This document shows, piece by piece, positions 1-64,000 of a stretch of 64,000 nucleotides of DNA. Below the pieces are notes generated by a model, which searched no databases, was not told the origin of the DNA, and was given only the letters and a program-made list of their open reading frames with translations. The translations under genes and the position numbers were made by a program. Within the stretch, counting starts at the first letter, position 1; the number at the start of each line of letters is the position of its first letter. The stretch spans positions 32,001 through 96,000 of IMG/VR virus record IMGVR_UViG_3300031853_000006. One strand, written 5' to 3'. This DNA is from a virus (lineage: Duplodnaviria > Caudoviricetes).

Positions 1-1
1 G

Positions 2-868
2 CTTCCGGCAACAACAAACTTTACGGGTGCGACAACATCTTTAACAGTCGATGCCCAGATGCTTCCGATGAAAACATTTGCAGCTGCAACTGATGCCGAA
101 ATAGCTCAGATGGTTGCAGCCGCTGATGCTGGACAGATCGACCTTTACGAGGATTGCGGATGGAGAGTAGGGCAAGAGCATCAAACAACGATCTCAGCTA
201 TTGCAGTATCTGGTACATACGACGGAGTCACTTGGTCAGTTGGTGAATCACAGCCGCAGCAAACAATAACACTCGTGTTAATGCACAGAGGCCTCTACCA
301 ACTAACAACCCCCGTCCTCGACAAACAAGGCAACCCTCGCAGCACGTGCTCCTTCGTCGTCGGAGTGAAGGATTGCTTGTCTGCTGCTGGCTATATGAAC
401 TTGACAAATACTAACGGAGGCTCGTGGAATGCATCAAATAGAAGACCATGGTGCAATGGAGGATTTCGTCAATCCTTATCGGATAGCTTGCGGTCTGTAT
501 TTAAGCAGTTTGAGACAGTGACGGCTCAAACTTATAGTGGCTCAACAAATCAAACATCGCAAGACTACTTTGCCCTCCCTGCCGCAGCAGAAGTGTTTAA
601 GGGCGACTCGATGTACGGAACTGGAGGTTCGGCAGGTCCAAAAACTGCATACTCAAACCTAACAGAATTCAATGCTCTAACAAGGTTCACATGGTACGGA
701 ACAACGAGCAATAGGGTCAAAACCAGAAAAGATTCCGCCTACCCTTGGCGGGAGCGCTCGCCTTATTACGGCTCCAGCAACCATTTCTGTTTTGTGAGCA
801 ACAACGGCGGTACCGACCTTACCACTGCTAACGGTACTGTTGGATTGTCGCCTTTCGGCTGCTTGTGA
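2..868 (+). CDS. Tail fibre / receptor-binding protein A, 5'-truncated by the window edge; C-terminal DUF6273/C-type-lectin-like tip domain
   Basis: Frame is open from nt 2 (LPATTNFTGATTSLTVDAQMLPMKTFAAA) and is collinear with the middle of ORF 1529..3022; ends in WRERSP...FCFV...GLSPFGCL. Confidence 0.8.
   Translation, partial: LPATTNFTGATTSLTVDAQMLPMKTFAAATDAEIAQMVAAADAGQIDLYEDCGWRVGQEHQTTISAIAVSGTYDGVTWSVGESQPQQTITLVLMHRGLYQLTTPVLDKQGNPRSTCSFVVGVKDCLSAAGYMNLTNTNGGSWNASNRRPWCNGGFRQSLSDSLRSVFKQFETVTAQTYSGSTNQTSQDYFALPAAAEVFKGDSMYGTGGSAGPKTAYSNLTEFNALTRFTWYGTTSNRVKTRKDSAYPWRERSPYYGSSNHFCFVSNNGGTDLTTANGTVGLSPFGCL
439..522 (+). repeat. Inverted repeat IR1-left (84 bp), inside fibre A
   Basis: Exact reverse complement of 1266..1349. 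Confidence 0.95.
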
Positions 869-884
869 TGATAGCATACAAAAC

Positions 885-921
885 AAGCTCCGCAACGTCG
901 TTTAACTTTGCGGAGCTTTTT
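885..921. terminator. Bidirectional hairpin terminator between fibre A and its silent cassette
   Basis: AAGCTCCGCAA / TTGCGGAGCTT stem with A- and T-rich flanks. Confidence 0.75.
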
Positions 922-949
922 CTTTGATTAAGTTGAGAAGATTAGTTTG

Positions 950-1349
950 TTATAAGCAGCCGAAAGGCGCTAACCCAGAAACAATGTTAGCGTAGCGATC
1001 GGCGGCGGAGCCATAGCCGCTAACAAGACAGAAACCGCTGCTGTCGCGGTAACGAGGCGAACGCTCCCACCAATAGTCGGCGGATCCATTCCAATTTTTA
1101 ACTCGGTTACTTGTTGTTTGGTAATATGTTATTGCTGACAACGCGTTTGCTTCGGTAGTTGTGGAATAAGTCCGAGAATTGAAGATTTCCTTTTCAGCGA
1201 ACAGTGCAAAGTAGTCTTGTGAAGTAATATTTGCTCCTCCGGAAGTCGAGCCGCTGTAATCCCCAGTCACTGTCTCAAACTGCTTAAATACAGACCGCAA
1301 GCTATCCGATAAGGATTGACGAAATCCTCCATTGCACCATGGTCTTCTA
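950..1349 (-). other. Silent alternative C-terminal cassette for fibre A (no start of its own)
   Basis: Begins with IR1 (RRPWCNGGFRQSLSDSLRSVFKQFETVT), then diverges and ends WWERSP...GLAPFGCL; in frame after inversion. Confidence 0.9.
1266..1349 (-). repeat. Inverted repeat IR1-right (84 bp)
   Basis: Exact reverse complement of 439..522. Confidence 0.95.
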
Positions 1350-1528
1350 ATCGAGTAACCCTGTCCACAATTCTACGAACCCTCTAAACTCCCACACTGC
1401 AAACTACACTTAAATCTCAACAGACCAACCTTGTTTAATACTACATTGAAGGAGAGTTCTACCCCTCCGATCTTATACAAAGAAACACAACGAGAATTCT
1501 TCAAATACAAGGAAGGAGAAATATCAAT

Positions 1529-3022
1529 ATGGCAACAGTCACAGAGCCTTTATTGCTTGATGAAACCGGTCAGGCAATGATTACGCAACTTGAGAACATC
1601 AATGATGCACTCGAAGTTAAGGTAACACCTGCAACGACTGATAAGTTAGGGCTTGTCAAGCCTGATGGAGTTACTCTTAATGTCACACCCGACGGGACTA
1701 TATCGTCATCTCGCATCTTTGTTCAGGTTCCTGTAGTCAGCGAACAGACCTACACCTACAACGGGCTGACGCAGTACCTCATATTCACATCAATCTCTCG
1801 AGAAGATGTTACTGTCACAGGTGATTCTGCTACTGATGCAGGTAATTACACTTGTACAGTTTCACTTAACAATCCGAACGGAATGTGGAGCGACGGAACA
1901 GTCGCACCTAAAACATTCCCTTGGTCAATTCAGAAAGCAACCGGTTCAATCACATTATCTGAATCATCGCTTTCGCTCGATACTAACACACCCTCCGCAG
2001 TAGTTAATGTAACTATCGTAGGTGACGGAACAGCGACGTTTGCAGCAGAAGACCCAATGATTGCGAGTGCTTCGCCGTCAGTTATAACCTATTCATCTCC
2101 TGTAACAATAACAGGACTCCGGACAGGTTCTACAACGATCACAGCAACATTGGCTGCAACAACAAATTACACAGGAGACAGTGCAACTATAGAAGTTACA
2201 GCTGAGATGGTTCCGTTAAAGACGTTTGCAGCTGCAACTGATTCAGAAATCCGACAGATGGTTGAAGCAGCAGATGCGGGACTTATTGATCTCTACGAAG
2301 ACTGCGGATGGAGAGTCGGTCAAGAGCATCAGACGACTGTTGCAGCAATGGCAGCATCTGGTACATACGACGGAGTCTCCTGGTCAGTGGGTGAGACTCA
2401 TGCAGAGCAAACAATAACACTTGTATTGATGCATCAGGGCTTGTATCAGTTAGTCAACGCAGTTAAGGATAAGCAAGGAAATAACAGGACAACCTGCTCT
2501 TTCGTCGTCGGAATGAAGGATTGCCTTAACGAAGGCGGATATATGAATTCTACTAATACAAATAGTGGTTCATGGAACGGATGTGCAAGAAGATCCTGGT
2601 GCAACTCTGCATTCCGCCAAGCCCTCCCTGCCGATTTAAGAGCAGTGTTTAAGCAGTTTGAAACGGTCACCGCAACGGAGTACAACGCTAGTACGACCAC
2701 AACATCACAAGACTACTTCGCCTTAGCAGCTGCAGCCGAAGTGTTCAAGGGCGATCCTGATTATGGTCAAGGCGGCTCAGCCGGTCAGCAAACCGCATAC
2801 TCAAACCTGACCGAGTTCAACGCACTGACGCGATTCACTTGGTATGAGACATCAGCGAATAGGAGGAAGGCACAAGGACAGAACGGATCTAATATATTTT
2901 GGTATGAAAGGTCACCCTGTGCAGATGTTACAGCGACGTGGCTCTGTGTTAATCAAGGAGGAGGTCCTCGAGGGAGTGGGGCTAATAATCAATTCGGATT
3001 AACATTCTTCGGCTGCTTATAA
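1529..3022 (+). CDS. Tail fibre / receptor-binding protein B (Ig-like stalk plus DUF6273/CLec-like tip)
   Basis: RBS AAGGAAGGAG; LGLVKPDG repeat, T/S-rich Ig-like segments; C-terminal half paralogous to 2..868. Confidence 0.8.
   Translation: MATVTEPLLLDETGQAMITQLENINDALEVKVTPATTDKLGLVKPDGVTLNVTPDGTISSSRIFVQVPVVSEQTYTYNGLTQYLIFTSISREDVTVTGDSATDAGNYTCTVSLNNPNGMWSDGTVAPKTFPWSIQKATGSITLSESSLSLDTNTPSAVVNVTIVGDGTATFAAEDPMIASASPSVITYSSPVTITGLRTGSTTITATLAATTNYTGDSATIEVTAEMVPLKTFAAATDSEIRQMVEAADAGLIDLYEDCGWRVGQEHQTTVAAMAASGTYDGVSWSVGETHAEQTITLVLMHQGLYQLVNAVKDKQGNNRTTCSFVVGMKDCLNEGGYMNSTNTNSGSWNGCARRSWCNSAFRQALPADLRAVFKQFETVTATEYNASTTTTSQDYFALAAAAEVFKGDPDYGQGGSAGQQTAYSNLTEFNALTRFTWYETSANRRKAQGQNGSNIFWYERSPCADVTATWLCVNQGGGPRGSGANNQFGLTFFGCL
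2609..2653 (+). repeat. Inverted repeat IR3-left (45 bp)
   Basis: Exact reverse complement of 3865..3909. Confidence 0.95.
2704..2751 (+). repeat. Inverted repeat IR2-left (48 bp)
   Basis: Exact reverse complement of 3484..3531. Confidence 0.95.
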
Positions 3023-3033
3023 TCTGCAAATCA

Positions 3034-3212
3034 AAAGAACTGCCATCAAAAGGCAGTTCTTTGAATGTACGCAGAAAGTTTAATCATACTAGCCCGCTGC
3101 CTACAACTGTGCGGCAGCGGGCTTCGCGGAGAGTGTTCTGTTCCTCCGCGAAATAAGATAGAGCCATCTAGTTCAGCCTAGTTGCATCAAACCGCCAATT
3201 TTAGGCGGTTTT
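3034..3212. terminator. Cluster of four GC-rich hairpins between fibre B and its cassettes
   Basis: Stems AAAGAACTGCC/GGCAGTTCTTT (3034-3062), AGCCCGCTGCC/GGCAGCGGGCT (3091-3123), TTCGCGGAG/CTCCGCGAA, AAACCGCC/GGCGGTTT. Confidence 0.7.
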
Positions 3213-3221
3213 CGTTTTGTG

Positions 3222-3531
3222 TCACAAGCAGCCGAAAGGCGACAACCCACGAGCATTGCTAGCGTTGCTACCGCCGGCGCTGGCGTTGCCCACAGCACAA
3301 AAACCGTCGCCGTTGTAGCAACGGGGCGAACGCTCCCACCAAGCGGAGGCGGAGCCCTCCACATTTTTAGCTCTGTTGCTCGTTGTCTCATACCACGTGA
3401 AACGAGATAGTGCGTTAAATTCGGTCAGGTTTGACCATGCGGTTCCTTGACCTACTGAAACACCTGTACCATAATCCGGATCCCCCTTGAACACTTCGGC
3501 TGCAGCTGCTAAGGCGAAGTAGTCTTGTGAT
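3222..3531 (-). other. Silent alternative C-terminal cassette B1 for fibre B
   Basis: Starts with IR2 (SQDYFALAAAAEVFKG), no start codon or RBS, ends GLSPFGCL. Confidence 0.9.
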
Positions 3532-3534
3532 TAA

Positions 3535-3909
3535 TCAAAGGCAGCCGAAGGGAGATAGACCATAATTACCTATCACATAATAATTAGTAGGAGTGCCAGA
3601 GCTGCTCGCTAGACACTCATCAGTGTCATTATAGTAAGCAGGCGAACGCTCCCACCAACCATAGGCGGATCCGTTCATAGTTTTGATCCTGGTTGTTGTC
3701 CGATAGTAAGTGATAGCAGTCAGCGCGTTTGCTTCGTTTGTCGTGCTATTGGGATTTGATGCATGAACCTCCTTTTCGGCAAACAGTGCAAAGTAGTCTT
3801 GCGATGTAATGTTTGAGCCTCCGGTTTGATAATTATTAGATTGACCAGTAATGCAGTTAAACTTCTTAAACACTGCTCTTAAATCGGCAGGGAGGGCTTG
3901 GCGGAATGC
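3535..3909 (-). other. Silent alternative C-terminal cassette B2 for fibre B
   Basis: Starts with IR3 (AFRQALPADLRAVFK), ends GLSPFGCL; same FAEKE subtype as cassette 950..1349. Confidence 0.9.
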
Positions 3910-4021
3910 GCTTAAACTCCGTCAAAAATGAAACTACATTATTATATAAGAAACAAAGTAATTGATGAACCTTATTTAATGTTGATGAAATCAATGATCA
4001 CTGGAAGGAGGAAATCTTCAA

Positions 4022-4261
4022 ATGGATAAGAGCACAATGCAAGAAATCGGTGCCATATGGGACAAATTCAATGAACTCGACAAGAAACTTTCTGACTTCA
4101 TTGACAGCGTTCACGGAGTTTCCACAGCCGGCATATCTGAGAATCAAGATAGTATCCTTGATGTTGCAGATCTATCAGACGAGAACAGCACAAGTATTGT
4201 AGAACTCGCTGATATGGTCGAAGACCTTGAGGGAAGAGTAAAAGCATTGGAGGAAAAGTAA
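4022..4261 (+). CDS. Small coiled-coil tail-fibre-associated protein
   Basis: RBS GGAAGGAGG; acidic heptad C-terminus; fibre-locus context. Confidence 0.55.
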   Translation: MDKSTMQEIGAIWDKFNELDKKLSDFIDSVHGVSTAGISENQDSILDVADLSDENSTSIVELADMVEDLEGRVKALEEK

Positions 4262-4263
4262 TC

Positions 4264-4452
4264 ATGGTTAAGAAATACTCAAGACTTCTCGAGCAGAGAA
4301 TCACAAATGAAAAAACCGGATCGACTTGGGCAATCCAGGATGTTCCGAACACTTGGCGTGATGCAACTCACGACAAAGTAATCGCTGACCATTATGTTTT
4401 CCTTGAGGACGGGACAGCTGAGCCGATTCCGCCCAATGAGGACGAAGAGTAA
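4264..4452 (+). CDS. Small CD1375/XkdX-like tail-fibre assembly protein
   Basis: Y..RI.......I.DVP.TWR..T pattern; follows the coiled-coil partner. Confidence 0.5.
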   Translation: MVKKYSRLLEQRITNEKTGSTWAIQDVPNTWRDATHDKVIADHYVFLEDGTAEPIPPNEDEE

Positions 4453-4483
4453 TAACTAGCATAATCAGGAAGGAGAAAAGCAG

Positions 4484-5104
4484 ATGGCCCAAGTAACATC
4501 CCCTCTCCTGCTAGACGGAACAGGCCAGACCATGCTCACGAAACTCGAAGGAATTCGTGCAGCACTTGCTGCAGAGGTAACCCCTGCAACAACAGCAACG
4601 GCAGGTATCGTCAAGCCGGACGGAACCACAATTACAATAGATGGTAACGGAACCATTTCAGCTGCCGTAGCCCCTGCAACAACATCGGTCGCAGGTACTG
4701 TAAAGCCGGACGGAACCACCATTACCGTCACCAACGACGGAACAATTTCTGCAGATGTTGCCTTTGCAACAACCGCAAAAGCAGGTACTGTAAAGCCGGA
4801 CGGAACGTCGATCACAGTATCGAATGACGGCACCATCTCAGCACAAGCAGGCGAAATGGTGTTCCAGAGTCACTTAATAGAAGCATCAGGATGGTCAAGT
4901 AACGTATATTCATTTGAGCTGGAATATCCGAGTGCTTCATATGACATTCTTGACATCACACCTAGTGAGACTGCATCAGATGCACAGAGAAAAGCATGGA
5001 TTTCGGCAGATTGCGGTGGGTTCAGAGCAACTAACACAATTTATGCACACGGAACCGTGCCCACAACCGACATTCCCGCAGTATTGCTAGTAAGGTCAAA
5101 GTAA
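4484..5104 (+). CDS. Short tail-fibre-like protein with three AG.VKPDGT.IT...DGTISA repeats
   Basis: N-terminus MAQVTSPLLLDGTGQ paralogous to fibre B; ~78-bp tandem repeats at ~4580-4840. Confidence 0.7.
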   Translation: MAQVTSPLLLDGTGQTMLTKLEGIRAALAAEVTPATTATAGIVKPDGTTITIDGNGTISAAVAPATTSVAGTVKPDGTTITVTNDGTISADVAFATTAKAGTVKPDGTSITVSNDGTISAQAGEMVFQSHLIEASGWSSNVYSFELEYPSASYDILDITPSETASDAQRKAWISADCGGFRATNTIYAHGTVPTTDIPAVLLVRSK

Positions 5105-5183
5105 CAAGTGTGTTAGCTAATAAAGACACTTGCATATAAACAAATTAACAACCAAAAACTATTCAGATTGGAGGAATAAAAAC

Positions 5184-5513
5184 ATGAGAGCTGTTATTCT
5201 TGCAGACGGAACACGTATTGATAATGTCAGCGATTCTAGTTCAGTTGATGCAATTCTTGCCATCAGAGAGAACTACGAAGCAGCAGGAGCTGTTCGCGAT
5301 ATCTTTACAGCAGAGAATTCTACTTCTTTCGAGATCGTAGATGAGGAAGGAAAGCAGATCGCAGTAGCATCAGAGGTTATCCTCGGTGACGGTGCACAGC
5401 TGTATTCTACAGAGGGCGGAGTTATCTGCCAGGTTAACTTCCGTGCTAAGACTGATGTAGAGATTCTTCAGGATGAAGTTAAAGAGCTTCAGGATGCTGT
5501 AATCGAGGGATAA
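5184..5513 (+). CDS. Tail-fibre-associated protein
   Basis: Start MRAVILADG after GGAGG; ends ELQDAVIE. Confidence 0.55.
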   Translation: MRAVILADGTRIDNVSDSSSVDAILAIRENYEAAGAVRDIFTAENSTSFEIVDEEGKQIAVASEVILGDGAQLYSTEGGVICQVNFRAKTDVEILQDEVKELQDAVIEG

Positions 5514-5526
5514 GGAGGACAAAGAC

Positions 5527-5676
5527 ATGAGTAAATCAATGGCTAAGATCTGGGCACGTCGCATTCACGACGGCGCTTATACACTCGACGATGTGAAAGC
5601 AAAGTACGGCGAAGAGGGAGTTCAGCAGGTTAAGGAAGCTTACAGACAGCTTTTCGGTACAGACATTCCGGAGTGA
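5527..5676 (+). CDS. Small CD1375-like protein (49 aa, absent from the ORF track)
   Basis: AAGGAGG RBS; MSKSMAKIWARRIHDGAYTLDDV...; terminator at ~5699-5735. Confidence 0.65.
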   Translation: MSKSMAKIWARRIHDGAYTLDDVKAKYGEEGVQQVKEAYRQLFGTDIPE

Positions 5677-5757
5677 CACATAATTAACAATTAAGAGTAA
5701 GGGACGTCTAACATCAGATGTCCCTTTCTTTTTTCTTCTAAGGAGGAATAAGCTGTA

Positions 5758-6135
5758 ATGAACATCGAAGCTGCAACATTGAAGTATTACAATGCAAACA
5801 ACCGAGGGAACAGAACGAGTGACTGCGTAAAACGTGCATTGTCGTTAGCTCTAGATATTTCATACACCGATATTTCTAAACTCCTCAATGCAGAGATGCA
5901 TAGGCAGCACGAAGATGCATGGAACTATCCTAATGTTTACGGGAAAGTAGCTAAAGATCTAGGATGCTCTGATTGGATGTATGATGGAGTTATAAACGAA
6001 AACGGCAGGATGAAATTAGACGAATTTGTCGACACGGTGCTTGATCCTAATAAGACCTACCTTGTGCATACAGGGAGGAGCGCTTCAGCTCTCAATCATA
6101 CGAAAATTTTATTTTCTTTCCGCAAGTTTCGTTAA
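5758..6135 (+). pseudogene. Phage gene truncated by the TnpB element (N-terminal part)
   Basis: NN.G.RT.DCV.RAL motif; sequence turns AT-rich after ...ALNH at ~6099; an orphan start-less C-terminal ORF lies at 7616..7738. Confidence 0.55.
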
Positions 6136-7614
6136 ATTATTTATTAAATATAACGATTCTTACGAATTTTCACTGAATCTATAAGAATCTAGTGAAATAT
6201 ATAACCTTAAATATAATTAGATATCTAAACAAAGAATGAGAAAGGAGGTGAAACATATGAAAACTTGGAAATCTAACCTTAAGCATCTTAGTCTAAAAGA
6301 TTATGAAATCCTTCGTGATATGTGCCATGCAAGCAAGAATGTTTACAATGCTTCGCTTTATAACATTCGGCAACATTTCTTTCAACAAAGCGAATTTCTT
6401 CGATACGAAGCTAATTATCACTTGATGAAAGGTACCAATGTCTACGATTATCTTGGTAATGTTGCCCAGCAATCTATGAAAGCAGCTGACAGTGCATTCA
6501 AAGCTTTCTTTGCTTTGATTAAAATGTATAAGCAAGGCAAGTTGGAGAGTAGGCCTAACATTCCACATTACTTACCTAAAGATGGATTTTTCAAAATCGA
6601 GTTCAACAGCCCTAGGGACCAGAAGAAGAATATCGAGCAAGGCTACTATCAGCTACCAATGTCTCGATACCTTGCAACCAAGTACGAAGGCATCAGGGTC
6701 AAGATAACAATTCCGCCTTACTTGCGTGACAAACATATTCGACAGATCCACATCATTCCTAGATGCAATGGCAAGTACTTCGAAGCCTGTTTCTTGTTTG
6801 ACGATGTCGAAAATCAAAAAGTTAATCTCGATTTAACTAAAGCATTAGCAATTGATTTAGGTGTCAACAATTTTGCAACTTGCGTAACTTCTGAAGGAGA
6901 TTCATTTATAATTGACGGTAAGAAAATCAAATCAATCAACCAATGGTATAACAAAGAAAATGCCAGACTGTCAAGTATTAAGTATAAACAGAAGTTAAGC
7001 AAAGAGGCAACCAACAGGCAAGCACGATTGTCCGCAAAACGAGGACGCCGCATCAATGATTTCATCTATTGTTCTGCAAAGTACATAGTTGAATATTGCA
7101 TCGATCATAACATTGGTAATCTTGTTGTAGGATACAATGACGGCTTTCAGGATAATCCTAATCTAGGTAAAGTCAACAATCAAACCTTTGTGATGCTACC
7201 TTACGGCAAATTCAAAAGCAGGCTCGAACATTTATGCAACTCGGTTGGGATAACCTATACCAAACAAGAAGAATCTTATACCTCAAAAGCAAGTTTCTTT
7301 GACCTAGATGATATGCCAATTTGGAACCCTGATAATCCTCATCAAGGCAGCTTTTCTGGGAAGCGAATCTATCGAGGTCTGTATAGAAGAAACAATGGAA
7401 CTAATCTTAACGCTGATGTAAATGGAGCGCTAAATATCCTAAGAAAATGTAATGTTGTAGACCTTTCGGTCTTATACAGTAGAGGCACTGTCGTCGTGCC
7501 TACAAGAATAAGGCTATCCTGACTTTTTCAGGAGGAAACTCAAACAGCAACCTTCTTGCGAATAGAATTCTATTAAAAATCTTAATGTAACTTGATAATT
7601 TTTAATTTATTCTA
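6100..7614 (+). mobile_element. Solo-TnpB element (IS200/IS605 superfamily, no TnpA)
   Basis: AT-rich island with tnpB and end hairpins at ~6100-6132 and ~7563-7614; ends approximate. Confidence 0.7.
6257..7522 (+). CDS. tnpB: RNA-guided endonuclease TnpB
   Basis: RuvC motifs AIDLGVNN, VVGYN (rearranged, with QEESYTSK) and NADVNGALNI; N-terminal SKNVYN. Confidence 0.92.
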   Translation: MKTWKSNLKHLSLKDYEILRDMCHASKNVYNASLYNIRQHFFQQSEFLRYEANYHLMKGTNVYDYLGNVAQQSMKAADSAFKAFFALIKMYKQGKLESRPNIPHYLPKDGFFKIEFNSPRDQKKNIEQGYYQLPMSRYLATKYEGIRVKITIPPYLRDKHIRQIHIIPRCNGKYFEACFLFDDVENQKVNLDLTKALAIDLGVNNFATCVTSEGDSFIIDGKKIKSINQWYNKENARLSSIKYKQKLSKEATNRQARLSAKRGRRINDFIYCSAKYIVEYCIDHNIGNLVVGYNDGFQDNPNLGKVNNQTFVMLPYGKFKSRLEHLCNSVGITYTKQEESYTSKASFFDLDDMPIWNPDNPHQGSFSGKRIYRGLYRRNNGTNLNADVNGALNILRKCNVVDLSVLYSRGTVVVPTRIRLS

Positions 7615-7823
7615 AGACGATAGTAAACGGATAGAGTTTGAAGCTTATGACTCAGCGTCTTTGAAAGCCATGTTGCAGAGGTATCGAGAAACTGGGGAAG
7701 TACCCTGGGAGGATTACTCGGTATCAGAGGAATACTAAAATCGTTAAAAAGAGTAGGGCATGGGTTCCTACTCTTTCTTTACAAAGATCAAATATAACTA
7801 GAAAGTGGAGTAGAGCAGCAAAA

Positions 7824-8033
7824 ATGATACGTTGGAAAAAACAAGAAGACAATACACTCAGGAGTGAAGATGATAGATTCTTAATAGTAGAATCACATGA
7901 TAGCGCACATGGAGATCAGTGGATCTTGCATGATCAAAAAGATGCACTTACAGGAAGCTACGCCTTTCGTACGCAGCTTGATTGTAAGCTAAAGGCTGAA
8001 ACACTACATAAGTTATCGAGGCCTAAATTCTAA
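7824..8033 (+). CDS. Hypothetical protein
   Basis: RBS GGAG; ATCGTTAA motif upstream. Confidence 0.55.
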   Translation: MIRWKKQEDNTLRSEDDRFLIVESHDSAHGDQWILHDQKDALTGSYAFRTQLDCKLKAETLHKLSRPKF

Positions 8034-8081
8034 AAACACCCAAGAAGAACCTTTAATAATCATTGAGGAAGGTATCAACAC

Positions 8082-8417
8082 ATGACTAAAGAAGAGAAAA
8101 TCCTCACCATAACAGAATCATCTGATTTCCATTGTTTATTGGAATTGATGTTACCCCTGTATGACATAGATGAATTTGCATGGTTGCCAGAATTATTCTC
8201 TATCATAGGTCATGAAAGGCTACTTCTACTTGCACGATATGCAGGAGGGGAAACATTGCGGATACCTTCTCTTGACGAGATTTCTCATGCAATCGAATCG
8301 CTTGATTGGTACTATCGTGTATATATAAAGCGAAGCAAACGACGCAAGTCAATTCCGCCTGAATATATTCATTCAGTAGATAAGATCAAAGAGGTGTTCG
8401 ATGCTGCAAGAGATTAA
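8082..8417 (+). CDS. Mor/C-like DNA-binding protein (putative)
   Basis: LARYAGGETLRIP resembles the Mor L...GG..IYIP motif. Confidence 0.45.
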   Translation: MTKEEKILTITESSDFHCLLELMLPLYDIDEFAWLPELFSIIGHERLLLLARYAGGETLRIPSLDEISHAIESLDWYYRVYIKRSKRRKSIPPEYIHSVDKIKEVFDAARD

Positions 8418-8604
8418 ACAATACATAGCAGAGCTTCCAGATGAACCTTTCGAAGATTATTATCAGCGTTATATCAAAGAATCGCAAGATAAGGCAATTC
8501 GTAGGGATTTGAAAGTAGCTTCGCAATCGCTTACACAACTGGAAGATACAGTTGATATAATCAAAGGATTAAACAAACTAACCGAGGAGTTGGGACGGAT
8601 ATGA
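8401..8604 (+). CDS. Hypothetical protein
   Basis: GAGGTG RBS, overlapping operon. Confidence 0.6.
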   Translation: MLQEIKQYIAELPDEPFEDYYQRYIKESQDKAIRRDLKVASQSLTQLEDTVDIIKGLNKLTEELGRI

Positions 8605-8969
8605 CCTTATCATCTCAGGAATTCAGAAACGCATACGAAAAATTCTATAGCTCATTTAGGAATTACCTGTGGCCCTATCGAGTAGTTGAAGATCTCGCTA
8701 ATTTTGAAGTAGAGATCTTTAGTGCGTTCAACGACCTTGATAGCACTCGTAATCTTTTAATGAAGCTGAGTAAGCCCATTGAGGAAGTAGTCAAGGAGTT
8801 TGACGATAAAAAACTCGAAGAAAGATTTAATGCGTTCTTTGAATTACTTGATGAAGTTGAAGCCGATAAGATGTATCTTACATTACCGCAAGTTGAGGAG
8901 GTTACCACTAATGAAAATAAGCAAGACAAATCCGAAGAAGTCAATAAAAGCGAGCTCGCAGCAGACTAA
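8601..8969 (+). CDS. Hypothetical protein
   Basis: ATGA coupling with the upstream ORF. Confidence 0.6.
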   Translation: MTLSSQEFRNAYEKFYSSFRNYLWPYRVVEDLANFEVEIFSAFNDLDSTRNLLMKLSKPIEEVVKEFDDKKLEERFNAFFELLDEVEADKMYLTLPQVEEVTTNENKQDKSEEVNKSELAAD

Positions 8970-9186
8970 GGAAAACATTCAAGCATGTGACGATGCAGAT
9001 GCAATCGTGCTGATCCAGGAGGAAGCAGCTGCAGATCCTACTTGCTGCTGCAAGTACGAAAGATCGCTTGAACTTATCTCGGCAGCTATTGAGTCACTTG
9101 CAGAAATTGCAAAAGACGATCAGATCGCAAAAGATTCAATTGCTAACTTAGGAGTAGTAATGCTCGATCTCAAGAGCAATTGTTAA
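8911..9186 (+). CDS. Hypothetical protein with basic leader (MKISK...IKASS)
   Basis: GAGGAGG RBS before ATG 8911. Confidence 0.6.
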   Translation: MKISKTNPKKSIKASSQQTKENIQACDDADAIVLIQEEAAADPTCCCKYERSLELISAAIESLAEIAKDDQIAKDSIANLGVVMLDLKSNC

Positions 9187-9217
9187 ACTAACAAAAAAAA
9201 ATCGGAGGATTGAACAC

Positions 9218-9634
9218 ATGAAAAGAGTAATCAGAGCATCAGCATACGACAACGCTACTATATTTGAAGACGAGAATTATATATTCAAAAAGGAGCATGG
9301 TATCGGCGTGAACGATACTCCGTATTACGGGTTAGCTGTAAAAGCGAAAAACGGATCGCCAGCAGATAAGCACGTAGTACAAGTCAGACTCAACAGCGAT
9401 TTTCCTAGGTATGAGGGAGCCCCTGTAGGAATTACTTATCAGGGTGCATATGTGGCTCACGGAATGCGAAGCTCAACAGATACGTGGGATGACACACAAG
9501 AATACATCGAAGTACTTCAAGATTCGCTTGATTTCGCAAAGAAAGTAACACAGTGGATCAAACATAACGGCTACGACAAAGTTAATCCGGATGTCGAGCC
9601 TGACTATGATGACGATTACGATCTTGATGAGTAA
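9218..9634 (+). CDS. Putative internal virion protein (MKRVIRAS leader)
   Basis: First 8 aa identical to ORF 41882. Confidence 0.55.
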   Translation: MKRVIRASAYDNATIFEDENYIFKKEHGIGVNDTPYYGLAVKAKNGSPADKHVVQVRLNSDFPRYEGAPVGITYQGAYVAHGMRSSTDTWDDTQEYIEVLQDSLDFAKKVTQWIKHNGYDKVNPDVEPDYDDDYDLDE

Positions 9635-9831
9635 TGTAACTAAGCAACCTCAATAAACCCTATCCATACATTTTAGGACAGAATACACCTACTTACACAT
9701 TGTTTTTCTTCCTAAAAGAGGAGCGCATTCGGCAATTGTTGAGTGCGCTTTTTCTTTGTAATCGTTGGACTGATTAAACTAACTAATACTTGAACCTTAT
9801 ACAATAATGTACTAATTTTTCGATATAATTC

Positions 9832-10059
9832 ATGAAAGGTATTTCAAAAATGGATGCAAAGCAGAAAATCAAAGAGCTGAGATCTAGAACAGGCTTATCA
9901 CAACAAAAATTCGGCATGCTTTTCAAGATGTCAGCAATCAATATCTCTAACTGGGAGCAAGGAGTAACTAAACCTCCCGAGTATGTTGTATACATGCTAG
10001 AAAGACTCATGGAATTGGATCCTGATATTCCAAAAGTAACTAACAAGGAGAATAACTGA
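9832..10059 (+). CDS. XRE-family HTH regulator
   Basis: IKELRSRTGLSQQKFG...ISNWEQG. Confidence 0.85.
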   Translation: MKGISKMDAKQKIKELRSRTGLSQQKFGMLFKMSAINISNWEQGVTKPPEYVVYMLERLMELDPDIPKVTNKENN

Positions 10060-10061
10060 TA

Positions 10062-11132
10062 ATGTCGTACACTCAACCCTTCTTCAGCTTAGTAATTCCA
10101 TGCTACAACGATGGAAGATACAAAGCAGGAGCTTATTTGGATAGGTTACTCTCTAGTGTAGTGGCTTCAAATCTGCAGTATGACGACATTGAAGTCATAC
10201 TAGCAGATGATCATTCACCTAAGCCCTACATGCGGACAGTTAACAAATTCAAAAAGTATTTCAACATAAAGATGATAAAAACCGAATACCAGTTTGGGCC
10301 CGGAAACACTCGGCAGGTCGGTACAATGATAGCAAGAGGCAAATGGCTGTGCTTCGCAGACCATGATGACACCTTTTATCCGCGAGCATTGCATACAGTC
10401 ATGGACCTAATTAACAATAGCGAAGGCGATCTAGTATACGTCCATGCTGATTTCGACAAAGTGAACAGTAATAACCCAGATGAAATTGTAGAAAGGTTCT
10501 ATAAGACGGATAATAACGCACTTAAGTTTGTTCATGGCAAGTTCTACAACATCGCAAAGCTATGGAAACCGTTTCATCTGCATTTTCCGAAGGATTTGAA
10601 GACACATGAAGACGTCGCATTAGGTTGTCAAGTAGAATGCGTGCTGAAATACGTTGATCCTAGTCAGATCTTGTATGTCCCTACACCTGTTTATAAATGG
10701 ACAGATAATCCAGAGTCAATTTCTAATCAAAACTACAACGATACTAAGTCGAATCCATTTCTGGAGAGGGCTTACTCAGATTATCTTACTTCCAACATAG
10801 GGCAATTTGTTGAGCAAGCTGAATTAGGTCGGCTGACTCCTATAGAACTTACAAACAAGGTACTTGTAGTCTTCTTAGGCAGCTGGTTCCAATTATACAA
10901 CTTCAAAGTCAATCATCCAGACACTTACATCAAGGAAAACATCGACTATGTGAAATACTGGTGGCACAGATACAAAGAAGTGTCACATTTCAGTACTCCT
11001 GTAATCAAACTAATGATCGCACAAGGGTTCACACAGTTAGCGCTGACCTTGAATCGAACTGCACAAGCTTACGGAGTCGAAAATCTGGATGAATGGCTTG
11101 AAATCTTAGATAGAAAGGAAGAGAAACAATGA
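10062..11132 (+). CDS. Glycosyltransferase family 2
   Basis: SLVIPCYN, ADDHS, GPGNTR, FADHDD, HED motifs. Confidence 0.9.
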   Translation: MSYTQPFFSLVIPCYNDGRYKAGAYLDRLLSSVVASNLQYDDIEVILADDHSPKPYMRTVNKFKKYFNIKMIKTEYQFGPGNTRQVGTMIARGKWLCFADHDDTFYPRALHTVMDLINNSEGDLVYVHADFDKVNSNNPDEIVERFYKTDNNALKFVHGKFYNIAKLWKPFHLHFPKDLKTHEDVALGCQVECVLKYVDPSQILYVPTPVYKWTDNPESISNQNYNDTKSNPFLERAYSDYLTSNIGQFVEQAELGRLTPIELTNKVLVVFLGSWFQLYNFKVNHPDTYIKENIDYVKYWWHRYKEVSHFSTPVIKLMIAQGFTQLALTLNRTAQAYGVENLDEWLEILDRKEEKQ

Positions 11133-12211
11133 GTAAACCATTTCTAAGCGTAATTATTCCATGCTACAACGACGGGAGGTACAAAGACGGTGTATATTTA
11201 GACCGATTACTGACCAGTATGACTAATCAGGGCATGAAACGAGAAGAAGTAGAGGTCATAATTGCAGATGACTGCTCACCTGAGCCATTTTTCGATAAAT
11301 ATGAGGAAAAGTTCGGTGATAAGTTTATTATGAAGTATGTCAAGACTGATTACAACTTCGCTCCTGGAAATACTCGTGCTAAAGGAGTTGAAATAGCGAC
11401 GGGCGAATGGATGGCTTTCGCAGACCACGACGATATGTATTATCCGCAAGCGTTTACAGCAGTACGAAATGCAATCCGCGAACGCAACGAGAAATACTTC
11501 ATATTCACAGATTTCACTGGAGTAACTCCCGAAGGAGAAGTCACAAAAGCGTACAAATGTGTGCTGAACTGGTGCCACGGCAAGTTCTACAATAGAAAGA
11601 ACCTCTGGGACAAATTCGGGATACATTTCATCCACGATCTTGCTTCGCATGAAGACATAGCAATATGCACTCAGGTCGCATGTGCGTTTACACAGCTACA
11701 ACAGGAGCTTACATATCTCGCAGTTGCATCTTACGCTTGGACCGACAATCCTCAGTCAGTGTCCCATGCAAAATACTATGTAGAAGGGTCAGACGGGCCT
11801 AGATACTTCTTAGAAGTATTCTTTAAGGACTATCTAACTGCAACTGGTTATATCTACTTAAATGAATTTGCACAACATAAAATATCACTTAAGTATGCAG
11901 TAACTAGGTGCATCGAGATAGCTGTATACTGCTACATATACACGCAAGGCTTCCAGTTCAAACGCAAGGATTTTCTGAAAGAGAACTTATTCCATTCGGG
12001 TGAATTCTTGAACCGAGTTAAAGAAACATTCAATCTAACTAACGAGCAGATTTATGATGCAGTAGCTGAAGATAACGCAGCCATCTATCGAAAAATCAGA
12101 CCATTAGCCGACCCGGGAGCAGGTGCATACATTCCCCAACAAAGCTTTATGGAATGGATTGAGCTAGTCGACCAAGCATATATCAGTGCAGAAGAGCAGC
12201 CTAATCGTTAA
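11129..12211 (+). CDS. Glycosyltransferase family 2 (paralogue)
   Basis: SVIIPCYN, ADDCS, FADHDD, HED motifs. Confidence 0.9.
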   Translation: MSKPFLSVIIPCYNDGRYKDGVYLDRLLTSMTNQGMKREEVEVIIADDCSPEPFFDKYEEKFGDKFIMKYVKTDYNFAPGNTRAKGVEIATGEWMAFADHDDMYYPQAFTAVRNAIRERNEKYFIFTDFTGVTPEGEVTKAYKCVLNWCHGKFYNRKNLWDKFGIHFIHDLASHEDIAICTQVACAFTQLQQELTYLAVASYAWTDNPQSVSHAKYYVEGSDGPRYFLEVFFKDYLTATGYIYLNEFAQHKISLKYAVTRCIEIAVYCYIYTQGFQFKRKDFLKENLFHSGEFLNRVKETFNLTNEQIYDAVAEDNAAIYRKIRPLADPGAGAYIPQQSFMEWIELVDQAYISAEEQPNR

Positions 12212-12306
12212 AGTTGATGTACCTGTCGGTGGAGGTCAGCATTATAAAGTAACCTTCAATAAATAAGACGAAATTCCAACAGCTTTTTAACGAAAGGAGT
12301 TTATAT

Positions 12307-12927
12307 ATGAAGAAATTCGTCAAGTCCGAACTTACATTGGACATGCGTGAATTCATTGACGGTGTGTGCAGATCGTTGAAAGGGCAACGAGCTTCAGCTA
12401 CTGACTATCGTGAAGCTGCACGTGACGTCGCACATAGATTCCTACCTACTACGTCTACTAAAAGTGCTTTCACAAAGATGGAAAAGGAGATTCTAAATTA
12501 CATGGTTTCACATAACTACATAACTAAAGACGTGCTGAAAGCAGGATTCACAGATAACAACGGAATCAGCGTAATTGATCCGGATGAAGTGCTTCCCAAA
12601 GAGCTAGCCAGCAGAAGATACGGCTGTAGACTTCAGTTTAGCAATGATTCATCAGCTAACGAAGAAGTATTGGAGCTAATGCTTGATCAAGGCTTCGTTA
12701 AAGTAAGCGCTTACAAGCTTCGTGAATATGGAGTTCTGTATCCTGATAAGTCAGTGTTCTTTGCACATTCAGACAGTCATTGCAACGAGATTGCAAATGA
12801 CATAACAGAAGACTACACCGGATTTCGAGTAAGCAGAACAATCAATGTCGTTTGGCCTCAGTACTACGACATCACAATCGTTACCGATGAGAAGGAACAG
12901 AAGCTTAAGTATCATCAGTTAACTTGA
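12307..12927 (+). CDS. Hypothetical protein (MKKFVKS leader)
   Basis: AAAGGAG RBS; AACCTT motif at 12251. Confidence 0.6.
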   Translation: MKKFVKSELTLDMREFIDGVCRSLKGQRASATDYREAARDVAHRFLPTTSTKSAFTKMEKEILNYMVSHNYITKDVLKAGFTDNNGISVIDPDEVLPKELASRRYGCRLQFSNDSSANEEVLELMLDQGFVKVSAYKLREYGVLYPDKSVFFAHSDSHCNEIANDITEDYTGFRVSRTINVVWPQYYDITIVTDEKEQKLKYHQLT

Positions 12928-12964
12928 TCAGTAATCACATTCAAGAAAGCGAGAAAGAATCGCA

Positions 12965-13357
12965 GTGCAAGCATCAGCATATTCGATAGTTGCTCAGTCT
13001 ATTCAATTAAAGAGTTTAGAGAAAGACGGAAAGCTTTACTATCGTTACACCATAAGCATTGACTCTGTAGATAAGCTACCCGAGTCAGCTTTAACTAAAG
13101 CGAAGAAGGTGCTGTCAACAGTAGCTACAGCTAAAAAGACACAGAAGTCTACGCCTATAAAACATCCTAAGGCCGCTAGGCTCAATCACCGAATGGACCA
13201 CGATGCAATACCACTACCATCATATAAGAGAGAATGTATGAAGGTAGCCCGGCAGCTCGGATATGATGATAAGGTACTCCAAATGATTGAAGCAGCTACA
13301 ACCGAAGCGCAAGTGCAGTCGGCACTTGTTACAGGACGACATCTAATGAAGGATTGA
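12965..13357 (+). CDS. Hypothetical protein, start uncertain
   Basis: Long ORF without a clear RBS. Confidence 0.45.
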   Translation: MQASAYSIVAQSIQLKSLEKDGKLYYRYTISIDSVDKLPESALTKAKKVLSTVATAKKTQKSTPIKHPKAARLNHRMDHDAIPLPSYKRECMKVARQLGYDDKVLQMIEAATTEAQVQSALVTGRHLMKD

Positions 13358-13366
13358 TGATTACTC

Positions 13367-13624
13367 ATGGTCAGACTAATATACTACGACGAATCAACAA
13401 GAACAGGAGTGCTTAGTAGCTCTTCAGAAGCATATGTACGCACAGTTGCAACAGAAGTGCTAAAAGAAGACCCAAACACAGATTGTAATCAACTCTCTAG
13501 AATACTCGCAGGAGAGCTAGAGGAAACTCATAAGGTAACTAATCAGAATTCGACCGATGTCCTTATAGATGTCAAGTCAATCGTGTACGCAACACGGTCA
13601 AAGCTAAGAATGCTAATCAAATAA
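13367..13624 (+). CDS. Hypothetical protein
   Basis: ORF track; terminator follows. Confidence 0.55.
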   Translation: MVRLIYYDESTRTGVLSSSSEAYVRTVATEVLKEDPNTDCNQLSRILAGELEETHKVTNQNSTDVLIDVKSIVYATRSKLRMLIK

Positions 13625-13794
13625 GCAAGCTACTTTTTACTAACATATACTCCTCTATAAAGCAAGCCCGAAGCGTCTTATCAGATGCCTTCGGGCCATG
13701 CTTTGTAGTAAGTTGAACCTTATTTATACACAGAAGAGAATATACAATGATCAAGTAGATGATCATTCAACATAAACAGAAAGAGGTACAGTAC

Positions 13795-14385
13795 ATGGAC
13801 GAACCCAAAACCGTTGGCGGAGTCGGAACTGATCTTTTAGTAGAGCAAACTAGGGATGTTTCGGCAATGCGAGACACCCTTATTTCTTTTAATAAGACCG
13901 ACCCAAATGCAGTCAGAAAAGCAATGCAAAATGTAACGCTGTTACGCGTCTATCACCAGTTAGAGCGCATTGTTAGATACACTGACCTCATTGACCGGAT
14001 AGAGGATAGCATTTATCAATCAATCGATGCGAAACTTGATAGTTCAGACCCGTCTGACCCCGAACTTTATTTCAGTTTAATCCCAATACAGGAACGATTA
14101 CAGCGAATGATGGTAGAATCACACAAGCTGTTAGAGCCCTACTTGAATATGGAACAACTTGCAACATTCGATGTGCCAGTAGCAGAAGATCCAAGTCAAG
14201 CATTCGCTTCTATGATACTCGATCAAGAATCACGAGAAAAGGTAAGAACATCCGCACAGGAGCTGCTTGCAGCTATATCTGCACTTGATGGAACATCTGT
14301 AGACGCAGAGTCAAGAGAAGCAGTTAAAAGCAAAGCAGCCGAAGCACTTGCACAGATAGAAGACAACAGCGAAGACGAGGAGTAA
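13795..14385 (+). CDS. Probable terminase small subunit
   Basis: Helical protein directly upstream of TerL; AGAGGT RBS. Confidence 0.5.
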   Translation: MDEPKTVGGVGTDLLVEQTRDVSAMRDTLISFNKTDPNAVRKAMQNVTLLRVYHQLERIVRYTDLIDRIEDSIYQSIDAKLDSSDPSDPELYFSLIPIQERLQRMMVESHKLLEPYLNMEQLATFDVPVAEDPSQAFASMILDQESREKVRTSAQELLAAISALDGTSVDAESREAVKSKAAEALAQIEDNSEDEE

Positions 14386-14391
14386 CCACAG

Positions 14392-16356
14392 ATGGCAGAA
14401 TACAGCGCAATATACGAAGACGCAGTAGATCGCATAACCGCTGTGTATAATTCATGTTCTATAGCCGAGCAGAAACTCCTTAAGAGTATCCTGGAGGAGA
14501 TGAGTGTCCACGGATACTCTCAAACTCTTGAACAGACATGGTTGAGTGATTTCCGAGAAGTTCCTGTGAGTCTCAATCAGTTTTTAGATGACCCTGATTA
14601 TCTTGGCCATGCGACAGACATGGGCAAGTCAGTGTTTCCGTATTGGCGTCAGATGATGAATGATTTATTCAATGCAGGTAACAGGTACAATGAAGTTATA
14701 CTGTCAGGAGCTACGAGAATCGGAAAAACGAGCACAGCAATCACCATAATGGCTTACATGTTATATCGCTTGATGCTTTACAGAGATCCTCATAGCTATT
14801 TCTCACAGAAGCCTACAGCCAGATTTACACTAGTGTTTGCAAACTTGACAAAAGAGCTAGCAACCGGAGTTGCCTTCTTCGAGTTTAACTCTACTATAAA
14901 AGAGTCACCGTGGTTCTTGAGGCATGGATCGATGAATCGAAGTTCGGCTAATCCAATATACCTACCAGACGGTGATAAAATAAACATACTACCTTGTTCA
15001 GATGCAGCACATGCGCTCGGGATGCAAGTTTTTGCGGCGATCATGGACGAGGTGTCGTTTGCCAAGGCGGGAATTAAGGATATTACAAAGGCCAAAGCTA
15101 GTATGAAAAACATGTACGATACAATCAACGCTCGTATTTCAGGTACCTTCAGAATTGGCGGTGAAGTTTACGGCAAATTGATTGCATCGTCATCTAAGAA
15201 TCAGGACAATGACTTCTTAGCCGATCACATTGAGACACAACAAAGGGCAGATAATGAACATTTGTTCCTAGTAGATGAACCGCAATGGAAGATACTACCA
15301 AAAGAGAAGTTCTCAGATAAAGTATTTCATTTTACTGTAGGAGATAGATACAAAAGAGGCTTCGTTATTCCTGAAGAAAACGATGACGAGGAACACAGAA
15401 AGGAATACGAGGAGCAAGGATACAAAGTCATAGAAGCACCTGCCGAATTGAGAAAGAACTTCGTTGCAGACTATGATATAGCCCTCAGGGACATCGCAGG
15501 AATATCTGTTGCAGGAGCAATGGGCTTTATCACGCAGGAGATGGTAACGCCATGTGTTACTCAAGAGAGGCAGAATCCGTTCTACGAAGATGTGCTTGTG
15601 ATAGGTACTCGTGACGAAGGAGTTGAGATATCAGATTACTTTCATGAAGAAGCAGTGCCGAGCGATTTGAAAGTGCAACAGATGGCGATACACATAGACC
15701 TAGCAGAAACTAGGAACCGAACAGGTATCAGTGGCTGTGTGGTTTCGGGTAATAAGGTAGTAGAAACGGAAGATGGCAAGAAAGTAGCACTCCCTTACAT
15801 AAAGCAAGTTTTTGCAGTCGGCGTTGAAGCTCCTAGAGGCGATAGACAATCATTTCAAAAAGTAATCAATTTCATAGTTTACCTCAGGCAGCATCATTTC
15901 AACATAGGGACAATCAGCACTGACCAGTATCAGTCATCGTTTCTTCGTGAAACATTGTCACAACAGGGGTTCGATGTAACTAAATTCTCTGTTACTGGTT
16001 CAATGGATCCGTTTATTGGAATGAAGAATCTTCTAATTGATCAAAGGATCGAGCTAGTCAAGAACCAGGTGCAAGAAGATGAACTCGTTTCAGTGCAGCG
16101 AGTTAACAACAAGATCGAAATACCTGAATCGTCAGATGGCGGGCACGGAGATATTGCAGAATCTGCAGTTGGAGCTGCTTACTCACTTGTGAAGGATCAG
16201 GTAACTGCCCGCCCGCCTGCAAGGAATCTAGCTTCAATCGCAGCAGCAGTTAACACAGGAAGAGGAGGCCGGAGACCTAATCCAATGTCTTCAGCTAATA
16301 CTATAAATAGCGGGCCAAAGGGTAACTACCCTGTTAAGTTTCCGAAGTTGAGGTGA
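14392..16356 (+). CDS. terL: Terminase large subunit
   Basis: Walker A SGATRIGKT, Walker B AAIMDEV, coupling motif ASS, RNase H-like HIDLA...D. Confidence 0.9.
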   Translation: MAEYSAIYEDAVDRITAVYNSCSIAEQKLLKSILEEMSVHGYSQTLEQTWLSDFREVPVSLNQFLDDPDYLGHATDMGKSVFPYWRQMMNDLFNAGNRYNEVILSGATRIGKTSTAITIMAYMLYRLMLYRDPHSYFSQKPTARFTLVFANLTKELATGVAFFEFNSTIKESPWFLRHGSMNRSSANPIYLPDGDKINILPCSDAAHALGMQVFAAIMDEVSFAKAGIKDITKAKASMKNMYDTINARISGTFRIGGEVYGKLIASSSKNQDNDFLADHIETQQRADNEHLFLVDEPQWKILPKEKFSDKVFHFTVGDRYKRGFVIPEENDDEEHRKEYEEQGYKVIEAPAELRKNFVADYDIALRDIAGISVAGAMGFITQEMVTPCVTQERQNPFYEDVLVIGTRDEGVEISDYFHEEAVPSDLKVQQMAIHIDLAETRNRTGISGCVVSGNKVVETEDGKKVALPYIKQVFAVGVEAPRGDRQSFQKVINFIVYLRQHHFNIGTISTDQYQSSFLRETLSQQGFDVTKFSVTGSMDPFIGMKNLLIDQRIELVKNQVQEDELVSVQRVNNKIEIPESSDGGHGDIAESAVGAAYSLVKDQVTARPPARNLASIAAAVNTGRGGRRPNPMSSANTINSGPKGNYPVKFPKLR

Positions 16357-16533
16357 TACATTATGGATAAAGAATCAACAGAAGAAGAACAGCATCTAGT
16401 CGAAATGTTTCAATGTACTAAAGAACAATACGATAACAGAGATGAACTAGAACCAAAGGCACTAAACAGCGAAAAGAAAGCTGATTAGTATATAAGTAAC
16501 TCGCAAACATCAAATAATAAGGAGGAAATAATC

Positions 16534-18141
16534 ATGGAGTTTGCAAAGACTTTTTGCAAACCTGGAGCGTGCATAGCAGTAACGCCCGTAGGTTTGCAGA
16601 CAGTTCTGCAGTATAACGAAAACGGCTTGCTGCAGAAAGTACTGATCGGGTTCGGATCAGATCTCGACAATGATCGAGGTACTTACACGATCACAGATGA
16701 GGGAACTTACAAAAAGCTGTTTGAGTCTATCAGAGGTCGTGTGCCTGTGAAGATTTCGACAACCGGAGGAACCACTTGGATCTACGGAGTTATGTATTCC
16801 GATAGAATTCCGAGCGACGACGGAGTCCTTCCTGATTCGCTCTTCAAAAGCTACATTGATGACATCGTCAAGGGTGAATCATATTCGTTCTATGCAGGGT
16901 ACATTCACAGTCTTGCAGCAGCATTCCAAGGACCTGTAGTGATCCGAAATTACTTGAGTATGGCAGGATTCAACGATCTTCCTCAGGTACTTGTCCCAGT
17001 TACGCTTACTGATAACACAATCGAGGGAGCATTACATTCTACTAAGACTCCGTTTAACAAGAATTTCATAGCAGGATTCTTTGTCTTTGAAGATATGAAA
17101 TGCAGATATGCCCCTCTCGGGTTGAAGCAGATCACTGTAACTAAAGATCCCGAAATTGAGATTGGTCCTGATGGGTGCTGGAAAGGTACAGTAGTCGGAG
17201 CTAACGAATCTATTGTATTCAATTATTCAGCTATTAAGCATCATCAGGTAGGCAAGGGAGCTACGCTACTGTTGCAGCAGATCAATGAACATCATCATGA
17301 CATCATTTCAACTCGAGTTGGATCTGATGCAGAACTAGTTAAGCTCGGAGTAGGCGCTGAAGTAAAATGCCCTGTATGCGGAAAGGTATGCAGAGTAGGA
17401 GCAGACGACGCTGCATATCGATGTGACGATCCTCACTGCGTATCACATATGTATACAGATACACAGAAGATGCTTAAAGCGTTGAAACTTGCGGAATTGT
17501 CTTTTGAAGAGTATAAGAAAGCAGTTGACCAGAAAGACATACAATGCCTAACAGATGTGTTAGCACTGCCTCAGTATAAAGATGAAAAGATCCAAGTTAC
17601 ATTGGCTTCAGCACTTTACGCTGTGATTCCATTTACACCTTTTGAGCTTCTTGAAAAGTTTGCAAATAAGTGCAACAACAAGGTAGAAACAGTTGTATAT
17701 TATATCGAAAATCCGTTAAGGATTGAAACAGATTTAGACATCACAGAAGTAGCGGTAGCTAGATTAGTTAAGTGGTTAGAGGATCCGTATAATATCACAA
17801 CACTTACGACTATTTTCGACATTGTTGAAATCGAGGAGAAGGAACAGAAGTTTGATGGCGCTCCCATCTTCCGAGGTAACAAGATTGCAATAACTGGAAG
17901 GTTCAAAAGAGGAGACCTTCCCGAAATTGAAGCAATTCTCAGAAGCTACTCTGCGGAAGTTACTACATCGATCAATGTAGGAGATGATCTTCCAGATGTA
18001 GTTGTAACTGGCGGAACCGCTGAAGGTATTTCTGGTCAGGTTATTCAGAAAGCTAAAGTTCATGGCATTCCGATCTACGAAGAGGACGATTTTTTCATCC
18101 GCTACGAAATAGATCAAGACCTGGCGAGCAACCTTCTATAG
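16534..18141 (+). CDS. Degenerate NAD-dependent DNA-ligase-like protein with Zn finger and BRCT
   Basis: LigA-like layout (CPVCG...CDDPHC; FRGNKIAITGRF BRCT) but the KxDG position reads VTPVG. Confidence 0.7.
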   Translation: MEFAKTFCKPGACIAVTPVGLQTVLQYNENGLLQKVLIGFGSDLDNDRGTYTITDEGTYKKLFESIRGRVPVKISTTGGTTWIYGVMYSDRIPSDDGVLPDSLFKSYIDDIVKGESYSFYAGYIHSLAAAFQGPVVIRNYLSMAGFNDLPQVLVPVTLTDNTIEGALHSTKTPFNKNFIAGFFVFEDMKCRYAPLGLKQITVTKDPEIEIGPDGCWKGTVVGANESIVFNYSAIKHHQVGKGATLLLQQINEHHHDIISTRVGSDAELVKLGVGAEVKCPVCGKVCRVGADDAAYRCDDPHCVSHMYTDTQKMLKALKLAELSFEEYKKAVDQKDIQCLTDVLALPQYKDEKIQVTLASALYAVIPFTPFELLEKFANKCNNKVETVVYYIENPLRIETDLDITEVAVARLVKWLEDPYNITTLTTIFDIVEIEEKEQKFDGAPIFRGNKIAITGRFKRGDLPEIEAILRSYSAEVTTSINVGDDLPDVVVTGGTAEGISGQVIQKAKVHGIPIYEEDDFFIRYEIDQDLASNLL

Positions 18142-18161
18142 TTGATGGAGGTTAACTACAT

Positions 18162-19667
18162 ATGGCGACATGGTTAGATAAAATACTACGACGCTCCGAA
18201 AGGGCTCAGAGAGAAGCAGGTCCGATAACCTCGATGCTTCGACAGATAGTCGGAGGGTCATTCTACAAGGTATCAGCTCTCAAGGGTGATTCAAGCGTCA
18301 ATACAATCAGAACGCAGATTGATACAATGAGAGCTCTTGCTCAAGATTCGCAGATAGCAACAGCTTTATCATATTATGCGACAGATGCAACCACACTCAA
18401 TTCTTCTGGTCAGATCATCTGGGCAACTGCAACTGAGTCAGGTTATCAAGAAATCGCAGATATAGTCAACACAAAGTTTACTGAATGGAAGATCAACACA
18501 TATGCACGTGATCACATTCTGGAACTTGCGACGATAGGTAACTTGTACCTTCCGACTACTAAGCTGTATCGAGAGCAGGGTGAACACGTACAAGGGAAAG
18601 AGCTAGTTTCCTTAGATAGTAATACTGTCCGTAATGACTTGTATGAAATTATTACCTCTACAAAGATTCCTCCAGAAGACGTCGTCCACTTATGGTACAA
18701 GGGTAAGCCGCAAGGTTACGCAATCCAGGAGAATTCAGATAGCGGAGAGGCGGTTAGGTATGACGAGAATGCTGTTATACATTTCACATTAGGTGGACTG
18801 TTAGGCGATTATACGCTTCCGGGTCGTAACGCAGATGGCGAGGACATAGATTTCGACATTCAGTTCGGACAGCCGCTCATGGCTGCTGCAACACAGCCCA
18901 CACAGACACTTAACTTGCTCGAAGATGCACTTGTCCTTTCGTCCCTCACTCGAATAGTCAGATTCATCAATGTAGAATGTGGAAATTCTGAGGAGGAAGA
19001 AATACAAGCGACCCTGCAGCAGATAAAAGATATGATAGAGCAGCAGCTTTCTATCAATACGTCGACAGGCGATGCACAGAGCTTCGTCAATCCGCAGAGT
19101 CCAAATAACTTAATTTACTTGCCTAAGATCAACGGACAAGATGCAATTTCAGTATTAGATATGAATATGGCAGAGGCAACCGACGCTGACAACAAGCTGC
19201 TTGACTACTATCAGGACAAGAAGCTGTCTGTGCTAGGTGTGCCGAAAGAAGCCATGAACTTCTCATCTGCAGAGGGACTCGGAGGTGCCGGAGCAGTTAT
19301 GTCACAGAGATCTGCTCTTTATGGAAACTCATTACAGCGTATCGAAACAGCCTACATGGAGGGTTGGAAGAACGCAATGAACATGTATTTTGTAGAGCAT
19401 GGGTTTAGCGGATACCAAGATAAGTTCGTACTTCACATGAATCCGATTATCACTCAGCTCAGTACCGTCAATTCAGAGAGACGCGATAGCACGCTTGGTC
19501 AGGCTTCGACAATGACGGAATTGCTCAAATCCTTAGGAGTATCTGATGAGGCACCGTATAGGAAAGCCCTCACCGAGATCCTATCCGAAGTGTTCCCTGA
19601 AACGGGTTCAGATGCTAATACATGGAACATTCAAGTAGAGTCAGGAGGTGAGGAAGGTGAGTTCTAA
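18162..19667 (+). CDS. Portal protein (T4 gp20-like)
   Basis: LLEDALVLSSLTR and KLSVLGVPK motifs; position after TerL. Confidence 0.8.
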   Translation: MATWLDKILRRSERAQREAGPITSMLRQIVGGSFYKVSALKGDSSVNTIRTQIDTMRALAQDSQIATALSYYATDATTLNSSGQIIWATATESGYQEIADIVNTKFTEWKINTYARDHILELATIGNLYLPTTKLYREQGEHVQGKELVSLDSNTVRNDLYEIITSTKIPPEDVVHLWYKGKPQGYAIQENSDSGEAVRYDENAVIHFTLGGLLGDYTLPGRNADGEDIDFDIQFGQPLMAAATQPTQTLNLLEDALVLSSLTRIVRFINVECGNSEEEEIQATLQQIKDMIEQQLSINTSTGDAQSFVNPQSPNNLIYLPKINGQDAISVLDMNMAEATDADNKLLDYYQDKKLSVLGVPKEAMNFSSAEGLGGAGAVMSQRSALYGNSLQRIETAYMEGWKNAMNMYFVEHGFSGYQDKFVLHMNPIITQLSTVNSERRDSTLGQASTMTELLKSLGVSDEAPYRKALTEILSEVFPETGSDANTWNIQVESGGEEGEF

Positions 19668-19668
19668 T

Positions 19669-20082
19669 ATGAAATCTTCAAAAGAGTTAGTTAACATCTT
19701 CTTCAGAGACCTCAAGCGTTATAATCAAACAAACTTCAAAACGATTGAGAAAGCAGATCTCAGTAAGCAAGATGCAACAGTTCATAAAGCATTTAGCTCT
19801 GTAGTAACTAGGTACTTCATATTCAAAGAGAAACATCCGGAAGTTTCAGAAGTGGAACACAGGATGCTCTATTTCAAGCTAAAGCTCGACATGGTAGCAA
19901 GCTATTTCTCAGAGTATCCAGACACATCAACTGATAACTTGGTTGCATTTCAGCTTGAACTCAAGAAGTACATCAAGGAGAGCAAGCATAATCCGGATGA
20001 AGGAGAAGAGATAAAAGATGGACAAGAAACTGCACTATCAGATATCCAGTTGGGATCAGATAACGGAATGCCTGTCGAATAA
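19669..20082 (+). CDS. Hypothetical protein in the head module
   Basis: AAGGTGAG RBS before MKSSK. Confidence 0.55.
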   Translation: MKSSKELVNIFFRDLKRYNQTNFKTIEKADLSKQDATVHKAFSSVVTRYFIFKEKHPEVSEVEHRMLYFKLKLDMVASYFSEYPDTSTDNLVAFQLELKKYIKESKHNPDEGEEIKDGQETALSDIQLGSDNGMPVE

Positions 20083-20752
20083 TAGCAGGAACCTCTATCT
20101 GAATCTGATTAAACTAATGGACGGGCCTCACATCAAAGGTGAGGTCCTCCAAGTAAATCATGCTTCGTATGGCACATTGTTTGCAGCAATGATCATGGGG
20201 CATGGTGAGCTAGTTACAGAGTTTGACGAGGATGGCAACGCAATTCCTTTCCTCTCAACAGATGAAATTCTCAAACAGATTGAAAAATTCGGCTTCTATG
20301 TTATCTACGATGTTAAGAGTAATCTACCGATGAATGTAATCACATTCCTTCAGGAACTATACGAATTCGGATATGACAAGATTACACGTATTGTAGTAAG
20401 CACAAAGAGCAAAGAGTCAGGATCTCTTATATGGAGACCTCAAGTCATTGCAATCAAGTCACAGTTTAATTCTGATTTACTTTCATACGGTGCAAAGATC
20501 ACTGAGAAAGTATTCAAGAACAAGTTAGCTGATAACACTATCATGAATCTATCTTACGAAGCAGATATGAAGTGGGACTGGCTGACCTATATCGCTAACA
20601 TAGCTGACTTGCTTGAAGAGAACATAGATCCACGAGATGATATTGCAGAGTTGCACTCATTAGATCCGTTTGATCCGATTCATAACGAGGGCTTGACTCC
20701 GTACACAGACCCAGAAGAACCTGACGAAGAATCTCAAGAGGAGGGCAACTGA
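20018..20752 (+). CDS. Hypothetical structural-module protein
   Basis: ORF track; operon context. Confidence 0.6.
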   Translation: MDKKLHYQISSWDQITECLSNNSRNLYLNLIKLMDGPHIKGEVLQVNHASYGTLFAAMIMGHGELVTEFDEDGNAIPFLSTDEILKQIEKFGFYVIYDVKSNLPMNVITFLQELYEFGYDKITRIVVSTKSKESGSLIWRPQVIAIKSQFNSDLLSYGAKITEKVFKNKLADNTIMNLSYEADMKWDWLTYIANIADLLEENIDPRDDIAELHSLDPFDPIHNEGLTPYTDPEEPDEESQEEGN

Positions 20753-21303
20753 TGTCGTTGAATAATCTGATAGGCCCAGATATAAAACTGATGAGAGCAC
20801 GCTATGATGAAGCGTTACAGCTTCAGGGCATACCAGTTACTTATCAATATCCTAATTTACCTGATACTAACGCTCAAAGCGAATCGGTAGTAGACGCTTA
20901 TTCAGAGCCGATTGAAACTAGCATATTCTTTGAAGGTAATCCTAAAGTAAGGACATTCAAAAGGCTCGGATGGGTAGTTGAAAACGCACAGGACTTACCT
21001 GCCCTAATACATTGTAGTTTCAACTTACCGCATGTACAGCGTGACAGTATCTTCAGGATCGCAGGGCAGTATTCCGAATTACCTGATAGGATATTCCGAG
21101 TAACTGAAATAACATATGATGCACAAAGTCCTGATCACTTGGTGTGCCAGATTGTTCCCATAAACGGAACAGAAGAACAGATAGTAGGCCGTACAAAAGT
21201 AGAAGTAAAGAAAACATTCAATACTTCAAACCATTTCTTGAAGTCCGAACTAGATTACAGAGGTAATCAGCATATGACTGTAGAAGAAACAGAGGAGAGA
21301 TAA
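20752..21303 (+). CDS. Putative neck/head-closure protein
   Basis: EALQLQGIPV.Y pattern and position, T4 gp14-like. Confidence 0.5.
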   Translation: MSLNNLIGPDIKLMRARYDEALQLQGIPVTYQYPNLPDTNAQSESVVDAYSEPIETSIFFEGNPKVRTFKRLGWVVENAQDLPALIHCSFNLPHVQRDSIFRIAGQYSELPDRIFRVTEITYDAQSPDHLVCQIVPINGTEEQIVGRTKVEVKKTFNTSNHFLKSELDYRGNQHMTVEETEER

Positions 21304-21307
21304 TTCT

Positions 21308-21928
21308 ATGTTATGGGCATATGATGACGCAATTGTCAAAGACTTATCAGATTGTATAGACCCTTCGGGAGAAGCAAACAACACTGTCCGAGTGATGGGT
21401 GAAGAAGGCATCATGGGAGTAATGGGTCAGCTGCAAGACGATAGAATTACTTTTCCCGCTATATTTCTAGATCGACATGCAGATACTCCGCTTGATCCTA
21501 GCAGATACAACTTTACTCGTATGAAGAAAGGAGTACCTGCTGTATTTGATCCAGAAGAGAATAACATCTATCTAGAGAAGTCAGTGCCCATTTCACTCAA
21601 ATATGATTTGCATGTGTTAACAACTAATACTGTTGACATGGACGAGCTAATGCGAGAGATTCTATTTCGGTACAGTTCTCTCTATTATATAACAATGGAA
21701 GTGCCATATGAATCTAAACGTAAGATCAGATTCGGTGTTGCAATCAATCCTGATACTTCTATCTCTCGCAAGTCAGGCACTGCAGAGTATCTTGAAAACG
21801 GCAGACTTTACGAATCAATCATGGAACTAGAGTGCCAAGGGGCAGTGTTAATACACTATACTCCTAGGCATATGGAACGGGTTGTTCTGGATCATAATAT
21901 CCAGATCAAGAACCCCGAAGAACCTTAA
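21308..21928 (+). CDS. Putative tail terminator / sheath stabiliser (T4 gp15-like)
   Basis: ITFPAIFL...VPISLKYDL...DMDELMRE pattern; upstream of the sheath. Confidence 0.55.
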   Translation: MLWAYDDAIVKDLSDCIDPSGEANNTVRVMGEEGIMGVMGQLQDDRITFPAIFLDRHADTPLDPSRYNFTRMKKGVPAVFDPEENNIYLEKSVPISLKYDLHVLTTNTVDMDELMREILFRYSSLYYITMEVPYESKRKIRFGVAINPDTSISRKSGTAEYLENGRLYESIMELECQGAVLIHYTPRHMERVVLDHNIQIKNPEEP

Positions 21929-21950
21929 ATAAAAAGGAAGAGGTGATTCA

Positions 21951-22247
21951 ATGTTATACAAAAATGTATCCAGCTCCGTTAAAACTTTTCACGGAAAAGA
22001 ATTTCAACCTGGACAGATTCAAGAAGTAGACAAGTATATCAATAACAAATTCATGATATTGGTAGACGAACAGCAGAACACCCAAAAGGAAAACAAACCG
22101 CAGAAGGAACCGTCTTCTGAACAGTCTAAGAAGGACACTCCTAAGAAAGAAGATCCTAAGCCCGATGTGTCAACAGAGGCTAAAGAAGAGTCAAAAGATA
22201 ATCAGAAAGAGAATCAAAAAGACTCTAAAGACTCGAAGAAGGCGTAA
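21951..22247 (+). CDS. Small protein with K/E-rich tail preceding the sheath
   Basis: GAGGTG RBS; AACCTT motif. Confidence 0.6.
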   Translation: MLYKNVSSSVKTFHGKEFQPGQIQEVDKYINNKFMILVDEQQNTQKENKPQKEPSSEQSKKDTPKKEDPKPDVSTEAKEESKDNQKENQKDSKDSKKA

Positions 22248-22321
22248 CGATTAGCAATCAGACGAGTGTTTGTCTTAAACAAAACGTAACATATTAACTA
22301 CAGTATTAAGGAGGAAGGTTC

Positions 22322-24148
22322 ATGGCTAAGATAACCATCAATGAAATCTCCAAGAACTATACTTACTCTAGCGGTACTAGTTCATTTTGCTCAGTAGCTC
22401 TGCCAATGACGGCAAGCTGGGGACCTGCATTTGAGGATCCCAAAGCAGCAGGACAGGATCTTGCAACAATGCTAGAGACTACTGCATTCCAGCATTTCGC
22501 ATCTACTCAGGAAGGTCTGGAAGCATTTACAGCAACTTATAGAGGACCCGCTGCTAACTACAGATCAGCAAAGGATTACTCATACCAGATTGCGCTCACG
22601 TTGCTTACAATAGGATATGATCTTGATGTATGCCGTGTATGTGCAGGATCACACGCGTCAGGAAGATTTGATGCAACAATCGGATCATCAGCTGGATCGC
22701 TTACACTTAGAGCAAAGTACCCAGGATCATTTGGTAATAACCTGATCGGTGCTTTTTCAAAAGTAAACGGAAGAAACTACTGGAACCTTATCACTTATGT
22801 TGTTGATTCAACAGGTGCTAAGTCCGCAGTAGAGAATCTCGTGTTTGTGTTCGACATCGAGAACTCAACAGACACTATTCCGCATGTTTCTGAGATTGAG
22901 TCAGCATTCTTTGATCTGATTGTAGACGGAATTGACACAGACGACGATGTAGTATTCAACGCCGAAACAGTTACACTTGAAGGTGGATCCGATCGTCTTG
23001 CAGATGACGCCGCGGACGTAATGATGGATAGCGCTATTGCGCTTGCAACAACACGTTACGGACTTGTTTCTGCATCAGATCCGACTGATTACCTTGCAAC
23101 ACTCAACAATGTAAAAGCATCAAACCCGTCGGTATCAAAAGCATCAACAATCCGCTACATGGAGTGGAACTACAATGCAGCTTATTACGTACTTGAGATA
23201 CTTACAGATAAGCTTGCATACAATCATAAGAGAATGATCCTTCCCGGATGGGATGACCAGAACTTCGAGTTCCTAACAGGTGAACAGGTAGCAAGAATCG
23301 GAAGCATTTCACCGCTTCACGCAAGAATGATGAATGTAGCAGCACAGACCAGATGCGCATGTGCATTGCTTGATATTCCGAAATCACTTCTTAGATCCGG
23401 CGTATGGAACGACTCAACAGTTCCTACACAGGAAGGCTACGCACAGAAGATCGGCAGATACGTTCCTGATTCATCGATCAGCTCAGACGGATTGTTCCAG
23501 ACACACAGTGCATTGTTTGCACCTTGGTGCCAGTACAAATACGTAGGCACAGCAAGAAATAATCCGGCTCCGCCGGCATTCCTCGCACTGATGCTTCAGA
23601 TCTCAATGCTCAAGAATCAGTCACTTCAGTACGAGTGGGCTATGCCGACAACAAGAAAACATAATCTTGTAATCGGCGCACCTGATTACAAAGTGCCGAA
23701 GAAGCTGTTGGATCAGTGGCAGGGAGAAAGTGGAGTAAGCCTAAACATCATAACACCTATCCCGGATCAGGGCATGACCTTATGGGGCAACAGTACGGTT
23801 TTCGACCTCCCCGTAGCAACTTATCAGGCGCTTGCAAACCTGTCATCTAGATATCTTCTCGACGCCGTCGAAGATGTCGTTTACAGATGTGGTATCGGGA
23901 TTACCTTCCAGTATAACAACGAGGAAGCATACAGCAAGTTCTACGCGGGGGTATCTCCTTTATGCGATACTATGAAAGCAGTTGGTGCTATCACGTCTTA
24001 TAATATTACAATGTCCAAAGATATCAACGGATTGGATTCAGTCAATTTGAATTCTGTAGTTGGTGTCGTGGAACTTTATGTAGAAGGTATTATTACATCG
24101 ATTACTTGCGACCTGGTAGTACTCCCCGCAGGTACAGAAGGGGCTTAA
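22322..24148 (+). CDS. Tail sheath protein
   Basis: SWGP, AKYPGSFGN, LWGNST and C-terminal FQYN motifs of phage sheath proteins. Confidence 0.9.
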   Translation: MAKITINEISKNYTYSSGTSSFCSVALPMTASWGPAFEDPKAAGQDLATMLETTAFQHFASTQEGLEAFTATYRGPAANYRSAKDYSYQIALTLLTIGYDLDVCRVCAGSHASGRFDATIGSSAGSLTLRAKYPGSFGNNLIGAFSKVNGRNYWNLITYVVDSTGAKSAVENLVFVFDIENSTDTIPHVSEIESAFFDLIVDGIDTDDDVVFNAETVTLEGGSDRLADDAADVMMDSAIALATTRYGLVSASDPTDYLATLNNVKASNPSVSKASTIRYMEWNYNAAYYVLEILTDKLAYNHKRMILPGWDDQNFEFLTGEQVARIGSISPLHARMMNVAAQTRCACALLDIPKSLLRSGVWNDSTVPTQEGYAQKIGRYVPDSSISSDGLFQTHSALFAPWCQYKYVGTARNNPAPPAFLALMLQISMLKNQSLQYEWAMPTTRKHNLVIGAPDYKVPKKLLDQWQGESGVSLNIITPIPDQGMTLWGNSTVFDLPVATYQALANLSSRYLLDAVEDVVYRCGIGITFQYNNEEAYSKFYAGVSPLCDTMKAVGAITSYNITMSKDINGLDSVNLNSVVGVVELYVEGIITSITCDLVVLPAGTEGA

Positions 24149-24181
24149 GTAACCTACAACGTACTTCAAGTTAATTCAATC

Positions 24182-24218
24182 AGAGCGAAGCTTATAAAAG
24201 AGCTTCGCTCTTTTTTTT
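24182..24218 (+). terminator. Rho-independent terminator after the sheath
   Basis: AGAGCGAAGCT/AGCTTCGCTCT plus poly-T. Confidence 0.85.
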
Positions 24219-24228
24219 GAAAAAACAG

Positions 24229-24257
24229 TTGACAAAATTGCAAATACATATTATAAT
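24229..24257 (+). promoter_or_regulatory. Sigma-A promoter for the endonuclease gene
   Basis: TTGACA-17-TATAAT. Confidence 0.8.
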
Positions 24258-24312
24258 TCTTACACAATGTTAACTAGTCCTACTATTCTGTTAAAGTAAG
24301 GAGGAATATAAT

Positions 24313-26568
24313 ATGCCTAAAGCAATCAATCTAACTAGCACACAAGTAGAAGAACTGAAACAGCTAATTGCAGACGGCACTACACAGCAAAACGCTTGCA
24401 AACATTTTGGAATCTCCGAAAGTAAGTTAGCAGCTATTTGCAAAGAGAATAACATTGAACGCAAGTGGGTTAGAGAATATACTTGTGTTCTGTGCGGAAA
24501 GGTCTTCAAGGCATCTCATAAATCTGCTATATGTCCTGAATGCAAAGCTACTCCGAATGTGTGTGTAATCTGCGGAAAAGCATTCCCAAAGAAGTATTTC
24601 CCTTACAATCAAAAGACGTGTTCCGCTAAATGTCGAGGAGCATACAGAGCTCAATCCGGCACCGCAAAAGCAGGAGCACAGAAAATGAAAGAAACTAAAA
24701 TGGAGCGCTACGGCACGCTAGATCCTGCGGAAGTAACTAAGAAGAAAAAGGGAGGAGAACTTGATCCCAAGATCTGCCCATTGTGTGGAAAAGAATTTGT
24801 ACCGGATACTCCTAGACAAGTCTACTGCAAAGATGTTCATTATGTTCCCTGTCCGGTCTGTGGCAAGATGACAGAACTCAAAGATATTTCTATAGGCCCT
24901 CAGGCTTGCTCAGAAGGATGTAGAATGGCAAGGATCAATCAAACTTGCCTAGAGCGATACGGGAATAAGGACGCAGTCAATTCGGAGCACGCGAAGAAAC
25001 TGGGAAAGCAAACATCGCTTAGAAAGTATGGCAAAGAATATTACATGCAGACTGATAAAGCGAAGCAGCATTACAAAGATGTTATCCAAGAGAGATATGG
25101 AGTCACAGCTCCTATAGCATATCCAGAATTCAAGGAGAAGGCTAAGCGGACTAATCTGGAGAAGTATGGAACAGAGTATGCTTCACAGTCTGAAGAGATA
25201 AAAGAAAAGGTTAGACAGACTAATCAAGAGCTCTATGGTGGGGCAGGCTTCGCTTCGCCTATATTACGCAAGCGCATAACAGAAACAAACAAAGAGCGGT
25301 ATGGAGTAGAATTTCCAGTGAGCAGCCCAGAAATCCGACAGAAGATATCTCAGTCCCTTCGTGATAATTATGGAGTAGATAACTTCTGGAAAACCAAAGA
25401 AGACTTAGCAAGACGGATCAAAGATCCAAGAAAGATTGACGATTACTACGCATTTAAGCAAGATCCTAGAGGGTATGTAGAAAGCCATTACGAAGATAAA
25501 CCTCCAATCTATGTACTAGCAGATGATCTGGGAGTCACAGATACGCCCATTTATGATATACTCATCAACGCGAAATGTCAAGATGTAATAGATAGAACTA
25601 AACAGTCTAGCATGGAGTATGAAATCGAGCACTTATTGCGAAAGCTGGTGCCCGATGCAGAGATATGGGTCAATTGTAGACGAGTTCTTCCTGAAAATAA
25701 AGAGATTGATTTCTACTTGCCAGAATACAAATTCGGCATTGAATGTAATCCAACTATCACGCATAATTCTACAGTGTCTGCATGGAACCCTGGAGTAGAT
25801 CCCGCGCTGCCCGTCAGTTATCATAAACAGAAATCAGAACAAGCCATGCAGGTAGGCGTGTTCCTATTTCATATATTTGGATATGAATGGACAAACAAAC
25901 GAGCCATAATAGAATCAATGATTGCAAATATCTTAGGCAAAAATACAAATAAGGTCTATGCGAGGAATACACAGATAATACAAGTAGACGCGCCGACGGC
26001 TAAGAAGTTTCTAGACGATAATCACCGCCAAGGAGGGACTAACGCACCTATCAGATTAGGGCTCAAAGATAAGATTACTAACGAATTAGTGAGCCTCATG
26101 ACCTTTGGAAAAACACGTCCTAGTATCGGAAAGGAGCAAGATGCATTAGATACAGATTACGAATTGATACGATTCTGCAACAAATTGGGTACATCTGTAG
26201 TCGGAGGAGCGTCGAAGTTATTTAAGCATTTCTTATCAGAATATGCCCCAACAAAAGTGATATCATTTTCTGACATAGCACATACTAAAGGAGGACTGTA
26301 CCGGACACTAGGGTTCAAGGATGTAAGTCATTCTGATCCCGGATATGTATGGGTGAAACATTACACTGACGAATACCGAAACCGTGTATCCTGCCAGAAG
26401 GCGAACCTTCTAAAAATGTTTGACGATGTGACAGAAGAGGATATTGAAACAAAGTCAGAACGAAAAATCATGATAGACCACAAATACGTACAGGTTTACG
26501 ATAGCGGAGTCATACGATGGGAGTATACTCCAGTATCGTTAAATAGTGCAGAAGATGGAGGTGAATGA
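24313..26568 (+). CDS. Free-standing homing-endonuclease-like protein 1 (HTH, Zn ribbons, T.LERYG repeats, PD-(D/E)xK/Vsr-like nuclease, GNAT/Mom-like C-terminus)
   Basis: CxxC clusters, EIDFYLPEYKFGIECNPT.TH, NHRQG...YELIRFC...GGASKL...YDSG. Confidence 0.75.
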   Translation: MPKAINLTSTQVEELKQLIADGTTQQNACKHFGISESKLAAICKENNIERKWVREYTCVLCGKVFKASHKSAICPECKATPNVCVICGKAFPKKYFPYNQKTCSAKCRGAYRAQSGTAKAGAQKMKETKMERYGTLDPAEVTKKKKGGELDPKICPLCGKEFVPDTPRQVYCKDVHYVPCPVCGKMTELKDISIGPQACSEGCRMARINQTCLERYGNKDAVNSEHAKKLGKQTSLRKYGKEYYMQTDKAKQHYKDVIQERYGVTAPIAYPEFKEKAKRTNLEKYGTEYASQSEEIKEKVRQTNQELYGGAGFASPILRKRITETNKERYGVEFPVSSPEIRQKISQSLRDNYGVDNFWKTKEDLARRIKDPRKIDDYYAFKQDPRGYVESHYEDKPPIYVLADDLGVTDTPIYDILINAKCQDVIDRTKQSSMEYEIEHLLRKLVPDAEIWVNCRRVLPENKEIDFYLPEYKFGIECNPTITHNSTVSAWNPGVDPALPVSYHKQKSEQAMQVGVFLFHIFGYEWTNKRAIIESMIANILGKNTNKVYARNTQIIQVDAPTAKKFLDDNHRQGGTNAPIRLGLKDKITNELVSLMTFGKTRPSIGKEQDALDTDYELIRFCNKLGTSVVGGASKLFKHFLSEYAPTKVISFSDIAHTKGGLYRTLGFKDVSHSDPGYVWVKHYTDEYRNRVSCQKANLLKMFDDVTEEDIETKSERKIMIDHKYVQVYDSGVIRWEYTPVSLNSAEDGGE

Positions 26569-26569
26569 C

Positions 26570-28582
26570 ATGGCAACTTACACCTGCAAACGGTGCGGAA
26601 AACAGTTTGACCTAAGAGGTTTCAGCAAGTATTGCAAAGAATGTCGTGATTACTACACACCTTGCGTTATTTGCGGAACTCCAGTGCACCAGACGAATCC
26701 GGAAAATGAAGCTAAAACATGTTCAAGAAAGTGTGCAGGGCTGTATAGAAAACAATCTGGAATAAGTAAAGCTACTGCGGAGAAATCGATAGCGACTAAG
26801 AATAAGAAGTACGGCAACGGGTCAGGGGCTAAGTACAAGCCGAGGAAGTGTAAGCTCTGCGGAAAAGAGTTTATCCCAAATGGTTCAAAACAAGTTTACT
26901 GCAAGAATCCACATTACGGTCCGTGCCCTGTTTGCGGTAAGCAAACACTTATAAGGGAATTAAGCAAAGGACCGAACGCTTGTTCAGAAGAGTGTAGAAT
27001 AGCTCTTATTACTAAGTTAGCGAGAGAGCGCGATAATACCGAGTCGCTGAAGAAGAACCGGCAGACTTGCTTAGAAAGGTACGGAGTTGAATATTATTCC
27101 CAGACTAAAGAGTGGCGTGACAAAGTAGCCGAAACGTCAATGGAACATTACGGAACTACTTGCCCGCTAGCTAGCCCCGAAATTCATGAACAACTTGTTA
27201 AAACTAATATAGAGAAATATGGCTATGCTAATCCTGCGCAAGCTCCTGAAATAATTGAAAAGATTTCAAAGACTTTAGAAGAGCGTCATGGAGGTTGCGG
27301 AATGGCATCTGACGCAACACGTGAAAAGATATATGCAACTAACAAAGAACGCTACGGAGATATCCACCCTGCAAGGACTTTACAATGTAAGGAGAAGGGG
27401 AAGCAAACATCGTTGGCTCGTTACGGATACGAAAGCTATGCAAGTACTAAGGAAAGCATTGCACGTAGTATGCTAGATCCTAGCAAAATTGATGACTTCT
27501 GGAGCTTTCGCGCAGATCCTGAAACGTATGTAACATCTCATTACAAAGTGAAACCATATGCAGATGAATTAGCTGCCGATCTAGGATTCAATGAAACATC
27601 TGTATATGACATATTGATCAACTTCAACTGCAAAGATGTAATCAATCGTAGCAAAACTTCTATTATAGAAAGAGAGATGTACGAGTTCCTGACTACATTA
27701 GTCCCCGAATCTGAAATCAGAAAATGTGACAAACGGACAATCACCCCACTAGAATTAGATTTCTATCTGCCGAACTATAATTTTGCAATTGAATGCAATC
27801 CAACATATACTCACAATTCCTCATTCAAGTCCTTCGGAGAGGGTGAGCCTAAAACAACAGTGTACCACAGAAACAAAACAGATAAAGCAGAAGAAGCTGG
27901 GATATTTCTGATGCATGTTTTCGGGTATGATTGGCTTTATAAACAGGACATCATTAAATCGATGATACGCAACGCCTTAGGAAAATGTGATACTACAATT
28001 TACGCCCGGAATACAGAAGTAAAAGAGCTAGATGCAAAAACTACTCGTGAGTTTCTCAACACTAATCACAGACAAGGTGATGCATCATCTCCTATCAGAT
28101 TAGGTCTAATAGATAAGCAGACGAAAGAGCTTGTTTCAGTAATGACGTTTAGCAAACCTCGTACAACTATCGGAAGTAGTGCAGATGATCCTGAAGGATC
28201 TTATGAGCTTGTCAGATTCTGTAGTTTGCTAAATACTTCTGTAGTAGGAGGGGCTTCAAAACTATTCAAGTGGTTTAGTAGTAACTATAATCCTACAAAG
28301 ATAATATCATTCTCAGATAGAGCGCATACTCGAGGAAACTTATACAGCTCCTTAGGTTTTCACGAAGTTCGAAGATCTGATCCCGGTTACGCATGGGTCA
28401 ACGTATACACAGAAGACTACAAGAGCCGTGTAGCCTGCCAAAAACACAAACTCCCTCAGCTATTTGACGACGTAACTGAAGAAGATATGAGCAATAAGTC
28501 AGAACGAATCATAATGATGGAACATAATTACGCGCAAGTTTATGACAGCGGGACAATACGATGGGAGCTAGAACCCCGTTGA
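26570..28582 (+). CDS. Free-standing homing-endonuclease-like protein 2 (paralogue)
   Basis: Same architecture; GGAGGTG RBS before MATYTCK. Confidence 0.75.
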   Translation: MATYTCKRCGKQFDLRGFSKYCKECRDYYTPCVICGTPVHQTNPENEAKTCSRKCAGLYRKQSGISKATAEKSIATKNKKYGNGSGAKYKPRKCKLCGKEFIPNGSKQVYCKNPHYGPCPVCGKQTLIRELSKGPNACSEECRIALITKLARERDNTESLKKNRQTCLERYGVEYYSQTKEWRDKVAETSMEHYGTTCPLASPEIHEQLVKTNIEKYGYANPAQAPEIIEKISKTLEERHGGCGMASDATREKIYATNKERYGDIHPARTLQCKEKGKQTSLARYGYESYASTKESIARSMLDPSKIDDFWSFRADPETYVTSHYKVKPYADELAADLGFNETSVYDILINFNCKDVINRSKTSIIEREMYEFLTTLVPESEIRKCDKRTITPLELDFYLPNYNFAIECNPTYTHNSSFKSFGEGEPKTTVYHRNKTDKAEEAGIFLMHVFGYDWLYKQDIIKSMIRNALGKCDTTIYARNTEVKELDAKTTREFLNTNHRQGDASSPIRLGLIDKQTKELVSVMTFSKPRTTIGSSADDPEGSYELVRFCSLLNTSVVGGASKLFKWFSSNYNPTKIISFSDRAHTRGNLYSSLGFHEVRRSDPGYAWVNVYTEDYKSRVACQKHKLPQLFDDVTEEDMSNKSERIIMMEHNYAQVYDSGTIRWELEPR

Positions 28583-28734
28583 TAACACAACGAAAAAGGT
28601 TGTATCTCTAATTGAGGTACAACCTTCTTGATATTTATGTAGAATGTGAATCTAGTGGAGTTTCGAGGTTAGATCAGTGTGTTAATTGGCCTTGCGTGTC
28701 ATGACTCCTATTGCATGCTCTAAACTACTTGTTA

Positions 28735-29301
28735 CTATCGGCTAGCAACTTCTACAGCGCGTTTGATTACTTTCTTAGCATAGTCGAAAGCCTCTTCGTA
28801 AGATCCATATTTCTCTCCGTTTACAGTTATAATTCTTGTATAAGTTTCTAAATTTTCTATCTGCTCATCAGTCAAATATTCTTTAAGTTTTTCAGATTTC
28901 AGCTCCTGATCTTTGTTATATTTCTGTGAAGCGCTGCGCTTGGGACTATGATTAGATATGCGCAATCTGATCCTGATATTAGCTATGACATTTCCATCTG
29001 CGTCTGTTGCTAAGTAGTTATAGTAGTGTGAATGATCTGGACTAACATTTTTATATGTCCCAATCAATCCGTAGTTAACTTCGCACAGCCATTCTATGTC
29101 CTCCATGAATGCTTCGAAATCATCTATCATCCATTGCTTAATCTTCTTCTTATGCCTCGAAATTACGGGCCTGGAGGGGAGTTTAGGATGCGGAATACGT
29201 TCAGCTGCAGCTATAGTTCGAGGGTCAATCGAATAACCTGCGTCTACTACTATGTCAATGATTGCAGGATTAGTTTGATTACCCCTAACAAATATCTTCA
29301 T
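28735..29301 (-). CDS. Hypothetical protein with RLRISNH motif
   Basis: AGGAAGGAG RBS; own promoter and structured leader. Confidence 0.6.
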   Translation of the reverse strand: MKIFVRGNQTNPAIIDIVVDAGYSIDPRTIAAAERIPHPKLPSRPVISRHKKKIKQWMIDDFEAFMEDIEWLCEVNYGLIGTYKNVSPDHSHYYNYLATDADGNVIANIRIRLRISNHSPKRSASQKYNKDQELKSEKLKEYLTDEQIENLETYTRIITVNGEKYGSYEEAFDYAKKVIKRAVEVASR

Positions 29302-29453
29302 ATCTATACTCCTTCCTAAAATATAAAAGCATCACTAGAAGTAGAACAGTATGTTCTCGGCCAAGACAACAATACCCACGATTCTCTAGTGATGCTAATA
29401 TTCATAACGATTTACATCGTTGGGTACTTATCTCTATGTCTTGGCTTAATTTT

Positions 29454-29482
29454 ATTATAAGCCCTGATAGGTGAAAAGTCAA
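29454..29482 (-). promoter_or_regulatory. Sigma-A promoter
   Basis: AAAAGTC TTGACT-17-TATAAT on the minus strand. Confidence 0.75.
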
Positions 29483-29621
29483 GACTTTTCTTAATATTTT
29501 CCAAATTACACAACGATTGCATATGAAAATCGTTAAATAATTCAAGAAGGGCACTTGACCCCTCACACGACGTAATGAGCAAATTACTTGAATCAGGATT
29601 CTAAAAGGAGAAGAACCGCCT

Positions 29622-29930
29622 ATGGATCACAGAGATAACAAAAAGAAAGTACTAAGTTCCGGAGGAAGCCGAAGATTATCGAATCAGCTGAATCCGTCGT
29701 TTACAACAGAACGAAGAAAAGATGAATGGTTGATTGATAGTTGCATTTACAAAGCCGATCAAAAGTTTTCTAATTCGCACTGCGGTAAGAGGTGTAAGAA
29801 TAGGAATGTTAGCGCTCTTAAGTGCCGAGGCGGATGCGGTTGTGAATACTACTTGTCGACGAAAGAATGGCGTCTTTCAAAGAAGGGCAAAGCGATTAAC
29901 CTGAAGGAGGAGTTAGGTCATGCCAGATGA
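29622..29930 (+). CDS. Cys-rich hypothetical protein
   Basis: AAAGGAG RBS. Confidence 0.55.
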   Translation: MDHRDNKKKVLSSGGSRRLSNQLNPSFTTERRKDEWLIDSCIYKADQKFSNSHCGKRCKNRNVSALKCRGGCGCEYYLSTKEWRLSKKGKAINLKEELGHAR

Positions 29931-30285
29931 TAACTACGACAGCTCTATAATTGTCCAAAATTGGCTCAAAGATCACAACATTCCTTTCACTACAGAACAG
30001 ACATTCGAAGGACTTGTAGGACAGAGCGGAGCTCACTTGAGATTCGACATTTACCTAGAACAGCACAAAATGTGTATAGAAGTGGACGGGCAGCAGCATT
30101 ATCGAGCGTGCAAAAATGTCAATATGAAAACTTTTCTCAAAAAGAGAAATCATGACAGGCGTAAAGAATGGTACTGTTATACACACGGGCTGTTCTTGTT
30201 GAGACTAGTCTGGGACGAACTCGCTTACTTAGATCAAATTCTCGGTTTCCTACTAAAATGGGAAGCGACGCTAGTACAAAGCTGA
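29920..30285 (+). CDS. Vsr/DUF559-like endonuclease
   Basis: LRFDIYL...IEVDGQQH...D..K...C...LLRL. Confidence 0.75.
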   Translation: MPDDNYDSSIIVQNWLKDHNIPFTTEQTFEGLVGQSGAHLRFDIYLEQHKMCIEVDGQQHYRACKNVNMKTFLKKRNHDRRKEWYCYTHGLFLLRLVWDELAYLDQILGFLLKWEATLVQS

Positions 30286-30322
30286 GAAACTAGACTAATT
30301 TTGTTTTCATTATAAAAAAGTC

Positions 30323-30351
30323 TTGACAAATTCATATATTTATCATATAAT
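30323..30351 (+). promoter_or_regulatory. Conserved early sigma-A promoter (repeat family)
   Basis: AAAAGTC TTGACA-17-TATAAT with TATCA before the -10; near-identical copies at 35811, 49913, 57218, 63093. Confidence 0.85.
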
Positions 30352-30398
30352 ATAATTGTATCGATCATTAAACACTTTATCAGGTAGGAGGCGTAATC

Positions 30399-30962
30399 AT
30401 GAAAGTATTCAGAGAGATGGAAACAGATACAAATACCTTCAAAATAGGAGACAGGATCGAAGTACAGTTCGGGAATGAATCTCACTACGCAACAGCCATC
30501 CAGCAAAGAGGCTATGAAATGCTCTTTCTAACCGATGATTACCTCGACGATGCAATGCCTATGAATCCAACACCCTTGACTGAGGGAGGATGGGCAGAGA
30601 GTGAACTCAGGAAAAGACTGCAGAGTGTAGCAGAAACCGTCGACATCAAAGATCAGCTAGTGCCCTTTGAAAACGGGGACCTTTTGACTCTCTTAAGTAT
30701 TCAAGAGATGTTCGGACTTGACAAGAGCTTCAATGAATGCGAAGGGCAGATTGAGTGGCTGAAAGATCGCAGACACAGAATCACAGAAAGAAAGGGCGAT
30801 CCTTACGAATGGGGATGGCTGCGCTCAGTCGTATCCGCGTCGAGTTTCGCGATTGTCGACAGTGACGGCTGTGCGGACCGTGGGGGTGCGTCCTACGCTC
30901 ATGGCGTCTGCCCAGCTTTCCTGATCAAGAATACTATCACAGAAAGCGAGGTAGAGGAATGA
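30399..30962 (+). CDS. DUF6273/CLec-like protein 1
   Basis: GGWAESELRK, LLSIQE, WGWLRS...F..V...G...A....GVCPAF. Confidence 0.75.
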   Translation: MKVFREMETDTNTFKIGDRIEVQFGNESHYATAIQQRGYEMLFLTDDYLDDAMPMNPTPLTEGGWAESELRKRLQSVAETVDIKDQLVPFENGDLLTLLSIQEMFGLDKSFNECEGQIEWLKDRRHRITERKGDPYEWGWLRSVVSASSFAIVDSDGCADRGGASYAHGVCPAFLIKNTITESEVEE

Positions 30963-31507
30963 AGAACTCAATGGAGGTATTAAGAGAGATCGAGACAAAA
31001 ACAGATCGTTTGCAGGTCGGGGATAGAATAAAAGTTAGCTTTTCAGGAGAAGAGCACTATGCAACGGCTATTCAGCAAAGAGGCGATGTGATGCTCTTTC
31101 TGACTGACGACTACCTCGATGACGCTATGCAGATGAACCCTACAGACACGACTGAGAGAGGATGGGCAGGGAGTGAGCTCAGAAAAAGACTGCAGGATAT
31201 AGCGGACAACACAGATATAAATGATCAGCTGATACCCTTCGAGAACGGAGATCTTCTGACTCTTCTGAGCATCCGGGAGATGTTTGGACTCGATGAAAAT
31301 TTTGATGAGTGTGACGGTCAGATTGAATGGCTAAAGGATCGCAGACACAGGATCGCATTAAGAAAAGGAGAATCCAACGAATGGGGGTGGCTTCGCTCCG
31401 TCATGTCGGCGACGCATTTCGCTAATGTCTACAACAATGGGTTAGTGAACTACTACTACGCGGGGAGTGCTATTGGCGTCCGTCCAGCTTTCCTGCTTAA
31501 GTTATAG
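30959..31507 (+). CDS. DUF6273/CLec-like protein 2 (tandem paralogue)
   Basis: Highly similar to 30399 except the final ~30 codons. Confidence 0.75.
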   Translation: MKNSMEVLREIETKTDRLQVGDRIKVSFSGEEHYATAIQQRGDVMLFLTDDYLDDAMQMNPTDTTERGWAGSELRKRLQDIADNTDINDQLIPFENGDLLTLLSIREMFGLDENFDECDGQIEWLKDRRHRIALRKGESNEWGWLRSVMSATHFANVYNNGLVNYYYAGSAIGVRPAFLLKL

Positions 31508-31582
31508 AAAGTGAGGTAGAAGAATGAAGATAGCAATTGGTACACCTGACGAAATCCATGAGAAGACAGGAGGAGATGACAA

Positions 31583-31858
31583 ATGCTAGAAATCTACCAG
31601 AAAGAACTGTTAAAGTTAGCCGAAGGCCTTATTAAGAGGGCTGTACCGTTCAAATTCATCCCGCTAGAGGGAGGTGGGCAGATACGAACAGCTACCTGGG
31701 ACGCTGTGTGTCATAAGTACAGCTATGGAGGAGAATCAGGTAAGCTAGAAGTAGCTGGCAGCATAGTAAACACTCATAAGACCGATGACACAGTCGAAGG
31801 AGACTTAACTGCAGAAGAAGTGCTTTCAAGAATTGATAAAGGCGCGCTATCGGAATAA
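31583..31858 (+). CDS. Hypothetical protein
   Basis: AGGAGGAG RBS; HKYSYGG...LE motif common in Firmicutes phages. Confidence 0.6.
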   Translation: MLEIYQKELLKLAEGLIKRAVPFKFIPLEGGGQIRTATWDAVCHKYSYGGESGKLEVAGSIVNTHKTDDTVEGDLTAEEVLSRIDKGALSE

Positions 31859-31946
31859 TAAAACAGCCACTAGTTGCACAGAAGAAAGCTGATGCAATGC
31901 ACAGTGGCTGTTTTTCTTTGTATGTTAATGCTTTTAAGGAACTTGG

Positions 31947-32660
31947 TTATCGATAAAGCACGCCTGAATAATTAGGAGTGCTGATATTTGTTACGCCGTC
32001 CATTCGGTCTGCTATCCACATATTGGAATTCAAGTCTGTTATCACATCACTACATTGCCATTGAGGATAAGCTCCGTATATCTGTGACCCTGTTGTGATG
32101 CCTATACGGTAAGTGCTTACTTTGAATGATGATCCTGGATTATCATGATTGTATATCTTAGTACTGGAGCTCGTCTGATTTGCAAGCAATGTAAGGCTTG
32201 ACGAGCTATTGAAAGTTGCCCAATCTACAAAACTAAGAGGAACCTCAGTCTTACTAGCAGTGCTTAACTCTCCCGTCAAGTAAAGTGATCCTGTAATGGG
32301 ACGTATTACTGACACATAGCTTGTATAATCAGTGTTGTAATTACAACCAAACTGCACAGAATCAGCATCTTCTATGAATCTGTATGCTACGTCCCGATCG
32401 GGTGAGAGAGATATGCAGGTCTGCCCATACCAAATCATCGAAGTATGCAGATCTAATGGTTGGTAAGCAGATGAGGCGATCGTCACTGAAGGTGTTATCG
32501 ACGTATTAAAGTGTATGATAAGTAGGTCACCCTTATGCAAGTTTGTGAGCGTACAACTAGCCCCTCCTGGCCTAATTATCGCTGACGCAATCGGGAGCGC
32601 AAGCGTTATTATTCCGCCCCCTCCTGAAGAGCTATCTTGGTTTGAAATAATTGTACTCAT
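31947..32660 (-). CDS. Putative adhesin/tip protein (MST...GGG family)
   Basis: S/T/Y-rich beta protein; leader is an inverted duplicate of the 32794 leader. Confidence 0.5.
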   Translation of the reverse strand: MSTIISNQDSSSGGGGIITLALPIASAIIRPGGASCTLTNLHKGDLLIIHFNTSITPSVTIASSAYQPLDLHTSMIWYGQTCISLSPDRDVAYRFIEDADSVQFGCNYNTDYTSYVSVIRPITGSLYLTGELSTASKTEVPLSFVDWATFNSSSSLTLLANQTSSSTKIYNHDNPGSSFKVSTYRIGITTGSQIYGAYPQWQCSDVITDLNSNMWIADRMDGVTNISTPNYSGVLYR

Positions 32661-32719
32661 AATATATTTGTTTCCTCCTTTACTTGAAAAATAAATAAAG
32701 TGTTTCTCCTACTTGACAC

Positions 32720-32741
32720 TATTTAAGGTCGACCTTAAATA
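32720..32741. promoter_or_regulatory. Perfect 22-bp palindrome TATTTAAGGTCGACCTTAAATA, read as back-to-back late-type promoters
   Basis: Centre of a divergent gene pair; each half is the GACCTTWAATA motif. Confidence 0.7.
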
Positions 32742-32793
32742 CTTTTAAGTAGGAAAACACTATACTTTTTCTTTGTAAGGAGGAACATATATT

Positions 32794-33537
32794 ATGAGTA
32801 CAATAGTTGAATCAATCGGCGGCGGATCTGCGTTGGACATACTAGACGAAAATGTAACTGTAACTCAACTCTGGTCGTCTACCGATCAACGATGGCAGGA
32901 AATATCGGCATACATGCAAGACGATGGCTTATATGTATATACTAACATAGGTAATGCGACCTATCCACAATTCACTGTGAGGATAATGTTACTGAAGAAG
33001 GAAGCAAAGATATACCCAGTTATCATTCAAGGGTGTGCAGGCTCTAGCGACTATTATGCTCAATTTGTTGCGGAATCGCTTGACTCATTCCATGTGTATC
33101 CTTCCGGTAACGGTGCAACAGCTAGGCTATACAAGTTAGCTGATTCTAAATTATCATCTCATATCGAGTATAAAGGGTTATTGAGTGCGAACAACTATAA
33201 CATATACATACCTAAATCATATGGAAGCGGGATGTATATTGTTGTGGGGTTCAATAAAGATGCAACAAAAAGTTATATAGGGGCCTCGTCGGTGTCATTA
33301 ACTGGATTATGCGTGTCCATTCCTTCCGATGATTATCTGATGTGGTTGCCCGTTTCGCATGTTGTCACATCAGCTGCTATTCAATCTTACTCACCTTATG
33401 GGTACAGCGCGATAGCGAGCTATAACGGAGGTCATGGCGAACTTTATAACGGAAGTTTCTTCGATCGTCTGACCACTTATTATAACAACAGTAATCCAGG
33501 TAAGGCAAATACAGCATTGCTATATAAGATAGTATAA
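32794..33537 (+). CDS. Putative adhesin/tip protein (MST...GGG family)
   Basis: MSTIVESIGGGS; Y/S/G-rich. Confidence 0.5.
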   Translation: MSTIVESIGGGSALDILDENVTVTQLWSSTDQRWQEISAYMQDDGLYVYTNIGNATYPQFTVRIMLLKKEAKIYPVIIQGCAGSSDYYAQFVAESLDSFHVYPSGNGATARLYKLADSKLSSHIEYKGLLSANNYNIYIPKSYGSGMYIVVGFNKDATKSYIGASSVSLTGLCVSIPSDDYLMWLPVSHVVTSAAIQSYSPYGYSAIASYNGGHGELYNGSFFDRLTTYYNNSNPGKANTALLYKIV

Positions 33538-33630
33538 GTTTTAATTTTAACTATACGCAAAAGAAGGACTAGCTTATTGCTTGCCCTTCTTTTGCTATAT
33601 GTGTTTAAGGAGATAGAATGAAAGCTTTAA

Positions 33631-34443
33631 TTACTTGATGTAAGTTTTTCCTTGATACTGTGCCGCAAGCCATCCGGAAGAACATTGGATCCAATAATCC
33701 TTTCCTGACTTCTTTACAGCCTTACATTTTACTCTAGATCCCTTATCAAGCGCTCCGTCTTTATCTTTGTCTTTTTTCTTGTCAGCAGACGAAAGATCAG
33801 AATACTTCAACTTGCCGTATTTAGTGCCCGGACCTTTTCTAACATTCAATTCAACCTGTAGAGTATAAGCCTTGCCTACCTCGTAAGGATCTTTCTTCTT
33901 GTTATCATCGTCATCGTCTGCGCCTAATAACTTGTTGACCTGAGAAACTATATCAGAGTGTTTATCAACAAGATACTTCCCAGGACAAGCTGTATCGCTA
34001 AACCATCTGTGAAGCGTCATATTTTGCTTATCTACTTTACCAATAAGGCTCTTATCGTTCTTCCACAAGAGCTTCTTGATCTTGTTTCTTTTGCAAATAT
34101 CTGCAACCAATTTAATTAGCGTCTTATACGCTGCAGGCTTTACAGCATAAGGTGCATTCTTGTCCGAAGCAACTTCAATAGTAACTGCTCTGCTATCGTT
34201 AGCTCTGTTAGACGATGTCCAAGCCCGATCCTTCTCTTCTACATACATGCCGACTCTTCCGTCCGGTCCTATTCCGTAGTTAGAAGAAGCCTGGCGGCTC
34301 GGATTAGCAAATATCTCTCCGCATGTTTCAACTGAGCACTGACCTGCCATGCAGTGAATTGTGATGGTATCAATCTTTTTATTAGTCATCACCGTCTTAT
34401 TTGGGGAAATCTTTTTGTAATTAACTAAGCTTGAATTACTCAT
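33631..34443 (-). CDS. Endolysin, N-acetylmuramoyl-L-alanine amidase (Amidase_2) with SH3-like cell-wall-binding domain
   Basis: ITIHCMAG, ASSNY, AVTIEV, LHRWF..TACPG; LNVRKGPG. Confidence 0.9.
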   Translation of the reverse strand: MSNSSLVNYKKISPNKTVMTNKKIDTITIHCMAGQCSVETCGEIFANPSRQASSNYGIGPDGRVGMYVEEKDRAWTSSNRANDSRAVTIEVASDKNAPYAVKPAAYKTLIKLVADICKRNKIKKLLWKNDKSLIGKVDKQNMTLHRWFSDTACPGKYLVDKHSDIVSQVNKLLGADDDDDNKKKDPYEVGKAYTLQVELNVRKGPGTKYGKLKYSDLSSADKKKDKDKDGALDKGSRVKCKAVKKSGKDYWIQCSSGWLAAQYQGKTYIK

Positions 34444-34702
34444 TTGATATTTTCTCCTTCCTCATTATTGTTTGAAAGGTTCGCAAGAGTTTCTTCTGGT
34501 ACGTCTTTGATGCTTTTGATCTCCTCGTCGAACGCGTCTTCTTTAGTTTCGTCAAATACATCATCTTTAGCCATGTGTGTTACCTCCTTTAGATATTCAG
34601 AACAATACCAATCTACCCATATAAAAGGTGAGCCTCCGTGAAATCGTTAAGTAAAATGAGAGAGGTGACAGTTCAAATCAATCACCACGGAGGTAAAGAA
34701 AC

Positions 34703-35800
34703 ATGATTAAAGTAGAAAACATTGATGTATGGGGGTTCGAACATGCTATAAGAGGAATGCGGAACCCAATGAATTCATGGGACAAAAGTGATAGTGGGGT
34801 AGGGTGCTCCTCTGCAGACGGCAACACGTCATTCTGCTTGCATTGCACAGAGAACTCAGAATGTGTTGCCGGATTTCACAACTACTGTGTAGGCGAAGCT
34901 GATCTCGGTTTGATGCAAAGGCTATTCAGAGCGAGCAAGGATGGTAACAACGCTCACAGAAAGTACCTTAGGCAAATCTTTGTGTCGATGGATATCACGG
35001 CTCCGCTATACTGGTGGAAGGAGTTTGACACATACAAAGTAGGCACAGTTTCCAATTCGTGTTCGACCATGCACAAGATCCATGCAAATAAATTCACTCC
35101 AGATGATTTCAGCATTGAGCATCTAGATGCGATTCCGAGAATCCGCATGCTTGACTTAATTGATACACTCAATAATTGTCGAGAGACTTATCTCAAGTCT
35201 AAGGATAAGCACGACTGGTGGCAAATGATACAGCTTCTGCCCTCGTCCTACAATCAAAGACGCACCCTCACGTTTGATTATGAAAATGTATACGCAATGA
35301 TACAGCAGCGAGAGGGTCACAAGTTAGACGAATGGCGAGAGTTCGTCAAAGTGCTCAGAGACCTGCCGTATGTCAAGGAAATAGCAGGTTGGGCTACTAG
35401 CAAATCCAAAGAAACTTGCTCAGAATCCGAAGAAACTCGTACTGAATCCAAAGAAGTCCTGATGTATGTGGGTACTTTTGAATATGATCACTCTGAGGGC
35501 ATCACTAATATTAAAAAGGTGCCGGTGTCGAAATCTGATATTGAACCCGACGTAATTTCGATTACTTCGATTAAAGCGGAATTCGACACTGAAGTCCCTG
35601 GCATAGCTGGGCAGTGCAGCGTAAGGTATGACGGAGAAGCAGGAAAGATATTAGTCATTTATCCTGTGGGATTTCCGCTGAGCCTCAGAAATACTATCGC
35701 ACGTGAATTCGAATTGGACAAAGACTGCACAGTATTCCTATCAGGATTGCGCTACGCCACTAGCCCATTCATTGAACATTTTGGAGGTAAGTTCGATTAA
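34703..35800 (+). CDS. ThyX-like phage protein with C-terminal extension
   Basis: AIRGMRNPMNSW, HRKYLR, ITAPLYWWKEFDTYKVG, LLPSSYNQ. Confidence 0.55.
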   Translation: MIKVENIDVWGFEHAIRGMRNPMNSWDKSDSGVGCSSADGNTSFCLHCTENSECVAGFHNYCVGEADLGLMQRLFRASKDGNNAHRKYLRQIFVSMDITAPLYWWKEFDTYKVGTVSNSCSTMHKIHANKFTPDDFSIEHLDAIPRIRMLDLIDTLNNCRETYLKSKDKHDWWQMIQLLPSSYNQRRTLTFDYENVYAMIQQREGHKLDEWREFVKVLRDLPYVKEIAGWATSKSKETCSESEETRTESKEVLMYVGTFEYDHSEGITNIKKVPVSKSDIEPDVISITSIKAEFDTEVPGIAGQCSVRYDGEAGKILVIYPVGFPLSLRNTIAREFELDKDCTVFLSGLRYATSPFIEHFGGKFD

Positions 35801-35810
35801 AAAAAAAGTC

Positions 35811-35839
35811 TTGACAAATTCATATAAATATCATATAAT
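35811..35839 (+). promoter_or_regulatory. Conserved early sigma-A promoter
   Basis: TTGACA-17-TATAAT. Confidence 0.85.
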
Positions 35840-35885
35840 ATACTTGTACCGCTTAAATTCTTCCGTTATGAAAGGAGAGATTAAA

Positions 35886-36413
35886 ATGATGGAACACAAT
35901 TTCCCAGAATCGACAGTTAGAGGAGAAGACCTCCCAACGTACGAAGATTACATGGAACAAGAACGTGAGAAGAAACGTCAAGAACGTATCGAGAAGATGA
36001 AAGAAAGCGAATCTAAAGAGTGCTACCTGATGTATTACTACAAAGACGAGATGAAGATTCAGGAAGGGCTCTTAACTCCAAGCGGAGGTCATGTTTGGTC
36101 AGATGGAGTTCGTGGTTATGGTATATTCAGAGAAAACGGAAGCCGGAATTACAAGTGTAAAGTCCCTCTTGTGCCATTTGAAGTCAAAAGAAATAAGATC
36201 ATCTGCTTCAACGAAAAAGATATCCCGAAGGCTAAAGAGGTACTTGCATCTACAAGGCAATCCAACCAGAGAGCACGCGACTCAAAGAATAAGACGTTAG
36301 CAGTAACTAGGACGTCAGTCAGAGAAGTAGCCGACGAACTTTTCGAACAGTATGCGGAAGATCCACATATCGTCGCAATGGCAAATAGACTGCTCAAGAT
36401 AATACAGGAGTAG
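35886..36413 (+). CDS. Hypothetical early protein
   Basis: AAAGGAG RBS before MMEHNF. Confidence 0.6.
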   Translation: MMEHNFPESTVRGEDLPTYEDYMEQEREKKRQERIEKMKESESKECYLMYYYKDEMKIQEGLLTPSGGHVWSDGVRGYGIFRENGSRNYKCKVPLVPFEVKRNKIICFNEKDIPKAKEVLASTRQSNQRARDSKNKTLAVTRTSVREVADELFEQYAEDPHIVAMANRLLKIIQE

Positions 36414-36428
36414 TAAAGGAGGTAGAAA

Positions 36429-38549
36429 ATGATGGAAACAATGGAAGAACTTGTAGAGCAACTTAATAAAGCGTCAGACGCGTATTATAACCTAGGTAGA
36501 CCGATCATGACTGACTTCGAGTTTGACGAACTGATCAACAAACTTCTCTATTTAGAAGAAAAAGAAAAGAGAGTCCTGCCTAACAGCCCGACACAGACAG
36601 TTGGTGCTCCAGTAGTAGATACTCTTGAAAAGTTTGAGCATCCTTATCCTGCACTCTCACTAGATAAAACAAAAGACAAAAAGTTAATCGAGCAGAAATT
36701 CAGAAACGGTTTAGGGGCGTCTGATCCGCCGGACAGCAGACTCGTTGTGATGTATAAAGAGGACGGAGCAACAATCCAGGCCTATTACAATAACGGAACA
36801 CTTGATAAACTCGTCACTCGTGGAGATGGGCATATTGGAAGCGTCATAACGCACAACGCAAAGTGTATCAAAGGACTCCCAGTAAGAATAGCCTACAGGG
36901 GTCACTTAGTAGTGCGAGGCGAAGCACTGATGTCTTACAAAGAGTTCGAGCGGATCAATGAAAAGCTTCCAGACGAGGAGAAGTATCGAAATCCGAGAAA
37001 CCTTGCAGCGGCAACACTCACAATGCTCGACAGTAATGAAGCAGCCGAAAGGCAGTTAGTCCTGAAAGCATTCAACTTAGTCCACATCGATATGGACGAT
37101 GAGACTAATGCAAATGCATCGAAGGAAGCCATTGTTCTTCAGAATAGTTTCAACGAACGTCTGAACTATCTGAATGCACTCGGCTTCTCAACCGTTGATA
37201 GAGAACTGACACCCCTCAGCGGCCTGCCGGAAGTAATGGATAAGTTTAGCGATAATGTTAAAGTTTATCCATATCCGGTTGACGGATTAGTGATCGCAAT
37301 GAATAGTTACTCAACAACAAAAGATCTTACGGGAACAGAACATCACCCTAATATACTGTCAGGATATGCTTTCAAGTGGGCAGATGAAGAAGTAGAAACA
37401 GTCTTAAGAGAAATCGAATGGTCGCCTTCTAGGACAGGTCTGTTGAATCCGGTGGCGATTTTCGATCCAGTTGAGATTGACGGAACTATCGTCCAAAGAG
37501 CATCGCTTCATAACTTTTCAATCATGCGGGAGATGAACATCATGGTAGGCGATCGTGTTAACGTCATAAAAAGCAACCAGATAATTCCACAGATCACAAA
37601 GAACCTGGATAAGGGCAATCATCCTAACTTCTATGATTCATGGGATTGGATTGTGAGAGAACTTATCGGCAAATGTCCGACTTGTGGCTGCACTGCAACA
37701 ATTCAGAGATCGCCGGAAGGCGTTGAAACAGTCTACTGCCCCAATCAGGATTGCCCGGAAAAACTTCTTGGCAAGTTTGAGCATTTCTGCTCAAGAGAGT
37801 GTATGAACATTGACGGAATGTCCTACGAAACAATCAAAAAGTTGTACGATAAGGGCTTCATAAAAGAGTATTCCGATTTCTTCAGGTTAGAGAATGAACC
37901 GGCAATATCATTACTTCCCGGTTTTGGCAAACAGAGTTGGAAGAAAATGTACCAAGCAGCTGAGAAAGCAAAAACAACTGACTTTGTTCGGTTCTTCACT
38001 GCTCTTGGTATTCCGGACATCGGAAAAGGTCAGTTGAAGATCTTGAAGAAACATATCAACGAGAATTACGAAAGCATTGCAAACCAAGTTGGAGTTGACC
38101 CTGAAGGTTATAACTTAGGTGTCTTGTTATCTGCGATGGGCAGGACTAACTACGCATTTGAGAAGATCGACGGCTTTGGATCAATTCTTGCCAATAATCT
38201 CAGGACTTGGCTCCAGGAAAGATTTGACTTCGAGGGAACTTGGACACCCGAAATTAACGTCTACGGCTGCCTGACATTCACAGATAAGCCTGCAACGGCT
38301 GCGAAAGACAGTGCAATTTCCGGTCAGTCCTTCTGCATAACAGGTAAACTAGTTTCCTATAAGAATCGACAAGCTCTCGTGGATGTAATTGAAGCGAACG
38401 GGGGCAAGTGGGTAGATAGTGTGTCAAGTAAGACTAACTACCTTATCAACAACGATACAGAAAGTAGTTCGGGAAAGAATAAAAAAGCAAAAGAGCTTAA
38501 TATTCCTATAATAAGTGAAGAAGAATTCAATCAAATGATAGGAGGGTGA
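36429..38549 (+). CDS. ligA: NAD-dependent DNA ligase
   Basis: AYY....I.TD.EFD, SLDK, KEDG, TRGDG, RGE, NPRN, DGLV, AFK, SRTG, Zn finger, BRCT. Confidence 0.95.
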   Translation: MMETMEELVEQLNKASDAYYNLGRPIMTDFEFDELINKLLYLEEKEKRVLPNSPTQTVGAPVVDTLEKFEHPYPALSLDKTKDKKLIEQKFRNGLGASDPPDSRLVVMYKEDGATIQAYYNNGTLDKLVTRGDGHIGSVITHNAKCIKGLPVRIAYRGHLVVRGEALMSYKEFERINEKLPDEEKYRNPRNLAAATLTMLDSNEAAERQLVLKAFNLVHIDMDDETNANASKEAIVLQNSFNERLNYLNALGFSTVDRELTPLSGLPEVMDKFSDNVKVYPYPVDGLVIAMNSYSTTKDLTGTEHHPNILSGYAFKWADEEVETVLREIEWSPSRTGLLNPVAIFDPVEIDGTIVQRASLHNFSIMREMNIMVGDRVNVIKSNQIIPQITKNLDKGNHPNFYDSWDWIVRELIGKCPTCGCTATIQRSPEGVETVYCPNQDCPEKLLGKFEHFCSRECMNIDGMSYETIKKLYDKGFIKEYSDFFRLENEPAISLLPGFGKQSWKKMYQAAEKAKTTDFVRFFTALGIPDIGKGQLKILKKHINENYESIANQVGVDPEGYNLGVLLSAMGRTNYAFEKIDGFGSILANNLRTWLQERFDFEGTWTPEINVYGCLTFTDKPATAAKDSAISGQSFCITGKLVSYKNRQALVDVIEANGGKWVDSVSSKTNYLINNDTESSSGKNKKAKELNIPIISEEEFNQMIGG

Positions 38550-39055
38550 GAATAGATGCATTCAAAATTAGACGCAGCTCATCGAATAGTAGATGCCCTT
38601 ATCTTGCTCACATTGACCGGCATTTTAATTCTGGTGCTGTATGCAGGAGTTGATGTCATAACTAGGATGTAGTGATGAACCTTTCATATGATATGAGATA
38701 TTACTTGAAAGGAATAGATGCAACTTGAAAAGCAAAATTAAGCTGGAGGGGATTACGTGTTATTGCAGTGAAGATGCAATAATAATTAAATATTCGCACC
38801 TCATTGACTGTAAAGATGCAAAACAGTTTTGCAGGAAGCTCAAGCAAGTAACAGATGGCTACTACGCAAGGAGTGCTAGCTCGTGGACTGCAGAATTGGT
38901 TGCACACAATATTCTGTATCATGCAAACCTTTTCCACGTGCACGTTGTAGATACAGATCTAGAAGAAAATGAAAAATTACACAGACGTATCGCTTATCGC
39001 ATTATTTACCTGGGTTACCTGATAACGTCTGTGTTCCAGAGGAGATCTAACTAAC

Positions 39056-39541
39056 ATGGGAGACATTAGCAACTTAGGTAAGAAAGCAGAAGGGAAGATC
39101 AGAGAATGGCTTGACAGGCCAGAAGACGGATTCTGTTTCATGCGAATACCTGATCAGCAGACAGGCTTTTGGGGGTCGACTAACATCTGCGATTTCATAC
39201 TATATAAAAAGCCTAACTTCTATCATTTAGAGAGCAAAGCTACTTACCAGGATAACTTTCCGCTAGGCCGAGGAGTAGCAATCAGTGAAGTGCAGTACGA
39301 CGGAATGCTCAAGAAATCTGAAATAGAAGGAGTTAAGTCTTACATAGTTGTTTTATTTGCGTCGTATCAACGAGCATTTCTATTTGATATACGAGATATC
39401 GACAAGCAGATTAAAGAAGGCGGGCCTAAATCAGTAAACATCAAGAAAATTGATAAATGGACTATTCCATATATTGAAATAAAAACAATTCCTAGTAGGA
39501 AACAATTACTTGACTACGATCCTGAACAGGATATTTTCTAA
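39056..39541 (+). CDS. RecU-like Holliday junction resolvase
   Basis: GKKAE...CDF...LESKAT...ISEVQ PD-(D/E)xK pattern. Confidence 0.7.
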   Translation: MGDISNLGKKAEGKIREWLDRPEDGFCFMRIPDQQTGFWGSTNICDFILYKKPNFYHLESKATYQDNFPLGRGVAISEVQYDGMLKKSEIEGVKSYIVVLFASYQRAFLFDIRDIDKQIKEGGPKSVNIKKIDKWTIPYIEIKTIPSRKQLLDYDPEQDIF

Positions 39542-39716
39542 CTAATCAGCTTACTAGCCAATTTTGGTCATTCATATACTCCTCGAAAAGCAGCCTGTAA
39601 CAAGGTTGCTTTTCTAATTTAACATGAACTACCTTATATATCATCAGGTCCAGAAATAAAATAACTAATCTATGTGACAGCTGTTTGTGTAGATTGGGTA
39701 AAAAAGGTGGATAATT

Positions 39717-40172
39717 ATGTCTTTTCAAGAAATATTAGAAGCAATTGTAAGAGATAGAGAACCAATACTGCTAACAATCTTATTAGTTGGCACAGTGGTA
39801 CAGATAGCCCCGATTAAACTTAATCCGTGGGGCGCGATTTTCAAATGGCTTGGCCGTCAATTGAACCGAGAGGTAATAGATAAAATTGATACCCTAGAGA
39901 CTCAGCTCGATGATCACATCAGAGAATCAGGAGAAGCCGAACTCAGGGCAAGACGTGTTAGCATTCTAGATTTCAGTTCTAGTATCATTCAAGGAGTAAA
40001 TTATCATAAAGAAAAATTCGACTTCATGATTGCTGAATGTGATAGCTACGAAAAGTATTGCCAAGATAACAACATAAAGAATGGTGTTGCGGAAGCGTCA
40101 ATTGCAGAAATCAGACGCGTATATAAAGAAAAGCTACATAACAACAGTTTCCTTAGCGAGGGAGGAGAGTGA
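39717..40172 (+). CDS. Holin-like membrane protein
   Basis: One TM helix followed by QIAPIKLNPW, typical of Firmicutes phage lysis-region proteins. Confidence 0.55.
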   Translation: MSFQEILEAIVRDREPILLTILLVGTVVQIAPIKLNPWGAIFKWLGRQLNREVIDKIDTLETQLDDHIRESGEAELRARRVSILDFSSSIIQGVNYHKEKFDFMIAECDSYEKYCQDNNIKNGVAEASIAEIRRVYKEKLHNNSFLSEGGE

Positions 40173-40176
40173 AGTT

Positions 40177-40587
40177 ATGGCTAAGCAAAGCTTAATAATG
40201 AATCTACTAATATTAGGCCTATTTATGCTATACATAGGATTAGGTAACCTCTACATCTACGGAGCAGTAGATGAATATCCTGTTTTTGCACGAAGTATGC
40301 TAGTAACTACGCTAATATATGTCATTCAAGGGCCTATAACAGAGTCACTTGGATTCTACCGAGTATCTATTGGTGTCGGAATTACTGCATTCATTGCACT
40401 TTGTATCTTGCTATTTTACTCAAGCCATTGGTACGACTTACTTGTATTTGCCCCTTGTGTTACAGTCATGCTGCTGCACAGATCGTTCAACATGTATGAT
40501 GACCTTAAGGATCAGTATAAGCAACGCAAAGCATGGAAGGCAGCACATCCGCATAGATTTACAAGTCCCAGATCTCGCAATAACTAA
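40177..40587 (+). CDS. Multi-pass membrane protein
   Basis: About four hydrophobic segments; GGAGGAG RBS before MAKQS. Confidence 0.6.
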   Translation: MAKQSLIMNLLILGLFMLYIGLGNLYIYGAVDEYPVFARSMLVTTLIYVIQGPITESLGFYRVSIGVGITAFIALCILLFYSSHWYDLLVFAPCVTVMLLHRSFNMYDDLKDQYKQRKAWKAAHPHRFTSPRSRNN

Positions 40588-40709
40588 CACACGGTTTTCA
40601 AATATCTCTTCCTACGTTCCGAGCCCTGCACGTTTTGTGTGAGGCTTGATTTTAAGTTGGAATCGTTAAGTAATATAGAAAGATTTGCTACATGATAGGA
40701 GGAATCAAT

Positions 40710-41423
40710 ATGTATGATTACAATTCAGTAACTGACGGTATTAAAGACCTAGTAGGTTCTCACGTAGACATAGCCGGAAAGAACATGGAGGAGCTGGTTG
40801 AAAGTTATGAGAAGCTACTTATTGGAGTGTACCTTCTCAATAAACCCGATGAAGCCATCCGGAACGACGGATCTAATGGATACTGTAAAATGCTAGATTG
40901 GCTACGCACTACTGATTTCTATACATGCCCAGCATCGACTAGGTACCATGAAGCATATCCGAGCGGGCTATTGGTACATTCCTTGCGGGTGTATAACATT
41001 GCAGTATCGCTAACTGCAACACCAGAATTCGCTAATACAGATCTCAAATCAGCAGCACTTGCAGCATTAGTTCATGATTGGTGCAAGATCGGACTGTATG
41101 AAGTTTATTATCGGAACGTCAAAGATGAGCAGACTGGGCAATGGACTAAGCAAGCTGCATATAAGCATAACCAGAAGGGAATACCTTTAGGGCACGGAGC
41201 AACTTCTATGTTTCTGGCCCAGAAGTTCTTTCATCTATCTGCGGAAGAAGCATTAGCAATCAGATGGCATCAAGGTAGATGGAACGTCTGTGATGCTGAG
41301 GTCAATGAATTCCAACTTGCTAATGAAAAATATCCGCTTGTCCATCTACTGCAGTTTGCAGATCAGTTATCTATTACTGACTACTGCACAGCACTGGATG
41401 CAGAACAGGAAGCAACCAGTTAA
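40710..41423 (+). CDS. HD-domain phosphohydrolase
   Basis: PASTRYH...GLLVHS...HDWCK...GHG...IRWH...AD. Confidence 0.85.
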   Translation: MYDYNSVTDGIKDLVGSHVDIAGKNMEELVESYEKLLIGVYLLNKPDEAIRNDGSNGYCKMLDWLRTTDFYTCPASTRYHEAYPSGLLVHSLRVYNIAVSLTATPEFANTDLKSAALAALVHDWCKIGLYEVYYRNVKDEQTGQWTKQAAYKHNQKGIPLGHGATSMFLAQKFFHLSAEEALAIRWHQGRWNVCDAEVNEFQLANEKYPLVHLLQFADQLSITDYCTALDAEQEATS

Positions 41424-41488
41424 TGAACCTTCTATACTATTCGATGAAATAACTAATTATATTCCTATTTTCAAAGGAGAGTTAGAAC

Positions 41489-41881
41489 ATGAAAAAGAAA
41501 GTTGTAATCACGTCATCTAAACATCAGAAGAATCTTGAGAACTACCGCAAAAAGTATGTTCGTGCCGCTGAGGGCGACCTGGATGATTTTGACATGGATG
41601 ATGCAGACGTAGATGGTGTTCTAGATGCAATAGATGATGTTGCAGATAACGTAGACGATCTCCAGGATGCTATCGACAGCATTGACGAAGATGATCTAGA
41701 CATTGCGATGAATAACAATATTGCAAATCACTACATCGCAGAATGTGGCAAATGCTACGGAGTGTTTATCTCTGCAGTAGTTGAGTCTGATCAGAAGATC
41801 GAATACGTTTCAGGACAGTGCCCTATCTGCCATAAAGATACTGAACAGTATCTGAAATGGGTCATAAAGGAGGTGGACTAA
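41489..41881 (+). CDS. Acidic Zn-ribbon protein with basic leader (VITSS, VRAA)
   Basis: CxxC pairs; AACCTT motif at 41426. Confidence 0.6.
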   Translation: MKKKVVITSSKHQKNLENYRKKYVRAAEGDLDDFDMDDADVDGVLDAIDDVADNVDDLQDAIDSIDEDDLDIAMNNNIANHYIAECGKCYGVFISAVVESDQKIEYVSGQCPICHKDTEQYLKWVIKEVD

Positions 41882-42277
41882 ATGAAACGAGTTATCAGAG
41901 CTTCTGAATCAACTGCAGATACTAACCCATCTGAATGGGAAGATGTTAAGTGGAAAATAGATTATAAAGGCATTGGCAATCGGTATATGTTTAAGGGCAA
42001 GGCCAATAACGATCGTGGTATCTTTATTGGAGATGTAGTTAAGCTAGCAGCTTATGACGACGCCGATTACTACTGGGCTCGAGTTAGAGGTAGCGGATTA
42101 GTAGAATTCATTCACAATGGTCGTGTTCAGGATAAGATGCAACTTCCTAATTATCTTGATTTTGCAGAGGATTATGAGACTGTTGCTGAGTATTTCGAAG
42201 TAGAGGTAATGGATCCAATCCTGGATGTGCTTGTTGATTACAATAAGAGCATCAAGCCTCGCATGATGTATGACTGA
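41882..42277 (+). CDS. Putative internal virion protein (MKRVIRAS leader)
   Basis: Leader identical to ORF 9218. Confidence 0.55.
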   Translation: MKRVIRASESTADTNPSEWEDVKWKIDYKGIGNRYMFKGKANNDRGIFIGDVVKLAAYDDADYYWARVRGSGLVEFIHNGRVQDKMQLPNYLDFAEDYETVAEYFEVEVMDPILDVLVDYNKSIKPRMMYD

Positions 42278-42294
42278 GAAAGGAGAAGTCAGCA

Positions 42295-44331
42295 ATGAAG
42301 ATTACGCGAAGAAAGATCACCGCTGCTACTAGAGTAGCCGAAGTTCCTGCGCCTTTCAACAAGTATTATAGGCTGATGTCAGATGCTGAATTTGAAGATG
42401 AATTTGATGTACCCGCTCACCCGTCACCCTGCGAAGAGCAAAAAGGTTATGATGTTGAATTCATTTCATACATTACAGCGAAGCCTAATGTAGCTGGAGT
42501 TTTAGAAGACGAAGGCCTAGACGTGCTGGAATTGATAAAAGAAGGCGGGAGAATTTTTCCAGCATACACAGTACATGATCGTATCATTCCGCTTTCAGAG
42601 TCAGAACTTCCTGAATTGTACGATTGGGATGACGACGAATATGTAGAATCTACTACAGAAGTTGAAAGCGCTGTAGATACTGGATTAACTTACTGGTATT
42701 ACAGCCGTCATGGTATGGGTCCGGGAACAATACCAACTAATGTAACGGTCTTGGATACAGTAGAAGAAGGATGGAAGACCTGGATGCTACTCGATAAGAT
42801 GCTCACAACAGAAGAGCTTGATTTCTACGATCTCAAAGAGGAACAGCCGCCGGAAGGATCTGTAACTCATAACGGTGACACAATCGAGGGATATGACGAA
42901 GTAACTGCTTCGAGTTGCGAGAAGGTTAGCGAAACAGACGATACAATAAGCTATGTTGTTACATCTTCTCAAGCAGAAGGAGATGTAGAAGCAACAAGCC
43001 TTGTTAACTACAAGGGGTACAAGATACTCCCGGATCGACATGCGTTCTGCTGGAATGTCCTTGACAAAGATGCTTCGCTCATAGAAACAGGTTTCCAGAA
43101 CGAGCGTGCAGCAAAAGAATACATTGACGTCAATCTGTCAACTGAAGCAGATGGTGAAAGCATTACAGCTGCAATAGACGTTGACAGTATCGACTTAGAT
43201 GCACTCAAGCGTGAGATTGAAGAAGCAATCGTAGAATACTTTAAGAGTCCGGAAGCCGGATGGTCAGAAGATGAAGCTGAACAGGCTGCAAGAGACTACT
43301 CCGTTGTAGAGGTAGAAAAATACGACGACAATTCCATCAAAGTAGAAGTAAGAACCGATCTTTCATTTGACAGCATGATGAATCTTTCGCAGTTGCTTGA
43401 TCCGATTGTTGAACAGTACGACGAAGATGCATATTTCGATATGGAAGATGCAGGCATCATGAATGCCTTCTTAACTAACGAGGTTGATACCTCTACCGAA
43501 ATAGAAGCTGCCCATAGCGATTTTCAGAGTGATCGGTCAGCAGCACTTGATAGACATAACGAGCGCATGATAGGTCAATACGACAGATACCATGGCGAGC
43601 CTGGCGAGGGCAAAGAAATACCTGAACCGGATCCAATCTATTCTGAGTTCGACTTCAACTATTTAGTATCTGTAGACTCTGAGGGTAACGTGATACACTT
43701 AGACGATGACGCCCTCATGCATGCATCACTGCTCGATGAGGAAGGTGTTTCAGAAGAATCAATGCTCGAAAGTTTCGATGAATTGATGCTATGGTACATT
43801 CCGGATAGGCCAGGTAACTATCGAGTAAAGGGTCACATCAAGATGGTGTATGCTCCTGAATGGAACAGCTTCGATGTTGATTATGACTACGATCTCGATC
43901 CAGAAGCAACTGCTGTAACAGATGTTCAAGTAACTAACGCCGGAAACCGAGTAGAGTCTTCAATTGCATCAGAAGGTACTGCAGTAGAAGCTGCAATGAC
44001 GGAGGACGAACTCGACAATGCGATCTTAGAAGGCAAACCATTCAGTCTTCAAGACTTCAAGAAATACAAGTCTTTCGACACTGATGAATACGTAATGCCA
44101 GAAGACCTGAAAGTCGGAGACATTATCGTCAACGACGCAACAGCAGATCAGATGGAGTGGGGCACACGTTACGAAGTAATCAGCATCAACGATCCGGCAG
44201 ACACAATGTTCGATTACACGGTACGCGTTAGGCTCCTGACGGATCCGAGAGTCAAGGGCAAGAAAGAAGGCGATATCATGACGCTTTACTTCTACCAAGA
44301 CGATCCTGTAGGCAGTTACTACGAAGGTTGA
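42295..44331 (+). CDS. Acidic multidomain protein (candidate polyprotein, includes a DarA_C-like segment)
   Basis: Repeated [VI]x[AS][AST] linkers; YWYYSRHG..PGTIP...LTTEEL..YDL segment. Confidence 0.6.
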   Translation: MKITRRKITAATRVAEVPAPFNKYYRLMSDAEFEDEFDVPAHPSPCEEQKGYDVEFISYITAKPNVAGVLEDEGLDVLELIKEGGRIFPAYTVHDRIIPLSESELPELYDWDDDEYVESTTEVESAVDTGLTYWYYSRHGMGPGTIPTNVTVLDTVEEGWKTWMLLDKMLTTEELDFYDLKEEQPPEGSVTHNGDTIEGYDEVTASSCEKVSETDDTISYVVTSSQAEGDVEATSLVNYKGYKILPDRHAFCWNVLDKDASLIETGFQNERAAKEYIDVNLSTEADGESITAAIDVDSIDLDALKREIEEAIVEYFKSPEAGWSEDEAEQAARDYSVVEVEKYDDNSIKVEVRTDLSFDSMMNLSQLLDPIVEQYDEDAYFDMEDAGIMNAFLTNEVDTSTEIEAAHSDFQSDRSAALDRHNERMIGQYDRYHGEPGEGKEIPEPDPIYSEFDFNYLVSVDSEGNVIHLDDDALMHASLLDEEGVSEESMLESFDELMLWYIPDRPGNYRVKGHIKMVYAPEWNSFDVDYDYDLDPEATAVTDVQVTNAGNRVESSIASEGTAVEAAMTEDELDNAILEGKPFSLQDFKKYKSFDTDEYVMPEDLKVGDIIVNDATADQMEWGTRYEVISINDPADTMFDYTVRVRLLTDPRVKGKKEGDIMTLYFYQDDPVGSYYEG

Positions 44332-44508
44332 GATTACAGAATCTCACGGTTTCGCACATAGAAAAACACAACGCTTACTACTTATATCAGAGTCTCCAAT
44401 ATATTTCCACGGTACTTCGAGGGGCTGTCCTCACACACAGCCCCTCAAGTGCTGTATTGAAGAACAATCAAAACTCTTATAAGTAACTGAAAGTCGGGTG
44501 ACGGGCTG

Positions 44509-45495
44509 TTACTCGACTTCATTGGTGTATTCGTATTCATCTAAATAATCCGTCGTGATATAATCATACCTCTTTTTCATCTCAATCACGTTGTCTCTTG
44601 AATTGACTTTCCGCAACCCCTCTTCCAATCTCCAATATACGTCATACATGCCCTCTTTCACAAGTTTCACAGACAGCGACTTAAGAAGTTCTGGACTAGC
44701 TAATGACCTCGGGACTACACATTTGAAAGAATCAATTCCAATTGTATTCAAAGCCTCGCCCATCAACTTAGAATAATAATTTGGATTCATATAGTTGCCT
44801 CTCGTGCCGAAGTCCGCAAGATAAATAACACCTTGCTTCCGTTCAAACCGCAAAACTTGATATAATATCCCATCATCGACTAATCCAACAGAAGTATGAA
44901 TCTTCCCGAATTTAGGACAAACACGTTGCCCATATCGCTTCAAAAACTCAACACTCGCCCTTTCTTTCAATACGTAGACCTGCATGTGTTCTTCTTCAAT
45001 TCTAAATAAAGGGCCATCTGGGTTCGGCAAAGTCTTGAGAGGGAATTCAGTCAGTATCGTCTGTGTGAACTTATCCTTAATTGTAGTTGATAAACTTTCA
45101 GATTTCTTGAGTTTCTTTATATTGTCTACTCCATACTTACGCTGTAAGGTTTCAACTCCTTTCCGATAGATTTCAGGAGATTGCATCGCGTAGTCAACTC
45201 CGAATTTCTTTTGCATTGTCGCTTTTGCTTTCTCTCTTGCTTCTGGATTATTACCAGGGGCCTTCATTCCATATTTCTTCATACTAGTTTCCTGCGTACG
45301 CTTAACTCTGCAAGCATACGAACACGCAACCGGAGGCCGCTTCAAGTTATCATCATTAGTAACTAAGTATCTCTTACCACAAACAGGACAGTTCATATAG
45401 TGAGGTTCCTTACAGTATTTTTGAGAAGCTGTTTTAGGTATGAAAGGCTTTCCGCAGAATTCACAAATCTTCTCCTTTTTGAAATCATCTTCCAT
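44509..45495 (-). CDS. Degenerate homing-endonuclease-family protein 3 (Zn ribbons and KYG repeats, no clear nuclease motif)
   Basis: CEFCGK.F.P....QKYC...H...CPVCG as in paralogues; own TTGACT-17-TATAAT promoter at 45558-45586 (-). Confidence 0.65.
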   Translation of the reverse strand: MEDDFKKEKICEFCGKPFIPKTASQKYCKEPHYMNCPVCGKRYLVTNDDNLKRPPVACSYACRVKRTQETSMKKYGMKAPGNNPEAREKAKATMQKKFGVDYAMQSPEIYRKGVETLQRKYGVDNIKKLKKSESLSTTIKDKFTQTILTEFPLKTLPNPDGPLFRIEEEHMQVYVLKERASVEFLKRYGQRVCPKFGKIHTSVGLVDDGILYQVLRFERKQGVIYLADFGTRGNYMNPNYYSKLMGEALNTIGIDSFKCVVPRSLASPELLKSLSVKLVKEGMYDVYWRLEEGLRKVNSRDNVIEMKKRYDYITTDYLDEYEYTNEVE

Positions 45496-45647
45496 GTGGT
45501 CACACTTCCTTTCCGGTTTTAGAGCCATGTGGTGCTGTCATGTGATTAGTTGTTTTCATTATAATATAGTTTAGTCGAAAAGTCAATATGTAATCTTAAA
45601 TATTTTCGTAACATCAACATAAATCAAACACCGAAAGGAGAAATCAT

Positions 45648-47022
45648 ATGTTTACACCTTTACACATGGGTGAGGGTGCCCCGCATATTCAGTGATGAGT
45701 GTGTGCTACTCGGGTTAACTGCTTTGAATTCCTAAGAGCCTCAGTCGCTACAACGTAGATTGAAAAGTCAAGCGTGAATGCCGCGAAAGCAGAAAGAAGA
45801 ATTGAGGATGGCCTAAGGTGAAACAAAAGCCTTGCAGAATTTAAGCATAGTTCTACAAGGTCCTAAGGGTCAATCAACAATGGATGTTTAGCAGCGAAAG
45901 TCCTAAGTTCGTATCACGAATAAGGAACACGTTCAACGATCAGCCCCTTGAGGGGGATGTAGAACCGCAAGCCAATGGCGGAAGAAAAATCCGAGCTCCT
46001 TAGGTATTAAGGATGACGAAATGATCTGAGCTTCACTGAAAGGTGAAGTTGCTCTAAGAGCAGAATACTTCTTGCGAAAGTATTTGAACAATTAACAAAG
46101 TGTACCAATCATATGCTCGGCGTGGATTAACATACCGGTCCCTTCACATAGTAATATGTGTCGACTAACTACATAGAATTGCTGGAACAACCGTAAAGCC
46201 TACTCAGCCACAACGCAGAGATGAAATATGCTCAGACGTGATGGCGGCGAAAGCAGAAAAAATCGAGTAGGATAGGCCAAGGTGAAATACAAGCCAGAAA
46301 AAGTAATCCTGGTCCTAAAGTCCATCTAACAATCGGAAATCAGCAGCCAAGCTCCGAACAGGAGAAGGTTCAACGAGTAAGCAGCCTCGAAATCGCGAGG
46401 ACAGTAATGTAGGTCCTAAGCCTCCGGCAGGACATTATGTACTCTGGTCTATCAAGAAATTGATAGCGGCTCTTGAAAAGGGCGGTGGGAACCTTGCGAA
46501 GTCCCATGAACAATAACGGCATATGTACCTTTAACAACTAACAACTTTGAGATCCGTATCTACGGACTTGACGGAGGCGCTCCAACAGAAAACGCAGACC
46601 TCTTAACACTCTCTACATCAGAAATCGGAGAGATTCAGGAGGAACAAGACGTAATCACCGTACACTACGGAAACGGCATTGTTAAGTTCCCGAGCAAAGT
46701 AACATTTGCAGATGTTGACTGGACACTTAACTGCTATTGCGAGCCGAATGTGCTCGGAGCTCTGAGAGATTGGAGAAAGCAGGTGTATGATCCTGATACG
46801 GAACGTATGGGATTGCCTACATCGTACATGCGTACTGTATACTTCATCCGTTATGATGCTTCTGGCCGTCAGGCAAGGGACATCATCAAGTGCCCGGGTA
46901 CCTGGATCAGGGGATTAAAGAACGGAAACATGAACCAGGAAGGTGGCTCGATTGTTCAGGCCTCCGTAACGCTGGTCATCTCAAAAGCAACTTACATGAC
47001 AGGATCACAGATTCCGTCATAA
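45648..47022 (+). CDS. Tail tube protein (T4 gp19-like), spliced: exons 45648-45671, ~46101-46127, 46519-47022 (~184 aa)
   Basis: AAAGGAG RBS plus MFTPLHMG; exon 3 has YVPLTTNNFEIRI...VHYGNGIVKFPSK...DW..QVYDP.T..MG. Confidence 0.8.
45672..46100 (+). ncRNA. Group I intron 1 (ORF-less) in the tail tube gene
   Basis: P1 GGGU/GCCC with U-G pair; P AACTGCT, Q TTAGCAGC, R GTTCAACGATCA, S ATGATCT (P7 GATCA/TGATC); 3' end uncertain by 2-3 nt. Confidence 0.85.
46128..46518 (+). ncRNA. Group I intron 2 (ORF-less) in the tail tube gene
   Basis: P1 GGAU/GUCC; P AATTGCTGGAA, Q AATCAGCAGCC, R GTTCAACGAGTA, S ATGTACTCT (P7 GAGTA/TACTC); starts TAA, ends in G and restores the frame. Confidence 0.9.
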
Positions 47023-47042
47023 TAAGCTCTTCCTACCACAGC

Positions 47043-47076
47043 AAAGGCCTGACTCGAAACAGAGCCAGGCCTTTTC
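47043..47076. terminator. Bidirectional terminator
   Basis: AAAGGCCTG...CAGGCCTTT between convergent genes. Confidence 0.75.
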
Positions 47077-47078
47077 TA

Positions 47079-48740
47079 TTATCTTTTCCATTCAAAAACC
47101 ATCTGGCCGCAGTCATAAACGGATCGCCAACCGGATCTAATCATCAGTGCTTCATTAGAAGTACCTTTTCCGTAGTTTGTATGAAAAAGTTGATCAAAAC
47201 CTCGTTGACGCAATAAATTATCAGTTACGTATTCAACACCTCTTGACCAGACCTTTGCGGGACTTGATGTATGATGTAAGGACATACCAATCTTTTCATA
47301 TACTTCTCCATTGAATTTTGCTCTATCGCAATAACTGATGATAGATTCAGGATTTACTTCTTTCAAGAACTTTTGGAACATTTTAGAAGCTCCCCCTACG
47401 ACTTGATGCTTAGAGTCTGTACACAGTCGTAAAAGTTCCCATTCATAATTTTTATTATATCGAGGTTTGCCAAAAGTCATTACGCTCAGTAACTCACCTT
47501 GATAGAATAGTGCGTAGGCGTACTTAGCACCTCTCGCATCTCCTTGAATATGGTTACGTTGAATGAATTCAGTAACATCTTTAGGATCCACAGATTTAAC
47601 TTCACATCTCCTAGCATATATTTTTTCTTTTGGCAACACTAAGTTAAGAACTTTTTCTCTTTCATCCCAATCAAATACATGAATACATCTATAGCCATTG
47701 TCCTGTGCTAACCTTGATCTCTCAATGTGATACCTAGGATCTTTTCCTACAGACTCCCAGTGGTTAGGCAGGTCTGAATGAGTATAGGACGGATCAATCT
47801 CAACTACTATATTAGTTCCAAGCACTCGCATATCAAACCATTTACCATCAATATATTCTTCTTCCTTCACTTTAACTCCATTACTTTCCAAGAATTCCAT
47901 GAATTCTTGATTGACCTTTGATGACCTACCTGTTCTGTTTTCTAGCATAGCTTGTCGTGCCTTTTCTTGACTTTCAGGAAGTTGCAAAGTGCATTTTACT
48001 CCATATCTTTCTTCGCAAGTCTGCATTGCTTTCTCTCGTGATTCGGGTATCATTCCAGAATAAGGGACGCCATGGTTAGCCATAAGTGTTTCCATCATAG
48101 CAATCTGAACGATTTCGCTCTGTGCCGGATAATTCGTTCCATATTTTTCACGACACGTATCAATGTGCTTTTGTCGTACTTCTTTGCTCTTTTGTACTTC
48201 ACTCATCTTCTTGCGTAGTTCAGGAGATTCATCCGGATTAGTAACTCCGTACCGTTCCATCATAGTTGCTTCTATTTTCTGCCGGAGCACTGGAGAAGCA
48301 GTACCGATACCTCCGTACTTGGATTCTAGAGTTGCTCTTGCCTTCTTATTGGTCTCAGGAATCTTGGCCTTGATCTTCTCAACAGCCTTGTCGTGAAACT
48401 CCTTGACTTGACTCGGATTGCGTACTCCGTATTTCGCTTCTAATGTATCCTGTGCTTTCTGTATTTTTAATTTAGATTCGCACTCTTTGGAACATGTGTA
48501 ACGGACAGCACCGTATTTCTCACTCGGCACTTTCATAGCTATGGGTCTTCCGCAGACTAAGCAATCCAGATAATGAGTGCGTTTGCAATAGCGCTGTCTG
48601 CTCCCGTTACGTCCTTCTCCTACAAACAACTTCTTACAAAGCGGACACTCTTTGACTTTCGGAGTATCTTTAGTAACTCCAGAATAGTTATAATCATCAG
48701 CAGAATATACTTTTTGCATAATTTCTTCGTGAGATAGCAT
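47079..48740 (-). CDS. Free-standing homing-endonuclease-like protein 4 (nuclease plus GNAT/Mom-like)
   Basis: FDMRV...VEIDPSYTH; NHIQG...WELLRLC...GGASK...YDCG. Confidence 0.75.
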   Translation of the reverse strand: MLSHEEIMQKVYSADDYNYSGVTKDTPKVKECPLCKKLFVGEGRNGSRQRYCKRTHYLDCLVCGRPIAMKVPSEKYGAVRYTCSKECESKLKIQKAQDTLEAKYGVRNPSQVKEFHDKAVEKIKAKIPETNKKARATLESKYGGIGTASPVLRQKIEATMMERYGVTNPDESPELRKKMSEVQKSKEVRQKHIDTCREKYGTNYPAQSEIVQIAMMETLMANHGVPYSGMIPESREKAMQTCEERYGVKCTLQLPESQEKARQAMLENRTGRSSKVNQEFMEFLESNGVKVKEEEYIDGKWFDMRVLGTNIVVEIDPSYTHSDLPNHWESVGKDPRYHIERSRLAQDNGYRCIHVFDWDEREKVLNLVLPKEKIYARRCEVKSVDPKDVTEFIQRNHIQGDARGAKYAYALFYQGELLSVMTFGKPRYNKNYEWELLRLCTDSKHQVVGGASKMFQKFLKEVNPESIISYCDRAKFNGEVYEKIGMSLHHTSSPAKVWSRGVEYVTDNLLRQRGFDQLFHTNYGKGTSNEALMIRSGWRSVYDCGQMVFEWKR

Positions 48741-48872
48741 GCTTTGCACCAATCCTTTCTGATAATTATATAACGATTTTAGTATGGTTGACCTAATTAC
48801 GCGGTACACCTTACATCTATACGAACCTTCAATAAGTATACAAAATACCTAACTAAAGGAGGATCAGTACGC

Positions 48873-49661
48873 ATGTTTGATTTCTTGAAGAAAAATGCAG
48901 CTATTGACCCGACTCAGTTTACCGGAGGAGTCATCAAGAAAAAAGAGGTCAATCCGACTAACTGGAACTATTCGGATCATAAGTCATGCAAAGCTGTAGC
49001 AGAGAAATCTCTGCCTGAAAGATTCAGTATCAAGGACAAGTTCGGAAAAGTATACTGCCAGCGATATGGTAACTGCACATCTAACGCTGTTTTAGCATGT
49101 GATGCTTACTATTATCATGACCCAAACGGCACTTGGGAACCGTCAACTGTTTTTACCTATTATAATCAGCGAAAAGCTGACGGAGCATTGAAGGATCCGG
49201 ATGATGGTAGTAATGTAGAATGTGCTCTTGAAGTTACTCGTAAGCTTGGAGCTTGTAACGCAAAAGTATGGCCAAATACAAAACCATACACCAAGAAGCC
49301 GAGTAAGGCTGCTTATGCTAACGGACTTAAAGGCAAAGAGCTTACCAAGTATTATAGAGTTAAATCACTCCTTCAGATTAAGAAGGCACTGGTTGCTGGG
49401 TATCCGGTAGCTATCGCAATGGCGTGGGCATTTGATTACATCGATGAAAATCATGTGCTCAACGATCCGACAGATGAAGCAATCGAGGATTGCGTATCAG
49501 GACACGCAGTAGTAATTGTCGGATATGATGACGAGAAGAAACTCTTCGAGATCAGGAACAGCTGGGGAGAAGGATGGGGCGACCACGGATACGGATTCGT
49601 CACCTATAAAACAATGAAAAAAGCTATCTGGTTCGACGATAGCTACGCTGTAGTCAAGTAG
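48873..49661 (+). CDS. Papain-like (C1) cysteine peptidase
   Basis: Q..GNCTSNA, GHAVVIVGYD, IRNSWG..WG..GY. Confidence 0.9.
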   Translation: MFDFLKKNAAIDPTQFTGGVIKKKEVNPTNWNYSDHKSCKAVAEKSLPERFSIKDKFGKVYCQRYGNCTSNAVLACDAYYYHDPNGTWEPSTVFTYYNQRKADGALKDPDDGSNVECALEVTRKLGACNAKVWPNTKPYTKKPSKAAYANGLKGKELTKYYRVKSLLQIKKALVAGYPVAIAMAWAFDYIDENHVLNDPTDEAIEDCVSGHAVVIVGYDDEKKLFEIRNSWGEGWGDHGYGFVTYKTMKKAIWFDDSYAVVK

Positions 49662-49912
49662 TAACTTCATATTATAATAAGTAAGCAGACTAAAATATTA
49701 TATCACATGTTGAAGAACCGCAGCTAATTGCAGCGAGATTCAACACGGATCGGGGATCAGTACACGTGGCTGATTCCCGATTTTTGTTGTAATTTTGTGA
49801 GATTTTTAGTAATTTTTAGAAAATCTTAAAAATATTTTTGTTCAGCGTCTTCCATGATCAGGCTATTCTATTAGAAAATTCGAAAGTTTACTAAAAATAT
49901 TATAAAAAAGTC

Positions 49913-49941
49913 TTGACAAATTCTAAGAAATATCATATAAT
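49913..49941 (+). promoter_or_regulatory. Conserved early sigma-A promoter
   Basis: TTGACA-17-TATAAT. Confidence 0.85.
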
Positions 49942-50021
49942 ATACTTGTAAGATAATCAAGTAGTAAATTCAAGTACTACAACAGACCCTATTCTATCAT
50001 ATACCAAAGGAGGTATTCGTT

Positions 50022-51347
50022 ATGAAAAACAAACTTTTCAAAAAAGCGGTAGCGGTAGCAGCCGCAGCAGCAATGATTTTAGCATCAGCACCTGCAGTAG
50101 ATTCAAAAGCAGCAGTAGCAATAACAGACAGCTACCCAATCACATCAGGAATTGATTCACTCAGCACAACAAGTTACTCATGCAAAGCAGCTAACAACGT
50201 ATCTTACGCAGGCAGCGCAGAAAACGTCATCAAGATTCACTTGAAAGAGCACAACGACTTAACCAGCACCGGAAAGCACGTAGAAGCTTTTACAGTATTC
50301 ACCGACGATCCATCTTGGATCAGCATCGTAGCCGTAGACAGCGGAGTAGATTGCAGCACTGCTCACATAGTAGACGATCAAAATTATCCGAATAGCCGAT
50401 ACACATCCGGTAGGAACATAACCGTCAGCAATCATCGTGCAGAGGAAGATGCATTCGGCAGGATCACATACGAAGGAGGAGCTTACGTCTACTTGGTAGC
50501 AAATAGTTACGCAGGGGGAGATGAAACAGATAGACGAGTTGGAGTAACTATCGTATCTAAAGCCAAGAGAGGTTCAACCGCATTTGAAGATTTGACAAAT
50601 ATCACAATCGACATTGATGCAAAAGATCCTGAGCCAGAGCCAGCGCCGGAAGTTGAGCCAGAGCCTGAGACGGATCCCGAGTCTGAAGTTCTTAGAGGAC
50701 CTGCTCCTGCACCGTCAGAAGCACCTGTAGCTGACAAGCAGGAAGACGAAAATGCTAAAGAGCCTGAAGCATCTAAAGAGCCAGAAGCATCTAAAGCACC
50801 TGAAGCATCTAAAGCACCTGAAAAGACTCCTGAGCCAGACGACAAGGACAAGGTAGAGGAAGAGAACGATGATCTCGAAGACACCGACAGCGCTGTCACA
50901 TACGACGTAGGAGACGAAATAGAATCTCCGACAGCTATCTACACCGTAACAGCTGCAGACGACGGCAACTACGAATTAGAGTACTCAGATGTAGACGATG
51001 AAGACTCAGAGGTGATCAACATTCCTAAGGTAGTTAAGTCAGACGGATTAACTTTCAAAGTAACATCCATCGGAGACGGGGCTTTCAAAGGTAACACAAC
51101 AGTAAAAGAAATAACAATCGGATCAAACATCGCTGAAATCGGAGATAAAGCCTTCTGGGGCTGCAAAGGTCTTCGAGTACTCAAGATAGTCAGCACTAAA
51201 CTTAAGCTGTCAAATATCGGCAGCCAGGCCTTCAAGAAGCTGAGCAGCAAGCTAGTAATCAAAGTACCTAAGTCAAAGATCAAATCATACAAAAAGATCT
51301 TCCAGAAGAAAGGCCTCAGCAAGAAGGTTAAATTCAAAGCTATCTGA
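50022..51347 (+). CDS. Secreted surface protein: signal peptide, P/E-rich linker, BspA-type LRR_5 domain, K-rich tail
   Basis: MKNKLFKKAVAVAAAAAMILA; (E/A)PEASK 18-bp repeats at ~50760-50825; VTSIGDGAF/IGDKAFWGC. Confidence 0.75.
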   Translation: MKNKLFKKAVAVAAAAAMILASAPAVDSKAAVAITDSYPITSGIDSLSTTSYSCKAANNVSYAGSAENVIKIHLKEHNDLTSTGKHVEAFTVFTDDPSWISIVAVDSGVDCSTAHIVDDQNYPNSRYTSGRNITVSNHRAEEDAFGRITYEGGAYVYLVANSYAGGDETDRRVGVTIVSKAKRGSTAFEDLTNITIDIDAKDPEPEPAPEVEPEPETDPESEVLRGPAPAPSEAPVADKQEDENAKEPEASKEPEASKAPEASKAPEKTPEPDDKDKVEEENDDLEDTDSAVTYDVGDEIESPTAIYTVTAADDGNYELEYSDVDDEDSEVINIPKVVKSDGLTFKVTSIGDGAFKGNTTVKEITIGSNIAEIGDKAFWGCKGLRVLKIVSTKLKLSNIGSQAFKKLSSKLVIKVPKSKIKSYKKIFQKKGLSKKVKFKAI

Positions 51348-51503
51348 TACAATAGGGTCTAGATAGATGCAGGAGAGTCCCGAATCGTTCGGGGCTCTTT
51401 TGCCGATTGAATGTCAAACTACGGAAAATCAATGAACACAGAACAGCTGAACCTTCAATAATATTGATAACAAGGAAGTTCAGAAAGCGAGGTAGCTAGT
51501 ATC

Positions 51504-51902
51504 ATGAAAAGGGTCATATACGCAACTGCAACATACAGCACAAACAGCGAAGTCAAGGACTGTGCGAAATATGTACGCGACCTTATCAAGCAAACTAAAA
51601 CTCCATTTACAGTGACGCTGGTAGATCCGTATTCGGACAAGAAGATGAATCAGAGAGTTAAACTCAATGCGCAAGTTTCGCAAAAGGGCAAGAATAACTA
51701 CTTCGTGAACGTCGAATACAATATGATGATCGACGAAGCCGATGAGGAAGAAAGCAATGACTTTCTGAATAACACAATAGATGACGTCATTGATGCAGCA
51801 ATCGACAAGTATCCGATGCTTTCTATCGGTAGCAAGACAATATCCATCGGCGGATATCGTGGTCGAGTAGTTACTGGAATAACTGTCCGATCAGAGGGGT
51901 GA
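51504..51902 (+). CDS. Putative internal virion protein (MKRVIYAT leader)
   Basis: AACCTT motif at 51450. Confidence 0.55.
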   Translation: MKRVIYATATYSTNSEVKDCAKYVRDLIKQTKTPFTVTLVDPYSDKKMNQRVKLNAQVSQKGKNNYFVNVEYNMMIDEADEEESNDFLNNTIDDVIDAAIDKYPMLSIGSKTISIGGYRGRVVTGITVRSEG

Positions 51903-51908
51903 AACATA

Positions 51909-52112
51909 ATGAAAAGATGGATCCATGCAAAATCCACGATAATAGACGCAGCGTCAAACATAGGGACCTATAGGGGCGTGTCTTATGGAATGGAAGATTC
52001 AGGCGATCAGCTTTATTACTTTGTAAAACGCAACGGTGAAGTAGAGTACGCTGAACTAGAAGACGAACTCTTCACACTAATAGATGAATACATCGAAAGG
52101 GGATACAAATGA
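51909..52112 (+). CDS. Small protein (MKRWIHAK...IDAAS leader)
   Basis: Shared leader. Confidence 0.55.
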   Translation: MKRWIHAKSTIIDAASNIGTYRGVSYGMEDSGDQLYYFVKRNGEVEYAELEDELFTLIDEYIERGYK

Positions 52113-52450
52113 AACGATACATCCACTCATCACACGACTCAGAGAAAACATTCAAATACGAGATCTGGCAGATCAGTCACACACGTGAAGTTGATTACGC
52201 ATTCATGAGATGGAGTTATGCAGAGGATAATGGTTTCGACTTTGATGATTACAGCTTCGTTTACGAAGGAGAAATCGAAGAGAGCTCGGTAGAATGGGCA
52301 TTGGAGAAACTTTTCACGAAGTTCAATTTACATCATCCGGCAGACTTCAGAGGTCATTCACTTAGTGTCAGCGATATAATCAAGCTAGACAACAAGTTCT
52401 ACTACTGTGATTCCTTCGGGTTTGAAGATATCACAGATGTAATCCGATAA
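52109..52450 (+). CDS. YodL-domain protein (MKRYIHSS leader)
   Basis: YEIWQ...Y..VYEG...LEKLF..FN..HPADFRGHSLSVSDII...YYCDSFGF. Confidence 0.8.
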   Translation: MKRYIHSSHDSEKTFKYEIWQISHTREVDYAFMRWSYAEDNGFDFDDYSFVYEGEIEESSVEWALEKLFTKFNLHHPADFRGHSLSVSDIIKLDNKFYYCDSFGFEDITDVIR

Positions 52451-52563
52451 ACTAATAAGCTCACGTAGCTACATTAGTTATAGAAGAATCGAGTGCTGAC
52501 CGAAGCGCCAGTGCTCTTTTTCTATGAAACCTAGAAGGGGAAATTAAGGGGAGGTCAAGCGAC

Positions 52564-52980
52564 ATGAACATATCAATACTTACTTGCAATGTTCAACCCA
52601 GGATGCTCAGCGACACCGACGTAATGATTGAGAGTGCTACGATCATTATTGTAGTGTTTGTCGTTTTAGCAGTTATTGTCAACGCTCGCCTTGCTGTATC
52701 CAGAGATAGAGTTATTTATTTTGACACCTGGCTCTCAATAATCTGGGCCAAAGTAGCTGCGATGCATCTGAAGTATAACAATACCTCTCGAGTTACCGCA
52801 GAACTTGAAGAAGCCAAATGCAAAACTTGGTTCTACTTAAATAGATCACAGATCAAACAACAGCTGACTGACGAAGGCGTATTAGAAGACGGTTGGGGAG
52901 TTAAGTCAGTGATCATTGAAGCAGTTTACAACATGTATTGCGAAGCAAGAGATTCAGCTGATGAAGAAATCGTTAAATAG
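52564..52980 (+). CDS. Membrane-anchored hypothetical protein
   Basis: One TM helix. Confidence 0.5.
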   Translation: MNISILTCNVQPRMLSDTDVMIESATIIIVVFVVLAVIVNARLAVSRDRVIYFDTWLSIIWAKVAAMHLKYNNTSRVTAELEEAKCKTWFYLNRSQIKQQLTDEGVLEDGWGVKSVIIEAVYNMYCEARDSADEEIVK

Positions 52981-53043
52981 AGTGTAGGCATCTAGTTCTT
53001 GTATAATTGCTGCAAGAACTAAGCATTGCAAAGGAGTACACTC

Positions 53044-53316
53044 ATGAACAAGGCTGAACGAATAATTGAACGAGCTGTAAGCAGCACATTTGCAAGATTT
53101 CACAAGATCTCAAATGACGAACTCAGAAAAACATTCTGTTACAGCGATCTTTTCTTTCTGATTGAAAGGATGTTACGTGAAACCGCACAACTAGTTCTTA
53201 CAGAGGACTACACTCCAGAAGAGCTTGCCAATGCTATCGCAGAGTACAGATGGGATCTCGTTTCATATCCGAGCGAGGTCAAATCGGACAACCGATGGGC
53301 AAGTCTTTTGCAATGA
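53044..53316 (+). CDS. Hypothetical protein
   Basis: AAGGAG RBS before MNKAE. Confidence 0.5.
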   Translation: MNKAERIIERAVSSTFARFHKISNDELRKTFCYSDLFFLIERMLRETAQLVLTEDYTPEELANAIAEYRWDLVSYPSEVKSDNRWASLLQ

Positions 53317-53332
53317 GGTGAAACTTAGAAAG

Positions 53333-53653
53333 ATGGAAACAAATCAGATAACACTGCAAGAAGAGCTTACACAGCTACTAGCTGATCCGGCTATTCAGCA
53401 TGCGTTCAACGAAGCTTCTAAACGCGCACAGCAGCAGAACTTAGTAAGCCCAAAGGCAGAAGGTCGAGTATTAACACAGCCTGAAGCAGATCTAGTCATC
53501 TCAACAGTAGAACAAGTTCTGCAGAATGTGGAAATAATCAGATACACCGAACCAGAATTACGCAAAGCTTACATGGAAGGCTACCAAGAAGCGTGTAAGA
53601 ATATAACAGAGATGATCAAGATCTCTGAAGCCGCAGAGGAAAGCAAATACTAA
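53333..53653 (+). CDS. Hypothetical protein
   Basis: Start METNQ likely. Confidence 0.5.
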   Translation: METNQITLQEELTQLLADPAIQHAFNEASKRAQQQNLVSPKAEGRVLTQPEADLVISTVEQVLQNVEIIRYTEPELRKAYMEGYQEACKNITEMIKISEAAEESKY

Positions 53654-53675
53654 CAGAGAGGAGCCCTAACCTACA

Positions 53676-53951
53676 ATGAAAAGACCATTTGAAGCATTTA
53701 GTTATATCGGACCATTCCAGAATGACGACGGAATGTGGACTGCAGAAGCACTCGGCAAGCTCGGAGTACATGTAGACATCGATACAGAAGCAGATTCTGT
53801 AAAAGATATCTGCACGGTTCTCAAGAAAGAAAAAATCATTCCATCCGCAGATATGCGGAGAGTCAACGCCACTATTGGCACCGACATAATCGAAGTACAC
53901 GAGAAAAAGGGCATGAAGCCGCTTTGTAGACTAGTAATCAAGCGCATCTGA
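53676..53951 (+). CDS. Hypothetical protein
   Basis: GAGGAG RBS. Confidence 0.55.
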   Translation: MKRPFEAFSYIGPFQNDDGMWTAEALGKLGVHVDIDTEADSVKDICTVLKKEKIIPSADMRRVNATIGTDIIEVHEKKGMKPLCRLVIKRI

Positions 53952-53967
53952 AATAAAGGAGAACACT

Positions 53968-54216
53968 ATGCGAGCTTTTGTCAAAAGCCCTAAGCAGACT
54001 GAAAGATGTATTGTCGATAATTTCGGCATCCGCGAAAGCGATCGAGCAATCATGATGCCGGTCTACAGAGACGACGGGGCATATATAAGAGATATCTGGG
54101 TTCCGAAATCATTGATTGTTTCCAGAAGGCCTCATGGCGTAGGCTGCACAGCTTTTGAGATTAAGTCATGGTTCTTGCAGAAAGAATTAGAACCTGACCA
54201 GACAATCGGAGAGTAA
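53968..54216 (+). CDS. Hypothetical protein
   Basis: AAGGAG RBS; ..WVPKSLI motif. Confidence 0.55.
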   Translation: MRAFVKSPKQTERCIVDNFGIRESDRAIMMPVYRDDGAYIRDIWVPKSLIVSRRPHGVGCTAFEIKSWFLQKELEPDQTIGE

Positions 54217-54340
54217 TTCTAAAACATTTTCAATACACATTCACATTACAAAAATGCAGAAAAAGGCCACTTGCTGATCAATACGATCGGCTTGTAGGCC
54301 TTTTCTGCAACTTATGAGTACAATTGTTAGTTAAGTAGGC

Positions 54341-54781
54341 TTATCTGGCGTAAATAGTTCCATTCCGAGCAAACTGCCAATGTGTGCAATAGTATCTGTA
54401 TTGGCTTCCTTCCTGTTCGAGGTAACCCCTGACCATCATGATCCAAGCAGTAGGCCCTCCGTTATAATATGAAGTATATTGAAGATAACACGTGAGTGTG
54501 GTTTGTAGACTAGCTAGGAACTCATCTACTGCTGATTTAGTAGCTATTCCACTGCATCCAAAATAAATATCATTTGTTTCAGGTAGCTTCTGTTGCAGCA
54601 TCCACTCGTTATACGAATCATATCCTAATTGCTGTTTTATAGCAGCGGTTACAACGCTTGTATATTCGTCCCAGCTACTTGCACTGTGCGATTCATTTGG
54701 AAGAGGATTGCTCACAGTTACTGGTAACATTGTCCATTCTCTACTACCTGATCCGCCACATCCGTTCACATATGTTGACAT
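54341..54781 (-). CDS. Putative adhesin/tip protein (MSTYVNGCGGSG)
   Basis: GGAGG RBS; GTCGACCTT upstream. Confidence 0.5.
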   Translation of the reverse strand: MSTYVNGCGGSGSREWTMLPVTVSNPLPNESHSASSWDEYTSVVTAAIKQQLGYDSYNEWMLQQKLPETNDIYFGCSGIATKSAVDEFLASLQTTLTCYLQYTSYYNGGPTAWIMMVRGYLEQEGSQYRYYCTHWQFARNGTIYAR

Positions 54782-54880
54782 ATTTTCTATGTACCTCCAT
54801 TTTCGATAAATAATCACGTCATTACAACGTGTCGTCGAAAATATAAGGTCGACAGGTGTGCGCGGAGAATCTAATATTAA

Positions 54881-55597
54881 CTATCTATGTTTAGTCATAT
54901 ATCCAAAAGTTGTATTCATAGAAACTGAAGTACATGGTTTTACGCCGCTACCTTTTTGTATGCAGAATCCAGCTAATATCTGATATGGATATAGCTTGAA
55001 AAAATAATCAGCGTAATATTCAATTATCAATTGATAAGGTAATTGAAAATCCTTGTCAGAATAAGAAGTTCCCGCAAACTTGTAAGTTAATTCTGTGTTT
55101 CCTGTCCAGCCTGCACTTGCACTTCGATGATCTATGAAGTTAGCACCTTGATTAAATTCTTGAGGTGGCAATTCAACTAAGGTAGTAAGGGCAGATTGCT
55201 GTATGCCTTGTGAACATGAATAGTAAGTATCCGCTTGGATTCTCTTATACACTGTAAATACAGGATAAACAACACTACCCGTTAATTTCATAGTTAGCGG
55301 GACAGGAGCACCGCTTGCTTTAGACACACGGTACGCATAGTGATACGAATAGGTAGCATTCGGTTGAAACATTGCGTTTCCGACCTTAATGTATCCGTCG
55401 TTACCTAACTCTTCTACTACTACGCTGCCTGTGCTGTCCTGGAACGTTATTGGATATCCAGATAATATCAGATCTCCTTCTTGCCAGTTTGCAGTTACGG
55501 ATTCATTAAAGCCGGTTAAGTAACCAATGAATGCACACGCAAGCCCCATCTTTGGTACAGAACTCGGCGTCAGCTGACTACTCACATAACAACTCAT
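54881..55597 (-). CDS. Putative adhesin/tip protein (MSCYVSSQL)
   Basis: AAGGAGG RBS; GTCGACCTT upstream. Confidence 0.5.
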   Translation of the reverse strand: MSCYVSSQLTPSSVPKMGLACAFIGYLTGFNESVTANWQEGDLILSGYPITFQDSTGSVVVEELGNDGYIKVGNAMFQPNATYSYHYAYRVSKASGAPVPLTMKLTGSVVYPVFTVYKRIQADTYYSCSQGIQQSALTTLVELPPQEFNQGANFIDHRSASAGWTGNTELTYKFAGTSYSDKDFQLPYQLIIEYYADYFFKLYPYQILAGFCIQKGSGVKPCTSVSMNTTFGYMTKHR

Positions 55598-55768
55598 ATT
55601 TCTATATAACCTCCTTAAAAAGAAATTTCAACTTCATGACAAGAAAAATATAAGGTCGACACCATTTTCTCAGTCGAAACAAGGCTTCGCATACACTCGA
55701 CCTTTAATATGTCCGTCACACGAAACACATGAGAAAAGCTTTTTAATATAAAGGAGGAAAAAGAATAA

Positions 55769-56446
55769 ATGAGTTGTTATGTCAGCAGTCAGCTTAGCCC
55801 AAGTTTAGGCGGAGCATCCGGTAATTGGGAATATAAGTTCATCGGAGGAGTACAGTCAGGTCAAACAGGTTATGCAGAGTTACCTAATTTGAAAGTAGGG
55901 GATGTAATAGCATTTGGACCCAGTAACACCTCATATTTAAGCAATACTACTGTGCAAATGCAGAATGCAAGTTACAAAATAGTAGGGAATGTGCTTAGTG
56001 GAGGAGTAGGGGTGTATTCAAGAGCATCTATAGATGGTAGCCCTTCATTTTATATAACTTCTATATCAGGTACACCTACTATATCTATATCTAGTAATTC
56101 AGGTTATCGATACATGTGCGTTATTAGCCAATCTAGTACTAAGCATACCGTGTTAAAAACAAACATCTCAGATAATCAGAATATTGGATTAGTATATCAA
56201 CCGGAGTTAGCTTCGGCTGACTACGCATACTGGACATTTGATAGTTCTGGTTCAAGTACTTTCTACTTGAATTTTTCTAATCAAAATGAGGTATCTTTCG
56301 AACATTATATCTCGCAGTCAGTATATGGATATAGGTCATATCCAGGAACATTGATACAAGATTATGCAGTTAATCTATCCAATATGTCACTTGCTACTCA
56401 ACTTAACACTTCTACTAATTATGTCAAAAAATACATAAGCATTTAA
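55769..56446 (+). CDS. Putative adhesin/tip protein (MSCYVSSQL)
   Basis: Same first 9 aa as its divergent neighbour; TCGACCTT upstream. Confidence 0.5.
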   Translation: MSCYVSSQLSPSLGGASGNWEYKFIGGVQSGQTGYAELPNLKVGDVIAFGPSNTSYLSNTTVQMQNASYKIVGNVLSGGVGVYSRASIDGSPSFYITSISGTPTISISSNSGYRYMCVISQSSTKHTVLKTNISDNQNIGLVYQPELASADYAYWTFDSSGSSTFYLNFSNQNEVSFEHYISQSVYGYRSYPGTLIQDYAVNLSNMSLATQLNTSTNYVKKYISI

Positions 56447-56558
56447 GTAGTCCGACGCCATCGCAACCCCTCGACCTTTAATACTACACAACAGTACGAA
56501 ACACATTTGAAGTGTTTCGCATACAACTAATTGAGTATTAAAGGAGGTACATTAACTT

Positions 56559-57056
56559 ATGAGTAGTTATGTTGGATCAACAGGTACGAGTGGAGGCGGA
56601 GAGTTAAAAGACCCTCTCATGATATATCAGAAAACATCAGGCACCACCGAAAACGTGTATATTAGCTTTAGCGATACTCAAAGTTATATTCAGCAGGGAT
56701 ACACCTACATGTTTTTTGCGTTAAACGGAGAGTATAAATCAGGGGACACATATCGAGGCGGAGGGTTAGTAGGTAATTCGTTTTTGCCTTTACAAATCAT
56801 AGTAAAATTGTACGAGTTGCAGCGGCAAGATGCTGGAGGGAGCGGAGGTAACGGGTATTACTTCTGGGAGCGGTTATCTGAGTCTTCAACAACTATGACG
56901 GCTCATCCATTCGGCGTATACTACTGTTATAACGCATCGAACACTGCATATGCGTATCCGAACTACATTAGCGGTAGCGGGCAGTTAGAAGTGGCAGTTC
57001 GGCGTAGCAGTACAGATAATGGCCGATATGTGTCACCCACAATTTATGTTATGTAA
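56559..57056 (+). CDS. Putative adhesin/tip protein (MSSYVGSTGTSGGG)
   Basis: TCGACCTT upstream; Y/G/S-rich. Confidence 0.5.
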   Translation: MSSYVGSTGTSGGGELKDPLMIYQKTSGTTENVYISFSDTQSYIQQGYTYMFFALNGEYKSGDTYRGGGLVGNSFLPLQIIVKLYELQRQDAGGSGGNGYYFWERLSESSTTMTAHPFGVYYCYNASNTAYAYPNYISGSGQLEVAVRRSSTDNGRYVSPTIYVM

Positions 57057-57217
57057 TTAGTGTCGCAAGTACATTATCACATAATTGTACTCATAATAAA
57101 AGAAAAAGCTCCTTTCTTCTTGGGAGCTTTTTCTATGTATTGTTATAGGAAATCTTTTAAGCCCTTACCTGCAAGCACTGAGGGCTTATTTTTTTTTGAA
57201 TAATTTTAAGAAAAGTC

Positions 57218-57246
57218 TTGACTTTTTCATATAGATATCATATAAT
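57218..57246 (+). promoter_or_regulatory. Conserved early sigma-A promoter
   Basis: TTGACT-17-TATAAT. Confidence 0.8.
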
Positions 57247-57294
57247 ATACTTGTACCAGATAACATAGTACCTACACCGAAGGAGGTAACACTT

Positions 57295-57456
57295 ATGGAA
57301 AGAAGATACTTAGTAACAACTCAGGTACCCGAAACAGAAAGCACTTACACAAACTACATCGAGGCACATAGCGCTCAGGAAGCTGTAGATAAGGTTAGAG
57401 TATTTGATCCAGCTCCTGTCATCGAAGTATCAGTCATCGTTAAGGATTGGAAATGA
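57295..57456 (+). CDS. Small early protein (53 aa, absent from the ORF track)
   Basis: AAGGAGG RBS; MERRYLVTTQV...IEAHSAQEAV. Confidence 0.6.
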   Translation: MERRYLVTTQVPETESTYTNYIEAHSAQEAVDKVRVFDPAPVIEVSVIVKDWK

Positions 57457-57486
57457 TACAAAGGACTTGAAAGGAGTGTAACGCAT

Positions 57487-58260
57487 ATGACGATAGAGAC
57501 CTTAGAGAAGAGAATAGCCGGAAAAGAAAAAGCAATAGCTACGTTGGAGAAAAAGATACAGCGAATAGAAGCAGCTAAAGCAACTAATTGGGAAAAGAAC
57601 CCATACTATTATGATGAGCAAGATCTTAAATGGGCTAAAGAAGAACTCGCATCTGAGATGAATGTTTTAGTTAAGTATCGGGAGCAGCTTAAACAGGAGC
57701 AGGAAAAAGTAGCAAGCAGAAATGTAGAAGCTCTTGTAACATTCTTAGAGACCTGGAAGGAGGATTGCATTAGTTACTTTTTAGAGGAGCATCAAAAGTA
57801 CCTAGAGGCTCGCAAAGAATACTACGCAGCTGGTAAGCAGTTTTGCGAAAGATTTAATTCACGCAGGGCATTAGGGCTTACAACAGATGAGATCAACAAG
57901 CTTGAAGCAGACTACAAAAAGTTGAGAGAAACGTTTAAGCAGAGATGGAGACACGTAATACAATTTGATCAGGGAAGCCTCTCTTGGGAAGAAACCATGA
58001 GGAAACATCTTGAGATAGAGAAAAATCGCAAGTACGATGATATTATCAAGAGGACTAACAAGGTTGTCGGAAAGATAGCAGACGCCTCAGGCCTACACGT
58101 AGGTGCAAAAGGAGACCTCAACGGCATTATAATCGGCACAGAAGGGAAGGCTAAAGTAGAAACAATTGGCGCCGGAGGGTACAACGAAGACGTAATTCTT
58201 GAAAGCGGACGTCACGGTCAGTGTTATCATTTCAGGACACTTATTCACGAGATCAACTAA
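57487..58260 (+). CDS. Conserved phage coiled-coil protein
   Basis: C-terminal LNGIIIGTEGKAKVETIGAGGYN...QCYHFR. Confidence 0.65.
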   Translation: MTIETLEKRIAGKEKAIATLEKKIQRIEAAKATNWEKNPYYYDEQDLKWAKEELASEMNVLVKYREQLKQEQEKVASRNVEALVTFLETWKEDCISYFLEEHQKYLEARKEYYAAGKQFCERFNSRRALGLTTDEINKLEADYKKLRETFKQRWRHVIQFDQGSLSWEETMRKHLEIEKNRKYDDIIKRTNKVVGKIADASGLHVGAKGDLNGIIIGTEGKAKVETIGAGGYNEDVILESGRHGQCYHFRTLIHEIN

Positions 58261-58273
58261 AGGAGGATAACAT

Positions 58274-58567
58274 ATGGATCAGAAAGTAACATTAAGAGGA
58301 AATACTCGCACAGAATGCAAGAACTGTAACTTCTGTGAGCATATTATGCAGACAACTGATCTATCGACTGAACTGGGCTTGCAGAAATTCTTCACAGGAC
58401 TGATTGTCGTATCGTTATATAAGAAGGGAGGATGTCCTCTTAACACTGAACTCAACTTGTTAGGGCTCATCACTCCTGAAGATCGTACACAGTCATTCAT
58501 ATCAGCCTATCGACAAACAGTTAATAGTGCTGAAATCATCGAGAAGGAGAACAGAATCCATGACTAA
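58274..58567 (+). CDS. Hypothetical protein
   Basis: AAGGAGG RBS. Confidence 0.55.
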   Translation: MDQKVTLRGNTRTECKNCNFCEHIMQTTDLSTELGLQKFFTGLIVVSLYKKGGCPLNTELNLLGLITPEDRTQSFISAYRQTVNSAEIIEKENRIHD

Positions 58568-58737
58568 TCTTTCTAAGCTGGATGAAACTAATTCAGCAAA
58601 ACCTAATTCCGCCTATCTGAGCGAGCAGGAATACAGAGCGTTGCTCAGTCAGCGGATGAAACAATACAGAGAATACTTGTCGAAACGCGAAAAATTCGCA
58701 AACACTCGAATGACCGAAAAGGGGGACAACAGTAACC

Positions 58738-58986
58738 ATGACTGAAGTTAACACTATTGAGATTGCTGACGCACCGCTGAAGTGCGAGATTGTATTTCAG
58801 CCCGATGAATTGCTCAAGCTGCAAGCTATCGGAGCACACAGAGGAGAATCCATTGGTGAAGTAGTATCAGATGCCTTATACTCAAGGTATCAATCACTGC
58901 GTAGCGTAGGTGCGTTTGAAGAAATAACAGATGAAAACATGCAGTTAAGAAAAATCAAAGTCCTGCGGTTCTGGAAAGATAACTGA
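58738..58986 (+). CDS. Hypothetical protein
   Basis: ORF track. Confidence 0.5.
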   Translation: MTEVNTIEIADAPLKCEIVFQPDELLKLQAIGAHRGESIGEVVSDALYSRYQSLRSVGAFEEITDENMQLRKIKVLRFWKDN

Positions 58987-59027
58987 TCCGCCGGTATCGT
59001 TATGTACTGATGTAGGAGGTGTATTTA

Positions 59028-59693
59028 ATGAATGTTGTGATAACAGGATCGTCTGAAGGAATGGGACACGCAACTGCTGCTAAGTTTGTCAATGAAGGTC
59101 ACTCAGTGATCGGCATAGACATCATGCCTTGTCCTCCTGACTTAAAAGATTGCCCCTTATATAAGCATTGTAGAGCAAACATTGCAGATCCTAACGAGCT
59201 GCCCGATATTCCTAATGTAAACATATTGATAAACAATGCCGGAGTTACCGGTACGGGAATGGATATTGATACAAATCTGAAAGGTCTCATGGAAGTTACT
59301 CGTAAGTATGCACTTGACAATCCGGCAATCAAGTCAGTCCTTAATCAAGCAGCAGCATCGGCACATATGGGAACAGAGTACGATGAGTATGTTGCATCCA
59401 AAGGCGGAGTTATCGCTTATACTAAATGGGTTGCTAAAGAGATTGCAAAATATGGCGCAACTTGTAACAGCTTGTCATTCGGAGGAGTATTGTCAGCTGC
59501 TAACAGGCCCGTTATAGAGAACGATGATTTGTGGCAGCAGATCATGGACTTAACACCGCTCAAGAAATGGACAACTACTGAAGAAGCAGCCGAATGGATC
59601 TATTTTATGACCGTGATTAACAAATCCTGTTCAGGTACCGACATAATAATAGACAACTTGGAAAGCTTGAACGGAGTGTTTGTCTGGGAGTGA
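59028..59693 (+). CDS. Short-chain dehydrogenase/reductase (SDR)
   Basis: VITGSSEGMG, INNAG, YVASK. Confidence 0.9.
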   Translation: MNVVITGSSEGMGHATAAKFVNEGHSVIGIDIMPCPPDLKDCPLYKHCRANIADPNELPDIPNVNILINNAGVTGTGMDIDTNLKGLMEVTRKYALDNPAIKSVLNQAAASAHMGTEYDEYVASKGGVIAYTKWVAKEIAKYGATCNSLSFGGVLSAANRPVIENDDLWQQIMDLTPLKKWTTTEEAAEWIYFMTVINKSCSGTDIIIDNLESLNGVFVWE

Positions 59694-59710
59694 AAGGAGC
59701 AACAATAGTA

Positions 59711-60079
59711 ATGCAACCGAAGAAAGCAAATTCGTACACTGTGAAAGTGAAGAATAAGCTTAGCAAGAAAGATCTTAAAAAGCGGAAGAAAGCTAGGAAG
59801 CCGAAATACTCTGCATACATGTACACGGTGGCGGAGCCAGCTCACGGCGGCATCATGTATTCGACATTTGTAATGCTCTGTGACGGTAAGTATCCATCCA
59901 TGGAGGATATACTCGAAATCTCTCGTAATATCGGGCCTATAGTCTGCATACAGCGTCTTTCGCTTGAGGGCATGGAAGAGCAGATCAAAGATCAAGAAGC
60001 AATTCGGAGAGGTGACTTAATCTTTCCAAGTCTGGACGACTACAACGATGATGACGAAGATTTTGACCCGTTCAGTTAA
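59711..60079 (+). CDS. Hypothetical protein
   Basis: AAGGAG RBS before MQPKK. Confidence 0.5.
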   Translation: MQPKKANSYTVKVKNKLSKKDLKKRKKARKPKYSAYMYTVAEPAHGGIMYSTFVMLCDGKYPSMEDILEISRNIGPIVCIQRLSLEGMEEQIKDQEAIRRGDLIFPSLDDYNDDDEDFDPFS

Positions 60080-60110
60080 TCAAAAGCGTATAACATGGAG
60101 GAGTTGAATA

Positions 60111-60815
60111 ATGAAAAAGATTATAGTAACAGCTTTGTTGCTTTTTGTAGCAACGGTAGTTGTCAGTAGTAACTCTGCGGCCAAAGAAGTCAAAGAGCCA
60201 TTAGGTAAATGGTACATTTCGAGCTACAAGCCGAGTGATAACACTCCGGCAGGCAGCTATCAAACATCATCAGGAGCCCGTGCTATTCCGTGGGCTACTT
60301 GTGCTGTTGACCAGAGAGACCCGCTTGTGCCCATAGGGACAACAATTGAAATTGAGGGACTAGGCAGATTCAAGGTCAACGATTATGGTGGCTTCGGAAG
60401 TTACAACGGAGGCCGACGAGCAGTTGACGTATTCATCAATGACAGCGATGCGGGATTCTTAGTAGAGAGGAAAGTGTACCTTATTCGTGAAGAAACACCT
60501 CTCGAAAAGACAAACAGAGTACTCAAGGAACGACGAGAAGCACAGGCTAAACCATTCAAAGTACTTCATGATCCTCGATTGCTTCCTTGGCAAGTAATTA
60601 CAGATCCAAAGATTGTACCGTCGGGTAACATCACTATACAGTGGAAGATGGATAAGTTTCAGCCGTTCCAAGTTCTCGAAGTAGTTGATACTAAGAAGAA
60701 TATTGGTAATGTCATCTATGTAGGTGATTTCCATAGAGCATCTGTATACAGAGAGGTATCATTACACGAGGTACACGAGAAAGAGTCAGGATATGGTCAA
60801 GCAGATCGGACTTAA
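60111..60815 (+). CDS. Secreted 3D-domain protein (cell-wall-binding / lytic-transglycosylase-like)
   Basis: Signal peptide; TSSG...CAVD...VPIGT.IEIEG...D.GG...VDVF. Confidence 0.75.
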   Translation: MKKIIVTALLLFVATVVVSSNSAAKEVKEPLGKWYISSYKPSDNTPAGSYQTSSGARAIPWATCAVDQRDPLVPIGTTIEIEGLGRFKVNDYGGFGSYNGGRRAVDVFINDSDAGFLVERKVYLIREETPLEKTNRVLKERREAQAKPFKVLHDPRLLPWQVITDPKIVPSGNITIQWKMDKFQPFQVLEVVDTKKNIGNVIYVGDFHRASVYREVSLHEVHEKESGYGQADRT

Positions 60816-60905
60816 AGCCAATCTTTTATAAGATAAGATGTATTGTTCATCTGTGTTAGCATTTCCCGACTAGGTCCGAGCAGCAGAAAGGAGCAACAAA
60901 CTAAT

Positions 60906-61820
60906 ATGAAACAGGTAACTGATAACGACATCACAATTTGTGGACACGGAGGCGGAAGGCCTTCTGTCAAGAATCTAAGAGTGTATTCTCAGAATCGCTA
61001 CAATCAGCGAGCTGCTAATCGTGTCCATAAGGGCATCGTAGAAGTGAGACGGTTGAAGCTCATGACAGATGCAGATCGTAAGAAGTTTGTAAAAGCGTAT
61101 AAGACGATTCTAGGTAGAAACTTCTATAGTCAGATATTAAGAGCTCACGTATACAAGAAGTATAAAGATGGAAGATACTACAGCGATTGTAGTTCATCCG
61201 GGATGGCAGCATTCAACAAGATTGGTCTTAGCACCGGCGGGTTGCTTAGCACTGCGGGAATTCACAGTAGCTCTAAGTTCAAAACCGTTCCGGTCACAAT
61301 CAAAGCTGGCCACATTATGGATCCTTGGAAACTCCAAGTAGGAGACTGCATACTGTTTGCAGGATCTGATCCATCTAGACCTAAACAGATTGGCCATGTA
61401 GAATACGTATATAAAGTTCCAGGAGTAGAGTGCACCGTATCTACTAAGTGCTCAATCCGTCAGAAGAAAGATCAGCTTGCAAAGCGTCTGAAGACACATT
61501 TTGCAAGTGATCGCATCAGAATCTTAGAAGATTGTAAAGACGGATGGAGCCTATGCACAGACGGGAGCGTACTTGGCTACGTTAAGAACCGTGCAATTAA
61601 ACGAGTAGGCAAGTCGAATTATCCAGTAGGGTCTGTCACTCATGATTGCAAGTTGCACATGAAACCGAGTTCTACATCGAAAGCAACTGGAACGATCAAT
61701 TCAGAAACTGCAATCAAGATTGTTACAATGCGCAAGAAGTGGACCTATGTCAACTTAACTGACACTAAGGGAGCTAAACTTAGCGGATGGATCCCGACGA
61801 AGCATGTGTCTTATAAATAA
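60906..61820 (+). CDS. NlpC/P60-like peptidoglycan hydrolase with SH3b domains
   Basis: YSQ..R...SDCSS...GD...GHVE; C-terminal GYV and GWIP SH3 motifs. Confidence 0.75.
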   Translation: MKQVTDNDITICGHGGGRPSVKNLRVYSQNRYNQRAANRVHKGIVEVRRLKLMTDADRKKFVKAYKTILGRNFYSQILRAHVYKKYKDGRYYSDCSSSGMAAFNKIGLSTGGLLSTAGIHSSSKFKTVPVTIKAGHIMDPWKLQVGDCILFAGSDPSRPKQIGHVEYVYKVPGVECTVSTKCSIRQKKDQLAKRLKTHFASDRIRILEDCKDGWSLCTDGSVLGYVKNRAIKRVGKSNYPVGSVTHDCKLHMKPSSTSKATGTINSETAIKIVTMRKKWTYVNLTDTKGAKLSGWIPTKHVSYK

Positions 61821-61841
61821 TCACGCGGAGGACGCTTAACA

Positions 61842-62081
61842 ATGGAAAGAATATGCTGCATAGCTATTAAAAGCTCTACAAAGATATCGTATGTATCGTT
61901 CGGAAACTATGCAACAGTCGCAGACATCATAGAAGTACTAGATGAGGAGGTTGCTGATCTGAATGGGACATCTTATCAAATTGTTGGAGTAGGCTTCTTC
62001 TCTAATTCAGATTCAAAAGCCCTCTTTAAGATGATCTCAGATTGGGAAGAGGAGATTGCAAAGCGACTTGAAGCTGATTAG
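61842..62081 (+). CDS. Hypothetical protein
   Basis: GGAGG RBS. Confidence 0.5.
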   Translation: MERICCIAIKSSTKISYVSFGNYATVADIIEVLDEEVADLNGTSYQIVGVGFFSNSDSKALFKMISDWEEEIAKRLEAD

Positions 62082-62342
62082 GTACAAATCGTTAAATAAA
62101 CTGAAGCCTAATATTCACTTTACTTACAATGCTTAGTACGGGTGCGCCTGACAAGCTTTGTAGATATTTCCGCTAGCGCAAATTGTCCTGTGCAAAGTCT
62201 GATAACGCACGTTGCACCGCCTTTCTTTTTCCGAAGATTAAACCCACATGCGCTAGCGGTATTATCAGCTAATCCTGGCGGCATAGCTCTGATTAATCAG
62301 GTCTAGCCGCCATTGAATTGTTCCGTACAAAGGAGACTAGCC

Positions 62343-62549
62343 ATGACGACAAAGAATGTTACAAGACTCGATGAACTAGAAAACGGAGAAAGATTCAACT
62401 ACAACGGCAGCACGTTTGTACGTATTAAAAAGATCTCTACTCACTCTAAGTACGAAAAAGACGTGTATCTCTGCAAAGGGCCAACTGGAGAGATGCTTTT
62501 TAGTGCCGACGCGGAAGTAGATCCGTATCAGCATCGATTGAAACTGTAA
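62343..62549 (+). CDS. Hypothetical protein
   Basis: AAGGAG RBS before MTTKN. Confidence 0.5.
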   Translation: MTTKNVTRLDELENGERFNYNGSTFVRIKKISTHSKYEKDVYLCKGPTGEMLFSADAEVDPYQHRLKL

Positions 62550-62568
62550 AAAGGAGCAACAATAGCCA

Positions 62569-62751
62569 ATGGACGAAGAAACAACATTAAGATGTGCTAA
62601 CTGCGGAAGAGTCTTGGATCACAACGTCTCAGATGACAAAAGGGTATGCAGGGACTGCAGTGCTAAACTTGCGTGTGCATACAAGAAGCCAATGCAACTT
62701 AAGAAAGACAACGATGACAAGACGCGTATTCGCATCAATTGTTTGAGGTAG
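62569..62751 (+). CDS. Small Zn-finger protein
   Basis: CANCG...CRDC. Confidence 0.55.
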   Translation: MDEETTLRCANCGRVLDHNVSDDKRVCRDCSAKLACAYKKPMQLKKDNDDKTRIRINCLR

Positions 62752-62763
62752 GAGGGTGTAGCA

Positions 62764-63036
62764 ATGACAGAAAATGAACAAAAATGTTATATGTGCGGCG
62801 CCGAACATCCTCCGTATCCGTACCACGGTAAGATGTTGTGTCCTAACTGCCTGGCCACATTGGTAAGTCTCAGCAAAGCTTATGGGTACTCAGTTGATGA
62901 TCTGATCGAATACTTTGAGCCGCAGCGGGAAGAGATAGAGGCCCATCGTGCATATTGGCAAAACGCCATGAGGATTATTGAAGAATGTGCAGACTACGTC
63001 TACGACGACGTAGTGTACAGTGACGTCTGGGAGTGA
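62764..63036 (+). CDS. Small Zn-finger protein
   Basis: CYMCG...LCPNC. Confidence 0.55.
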   Translation: MTENEQKCYMCGAEHPPYPYHGKMLCPNCLATLVSLSKAYGYSVDDLIEYFEPQREEIEAHRAYWQNAMRIIEECADYVYDDVVYSDVWE

Positions 63037-63092
63037 GGTAAGAATGTAAACTCGCTCCTATCGCTATGTTATCTAATCTTTCAAAAAAAGTC

Positions 63093-63121
63093 TTGACAAA
63101 CTCATATAAATATCATATAAT
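63093..63121 (+). promoter_or_regulatory. Conserved early sigma-A promoter
   Basis: TTGACA-17-TATAAT. Confidence 0.85.
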
Positions 63122-63188
63122 ATAAGTGAACCTACTCCTAAATCGTTAAGTATTTTGCTACCTAACAAAGATTGGAGGACAATAACAG

Positions 63189-63446
63189 TTGGACAATACT
63201 AATGAAGCACCGCTCCGTCCCGAAGAAATTACACTTGGGTTCTTTTATCTAATGTGGTCACGCGATCCAGATGCAACACAACGTATTCGTGTACATACAC
63301 AAGAGGGAGGTAAGTGGAAATTACTCCCGCCTATACTCTCTGCGATAGAAACACACGGCCATCTGCATTTGAAAAACGTACAGTGCAGTGAAGATGTGCT
63401 CGACATTTACTTGCTACAGGAGGACACAGCCTATGGCTCTAATTGA
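63189..63446 (+). CDS. Hypothetical protein
   Basis: GGAGG RBS, TTG start. Confidence 0.5.
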   Translation: MDNTNEAPLRPEEITLGFFYLMWSRDPDATQRIRVHTQEGGKWKLLPPILSAIETHGHLHLKNVQCSEDVLDIYLLQEDTAYGSN

Positions 63447-63723
63447 ATTCATCTTTTCTAGTTTCTGGACATTCTTGGGAACATTGTTGTTACTTGGTGT
63501 CCTGTTAGATGGAGTTGTTTCAATCATTGCAGCAGTGCGTGATTCGTCTAAGAAGGTCAATCGCAAGCTAGACCATTCAGATAAAGCGTGGAGCCAGCTG
63601 ATCGAAGAAATTGAACGGCTACCGGTAACCAATAATAACGAAGCGGAGTTCAAGAAACTGGTAATGAACACAGTAGTTTACTACTACGGATATTCAAGGA
63701 GGTATGATCATGAGGAGAGCTAG
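63433..63723 (+). CDS. Membrane-anchored hypothetical protein
   Basis: EFIFSSFWTFLG TM motif; AGGAGG RBS. Confidence 0.55.
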   Translation: MALIEFIFSSFWTFLGTLLLLGVLLDGVVSIIAAVRDSSKKVNRKLDHSDKAWSQLIEEIERLPVTNNNEAEFKKLVMNTVVYYYGYSRRYDHEES

Positions 63724-64000
63724 AAGACGTAACACAAGTGGCAGGCCGATAGACAGGTCAAAGCGGTCTAATCACCGATGTCTTAATTGCACTCATTTTT
63801 GCTATGTAGATGGGACCATTGGGAAGACCTGCTGCGAGCTGACAGGTGACCCTAAGACATTCTACAACAGTTGTGCGAAGTTAGAATGGGATCCGGAGCT
63901 CATCTATACGGAGCCGCTTGAGCAGGAACCCGAAATCGTAGAAGAATGGAGTTGTGAAGTAGATGATTTCTACGACACTGACCCGTATACAGCTGCTGTT

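Follow-up and report, generated by a model that had tools for sequence, protein, structure and literature searches.

A 9.6-kb locus of a large rumen phage carries three paralogous, receptor-binding fibre genes (F0, FA, and FB) and eight silent tip cassettes, and its sequence suggests that the phage could flip its fibre tips without a dedicated enzyme, by ordinary homologous recombination. The best reading of this anatomy seems to us to be that the inverted repeats heading the cassettes recombine homologously and in this way switch the tips, and we give it an even chance of being correct.

The window, a stretch of 64,000 nucleotides, corresponds to bases 32001 to 96000 of a 116,896-bp IMG/VR phage record from bovine gut; a longer ENA assembly of the same phage spans 145,798 bp. 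The phage also carries a T4-like portal and an NAD-dependent ligase. The locus lies at genome positions 26312 to 35921, with its right-hand third inside the window, and the 5.7 kb upstream of the window holds the third fibre gene, five cassettes, and four head repeats. Its elements are ordered F0, c1, and c2 (plus strand), c3 (minus), c4 (plus), c5 (minus), FA (plus), cA (minus), FB (plus), and cB1 and cB2 (minus). The tips of F0, FA, and FB are DUF6273 (C-type-lectin-like) domains. An earlier note made from the window described the in-window part correctly but missed the upstream 5.7 kb and the variable tips of the diversity-generating retroelement (DGR) type; its two tandem shufflons with six tip combinations are an undercount for what are three genes and eight cassettes. 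The features inside the window are listed below in window coordinates, with strands given for genes and cassettes.

1..868, plus strand: 3′ two-thirds of FA (full gene at genome 31381-32868, 495 aa; start 619 nt upstream of the window; DUF6273 tip)
289..397: FA/c5 head block, right arm (109 nt at 90%, 48 exact at 289-336; partner is the 5′ edge of minus-strand c5, genome 31100-31208, upstream of the window)
434..522: FA/cA head block, left arm (89 nt at 98%, 84 exact at 439-522; codes RRPWCNGGFRQSLSDSLRSVFKQFETVT)
869..949: FA-cA tail-to-tail spacer (hairpin between A/T runs on both strands; by eye, a terminator acting in both directions)
950..1348, minus strand: cA silent tip cassette (homologous over 132 aa, start-less, with its stop codon at 950-952; in-frame stop 7 codons upstream of the homology)
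1266..1354: FA/cA head block, right arm (exact part 1266-1349)
1529..3022, plus strand: fibre gene FB (497 aa; N-terminal helix, then two Ig-like domains, then a 268-aa C-type-lectin-like tip)
2609..2659: FB/cB2 head block, left arm (51 nt at 98%, 45 exact at 2609-2653; codes AFRQALPADLRAVFKQF)
2704..2851: FB/cB1 head block, left arm (148 nt at 86%, 48 exact at 2704-2751; codes SQDYFALAAAAEVFKG...)
3023..3221: FB-cB1 tail-to-tail spacer (terminator-like hairpins, one found by the hairpin scan at L001 10189-10211, plus strand)
3222..3530, minus strand: cB1 silent tip cassette (102 aa; a stop directly upstream closes the frame)
3384..3531: FB/cB1 head block, right arm (exact part 3484-3531)
3535..3909, minus strand: cB2 silent tip cassette (124 aa; packed head to tail against cB1)
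3859..3909: FB/cB2 head block, right arm (exact part 3865-3909)

The hairpin in the FA-cA spacer is not in the hairpin-scan list because its loop exceeds 8 nt.

At seven of the eight cassettes, the 5′ edge consists of a high-identity block whose partner is oppositely oriented in every case. Six of these blocks contain long exact runs (F0/c3, 68 nt; c3/c2, 64 nt; FA/c5, 48 nt; FA/cA, 84 nt; FB/cB2, 45 nt; FB/cB1, 48 nt), and the seventh, c5/c4, is 53 nt long at 89% identity. A repeat scan bore out the three in-window pairs reported earlier (84, 48, and 45 nt exact). The pairing of FA with cA is real, but FA has a second partner beyond the single silent cassette first assigned to it, as positions 289 to 397 pair with upstream c5. 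Just six exact inverted repeats of at least 30 nt occur in the 116,896 bp, each heading a cassette of the locus, and the repeat scan of the record found no exact direct repeats of at least 30 nt inside the locus. Such an absence is expected under active recombination, since direct repeats would delete.

The paired sequences are 52 to 67% identical overall. At that level, the longest exact run expected by chance is about 9 nt, and the identity of the head blocks is therefore far beyond chance. Identity extends exactly to the truncated 5′ edge of each cassette. Past the block, it drops to around one half or lower in FA/cA, FB/cB2, and c3/c2 and declines stepwise in FA/c5, FB/cB1, and F0/c3, and synonymous sites are saturated overall in the paired sequences (pS of 0.5 to 0.9). 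The combination of high-identity heads and saturated tails, repeated in seven separate instances, indicates that the heads are young or homogenised and the tails old. Two cassette heads are poor recombination substrates, the c5/c4 block at 89% and that of c1 with no clear block, and we count them against switching.

All eight cassettes are 5′ truncated and lack both promoter and start codon. A scan for ribosome-binding sites matched at the true start codon only for FA, where the site is strong (AAGGAAGGAGAAA), and FB; the AAGGGGGA upstream of the F0 ATG is weaker. In the cassettes, the scan found no ribosome-binding sites, its sole match being an internal one at the VKDCL codons that FA has as well. 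No cassette frame is interrupted between the start of homology and the family stop, and the minus-strand frames behind the in-window right arms end in the family C terminus ...PFGCL*. As claimed earlier from the window, the repeats are locus-specific coding sequence; they translate identically in gene and cassette, and the fusions are thus in frame. Five simulated inversions gave in-frame fibres of 484 to 499 aa. At the three in-window pairs, where the cassettes had been described as silent or start-less and as coming into frame on inversion, the open minus-strand frames yielded products of 485, 494, and 484 aa, and simulated inversion at FA/c5 moved the FA promoter and N-terminal part onto c5 to give a 499-aa fibre. 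Nonsynonymous divergence is well below synonymous divergence in the cassettes (pN versus pS), including comparisons of silent with silent units (dN/dS of 0.13 for cA versus cB2), and the silent cassettes are, by this measure, under purifying selection. Of all units, the silent tails c3 and cA most resemble the expressed tips of other phages (up to 75%).

These features can be joined in the following scheme. F0, FA, and FB would be expressed while the eight truncated tip cassettes are stored alongside. A crossover within a block would invert the intervening DNA and join the N-terminal part of a fibre in frame to a stored tip, and the displaced tip would turn silent. Because the partners of c2 and c4 are other cassettes, these two would be reached only in a second step, via c3 and c5. 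Heteroduplex repair at each exchange could keep the blocks identical while the tails diverge. We infer that inversion proceeds at a useful rate and that the likely enzyme is a RecA/UvsX-like recombinase of the phage or the RecA of the host, rather than a site-specific invertase. RecA-type recombination needs inverted repeats of tens of base pairs, and the exact runs of 45, 48, 48, 64, 68, and 84 nt suit it in length and identity. A general recombinase is predicted to be available to the phage, as the 145,798-bp assembly encodes a 400-aa RecA_N protein (assigned from a precomputed Pfam match) and clamp-loader-like proteins 4.7 to 5.9 kb upstream of the start of the record.

Alternatively, a dedicated site-specific recombinase could act in trans on short cores hidden in the long repeats, encoded by the host or in the roughly 19 kb of the genome that are unread. 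A dedicated recombinase works in nearly all of the tail-fibre inversion systems known (Gin, Cin, Min, and Rin), hsdS invertons pair long coding repeats with a tyrosine recombinase, and trans-acting invertases are known, Mpi being an example cited in PMC6109161. The 116,896-bp record is estimated by CheckV to be 78% complete; our recombinase profile searches cover these 117 kb of the 145.8-kb genome, and the unread part might encode an invertase. The earlier statement that no recombinase lies nearby was upheld, as the neighbouring open reading frames include none among their Pfam and PHROG matches, and it extends to the rest of the 117 kb. Six-frame searches of the record gave no match to serine recombinases (PF00239; controls positive in 12 of 14 genomes) or to IS110/Piv enzymes (PF01548 and PF02371; DEDD_Tnp_IS110 and Transposase_20), and tyrosine recombinases (PF00589; controls positive in 14 of 14) gave none in it at an E value of ≤0.001. 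In the 10 kb beyond the start of the record in the longer assembly, none of these recombinases is flagged among the Pfam matches.

The blocks themselves also speak against such an enzyme. The seven head blocks occupy four different protein positions, and no k-mer (8 to 14 nt, up to three mismatches) is common to all of them; the most widespread one occurs in four, and three of these four are homologous. Nor do the eight cassette heads share a short motif in their upstream sequences or at the cassette edges. The motif GTRTTYAAG, put forward earlier as a possible degenerate core, occurs in all three repeats inside the window and in none of the four blocks upstream of it, and is therefore not general. 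In addition, a fixed-site enzyme leaves the edge-exact identity and the block lengths of 45 to 109 nt unexplained. We consider a trans-acting recombinase unlikely. Of the two drivers first proposed, homologous recombination fits better than a recombinase with a degenerate core because the blocks sit at four positions without a shared core, their identity runs to the truncated edge, and the longer assembly has a RecA-like gene.

A static origin must also be weighed, in which past inter-phage recombination and inverted duplications left the cassettes and repeats behind as scars in a hypervariable fibre locus that recombines on evolutionary time only and is no switch. Recombination is known to concentrate in the fibre loci of phages (bioRxiv 10.1101/2024.10.15.618418), and only one arrangement has been seen: it is the one in both assemblies, which probably derive from the same reads. 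One sample in Logan holds the phage, and its contigs break at every repeat; being built with k = 31, a length below that of every repeat, they cannot report orientation. Chimeric isomers were absent among 5.8 billion clustered proteins. Comparison of cassette order in related phages, suggested earlier as a check, found the same architecture in 0 of about twelve related loci, which we count against switching and which leaves selection for the architecture without comparative backing; the relatives differ by cassette loss or gain. In related rumen phages, homology to F0 ends at about L001 2056-2084 and homology to FA at about 7320-7379. These end points fall inside the F0/c3 and FA/c5 blocks, with whole cassette blocks skipped, and fit exchange at these joints. 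A static origin is hard to reconcile with eight silent frames that are intact despite saturated synonymous sites, with pN below pS; with blocks that sit at the 5′ edge and have an inverted partner in seven of seven cases, being the only long inverted repeats in the genome; and with the tidy packing and stop codons directly upstream of the homology. We assign it a low probability.

Finally, the cassettes might be copied into an expressed gene by non-reciprocal conversion, as happens in pilE/pilS or vlsE, with no inversion and with two homology arms, one provided by the head block and one by the conserved 3′ end (..LSPFGCL codons, 14 to 27 nt exact); they are silent and start-less, their 3′ ends are alike at the DNA level (27 nt exact in c1/FA and 21 nt in FA/cB1), and conversion would also use RecA, but we judge it very unlikely, as the inverted orientation of every strong partner goes unexplained, the 3′ arms are short, and plus-strand c2 and c4 pair with cassettes, not genes.

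Relatives L008, L010, and L014 carry a reverse transcriptase with template and variable repeats on the same tip, and tails in the locus have NNC/NNT codons where the template repeat has AAC/AAT. The locus has a C-lectin-fold target with a C-terminal NNC/NNT variable region, and its tails look like DGR variable regions. An RVT_1 gene had no match in the 117-kb record, and none was flagged in the 10 kb upstream; a blastn search of the eleven tails against the record matched only the eleven units and revealed no template repeat of the kind that departs from its variable region at adenines alone. Richness in AAC codons is absent from all eleven units. A tentative picture, which we hold possible but short of an even chance, is that this large virulent rumen phage has a programmed, reversible host-range switch without a site-specific recombinase, in which its own RecA/UvsX-type recombination, acting on the long, locus-specific coding repeats, redistributes eleven C-lectin tips over the three fibre genes; these tips would be archived DGR-made variants, in effect a frozen DGR library put to new use by inversion.

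Phage host-range switching by DNA inversion is textbook knowledge and, as far as is known, depends on a dedicated invertase and one short site. If the locus flips, general recombination and selected coding repeats would suffice for a multigene tip library, and inversion finders keyed on recombinases or short repeats would miss such systems. Two diversification strategies also meet here on one receptor-binding domain: relatives mutate the tip by retroelement, and here ready-made versions are stored and could be swapped. In the ecology of rumen and gut phages, a single genome may stand for mixed host specificities.

Several known systems resemble the locus in part. In Min of p15B, Gin of Mu, and Cin of P1, alternative fibre 3′ ends are likewise kept inverted, and inversion fuses them in frame with a constant 5′ part; in Min several nested segments give many isomers, as they could here. 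These systems rely on a serine invertase encoded next to the invertible DNA and on a single short, conserved crossover site of 26 to 34 bp, whereas the locus has no PF00239 match in 117 kb, and its repeats are 45 to 109 nt long, mutually different, placed at four protein positions, and tied to a library shared by three genes. The Rci shufflon of R64, a tyrosine-recombinase system, uses a 19-bp sfx site repeated ahead of each cassette. In the Rin shufflon of Bifidobacterium prophages, a tyrosine invertase is encoded alongside, and every cassette is preceded by an 11-bp rix site (Mavrich et al. 2018, PMC6109161). Like the locus, Rin concerns a receptor-binding protein of a gut phage with several start-less C-terminal cassettes, which in Rin are swapped by inversion, but the locus has no PF00589 match in 117 kb and no shared short site.

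DGRs on C-lectin/DUF6273 tips (BPP-1 Mtd and tentaclins, PMC10743442) act on the same tip domain but neither use nor explain the inverted head blocks. In hsdS invertons, such as those of S. pneumoniae (PsrA/CreX), silent partial genes are, as proposed here, swapped in frame; they are bacterial, however, with another target protein and an adjacent tyrosine recombinase gene. Phase-variable hsdS loci have long coding inverted repeats, and residual inversion without the recombinase has been reported. By this analogy, the long coding inverted repeats of the phage are not unprecedented. Some inversions persist once the recombinase gene nearby has been deleted (Milman et al. 2023, PMC9881135). Neisseria pilE/pilS and Borrelia vlsE share with the locus a promoter-less archive of variants beside expression sites and, on the favoured reading, the use of general recombination, but they proceed by non-reciprocal gene conversion, whereas the inverted geometry here predicts reciprocal inversion. 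Herpesvirus and plastid genomes also isomerise at inverted repeats by homologous recombination. Among phages, a precedent comes from the cyanophage A-1(L) group, whose genomes isomerise at inverted repeats of 400 to 700 nt, a change proven by PCR for which no dedicated recombinase has been identified (bioRxiv 10.64898/2026.02.14.705889); their repeats, at least 0.4 kb long, flip whole gene blocks without splicing coding sequences, unlike those of the locus described here.

Using fibre B as the tblastn query against the whole record, we found eleven tip-coding units at genome positions 26312-35921 (coordinates of the full viral record). These comprise three full fibre genes of 495-497 aa (F0, FA and FB) and eight silent cassettes truncated at the 5' end (c1-c5, cA, cB1 and cB2), with homology spanning 65-252 aa in each. 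The units are ordered F0> c1> c2> <c3 c4> <c5 FA> <cA FB> <cB1 <cB2, and the window holds only the 3' part of FA, cA, FB, cB1 and cB2. All repeats described in the earlier note are present, but the whole locus is three times larger than the extent given there, with the following stretch lying just upstream of the window.

Upstream part of the fibre locus
genome 26312-31252 (window -5688 to -748; 1312-6252 of the extracted locus region, L001): F0 and cassettes c1-c5, with four further inverted head blocks

Seven of the eight cassettes open with a block (the head block) that closely matches part of another unit, and the partner unit is inverted in every case. The three pairs inside the window are as the earlier note had claimed.

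Inverted head blocks
F0/c3: 68 nt exact
c3/c2: 64 nt exact
FA/c5: 48 nt exact; 109 nt at 90%
c5/c4: 53 nt at 89%
FA/cA: 84 nt exact; window 434-522 / 1266-1354
FB/cB1: 48 nt exact; window 2704-2851 / 3384-3531
FB/cB2: 45 nt exact; window 2609-2659 / 3859-3909

Every block starts at the truncated 5' edge of its cassette. Past the block, identity drops to about half or below in FA/cA, FB/cB2 and c3/c2 and declines stepwise in FA/c5, FB/cB1 and F0/c3; indels occur there, and overall the synonymous sites have reached saturation (pS, 0.5-0.9). The blocks sit at four positions of the protein.

Protein positions of the head blocks
first: MVAAADAGLIDLYEDCGW
second: ..TCSFVVGVKDCL..
third: ..FRQ.L...LR.VFKQF
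fourth: SQDYFALAAAAEVFKG

We found no motif common to all seven blocks. The sequence GTRTTYAAG, which had been proposed as shared, does occur in all three blocks of the window but is missing from the other four of the seven, and it was therefore rejected as a recombinase core. Six exact inverted repeats of at least 30 nt exist in the whole record, all of them head blocks of the fibre locus, and the only two exact direct repeats of that length lie outside it.

Exact direct repeats of at least 30 nt
genome 8332-8375 / 13818-13861: 44 nt
genome 95085-95124 / 100825-100864: 40 nt

The c2/c3 module is additionally flanked by a 23-bp exact inverted repeat (genome 28173-28195 / 29891-29913). Its copies lie within two homologous leaders, each with a 14-bp-stem hairpin (genome 28173-28234 and 29824-29913; L001 3173-3234 and 4824-4913), and no further copies of this element were found elsewhere in the record.

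As judged from the sequence, this anatomy would best fit switching through inversion by homologous recombination between the inverted head blocks, as the repeats are long and mutually different, with identity reaching exactly to the edge of homology, and as the locus lacks direct repeats and a common core in a phage that encodes a RecA-like gene. For RecA and T4 recombination, homology over a few tens of base pairs is enough. We regard it as evenly balanced whether homologous recombination indeed drives switching; that the locus is a static relic seems improbable, and gene conversion of the pilS kind is very unlikely. Logan contigs from the source run and three runs with relatives break at every repeat and contain no strand-changing joints, but at k = 31, shorter than the repeats, both orientations have the same k-mer content and the contigs cannot tell them apart. 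No alternative isomer was found among 226 homologous proteins.

The record is linear (116,896 bp; CheckV completeness, 78%), and the only run with the phage was a bovine gut metagenome (Logan sample SRR9036418; 0.97 of sampled words; ENA assembly ERZ27256883). The 145,798-bp ENA assembly carries the record's genes in unchanged order and reaches about 28.5 kb past the 5' end of the record. The phage encodes a T4-like portal, an NAD-dependent DNA ligase, a helicase, a TnpB protein and an Amidase_2 protein that is likely the endolysin.

An invertase, either unseen or supplied by the host, is an unlikely driver of switching. The ORFs flanking the locus belong to no recombinase family, in agreement with the earlier note, and the recombinase search that it proposed detected no resolvase/invertase or tyrosine recombinase in the 116,896-bp record (six-frame search; control genomes positive). 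Searches of the same kind, also with positive control genomes, found no IS110/Piv-type protein, reverse transcriptase or RecA in the record, and no integrase was found there. The enzyme search covered the record and 10 kb upstream, with about 19 kb of the 145,798-bp assembly lying beyond; within those 10 kb, genes for a 400-aa RecA_N protein and for clamp-loader-like proteins are present on the longer contig. The TnpB gene is a single copy without TnpA, 2.3 kb downstream of the last cassette.

TnpB gene near the locus
window 6236-7522, plus strand: TnpB gene, OrfB_IS605 and Cas12f1-like TNB domains, 428 aa

We rejected TnpB as an RNA-guided driver: the 16-mers downstream of it match the locus once (15/16, in c4) with no extension, which is the chance level. 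In window 1-10000, Rfam gave no family above E = 0.3 and no omega-RNA family.

On the minus strand, each right arm leads into an open reading frame that lacks a start and runs to the ...PFGCL stop of the family, and the frames are intact from homology start to stop in 8/8 cassettes. In all pairs, silent-versus-silent ones included, pN lies well under pS (dN/dS of 0.13 for cA-cB2). A ribosome-binding-site scan gave a true-start match only in FA and FB, where it is strong (AAGGAAGGAG), with a weaker AAGGGGGA 5' of the F0 ATG; the cassettes match only internally, at the VKDCL codons, and FA has the same match at the homologous place. The silent tails of c3 and cA are the units nearest to tips expressed in other phages (up to 75%). 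In silico inversion at five blocks (FAxcA, FBxcB1, FBxcB2, F0xc3 and FAxc5) yielded fibres of 484-499 aa; in FAxc5, the FA promoter and N-terminal part flip. Because their partners are c3 and c5, respectively, cassettes c2 and c4 would become accessible in a second step.

Relatives were sought in viral_contigs, metagenome_contigs and genome_contigs. The roughly one dozen related loci, at 42-59% identity, contain a single fibre or two in tandem, and several have diversity-generating retroelements (DGRs); none of them carries a cassette array. In two loci, L008/L009 and L010, the homologous DUF6273 tip is the target of a bona fide DGR with a reverse transcriptase (RVT_1) gene downstream, and 18/19 and 22/23 mismatches, respectively, between template and variable repeats fall at template adenines. 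In a third, L014, the tip recurs as an inverted repeat at 85% (4300-4432 / 6104-6236) that resembles a DGR-like template/variable pair.

DGR repeats in relatives and DGR-pattern tip ends
L008 11771-11907 / 12455-12591: template/variable repeats
L010 6330-6468 / 8007-8145: template/variable repeats
window 745-868, 950-1110, 2880-3022, 3222-3380 and 3535-3700: DGR-pattern tip ends (last ~45 codons)

Aligned with the relatives' variable regions, this phage's tails show NNC/NNT codons opposite template AAC/AAT, and they match the templates at 38% of adenine positions and at 65% of the others. With this codon pattern and adenine-biased divergence, the tips look like DGR products. The last ~25 nt (..LSPFGCL) are conserved in DNA, like an IMH element; no template repeat or reverse transcriptase for the tips was found in the 117-kb record. 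In related rumen phages that are 95-99% identical, the match to F0 and FA ends inside the F0/c3 and FA/c5 blocks and whole cassette blocks are skipped, which fits exchange at these joints.

The C-terminal half of the fibre protein is Pfam DUF6273. The 268-aa tip was folded alone (AlphaFold pLDDT, 96.6), as the full-length fold search was swamped by Ig-like domains. The L008 homologue (59% identical) lies directly behind baseplate J and Mu gp48-like genes in a myovirus tail module, which supports the tail-fibre or receptor-binding-protein label for these proteins. In the phage itself, window 4484-5104 (plus strand) encodes a 206-aa protein in which a 90-nt unit coding for ..PATT...G.VKPDG.T.. 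is repeated three times in tandem (4563-4842). This motif is found once per fibre near the N-terminus; the protein may be a fourth fibre-like protein with the fibres' N-terminal module and no lectin tip. Two large ORFs (751 and 678 aa) occupy window 24313-28582, and minus-strand ORFs at 44509-45528 and 47079-48809 encode DUF7487 proteins. In the relative L011/L012, DUF7487 proteins comparable in size (749 and 574 aa) directly adjoin two tandem DUF6273 fibres and an endolysin.

Of interest in this locus are the recombinase-free design, the size and the tie to DGR-type tips. It shares the logic of tail-fibre inversion with Gin, Cin, Min and Rin but came out negative for both their enzyme and their site. 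In its repeats it is like phase-variable hsdS loci, and in its silent archive it is like pilS and vls.

Follow-up and report, generated by a model that had tools for sequence, protein, structure and literature searches.

The locus and the question

To our knowledge, there are two programmed ways of varying phage receptor-binding proteins, diversity-generating retroelements (DGRs) and invertible cassette systems. The fibre array described here raises the question of whether both have acted on the same tips and, if so, whether they still do. The earlier note on this DNA had proposed that expressed and silent tips are all targets of a DGR, and that a cassette can be mutated in its silent state before inversion brings it into expression. 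The window, which is the whole stretch of 64,000 nucleotides that was analysed, belongs to a cattle-gut phage with a genome of ~146 kb (a 145,798-bp ENA contig), its habitat being known as cattle-gut metagenomes; a query of IMG/VR with the fibre protein returned no close relatives. The analysed record comprises 116.9 kb of this genome, and the extra ~28.7 kb of the longer contig were placed to its left by a walk with end proteins; a related Logan contig extends in the other direction. Coverage consisted of this record plus the gene annotations for the next 9.6 kb; the remaining ~19 kb (13%) are located 36-65 kb away from the fibre array.

The features of the array, which extends beyond the window on its upstream side, are collected in Table 1. 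Besides the pairs of inverted repeats listed there, more pairs occur upstream. The repeats measure 51-148 nt in the window and up to 330 nt across the whole array, and their sequence differs from pair to pair. Reading frames run on across them, and each cassette is tied to a fibre gene by in-frame repeats. Inversion at the first pair, for instance, would swap the fibre A tip for that of c950.

Table 1. Fibre genes, silent cassettes, tip blocks, repeats and hairpins of the array (window positions unless marked as genome)
Feature	Position	Strand	Remarks
Fibre A, 3' part	2-868	+	ORF, 495 aa; gene start upstream of window at genome 31381; DUF6273 / C-type-lectin-like receptor-binding domain (Pfam, AlphaFold2)
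Fibre A variable-region block, 129 nt	734-862	+	DGR-type footprint; NNY in 25/26 tip codons
Inverted-repeat arm, in frame, in fibre A	434-522	.	partner 1266-1354; 89 nt, 98%
Inverted-repeat partner arm, 5' end of c950	1266-1354	.	pairs with 434-522
Silent 3' cassette c950	950-1372 (genome 32950-33372)	-	DUF6273; open frame without own start context
c950 variable-region block	956-1084	-	NNY 26/26; third base off majority at 1/26 tip codons
Fibre B, full length, 497 aa	1529-3022	+	ORF
Fibre B tip	2888-3016	+	no DGR footprint: NNY 14/26; third-base difference to core tips 0.81
Silent 3' cassette c3222	3222-3531	-	5' part (3384-3531) inversely repeats fibre B 2704-2851 (148 nt, 86%)
c3222 variable-region block, 126 nt, one codon shorter	3228-3353	-	NNY 25/26
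Silent 3' cassette c3535	3535-3921	-	5' arm 3859-3909 inversely repeats fibre B 2609-2659 (51 nt, 98%)
c3535 tip block	3541-3669	-	NNY only 21/26; third-base pattern not shared; no hairpin
Silent cassette g28946	genome 28946; block at genome 28952-29080	-	upstream of window
Hairpin, 11-bp stem, between convergent fibre A and c950	885-918	.	folding z -3.7 and -4.4
Hairpin, 8-bp stem	3189-3211	.	13 nt past c3222 stop; folding z -3.5

The footprint in the tip codons

The core set comprises four tips (fibre A, c950, c3222 and g28946), compared over the 26 codons that follow W-x-ERSP. Across them, 20 of the 26 columns vary at codon position 1 and 19 at position 2, against 5 at position 3, with mean pairwise differences of 0.52, 0.50 and 0.098, respectively. 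The exact third base is the same in all four tips at 21/26 codons, where base frequencies predict 0.135 per column (binomial p 1.9e-14). Codons of the form NNY account for 26/26, 26/26, 25/26 and 25/26 in the individual tips, whereas the background frequency in the phage is 0.495 (p 1e-8 to 3e-7 for each tip). The pattern described in the earlier note, with positions 1 and 2 varying and the third kept as C or T, is therefore confirmed far beyond chance, and the codon pairs that it quoted (TAT/CGT, TCC/GAC, AAC/AGC, CAT/GGT, ACC/CGC and GGT/ATT) are all found in the sequence. The same holds for the fixed motifs said to bound the variable block, GAGCG[C/T]TCGCC at 752-762 and CCTTTCGGCTGC at 851-862 in fibre A, which recur in the cassettes. 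The block itself is real, while its start, placed at 745, lies earlier, at 734 (TCC GCC).

Beyond the core set the signal fades, as NNY in the other cassettes declines by degrees from 26/26 to 20/26. The idea that all expressed and silent tips are DGR targets thus applies to the four core tips, does not extend to fibre B and holds only in part for c3535, whose tip is either an old variable region (VR) or the product of another template, because of its low NNY content and its different third-base pattern. Two other candidates were rejected. The small tandem DUF6273-like genes at 30399-31507 do not represent another pair of VRs from one template, their third positions being as diverged in the tip (0.46) as upstream of it (0.52). 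A cassette serving as template repeat (TR) was likewise ruled out, as none of the tips carries adenine at the majority of the variable columns.

One shared template, copied in after the cassettes diverged

The history of the block differs from that of its surroundings. In the flank just upstream, third positions differ by 0.41-0.69, and its silent sites are saturated among the core tips; inside the block they differ by 0.04-0.15, with positions 1 and 2 near 0.5. Since the silent sites of the flank are saturated and those of the block homogenised, one common template overwrote the block after the cassettes diverged. This comparison shows an overwriting within this phage lineage, on cassettes already distinct from one another, and it supports the view that the four tips were written from a single shared template. 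That template was their own, because the TRs of relatives agree with the majority third base of the core tips at only 17-18/26 codons. Homing is unlikely to have been very recent, given 0-3 third-base departures from the majority per core tip and a codon deletion in one of them. To judge from these alignments, the blocks are true variable regions, written by a DGR and located on invertible cassettes.

Relatives that carry a complete DGR

The nearest outside homologues, contigs L001 and L015, encode in a row the fibre, an Avd-like ORF, the TR and a reverse transcriptase (RT) of the RVT_1 family. Their VR/TR pairs span exactly the codons homologous to the tip block, and 18/19 and 23/28 of their TR-to-VR mismatches, respectively, fall at TR adenines. 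These TRs can stand in for the cognate one in a test of adenine specificity by proxy. Variable columns in the present phage coincide with adenines of the relatives' TRs with an odds ratio of 36-42 (p 7e-13 and 5e-14); where both TRs have A, 30/32 columns vary here, against 16/84 of the non-A columns. The footprint of adenine-specific DGR mutagenesis, which the earlier note had recognised from codon patterns, is thereby borne out. DUF6273 fibres with an adjoining DGR are common among the homologues, and in the two relatives the DGR stands directly after the fibre, a place occupied by the cassettes in this phage. Contig L018 has a DUF6273 tip with NNY at 25/26 and no RT within 10 kb.

Domain, fold and the 3' end of the variable regions

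The tip domain of fibre A matches Pfam DUF6273 (E 7.5e-10), a published DGR target with its VR at the C-terminus (PMC10743442; PMC11792537; bioRxiv 10.1101/2024.10.15.618418). The proposed CLec-fold nature of the target agrees with an AlphaFold2 model of the domain (pLDDT 96.4), which adopts a C-type-lectin fold and resembles 9qa6 (Z 15.7), Lcl (8q4e, Z 7.2) and the DGR protein TvpA (2y3c, Z 6.9); 132 chains, mostly C-type lectin domains, reach Z>=5. In the model, the variable codons map to the predicted binding face.

DGR targets are characterised by a conserved, IMH-like 3' end and by a hairpin or cruciform a short way past the VR (Guo et al. 2011, PMC3240598). Every fresh VR ends here in the conserved GGG TTG KCG CCT TTC GGC TGC. 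The hairpins reported just past most stops are present after fibre A and c950, which share one, after c3222 and g28946, and also after fibre B, which has no footprint, while of the decayed tips the two folded, c3535 and g27690, have none past the stop. In the four fresh VRs, stop and hairpin are 13-39 nt apart, the shared hairpin at 885-918 lying 19 nt past the stop of fibre A and 34 nt past that of c950. Some hairpins are followed by T-runs and look terminator-like; the one at 885-918 may act as a terminator, as a DGR target hairpin or in both roles.

Search for the retroelement and for inversion

A profile search of the 116.9-kb record for RVT_1 (PF00078) returned no match, tblastn of three RTs and two Avd-like proteins from relatives gave nothing below E 0.05 on the same record, and no RVT_1 is recorded among the genes annotated in the 9.6 kb that adjoin it on the longer contig. 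When the record was searched for a TR by blastn (word size 7), by a fuzzy motif and by running the inferred 129-nt TR along it without gaps, only the VR copies came up. The viral, JGI metagenome and GTDB genome contig collections, queried with five patterns carrying either N at adenine sites or the explicit TR version (control: 3 matches in the window), contained no matching TR or VR, though entries from this phage's own genome may be missing from them. Neither the DGR expected elsewhere in the genome nor a TR matching 745-868 with mismatches at adenines only was thus recovered in the sequence covered or in these three collections. A complete 159-kb relative has no RT either. The RT and TR may sit in the remaining ~19 kb of the phage.

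As for inversion, the record holds no recombinase of PF00239 or PF00589, and the neighbouring ORFs belong to no recombinase family in PHROGs, nor, for two of them (4484-5104 and 6236-7522), in Pfam. Among the genes annotated on the longer contig beyond the 116.9-kb record, one encodes a RecA_N protein. In the likely source sample, Logan contigs cross three of the four VRs without differences at ~10-13x depth, a uniformity to be read with the fact that contigs drop rare variants; they break at both arms of the 434-522/1266-1354 pair, and no contig spans a joint of the inverted form. The only contig with opposite-strand joints has low depth and stems from a diverged relative in another sample (X3). 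Samples X2-X4 contain diverged relatives only, as short pieces in assembled contigs. The proposal that cassettes acquire mutations in the silent state and are later inverted into use is a hypothesis; the footprint lies on three silent tips, and no RT, TR, inversion or invertase was found in what was searched.

How the tips may have arisen

The reading we favour, at about even odds (roughly 0.5), is that a DGR wrote the tips in this lineage and was then lost, the tips being reused through cassette exchange. According to it, one adenine-rich template of ~129 nt, consisting nearly entirely of AAY codons, was reverse-transcribed with random misincorporation at adenines, and its copies took the place of the final ~43 codons of the DUF6273 domain in four or more array members, among them fibre A, which is expressed, and the three silent cassettes of the core set. 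The RT, Avd and TR would no longer be linked to the array, their loss being most likely fairly recent and leaving orphan VRs behind. At present, the stored variants would come into use solely via cassette exchange at the long in-frame inverted repeats, either by homologous recombination or through a recombinase. Phages that keep DUF6273 targets after loss of the DGR have been reported (bioRxiv 10.1101/2024.10.15.618418).

Some points sit less well with this reading: an RT and a TR may lie in the remaining ~19 kb; the fresh VRs show little decay and all four have a hairpin past the stop, which would fit continued targeting; the uniform VRs come from contigs, which are blind to rare variants and to low-level activity; and neither an inversion in this phage nor a recombinase was found in what was searched. 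In the strongest alternative, a DGR in the remaining ~19 kb, in the host or in a co-resident element still retrohomes and inversion then expresses the mutated cassettes. We regard it as possible, though clearly behind; its fully specified form, a working two-tier system with one remote or in-trans template and recombinase-independent inversion into three fibre genes, seems slightly more doubtful still. The footprint fits here too, several VRs on one template are known from multi-target DGRs, the third bases have decayed little, with g28946 and c950 differing at 1/26, a hairpin lies past all four fresh VRs and past neither of the two decayed tips folded, every cassette is connected to a fibre gene through in-frame inverted repeats, and targets as remote as 17 kb from their TR have been published (bioRxiv 10.1101/2024.10.15.618418). 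Against it stand the lack of RT, Avd and TR in the 116.9 kb and of a recorded RVT_1 in the next 9.6 kb, the distance of the remaining part from the array when the relatives' DGR adjoins the fibre, the three collections devoid of a matching TR or VR, the complete relative without RT, the uniformity of the VRs at contig level at ~10-13x depth, and the ordinary C/T changes and codon deletion within them.

It is rather improbable that no DGR ever acted in this genome and that each cassette captured its 3' end ready-made from other phages of the host that carry a DGR. The frequency of DUF6273 fibres with an adjoining DGR among the homologues, the existence elsewhere of tips such as that of L018 and the conserved WWERSP and GLSPFGC, which could act as recombination anchors, make such a capture conceivable. 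The four tips, however, have a private third-base pattern in common, which the nearest relatives' TRs match at 17-18/26 only and which no VR or TR in any collection searched displays; moreover, four imports from one donor lineage into cassettes with saturated flanks are less economical than one resident template.

Receptor-binding loops are often positively selected, and the variable codons do map to the predicted binding face, but divergence of paralogous tips by ordinary mutation under strong diversifying selection with a codon-usage quirk is effectively refuted, as it leaves unexplained 26/26 NNY with the exact C or T kept (p 2e-14) and silent sites at 0.04-0.15 beside flanks at 0.41-0.69 with positions 1 and 2 near saturation and many double changes, whereas ordinary divergence in this phage is exemplified by fibre B and the small DUF6273-like paralogues at 30399-31507, whose third positions are no less diverged than those elsewhere.

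If a DGR is still active, silent cassettes could gather diversity free of selection before trial, as in antigenic-variation systems, and in a true two-tier system the choice of cassette would be multiplied by the sequence space of the DGR. If the DGR was lost, as we favour, the locus would show DGR-made diversity that was frozen and then reused by recombination. In either case, exact third-base identity against saturated flanks makes DGR action detectable in the absence of a TR or RT.

Comparison with known systems

The closest counterparts of the tips are the DUF6273/C-type-lectin DGR targets of gut Bacillota phages, which include the Faecalibacterium phages Toutatis, Lelie, Roos and Pioen, the 'tentaclin' phages nd4/nd12 and contigs L001/L002 and L014/L015. 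Shared with them are the Pfam domain, the CLec fold, the VR in the last ~43 codons (W-W-E-R-S-P ... G-L-S-P-F-G-C), an AAY-rich template, several targets per template and, as a possible counterpart of the target hairpin, a hairpin 13-39 nt past the stop. In those loci, however, Avd, TR and RT directly follow the fibre, while here they were not found in the sequence covered, and the VRs stand on promoterless cassettes in both orientations, tied to expressed genes by inverted repeats.

The inversion systems considered were Mu Gin, P1 Cin, p15B Min, the R64 Rci shufflon and the Rin shufflons of Bifidobacterium and Eggerthella prophages (PMC8778435). As in shufflons and multiple-inversion fibres, inverted alternative 3' segments lie behind an expressed receptor-binding gene, and in-frame repeats would lead to a swap of the C-terminal domain. 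Unlike shufflons, the array comes with no serine or tyrosine recombinase in the record and has not been observed in an alternative orientation, and its repeats are long and differ between pairs, instead of being short, shared crossover sites. In the literature searched, DGRs and shufflons occur in different phage clades and not on the same cassettes. Here, hypermutation and cassette switching would once have been layered on the same tips, since one template wrote into several members of an invertible library, silent ones included.

Finally, orphan or remote DGR VRs are known from Toutatisvirus (bioRxiv 10.1101/2024.10.15.618418) and from crAss-like phages, in which fragmentary DGR cassettes have been described (PMC12386605). 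The present VRs resemble them in having no linked RT and some non-adenine substitutions, and differ from them in that at least four orphan VRs, all from one template, are arranged as a library of exchangeable cassettes.

Layout of the receptor-binding array

The record carrying the window is 116,896 bp long (CheckV completeness 78%), and the same phage is present as a 145,798-bp ENA contig from analysis ERZ27256883; look-ups of its end proteins place the additional ~28.7 kb on the left side of the record. Logan contigs of SRR9036418 have its genes as well. The runs containing the phage are labelled as cattle-gut metagenomes. Its receptor-binding gene array spans 9.6 kb (genome 26309-35921, window -5691 to 3921) and comprises three full-length fibre genes plus, distributed over both strands, eight 3' cassettes that lack promoters, all of them with DUF6273 domains. 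The part upstream of the window (genome 26309-32000; 1309-7000 of the sequence L005) holds the third full fibre and five further cassettes. At its 5' start, every cassette repeats part of the interior of a fibre gene, in frame and in either inverted or direct orientation.

Features of the fibre array and of other ORFs (cassettes by start and strand)
Feature	Position	Remarks
First full-length fibre	genome 26309-27802	
Fibre A, full length	genome 31381-32868	end at window 868
Fibre B, full length	window 1529-3022	
3' cassette	genome 27690+	
3' cassette	genome 28305+	
3' cassette	genome 28946-	
3' cassette	genome 29962+	
3' cassette	genome 30617-	
3' cassette c950	genome 32950-	window 950
3' cassette c3222	genome 35222-	window 3222
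3' cassette c3535	genome 35535-	window 3535
In-frame repeat pair, example	window 434-522/1266-1354	98%
In-frame repeat pair, example	window 2609-2659/3859-3909	98%
In-frame repeat pair, example	window 2704-2851/3384-3531	86%
206-aa ORF	window 4484-5104	fibre N-terminus in common (MAxVTxPLLLD.TGQ)
TnpB / IS605 OrfB-type gene	window 6236-7522	OrfB_IS605 and Cas12f1-like TNB domain; 2.3 kb downstream of fibre array
Tandem small DUF6273-like ORF	window 30399-30962	187 aa; no fibre stalk; PHROG 21980
Tandem small DUF6273-like ORF	window 30959-31507	182 aa; no fibre stalk; PHROG 21980

The 206-aa ORF, which may encode a short fibre or adaptor protein, contains three 90-nt tandem repeats (4563-4842) with encoded units TPATT..AG.VKPDGTTI. 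A gene similar to the TnpB-type gene lies near the DGR of the relative's contig L014 (1277-2413). The tandem DUF6273-like ORFs were considered as a shared-template DGR pair and rejected: over the ~28 C-terminal codons after WLRS they differ by 0.46/0.39/0.46 at the three codon positions, against 0.19/0.12/0.52 upstream, so that non-synonymous divergence is raised while third bases are not conserved.

A shared-template footprint in four tips

Every codon pair quoted in the earlier note was recovered in the codon alignment of the tips, the last codons of the DUF6273 domain, among which fibre A, c950, c3222 and genome 28946(-) form a tight set. Between W-x-E-R-S-P and G-L-x-P-F-G-C, 26 codons vary at 20 first, 19 second and 5 third positions, with mean pairwise differences of 0.52, 0.50 and 0.098, respectively, and in 21 codons all four tips have the identical third base, with C and T not interchanged (p 1.9e-14, with an expectation of 0.135 per column from base frequencies). 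NNY codons account for 26, 26, 25 and 25 of the 26, the phage-wide fraction being 0.495. Most telling is how the block compares with the flank immediately upstream (44-64 aligned codons), where third positions are saturated (difference 0.41-0.69), whereas inside the block they differ by 0.04-0.15. The block was thus homogenised at silent sites after the cassettes diverged, with first and second positions randomised, a result that ordinary mutation and selection do not yield. Third-base departures from the majority number 0-3 per tip, with none in the cleanest VR, that of genome 28946(-) with its 26/26 NNY codons, and c3222 is one codon shorter by loss, which places the last homing as recent relative to cassette divergence, but not current.

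The proposal that expressed and silent tips are all DGR targets stands for these four, but the array is not uniform. Partial NNY content is found in genome 27690+ (23/26), c3535 (21/26) and genome 30617- (20/26), none of which fully keeps the shared third-base pattern, and values are near background in fibre B (14/26), genome 29962+ (14/26), genome 28305+ (13/26) and the first fibre (18/26).

The C-terminal 269 residues of fibre A were modelled with AlphaFold2 (pLDDT 96.4) in a C-type-lectin-like fold, the best structural match being the DUF6273-like domain of 9qa6 (Z 15.7), followed by many C-type lectin domains, with the Lcl domain from Legionella (Z 7.2) and TvpA, itself a DGR protein (Z 6.9), also among the next matches. 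DUF6273 has been described as a CLec-like DGR target with its VR at the C-terminus (PMC10743442; PMC11792537; bioRxiv 10.1101/2024.10.15.618418). A hairpin requirement is known for DGR targets (PMC3240598), and all four fresh VRs have a hairpin 13-39 nt past the stop, one being common to fibre A and c950; in the true VRs of the relatives' contigs L001 and L015 the hairpins have 10-12 bp and lie 15-18 nt past the stop, and no hairpin lies downstream of the decayed tips of c3535 and genome 27690. The fit is only suggestive, because fibre B also has a hairpin and some array hairpins resemble terminators.

DGRs of relatives and a private template

The nearest homologue outside the phage, P0004 (59% identity, on contigs L001/L002), is followed by a small Avd-like ORF and an RVT_1 reverse transcriptase, an order identical for P0012 on L014/L015. 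Besides the RT downstream of its DGR-targeted fibre, L014 carries a second RVT_1 gene (5705-6880, 391 aa), located 4 kb upstream of that fibre. In L001 and L015 the 3'-terminal ~135 nt of the fibre gene have an adenine-rich copy located after the small ORF and before the RT, with mismatches at template adenines in 18/19 and 23/28 cases, respectively. Both are VR/TR pairs of the textbook kind, whose extent matches, gap-free, exactly the codons that vary in this phage. Columns variable among the four tips coincide with the adenines of the relatives' templates (odds ratio 36-42, p 7e-13 and 5e-14): where both templates have A, 30/32 columns vary, as against 16/84 of the non-A columns. This coincidence alone could stem from surface positions in common; combined with the third-base result, it identifies the mutational process. 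The core of the earlier claim is borne out: expressed and silent tips carry DGR variable regions, and these were written from one template.

Across the fibre A block (window 734-862), ~54 columns are variable, and all four tips have A in just two columns. The templates of the relatives match the majority third base in only 17-18 of 26 codons, so the four tips share a private template. In its inferred form it has 129 nt and 50 adenines, nearly all in AAY codons.

Proposed loss of the retroelement

No RVT_1 gene, no tblastn trace of the relatives' RT or Avd and no template copy were found in the 116,896-bp record. The nearest 9.6 kb of the left extension, annotated with holin, clamp-loader-like and RecA-like genes, has no RVT_1 match on record; ~19 kb of the extension lie beyond this search. 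A complete 159-kb relative has neither RT nor DUF6273, and patterns with any base allowed at adenine sites, the last of which was validated, matched neither a VR nor a TR from this lineage in IMG/VR, JGI metagenome contigs or GTDB genomes. The reading preferred here, with a probability of about one half, is that the DGR which wrote the tips was recently lost, and that the orphan VRs left behind would now be reused through cassette exchange.

An active DGR, located in the unread 19 kb or acting in trans, is a less probable but serious alternative. Neither a DGR now present elsewhere than in the window nor a working two-tier system in which silent cassettes mutate before being flipped in is established by the readable sequence, in which no RT, Avd or TR was found. 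Assembled Logan contigs of X1, the likely source sample (share 0.96), cross three of the VRs (fibre A, c950, genome 28946) at ~10-13x depth without differences, although rare variants are hidden in contigs. DGR-footprinted tips with no adjoining RT may be common. The temperate relative L018 (JGI 3300031760 contig, 4561-6621 and 10001-11353, with a 62-kb ENA counterpart) has three DUF6273 genes, one tip with 25/26 and another with 21/26 NNY, and on neither flank is an RVT_1 recorded over a distance of 10 kb. Import of ready-made tips from DGR phages is unlikely; the template shared by the four tips is private, and DGR-bearing relatives do exist. That no retroelement was involved at all is highly improbable given the flank contrast.

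Possible cassette exchange and known systems

The in-frame repeats would swap ~100-140 C-terminal residues, and the direct-orientation cassettes 27690+, 28305+ and 29962+ could join an expressed gene via nested inversions only. X1 contigs end exactly at the repeat arms, and the flipped form occurs in none of them; neither a serine nor a tyrosine recombinase was found in the 116,896-bp record, nor any match to a recombinase family among neighbouring ORFs. Since, in addition, the repeats are long and vary from one pair to the next, inversion is proposed here rather than observed, and, should it occur, homologous recombination is as likely as a dedicated invertase. The visible 9.6 kb of the left extension encodes a 400-aa RecA_N (UvsX-like) recombinase, which could power exchange at long inverted repeats. 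A single contig at low depth in run X3, from a diverged relative, connects cassette-like with fibre-B-like sequence on opposite strands close to the conserved VFKQFETV stretch (L005 4279/9664 and 6116/9618); this hints weakly that related phages differ in how their cassettes are ordered or oriented.

A DGR and a shufflon on the same cassettes were not found in the literature searched, where the two occur in different phage clades. Shufflons rely on short shared sites, whereas the array of this phage has long repeats that differ between pairs.

Follow-up and report, generated by a model that had tools for sequence, protein, structure and literature searches.

A 678-aa protein encoded on the + strand at 42295..44331 (76.8 kDa; stop codon included in the coordinates) is probably a cargo polyprotein, loaded into the capsid and cut into separate proteins by a T4-like capsid-targeting and propeptide system whose cleavage would fall after a small residue and not after Glu. 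The gene lies in the window analysed here, a stretch of 64,000 nucleotides (positions 32,001 to 96,000) of IMG/VR record IMGVR_UViG_3300031853_000006, from a large uncultured gut phage of the Caudoviricetes; the source record (G000) spans 117 kb and is 78% complete. On the best reading, drawn from its predicted structure, the protein consists of six or seven small acidic modules that fold independently, with short disordered linkers between them. Every linker holds one or two copies of [VI]-x-[A/S/G]↓[A/S/T], where the arrow marks the predicted cut.

Modules and linkers of the 678-aa protein

The open reading frame is uninterrupted, and its product, which begins MKITRRKITAAT, is strongly acidic (157 Asp and Glu residues versus 52 Lys and Arg; pI 4.07). 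The motif [VI]x[AS][AST] occurs ten times, compared with 2.4 ± 1.5 expected from 5000 shuffles of the protein, not one of which (0/5000) attained ten matches. Five control patterns, made by rearranging the residue classes or replacing one of them, gave 1-3 matches each. The copies named in a preliminary description of this DNA were each found, at residues 8 to 564: ITAA at 8, VEST at 117, VESA at 123, VTAS at 203, VTSS at 222, VEAT at 231, ITAA at 290, IEAA at 403, VESS at 553 and VEAA at 564.

An AlphaFold model of the protein has a mean pLDDT of 83.7. Seven segments of at least four residues fall below a pLDDT of 50 (8-11, 113-122, 202-208, 222-236, 285-292, 398-411 and 552-566), and each contains or directly abuts motif positions. 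The proposal that the motifs separate globular segments is borne out by this model, in which 10/10 motifs map to the seven linkers predicted to be disordered and the confidently folded domains contain none.

All parts of the predicted string are read from the + strand, and all of its modules are strongly acidic (pI about 4.1). Residues 1-10 (42295..42324) form a leader, MKITRRKITA↓A, the MKIT..KITA[AS] variant of the leader tag, with a predicted cut after A10 and a pLDDT below 50 at 8-11. Module M1 (residues 11-119; 42325..42651; 12.4 kDa, pI 4.06) is an alpha/beta domain that in relatives nearly always comes first and is sometimes present as 2-3 repeats. It runs into linker 1 (residues 113-126; 42631..42672), which carries the tandem site VES↓T and VES↓A and has a pLDDT below 50 at 113-122. 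Module M2 (residues 126-205; 42670..42909) is divergent and DarA_C-like, with the conserved string DTGLxYWYxxRHGxGPGTIP...LTTEEL, and the site VTA↓S (203-206) comes after it. Next comes a conserved beta-hairpin peptide of about 20 residues, CxKVxExDDxIxYVV[ST]S (42910..42993), flanked by VTS↓S (222) and VEA↓T (231). Module M3 (residues 234-292; 42994..43170; 6.6 kDa), a small beta/alpha domain, ends in ITA↓A (290), and module M4 (residues 293-405; 43171..43509; 12.9 kDa), which is ferredoxin-like alpha/beta and is also known as a stand-alone protein of about 105 aa, ends in IEA↓A (403). Module M5 (residues 406-555; 43510..43959; 17.2 kDa) begins with a helix and continues as a beta-rich core. 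Linker 6 (residues 556-566; 43960..43992) is bounded by the tandem sites VES↓S (553) and VEA↓A (564), with a pLDDT below 50 at 552-566, and leads to module M6 (residues 567-678; 43993..44328; 12.9 kDa), in which helices precede an SH3/KOW-like barrel and which also occurs as a stand-alone protein.

Searches for function returned little. Pfam and PHROGs gave nothing meaningful for the 678-aa protein, the locus had zero matches by blastn or tblastn in 50,697 phage records, and a scan for sigma-70 promoters and terminators found fewer sites than in shuffles. Foldseek against the PDB gave no match at E<=0.001, and the strong matches in BFVD were confined to apparent gut-virome homologues, one of them annotated as a NodS methyltransferase. 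A wide VIA search returned only generic ferredoxin-like and SH3/KOW-like matches with Z below 8: M4 matched at Z 6-7, M6 reached Z 7.7 to EF-P domain I, again a generic fold match, and M1, M2, M3 and M5 were barely covered. For M5, the ESM Atlas gave TM values below 0.4 and no informative fold neighbour.

The segment YWYYSRHG..PGTIP, now assigned to M2, had been likened to the DarA C-terminal domain of polyvalent proteins. Support for this likeness is weak but consistent. The 678-aa protein itself has no hit to the DarA_C model at E<=0.1. Among M2-bearing relatives, 20/32 match PF18789 at E<=1, the best at 5.5e-5 and 24 bits, under the 27-bit cut-off, and the ESM Atlas places a DarA_C cluster as a structural neighbour of M2 at TM 0.53 over 57 residues, a length at which such a value has little meaning. 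M2 is a putative, divergent DarA_C domain. The other modules have no Pfam match to catalogued polyvalent-protein domains, apart from a sub-threshold LPD18 hit in one relative (23.4 bits versus a cut-off of 26.8), and Pfam and fold searches of the 678-aa protein and its close relatives revealed no peptidase.

Portable modules and leader-tagged genes

Each module was found alone, duplicated or in another order among 726 relatives, and module order and copy number differ across the 160 relatives that were retrieved. Across relatives the modules share 30-65% identity. The motif lies within 16 residues upstream of M1 in 39/47 cases, of M2 in 71/102, of M4 in 72/110 and of M6 in 37/41, compared with about 11% of random 16-residue windows; the motif is positionally conserved in relatives at 30-45% identity, with [VI]ESSTx[VI]xAA↓MTEE as the typical form upstream of M6. 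A methyltransferase domain is inserted in some relatives of the 678-aa protein.

Stand-alone modules begin with an MKRxIxAS or MKITxxKITAS leader in place of the upstream linker motif. Among the 160 family proteins, 47/160 start with the MKIT..KITA[AS] variant and 34/160 with the MKRxIxA type. Leader and junction are interchangeable before the same module: MKRYIKA↓MTEE in one relative (P0089) stands against ..VEAA↓MTEE in polyproteins, and MIHAS↓VDTG in another (P0041) against ..VESA↓VDTG.

The same kind of leader, 7-10 basic residues of the form MKR-hydrophobic-I-x-A↓S, is found on many unrelated small proteins. The source record contains at least 22 leader-tagged genes, all 22 with a ribosome-binding site, and outside ORF starts the leader pattern occurs once in 26,998 residues. 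When the first 10 residues were removed from 24 proteins (the 22 leader genes and two other ORFs of the locus studied here), the bodies fell into 22 clusters. Leader codons vary synonymously across genes, with both Ser codon families in use. Examples in the window are a gene for a 138-aa protein beginning MKRVIRAS (9218..9634, + strand) and three consecutive genes at 51504..52450 (+ strand) for proteins of 132 aa (MKRVIYAT), 67 aa (MKRWIHAK) and 113 aa (MKRYIHSS). The leader-tagged genes form dense arrays of small genes with the look of early-gene blocks, and Pfam searches of ten of their products assigned no function. At least 15 leaders occur in a syntenic relative (G001), with no internal matches of the pattern.

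Two such genes, whose starts, MKRVIRAS and MKKKVVITSS...YVRAA, agree with the preliminary description, directly precede the polyprotein gene. The first (41882..42277, + strand; ribosome-binding site GGAGG) encodes a 131-aa protein with the canonical leader MKRVIRA↓S; no other leader protein is detectably related to its body, and it has no Pfam or PHROG family. The second (41489..41881, + strand) encodes a 130-aa acidic protein (pI 4.27) with two motif copies in a basic N-terminal leader (ITSS at residue 7, VRAA at residue 24), followed by an Asp-rich stretch and a zinc-ribbon-like CxxC...CxxC C-terminus. Its homologues occupy the same position in G001 (2014-2361, 49% identity) and in another relative, L005 (4384-4809), where the leader holds three motif copies.

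These observations bear on one alternative, that the motif is a coincidence of flexible linkers rich in Ala, Ser, Thr and Val, joined to gene starts inherited from one duplicated ancestor. Linker composition is biased, and the loose motif is matched by chance in proteins rich in Ala, Ser and Thr, as in tail fibres and in the mature capsid protein (6 matches versus 2.6 expected). Composition and common descent nevertheless fit poorly with the shuffles and control patterns, with a motif that keeps its position at such low identity, and with leaders that are attached to unrelated bodies and written in synonymously varied codons, and we regard this explanation as very improbable.

Other sources of the motif were considered and rejected. 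The host L27 protease Prp cuts at LQFFA↓S, with aromatic residues at P2 and P3; P2 of the motif here is variable and polar. V-x-A obeys the -3/-1 rule of signal peptidase I, and the leaders have no hydrophobic core region of the kind expected of Sec signal peptides cut by that enzyme. Nor are the junction motifs relics of gene fusion, since the internal sites are in acidic linkers and lack the MKR part.

Motif sites on head proteins of relatives

Searches of the 78%-complete source record with PHROGs, Pfam, PF05065, PF04586, PF03420 and PF00574 found no capsid protein or prohead protease, and two candidate head ORFs had no match in PDB sequence searches. A portal-based search for complete relatives yielded only contigs of 11.5-16.7 kb. 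The 678-aa protein is also recorded from a 145.8-kb contig, and roughly 29 kb of this phage is absent from the source record. Head genes are present in G001 (134.5 kb), which has 40 ORFs in common with the source record (identity about 46%) and matches it in local gene order; the source record breaks off where G001 runs on for about 10 kb of further genes and then head genes. There, the product of 114682-116058, a protease (roughly the first 150 residues) fused to a scaffold, matches phrog_207 (E 6e-24) and, by tblastn, cyanophage gp21, and most of its homologues contain PF03420 (Peptidase_S77). The capsid protein matches PF07068 (Gp23; E 3.8e-17). The earlier comparison with T4 internal proteins and phiKZ-type heads gains a concrete basis from these results, because relatives encode a gp21-family protease and a gp23-family capsid protein. 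Directly upstream of the protease-scaffold-capsid genes, G001 has a gene for a 70-aa leader-type protein (MRKVIKPSSRKVTAS...), in a position comparable to that of T4 core genes 67/68.

The preliminary description had raised the question of whether the capsid and scaffold propeptides carry the same motif, and in the syntenic relative and database homologues, rather than in the source record, both do so at conserved positions. In the capsid protein, [VI]-x-[AG]-A-TNTSNIMARPDF stands where a variable basic propeptide of about 65 residues meets the conserved core, in 30/30 aligned sequences inspected and in the consensus of all 120 homologues. Conservation in these relatives points to a cut at [VI]x[AG]A↓TNTSN, and T4 gp23 is cut at a comparable position. 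Two more conserved motif sites lie inside the capsid propeptide. At the protease/scaffold junction, EIAAS ends the protease domain in 120/120 homologues, and further sites of the fusion protein are KVCA[ST] (100/120), R[VI]xAA (120/120) and [VI]TASTSV (101/120). The C-terminal scaffold part holds 7.6 motifs per protein versus 2.0 expected, and the protease domain 0.1 per 100 aa.

Since the motif is densest on the scaffold, the head protease might cut the 678-aa protein as a filler of the prohead core, like T4 gp22, gp67 and gp68, with the pieces expelled or left as inert internal peptides. The very acidic composition would suit such a role, T4 core proteins are degraded to peptides (PMC9958956), and the Pfam, PHROG, Foldseek, VIA and ESM Atlas searches gave no module a known activity. 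Against this, the modules fold confidently, are conserved at 30-65% identity and are freely shuffled, duplicated or found alone with a leader of their own, a pattern that fits diversifying accessory proteins better than an essential scaffold. The methyltransferase insertions and the DarA_C likeness of M2 are also hard to place in a filler, and G001 already has a dedicated protease-scaffold. We therefore consider a core filler unlikely.

A slightly less likely possibility is that the leader and junction motif stays uncut, as an address or regulatory tag, and that the 678-aa protein acts as a single cytoplasmic multidomain protein, made early along with the replication genes. Such a tag might be a strand on which a chaperone or partner docks, or an N-terminal degradation signal. 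The gene is surrounded by replication and repair genes (ligase, RecU, HD hydrolase) and not by head genes, and the dense leader-gene arrays resemble early-gene blocks. ClpX N-terminal recognition motifs resemble Met-basic-hydrophobic N-termini, and the leaders are of this kind. An N-terminal signal would leave unexplained, however, why the [VI]x[AS][AST] core is conserved without MKR in acidic linkers, and why it is invariant at the capsid propeptide/core boundary and the protease/scaffold junction.

Proposed processing and comparison with known systems

We infer cleavage, packaging, injection and function for the 678-aa protein by analogy with characterised phages. On the T4 model, the leader, the first module or both would bring the protein into the assembling prohead core, where a gp21-family prohead protease would then cut behind the small residue at every site and release the modules as separate proteins of 3-17 kDa. 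The freed modules would stay in the head, enter the host with the DNA and serve there as accessory proteins that act early. Because M2 resembles DarA_C, our leading guess for them is an anti-defence role. Several observations count against this cargo reading: the capsid protein and protease come from a relative and database homologues and not from the source record, the gene is located among replication and repair genes, and a cargo of more than 20 tagged proteins is large. The internal proteins of T4 are basic, and strongly acidic modules (pI about 4.1) are unusual for a protein packed alongside DNA.

The proposed system resembles that of T4 in its short N-terminal leader, common to unrelated proteins and ending in the motif of the capsid-maturation site (as seen in relatives), and in the gp21-family protease and gp23-family capsid protein encoded by G001. 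The T4 prohead protease cuts at [L/I]-x-E↓, and the register is the same here, with a hydrophobic P3 ([VI]), any residue at P2, and the cut after P1. P1 is a small residue here (Ala, Ser or Gly) and Glu in T4. To our knowledge, the characterised relatives of the protease (T4 gp21, phiKZ gp175 and SPN3US gp245) all cut after Glu, so a small residue at P1 would amount to a change of specificity. The leader is 7-10 basic residues long here and 10 residues in T4, many more genes carry the tag (at least 22), and the cargo is acidic where that of T4 is basic. Only the leader is removed from T4 cargo, whereas the 678-aa protein would be a multi-module polyprotein with a site in every linker. In T4, gp21 trims IPI-III and Alt by an N-terminal peptide and also degrades core proteins (PMC9958956).

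In the giant phages phiKZ (gp175) and SPN3US (gp245), many head proteins are cut at the motif A/S/G-x-E, often at several sites, and a large protein cargo is ejected (PMC10052503). A short cut motif on many proteins, often with multiple copies per protein, is predicted here as well. The cuts identified in SPN3US remove N-terminal propeptides, protease self-cleavage apart (PMC10052503), while those predicted here would divide the protein into six or seven folded modules that also occur on their own, and would have a different P1 residue. Herpesvirus assemblin has sites such as YLQA-T and VQA-S (PMC4498786): its R and M sites have the near-identical form (V/L/Y)-x-A↓S/T, and its protease is likewise fused to the scaffold with a conserved junction site (EIAA↓S in 120/120 homologues here). 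The protease of the present phages is T4-type S77 and not S21, the host and virus lineages differ, and herpesviruses do not use the site as a tag on a large cargo set.

In polyvalent proteins (Iyer et al. 2017, PMC5512222), small and rapidly shuffled domains follow one another like beads on a string, and the predicted fate of these proteins is delivery together with the DNA and processing into units. The 678-aa family shares with these proteins, P1 DarA included, its shuffled small domains and a DarA_C-like module, and relatives add the methyltransferase insertion and the sub-threshold LPD18 hit. Release of polyvalent-protein units is predicted to depend on an internal zincin-like or assemblin-like peptidase (PMC5512222). 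Such embedded peptidases are common in polyvalent proteins and are not universal. No peptidase was detected in the 678-aa protein, and its processing would fall to the head protease, acting in trans on a defined motif in the linkers. Most of its modules also match none of the catalogued domains.

A broader scenario is possible, if somewhat short of probable: in a clade of phages from gut and rumen whose hosts are probably Lachnospiraceae, the specificity of a T4-type prohead protease may have moved away from Glu towards a small residue, in convergence with the herpesvirus assemblin site [V/I]-x-A↓S. The site would serve as a universal tag, a 7-residue leader would load the products of more than 10% of the phage's genes into the head, and polyproteins would be cut in trans into an injected counter-defence kit.

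If the cargo reading is true, the T4 capsid-targeting principle would extend to abundant uncultured gut phages of Gram-positive hosts, an S77 head protease would be able to have assemblin-like specificity, and for the first time a polyvalent-type phage protein would have a concrete mechanism of processing, by the head protease acting in trans. Injected cargo would become predictable from metagenomes by a simple rule of sequence: either an MKRxIxA↓S leader or [VI]x[AS]↓[AST] in a linker. Capsid-targeting sequences of T4 and P1 have already been used for loading foreign proteins (PMC9024508), and the leader tag may be a handle for doing the same in these phages. The roughly 700 module-bearing proteins are a pool of unannotated candidate counter-defence domains.

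A motif-divided acidic protein and its modules

The sequence studied here, a 116,896-bp IMG/VR virus record (78% complete by CheckV), is that of a myovirus, with genes for terminase, portal, and tail sheath; the window covers its bases 32001-96000. Downstream of genes for an NAD-dependent ligase, a RecU-type resolvase, and an HD phosphohydrolase, three co-directional plus-strand ORFs encode an acidic zinc-ribbon protein of 130 aa (window 41489-41881), a protein of 131 aa (window 41882-42277), and a 678-aa protein (window 42295-44331) whose database entry derives from a 145,798-bp contig. The last is very acidic (157 D+E against 52 K+R; pI 4.07) and contains every tetrapeptide that a preliminary description had named in it. 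Matches to [VI]x[AS][AST] number 10, starting at residues 8, 117, 123, 203, 222, 231, 290, 403, 553, and 564, against 2.4 +/- 1.5 expected; the observed count was never attained in 5000 shuffles of the protein, and five control patterns matched 1-3 times. An AlphaFold2 model from a 50-sequence alignment (mean pLDDT 83.7) places confident domains between segments with pLDDT <50 (residues 8-11, 113-122, 202-208, 222-236, 285-292, 398-411, and 552-566), and all 10 motifs are modeled in or directly abutting these linkers rather than inside folded domains, the placement that the preliminary description had named as refuting its reading. The division of this acidic protein by repeated motifs is confirmed.

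Relatives numbered 26 in a word-indexed search and 726 at E<=0.001 in an exhaustive HMMER search. BLAST and jackhmmer dissected the protein into six modules, at about residues 12-112 (M1), 127-200 (M2), 235-283 (M3), 294-400 (M4), 407-550 (M5), and 568-678 (M6), and a conserved beta-hairpin peptide of ~20 residues, CxKVxExDDxIxYVV[ST]S (window 42910-42993, residues 206-233), bracketed by motif sites. This peptide, which also forms the end of P0056, a short relative consisting of M1 only, may serve in docking or be released on its own. Each module can also be found on its own, as a protein of 90-150 aa, repeated in tandem, or in a different order (e.g., M4-M2, M2-M1, M6-M2). In some relatives, a methyltransferase domain is inserted between M3 and M4. 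In a 134.5-kb syntenic relative (G001; IMG/VR, 89% complete), which has 40 ORFs in common with our record at about 46% identity and the same local order of RecU, HD, acidic zinc-ribbon, and module proteins, the counterpart is a 263-aa protein with M1-M2 only. A third related contig (L005) runs from ligase, RecU, and HD genes through a 141-aa acidic zinc-ribbon protein, with three motif copies in its leader, to a 957-aa polyprotein with the methyltransferase insert and a homing endonuclease. The candidate cargo set therefore changes fast, with the tag and sites constant.

M2 is predicted to be a divergent DarA_C domain. The resemblance noted in the preliminary description finds consistent but weak support: PF18789 (DarA_C) matches 20 of 32 M2-bearing relatives, with a best score of 24 bits, below the cut-off of 27, and the ESM Atlas lists a DarA_C cluster as a structural neighbor (TM 0.53). 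DarA of phage P1 is a processed head protein required by the anti-restriction system (PMC9024508; PMC5512222). A ferredoxin-like fold for M4 and an SH3/KOW-like barrel at the end of M6 are both generic matches with Z <8; Foldseek searches of PDB and BFVD, and an ESM Atlas search with M5, gave no informative match for M1, M3, or M5.

Several other genes were also observed. Large genes of the zinc-ribbon/DUF7487 homing-endonuclease-like type lie at window 24313-28582 (+), 44509-45528 (-), and 47079-48809 (-), and a Mom-like domain (phrog_3339, phrog_1384) is present in some of them; one is directly 3' of the polyprotein gene, and in G001 one is directly 3' of the capsid gene. A queuine tRNA-ribosyltransferase-like gene (phrog_887, E 1e-32) at positions 1156-2157 of the record (stretch L001), with a 56% identical homologue in G001, suggests that the phage DNA carries 7-deazaguanine modification. 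A 535-aa ORF (window 16534-18141) lies between the genes for terminase and portal, an unusual insertion in a head-gene region; it aligns with no more than the C-terminal part of a PHROG whose annotation is NAD-dependent ligase, and it has a weak match to a 92-residue DNA ligase fragment of solved structure (1l7b). Upstream of the terminase region, tandem paralogous genes (356 and 360 aa, window 10062-12211), whose products both start ...S(V/L)(V/I)IPCYNDGRYK, are called glycosyltransferase-like from sequence alone.

A leader tag interchangeable with the linkers

The motif core also occurs at gene starts. Across the record, 22 plus-strand genes, each preceded by a GGAGG-type ribosome-binding site, begin M-K-R/K-[WVYLF]-[IVL]-x-[AS]-[SAT]; outside ORF starts the pattern appears once in 26,998 residues. 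Within the trio, ORF 41882 has this canonical leader, and the leaders of ORFs 41489 and 42295 are longer, basic variants with two motif copies and one, respectively. Without their first ten residues, the 24 proteins (the 22 tagged and the other two of the trio) fall into 22 unrelated clusters; ten tagged proteins tested had no Pfam families. Leader codons vary synonymously (Arg AGA/CGA/CGG/AGG; Ile ATA/ATT/ATC; Ser AGT and TCN), and selection therefore acts on the peptide. G001 has at least 15 MKRVIKAS-type leaders. Upstream of the window, at 19569-21240 of the record (L001/L002), two proteins (286 and 268 aa) whose N-terminal sequence is charged have leader-like starts (MKLQRVSASS..RRVIKAS and MKITASRRDD) and homologues adjoining an SNF2 helicase in G001; both are possible additional substrates of the core or scaffold-like kind.

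Among 160 retrieved proteins, a motif is present in the 16 residues ahead of M1 in 39/47 cases, M2 in 71/102, M4 in 72/110, and M6 in 37/41, against a chance of about 11% for a random 16-residue window. A typical linker, [VI]-E-S-S-T-x-[VI]-x-A-A, leads into the module; its place is taken by a leader when the module is first or alone, as in MKRYIKA-MTEE (P0089), MIHAS-VDTG (P0041), MKRYLRKITAAS (P0108), and, in many relatives, MKITHRKITAS. Internal copies might have been relics of fused gene starts, a reading that is ruled out because they lack the MKR part. What is conserved in both linkers and leaders is the [VI]-x-small-small core. When leaders and junctions are aligned, the module starts after the third motif position (I-K-A↓M-TEE and V-E-A↓A-MTEE; I-H-A↓S-VDTG and V-E-S↓A-VDTG), and the predicted site therefore has V/I at P3, any residue at P2, and A/S/G at P1.

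The motif on head proteins of relatives

PHROG and Pfam searches found no capsid protein or prohead protease in our incomplete record, which stops at a 482-aa baseplate-region protein, and support from head genes is thus drawn from relatives. In G001, the homologue of that protein is followed ~10 kb downstream by a head cluster. Two of its products, one of 70 aa that begins with a leader-type sequence (MRKVIKPSSRKVTAS...) and one of 119 aa that is very acidic, are encoded at 114081-114665 (stretch L015, 14081-14662), immediately before a 458-aa protease-scaffold (phrog_207, E 6e-24) and a capsid protein of 465 aa (Pfam Gp23, E 3.8e-17). This layout echoes the T4 gene order 67-68-21-22-23. The protease is assigned to the T4 gp21 family because its N-terminal part matches cyanophage gp21 (tblastn) and PF03420 (Peptidase_S77) is present in most of the 120 homologues listed for it.

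The preliminary description had raised the question of whether capsid and scaffold carry the same motif; it is present at conserved positions in the two G001 proteins and their homologues, the head genes being absent from our record itself. When 120 capsid homologues are aligned, [VI]-x-[AG]-A closes an N-terminal stretch of ~65 residues that is variable and basic, and the near-invariant TNTSNIMARPDFLEL... comes next. This boundary motif is seen in all 30 sequences inspected and in the consensus of the 120; two more conserved sites, RTIxAG-T and V-x-[AS]-[AS], fall within the variable stretch. Maturation of T4 gp23 removes 65 N-terminal residues, a cut at a comparable position. Protease-scaffold homologues have EIAAS directly after the protease domain (120/120), R[VI]xAA (120/120), [VI]TASTSV (101/120), and KVCA[ST] (100/120). 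The coiled-coil scaffold part averages 7.6 motifs per protein against 2.0 expected, and that of G001 alone has 8 against 1.9 (P = 0.0002), with the protease domain almost free of them. This placement is the pattern expected of a prohead-protease recognition site. So loose a motif also arises by chance in Ala/Ser/Thr-rich proteins.

Proposed processing

The identity of the motif as a cleavage site has good comparative support. A gp21-family protease would cut after P1 at each site of the 678-aa protein, giving a 10-residue leader and pieces of ~12.4, 9.1, 2.9, 6.6, 12.9, 17.2, and 12.9 kDa, all with a predicted pI of about 4.1. T4 cleavage occurs at [L/I]-x-E↓, and a small-residue P1 would, to our knowledge, be new for the family. 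The predicted site has the same register as the T4 site and the herpesvirus assemblin sites YLQA-T and VQA-S (PMC4498786). T4 gp21 is active only within the finished prohead, stripping the leaders of IPI-III and Alt and degrading core proteins (PMC9958956). By analogy with T4, we infer that a substrate would lie inside the prohead, and injection of the cut modules would be a further step. The cargo-polyprotein interpretation overall is partly supported, with packaging and injection as inferred steps.

In contrast to the basic T4 internal proteins, the candidate cargo here is acidic. Self-processing is predicted for polyvalent proteins (PMC5512222), whereas Pfam and fold searches detected no embedded peptidase in the 678-aa protein. 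The arrangement is like the T4 capsid-targeting/internal-protein system and like phiKZ and SPN3US, whose head proteins are cut at multiple sites. Unlike in those phages, an assemblin-like site is predicted here on a large tagged gene set and on a polyprotein that would be cut in trans.

Follow-up and report, generated by a model that had tools for sequence, protein, structure and literature searches.

A tail tube gene with two related group I introns and a micro-exon in an uncultured rumen phage

How does a phage make its tail tube from a gene of which gene calling shows only a fragment? The window analysed here, a stretch of 64,000 nucleotides, comes from the 116.9-kb genome of an uncultured bovine-gut (rumen) myovirus. 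Between positions 45648 and 47022, the only open reading frame in the ORF list encodes 90 amino acids (46750-47022). An earlier note on this DNA had proposed that introns hide a complete tube gene at this place, and both the ORF list and intact homologues bear this out. We consider it probable (about 0.8) that the tube gene is split by two self-splicing, selfish group I introns of one phage family.

Structure and identity of the interrupted gene

Sequence comparison confirmed that positions 45648-47022 are one tail tube gene with three exons and two group I introns, both ORF-less (Table 1). The gene structure and the homology-defined junctions are established directly by this comparison. In-frame stops lie directly downstream of exon 1, and read-through from it ends after 15 codons. 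The frame of exon 3 opens at 46519. The predicted product of the joined exons is a 183-aa protein starting MFTPLHMG-TNHMLGVD-AYVPL, and the N-terminus predicted for the tube protein in virions is then MFTPLHMGTNHMLGVDAYVPL. The micro-exon recognised earlier (TNHMLGVD, 46104-46127) stands, but its proposed size of about 27 nt does not: we favour 25 nt, or 24 nt with a start at 46104, whereas a length of 27 nt (46101-46127) applies only if a Cys codon is included.

Table 1. Positions of the tail tube gene, its predicted introns and its neighbours in the window
Feature	Positions	Strand	Description	Basis
Upstream neighbour	44509-45528	-	339 aa, DUF7487, homing-endonuclease-like, free-standing	PF24308 E 6e-11; phrog_3339 'homing endonuclease' E 7e-10
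Shine-Dalgarno	45634-45640	+	AAAGGAG, 7 nt upstream of the exon 1 ATG	read from sequence
Exon 1	45648-45670	+	MFTPLHM and the GG of Gly8; end G45670 (favoured register) or U45671 (alternative)	agrees with N-termini of homologues
Intron 1	45671-46102	+	group I, 432 nt, ORF-less, site-a family	RF00028, family profile, covariation, homologues, 13 same-site introns
Intron 1 guide	45675-45681	+		read from sequence
Intron 1 P7, 5' strand	45938-45942	+	GAUCA, partner UGAUC at 46022-46026	14 of 14 introns in the alignment
Micro-exon	46103-46127	+	U + ACC AAU CAU AUG CUC GGC GUG GAU (TNHMLGVD)	homologues L001, L130 and others
Intron 2	46128-46518	+	group I, 391 nt, ORF-less	RF00028, family profile, covariation
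Intron 2 guide	46137-46141	+	GGUCC, pairs with exon GGAUU (46124-46128)	
Intron 2 P7, 5' strand	46375-46379	+	GAGUA, partner UACUC at 46440-46444	
Exon 3	46519-47022	+	body of the tube protein, 167 codons and stop	phrog_4542 match, homologues, fold matches
Downstream neighbour	47079-48809	-	576 aa, DUF7487, homing-endonuclease-like, free-standing	PF24308 E 1e-19; phrog_3339 E 6e-82; phrog_559 'HNH endonuclease' E 4e-53

Intact relatives indicate how the exons are joined. Seventy intact homologues start MF.P[LI]..G[TV]… (consensus MFTPLYMGTNHMLGVDNYVPLTTNNFEIRIY); intact homologues of 181-183 aa begin MF.PL.MG-TNHMLGVD-.YVPL. Aligned with intronless tube homologues, the joined reading agrees with the two loci L001 and L130. 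Intronless L001 reads FSPIHMG-TNHMLGVD-AYVPL, and its protein is identical over exon 3, yet the DNA identity is only 83%. Intronless L130, a 90% relative, reads FTPLHMG-TNHMLGVD-AYVPL and matches the three joined exons, with Ala and with no Cys. Differences between loci in the micro-exon are at the DNA level only and are all synonymous. All of the 120 homologues listed lack an extra residue between G8 and T9. Proteins starting 'MLGVD…' were considered as markers of intron-bearing genes and dropped, because those of L130 and L131 come from intact genes with mis-called starts. Introns were counted from DNA only, not from protein starts.

The body of the protein identifies it as a tail tube. Exon 3 matched phrog_4542 'tail tube protein' (E 6.3e-12) over profile positions 25-180 of 214. 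The match begins at position 25, so exon 3 is short of approximately 24 residues at the N-terminus. Exon 3 has 737 homologues, and tblastn matched proteins annotated as tail tubes in Bacillus phage SP-15 and Listeria phage LIS04 (30-32% identity). The Pfam search gave no family match at an E-value of 0.01 or better and no tube family, and the best PDB profile match was not significant (chain 9ev2_T1, E 0.085). We also searched for similar folds with an AlphaFold model of the intact homologue P0004, which is of low confidence (mean pLDDT 56.8) and was used for fold-level matching only. The top matches were tail tubes, among them that of Klebsiella phage KP1 (9ev2_T1, E 1e-6) and T4 gp19 (5w5f_A, E 5e-6, TM 0.55/0.60). 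Profile and fold, the latter from a low-confidence model, thus both support the earlier assignment as a T4 gp19-like contractile-tail tube.

We scanned the surroundings of the gene for expression signals. No convincing plus-strand promoter was found immediately upstream of it. A hairpin followed by a T-run at 47043-47074 is visible by eye and was left unflagged by the terminator scan. The contigs of four bovine-gut runs, compared with the locus, contained no exon-exon joint and no spliced form. One X2 contig links 45996 to 46531 via 149 other letters and may be a variant with intron 1 and without intron 2.

Group I membership of the two introns

As judged from a family profile and covariation, and in agreement with the earlier note, the two inserts are ORF-less group I introns and belong to a single phage family. 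Neither contains an ORF longer than 55 aa. At gathering thresholds, Rfam found nothing in the whole window. In a permissive search, the Infernal model RF00028 aligned over its full length (1-253) with both inserts, with 37.3 bits for intron 1 (E 1e-7, 45662-46048) and 23.5 bits for intron 2 (E 1.4e-3, 46118-46466). The group I match that the note had looked to Infernal for is therefore present end to end in both introns, but at scores below the gathering threshold of 50 bits. When the phage's own genome was searched with RF00028, there was one weak match, to part of intron 1. An nhmmer profile of 29 related introns, from which the window's own two were excluded, matched 45676-46092 (E 1.8e-73) and 46136-46513 (E 5.1e-58) and nowhere else in the genome.

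An alignment of 14 introns of the family had 87.7% of its cells paired, compared to 33-41% when the partners were slid. Both-sided changes occurred in 39 of 54 pairs, and none of 500 shuffles reached the observed values. This covariation supports the predicted helices P2-P9, including the P3/P7 pseudoknot. P7 is paired in all 14 introns; its third pair is C-G, U-A or G-C, and the changes at pairs 3 and 4 are compensated. The P7 helices described earlier as non-standard and compensated (GAUCA/UGAUC in intron 1, GAGUA/UACUC in intron 2) are fully paired. All four peripheral motifs that had been listed as common to the two introns occur in both and are family-wide. Between the 5' strand of P7 and the 3' strand of P3, an interval that contains P7.1/P7.2 in introns of the phage-type subgroup IA, two candidate hairpins can be read from the sequence of intron 1 (GCCCCUUGAGGGGG and CCGCAAGCCAAUGGCGG) and one from that of intron 2 (CCUCGAAAUCGCGAGG). 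Single-sequence MFE folding gave modest z-scores against shuffles (-2.5 and -1.1), which we left out of the evidence for introns.

The two introns had been called paralogous, which holds at the level of the family only. They share 53.7% identity, and neither is the closest relative of the other: they rank 17th and 25th among each other's relatives. The nearest group of intron 1 consists of introns at the same site in other phages, and that of intron 2 is L050_I2, at another site. By blastn, the intron DNA resembles regions of Staphylococcus (74 records), Enterococcus, Clostridium c-st and other phages.

Family membership and conserved structure are established directly, and we infer that the introns are self-splicing. 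A single pre-mRNA would be transcribed from the whole gene. Each intron would adopt the group I core fold, with helices P1-P9 and the P3/P7 pseudoknot, and excise itself via two guanosine-dependent transesterifications, and ligation of the three exons would give the mRNA for the 183-aa tube protein. The predicted ends of intron 2 are canonical: it has a U·G pair at its 5' splice site and G as its last base (G46518 or G46519), and its span agrees with the 391 nt reported earlier. A second canonical register lies one base to the right (46129-46519) and would give Ser (GAUUCA in the mRNA) instead of Ala (GAUGCA). P1 of intron 2 contains two consecutive U·G pairs.

The junction between exon 1 and the micro-exon

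In textbook group I introns, P1 contains a U·G pair, the 5' splice site comes right after its U, and the terminal nucleotide is a guanosine. Intron 1 and the other introns at its insertion site (site a) appear to depart from this. In P1 of intron 1, GCCC of the guide (45678-45681) is predicted to pair with exon GGGU (U45671·G45678), and in P10 GGU (45675-45677) would pair with ACC (46104-46106). The site-a set of 14 consists of 13 full-length introns and L132 (3' end only). The GGGU/GCCC pairing was found by an automated scan in 12 of the 13 full-length introns and by eye in the 13th, L050. Throughout the set the exon reads …GGGU and the intron end reads …G N|AC, with N being U in 12 introns and C in two. 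To join the exons in frame, these introns would have to be cut after G at the 5' site, one base before the U·G pair, or else end in a base other than G. The in-frame junction shared by this family thus cannot be canonical at both ends.

We infer the exact phosphodiester bonds that are cut and, by analogy with the IStron BcISt1, favour a 5' cut after G45670. This lies one base upstream of the canonical position and would leave the U of the U·G pair within the intron, whose terminal base would be G46102. Intron 1 would then begin with U45671, and U46103 would become the third base of the Gly codon; in an equivalent alternative (45672-46103), U is the last base. The length of intron 1 by homology is 432 nt, which replaces the earlier estimate of about 429 nt. 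The ambiguity of the 3' site that the earlier note described is real, and so is the P10 pairing (ACC/GGU) that pointed to an exon start at ACC. The G of …G N|AC is invariant and the N varies synonymously, which fits a reading in which the intron ends with this G and the exon begins with N. In site-a introns, 0-1 further pairs separate the U·G pair from the P1 loop; in most canonical relatives there are 1-3, with two exceptions at 0.

The favoured register of intron 1 would parallel the experimentally mapped splicing of BcISt1, a group B IStron of B. cereus ATCC 10987. RT-PCR showed that BcISt1 splices after …AGGG and that the next U is the first base of the intron (Tourasse et al. 2014, PMC4227781). 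As in the favoured reading of intron 1, the 5' exon of group B IStrons ends in …GGG and the next U pairs with the guide G yet is intronic. With the favoured form of intron 1 and of the 13 other site-a introns, BcISt1 also shares a U·G pair beside the P1 loop and a terminal G. IStrons differ in being chimeras of approximately 1.9 kb with IS200/IS605-type transposase genes, whereas the introns described here are ORF-less and 391-432 nt long. A plasmid search for DNA similarity to IStrons found none, and so BcISt1 is an analogy for intron 1 rather than a proven relative. Group B IStrons are so far the only elements in which a cut after G, one base upstream, has been mapped. We think it fairly likely that, throughout the site-a lineage with its 14 diverged members, the 5' cut falls one base upstream of the U·G pair, after G, or else the introns end in U or C. 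The 3' tail of intron 1 is approximately 6 nt longer than those of its relatives and has an extra GU, so its own 3' site may differ from that of the family.

The same mRNA (GGGUACC across the junction) would result from different chemistry if intron 1 were cut after U45671 and ended in U46103, with G46102 before it. In the family alignment, the column that holds the last base of canonical relatives (…UGG|) has U or C in site-a introns and A in L012_I1 and L129_I1, all of which have G in the preceding column. In L012_I2 and L033_I2, whose register is fixed by an invariant N25, the terminal G falls in that same column. A natural group I intron without a terminal G is known from Coxiella, according to the title of a paper (Raghavan 2007) cited in PMC3428280. 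However, the family would have to tolerate U, C or A as terminal nucleotide, and three such bases are hard to square with a specific guanosine-binding site; P7 of these introns has nothing special. It is simpler to read the invariant G as terminal and the variable, synonymous base after it as exonic, and BcISt1 gives a direct experimental precedent for the 5' shift by one base. We regard an end other than G as unlikely.

Intron 1 would be canonical at both ends, and still in frame, if it were cut after U45671 and had G46100 as its terminal base. This is the AAAG|TGT junction of the earlier note, which adds a Cys: the protein would be 184 aa (MFTPLHMG-C-TNHMLGVD…) and the ligated mRNA would read GGGUUGUACC at junction 1. 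The window has …AAAGUGU|AC and the introns of L038 and L005 have …AAAGU|AC, and a gain of 2 nt could create a canonical site with the frame kept. The N-terminal 24 residues are predicted to be disordered in the low-confidence P0004 monomer model and might tolerate an insertion; given its poor pLDDT, we did not judge tolerance of the Cys from this model. Against this junction, the closest relatives (L001, L130) read MG-TNH, an extra residue between G8 and T9 occurs in 0 of the 120 homologues listed, and a usable in-frame G is present in none of the 13 other site-a introns, all of which have an intact exon 1. In addition, P10 (ACC/GGU) places the junction just upstream of ACC, and a UGU there could not pair with the guide. 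We therefore disfavour the added Cys and consider it distinctly improbable. A ligated junction reading GGGUUACC would be a frameshift, unlike the GGGUACC of the preferred register.

Intron distribution and known systems

Introns interrupt the tube gene in 36 of 123 related loci and are absent from the other 87 (~70%). Intron-bearing genes of the clade have one to three introns. There are 10 or more intron sites in the first 90 nt of the gene, at least nine of them for group I introns and one for a group II intron. The introns cluster by insertion site, and sister introns appear to have been retargeted 24 nt apart via changes in the guide sequence. With approximately 70% of relatives lacking them, the introns are best read, on these sequence comparisons, as selfish mobile elements colonising a conserved 5' stretch and not as regulators. 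The intronless twin with the identical exon 3 protein (L001) indicates that the introns are dispensable for tube function.

The earlier note had suggested a timing control point, that is, that double splicing evolved to delay or tune tube production. This we find hard to believe, because the same protein is encoded without an intron in approximately 70% of related phages, the twin included. Close relatives also vary, with no intron in L001 and L130 and a different second site in L050, which fits gain and loss of selfish elements. Exon skipping might also give an N-terminal variant without TNHMLGVD: tandem introns skip short exons in Twort orf142 and Coxiella 23S rRNA (PMC10136302), and skipping of the micro-exon here would keep the frame. 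However, the guides of the two introns differ (GCCC and GGUCC), which favours exon inclusion (PMC10136302), and we doubt a regulatory role of this kind as strongly.

The least plausible alternative, which we consider very improbable, is that the tube is made without accurate removal of intron 1, with exon 1 as a relic, either as MLGVD… from ATG 46113 with only intron 2 spliced (after removal of intron 2 this ATG and exon 3 share a frame, and gene callers often begin relatives at this Met) or as the 90-aa ORF from GTG 46750; but the 'MLGVD…' relatives (L130, L131) have MF.PL.MGTNH in frame upstream, exon 1 keeps its amino-acid sequence in all 13 full-length site-a loci and holds the only good Shine-Dalgarno sequence (by inspection, none comparable to AAAGGAG precedes ATG 46113), and the 90-aa ORF lacks 77 conserved residues of exon 3, many of them invariant. 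The full-length product, unlike one from an internal start, would contain the peptide MFTPLHMGTNHMLGVD….

The genes on both sides of the tube gene encode free-standing endonuclease-like proteins, which possibly help the introns to spread in trans through a putative nuclease activity. Such DUF7487 neighbours flank 22 of 24 intron-bearing tube genes. They flank intronless genes almost as often (47 of 57), so there is no intron-specific link. Collaborative homing, in which ORF-less group I introns act with adjacent free-standing homing endonucleases, has been described for two phages (review PMC3984707). The locus resembles these in having ORF-less introns in a conserved gene flanked by free-standing DUF7487/phrog_3339 genes. 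It differs in that the endonuclease role of the neighbours is predicted and that intronless genes are flanked too.

Three further systems invite comparison. The orf142 gene of Staphylococcus phage Twort has three group I introns, the second and third of which are separated by an exon of 23 nt (PMC10136302). It is likewise a phage protein-coding gene with several related ORF-less group I introns around a micro-exon. In our locus the host gene encodes a tail tube, the introns are 54% identical, one junction is non-canonical, the phage is an uncultured rumen myovirus, and splicing is read from sequence. Prophages of the Bacillus cereus group (BwK1 of B. weihenstephanensis KBAB4, and B. cereus B4264) also have an intron in a tail tube gene (Tourasse and Kolstø 2008, PMC2504315). 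It was reported to resemble an intron of Clostridium phage c-st (PMC2504315), which our intron 1 also matches. Both cases are group I introns in a phage tail tube gene; the Bacillus gene has a single intron, whereas ours has two and its relatives have up to three. The tandem introns of Coxiella 23S rRNA also flank a micro-exon and include one member with a non-canonical terminal position. They interrupt a bacterial rRNA gene and belong to different subgroups, whereas those described here interrupt a phage protein gene and belong to one family.

Automatic gene calling overlooks this essential structural gene, and similar cases are common in the clade. Tube genes in viromes will often appear broken or truncated, as approximately 30% of related rumen and human-gut phages bear introns in this gene. 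With at least nine group I sites and one group II site within 90 nt, between free-standing endonuclease-like genes, the locus preserves, in little space, a natural record of how introns were gained, lost and retargeted. The family of intron 1 provides 14 natural junction variants of 370-530 nt each, short enough for in vitro tests. If our reading of this junction is true, site choice at the 5' or 3' end of these ribozymes departs from the textbook rule, and the site-a family would be a natural, sequence-diverse system for splice-site selection.

A tail tube gene in three exons

The IMG/VR viral record containing the window is 116.9 kb long (estimated 78% complete), and the DNA runs that hold the window are bovine-gut metagenomes. 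The ORF list for 45648-47022 had only one ORF, of 90 aa (46750-47022). We found that one tail tube gene is hidden in this region, as the earlier note had proposed. Homology confirmed the predicted three-exon model, because two close, intronless relatives read the joined exons: FSPIHMG-TNHMLGVD-AYVPL in locus L001 and FTPLHMG-TNHMLGVD-AYVPL in locus L130, which is 90% identical. The N-terminus of 70 intact homologues is MF.P[LI]..G[TV]… (consensus MFTPLYMGTNHMLGVDNYVPLTTNNFEIRIY). The micro-exon differs from those of relatives only synonymously, so selection acts on it as a coding stretch. For exon 3 (window 46519-47019 versus L001:1752-2255), the protein shares 100% of its residues with that of L001 at a DNA identity of only 83%, a sign that purifying selection on the tube protein is very strong.

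Features of the tube gene and its surroundings
Feature	Position	Strand	Remarks
Near-consensus promoter-like site	45558-45586	-	TTGACT, 17-nt spacer, TATAAT; 11/12 matches
Shine-Dalgarno AAAGGAG, then ATG	ATG at 45648	+	opens MFTPLHMG; frame then meets stops
Intron 1, two registers	45671-46102 or 45672-46103	+	group I
TNHMLGVD coding stretch	46104-46127	+	micro-exon
Intron 2	46128-46518	+	group I
Long open frame, exon 3	from 46519	+	begins AYVPLTTNNFEIRIY
13-bp inverted repeat, one mismatch	47043-47074		AAAGGCCTGACTC … GAGCCAGGCCTTT, then T-rich run; 3' of tube stop codon; found by eye
Papain-like cysteine peptidase gene	48873-49661		PF00112, E 5.6e-10; just downstream of second endonuclease-like gene

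Exon 3 alone matched the PHROG tail tube family (E 6.3e-12, from profile position 25 onward) and had 737 homologues in the database. The closest cultured matches, all from large myoviruses of Firmicutes, were the annotated tail tube proteins of Bacillus phage SP-15 (32%) and Listeria phage LIS04 (30%). A Pfam search of the tube protein gave no match. A structure model made from the intact homologue P0004 was poor (mean pLDDT 56.8; N-terminal 24 residues below 50), and its best structural matches were all contractile-tail tubes, among them those of Klebsiella phage KP1 (E 1e-6) and T4 (gp19, 5w5f_A; E 5e-6, TM 0.55-0.60). At the level of the predicted fold, this bears out the description of the protein as gp19-like.

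The promoter-like site lies directly upstream of an endonuclease-like gene (44509-45528), in the short stretch that separates this gene from the tube gene. The inverted repeat may be a terminator; a terminator scan did not flag it.

Two ORF-less group I introns and their relatives

Rfam at curated thresholds found nothing in the whole window. In a permissive search, RF00028 aligned end to end with both inserts (37.3 bits for intron 1 and 23.5 bits for intron 2; cut-off 50). Relatives gave stronger evidence for group I identity than these scores. We fetched loci encoding this tube protein (47 viral and 80 metagenome) and located interruptions by spliced profile alignment; the relatives' interruptions comprised 29 distinct group I sequences. 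The consensus fold of a 14-intron alignment contained P2, P3, P6, P8 and P9; P4, P5 and the pseudoknotted P7 were placed manually. With this structure, 87.7% of cells were paired, versus 33-41% with the partners slid. Changes on both sides were found in 39 of 54 pairs, and none of 500 shuffles reached the observed values. P7 was paired in all 14 introns, with C-G, U-A or G-C as the third pair and U-A or C-G as the fourth, confirming the claim that P7 is non-standard but compensated.

An nhmmer profile built from the relatives' 29 introns, with the window's own two excluded, matched the whole genome exactly twice, at 45676-46092 (E 1.8e-73) and 46136-46513 (E 5.1e-58). Neither intron contained an ORF of >55 aa. 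The covariation, these matches and the lack of ORFs uphold the proposal of two ORF-less group I introns. Self-splicing is an inference, and so are the particular bonds cut, any skipping of exons and the endonuclease activity of the neighboring genes.

The two introns had also been called paralogous, which holds at the family level only. They are 53.7% identical to each other, and each is closer to introns of other phages. The nearest relatives of intron 1 occupy the same site elsewhere (L050_I1, 74%; L051_I1, 71%). The nearest relative of intron 2 (window 46128-46518) is the second intron of locus L050 (L050:591-1029; 72%), 24 nt further into the gene. The cores of these two are near-identical and their guide sequences are different (GGUCC pairing with GGAUU in the window, GUUC with GAAU in L050). 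By sequence, a single lineage seems to have been retargeted to a new position in the gene.

The conserved P6/J6-7/P7 core (window 46330-46380) was present on very many different bovine-gut contigs, with a summed depth of up to ~6000 in one run, and rumen metagenomes appear to be rich in group I introns that carry it. Part of intron 1 (window 45703-45990; positions 44-331 of the query 45660-46110) was ~70% identical over roughly 280 nt to unannotated stretches of Selenomonas ruminantium plasmid NC_017078.1 and of Clostridium botulinum phage-plasmids. These stretches are probably unannotated group I introns.

Splice junctions

Intron 2 has canonical ends on both sides. Since two U·G pairs follow one another in P1, the intron can be read in two registers: GAU^…ACG^GCA (^, splice site), proposed in the earlier note, gives Ala, and GAUU^…ACGG^CA gives Ser. 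Ala is found in the four closest homologues and in L001 and L130, and the Ala register is probably the one used.

At junction 1, the mRNA must by homology read …AUG GGU ACC…. The DNA corresponds to …AUGGGU^GAGGGUGCCC……AAAGUGU^ACC, with P1 = GGGU/GCCC (including U45671·G45678) and P10 = ACC/GGU. An exon ending …GGGU and an intron ending …G N^AC are common to the 13 full-length introns at this site (site a). Counting L132, which shows only the 3' end, 12 introns have U as N and 2 have C. Cutting after U with the invariant G last would insert an extra base, and the frame would be lost. The conserved protein would be obtained from two registers only, which give identical mRNA.

In the register we favor (probability about 0.55-0.6), the 5' cut would follow G45670 and the terminal G would be G46102, so that N would fill the synonymous third position of the Gly codon. 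We prefer it because splicing of the group B IStron BcISt1 was mapped after …AGGG by RT-PCR and circle-junction sequencing (Tourasse et al. 2014, PMC4227781); a 5' cut after G is known from group B IStrons. The first base of BcISt1 is the U next after …AGGG, partner in a U·G pair, and Tourasse et al. tie the shift to a U·G pair abutting the P1 loop (PMC4227781). The site-a introns resemble BcISt1 in the …GGG^U context, in a U·G pair followed by only 0-1 further pairs before a 4-9-nt P1 loop (most canonical relatives have 1-3, and two have 0), and in an invariant G after which comes a synonymous pyrimidine that varies and is able to pair with the guide G.

The other register, with a cut after U45671 and U46103 (N) as the last intron base, is unlikely given the BcISt1 precedent, even though the N column of the family alignment holds the last base of canonical relatives (…UGG^) and two introns at another insertion site (site b), L012_I1 and L129_I1, likewise end …GA^. 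An intron lacking the terminal G is on record for Coxiella, according to a reference in PMC3428280. Least likely is the canonical AAAG^TGT of the earlier note, with G46100 terminal and an extra Cys: none of the homologues listed has an amino acid there, and the option exists in the window only, where the 3' tail of intron 1 exceeds that of relatives by ~6 nt and includes an additional GU.

The site-b introns (L012:2106-2576 and L129 intron 1) end …GA^CAY, where relatives have …GG^CAY. Either their last base is A, or their register is shifted by one base, with Lys for Asn at residue 10.

Insertion sites and spread

Across the clade, group I introns occupied coding positions 23/24, 30, 35, 48/49, 51-53, 62/63, 72, 75 and 89/90 of the first 90 nt, position 48/49 in the window only, and introns clustered by insertion site. 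Some relatives also had an ORF-less group II intron of ~570 nt at coding positions 58-61, after codon 20 (RF02004, 63 bits; RF00029, 57.5 bits; both above gathering cut-offs). It was seen at L045:2426-3000 and in L041, L104, L115, L121 and L123, starting GUGCGAC and ending GACAU. Other tube genes had two group I introns (L129, L012, L033, L040 and L050) or three (L124), at differing sites, and each of these genes contained micro-exons of its own, about 24-54 nt long: 24 nt in L033, 45 nt in L012 and ~54 nt in L040. Among 123 related loci, with duplicates between the viral and metagenome collections still included, 87 had no intron, 28 had one, 7 had two and one (L124, a 2078-nt contig) had three. 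Close relatives vary likewise: L001 and L130 lack introns altogether, and in L050 they lie at site a and position 72. This variation, with the clustering by site, is what one would expect from mobile, selfish introns that have a highly conserved target, and it does not suggest a regulatory device, such as the timing control point envisaged earlier.

The window's tube gene is flanked by DUF7487 or "homing endonuclease" genes, as it is in 69 of the 81 loci that offer enough sequence around it. Collaborative homing (PMC3984707) is only a plausible mode of spread, because these genes flank intronless genes (47/57) nearly as often as intron-bearing ones (22/24).

A prophage tail tube gene with a group I intron has been recorded before (PMC2504315), and tandem group I introns surround micro-exons in Twort orf142 (23 nt) and in the 23S rRNA of Coxiella (34 nt), both with exon skipping (PMC10136302). 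New here are the host (a clade of uncultured myoviruses from rumen and gut), how densely the insertion sites are packed, and a diverged ORF-less phage intron family with a common rule-breaking junction.
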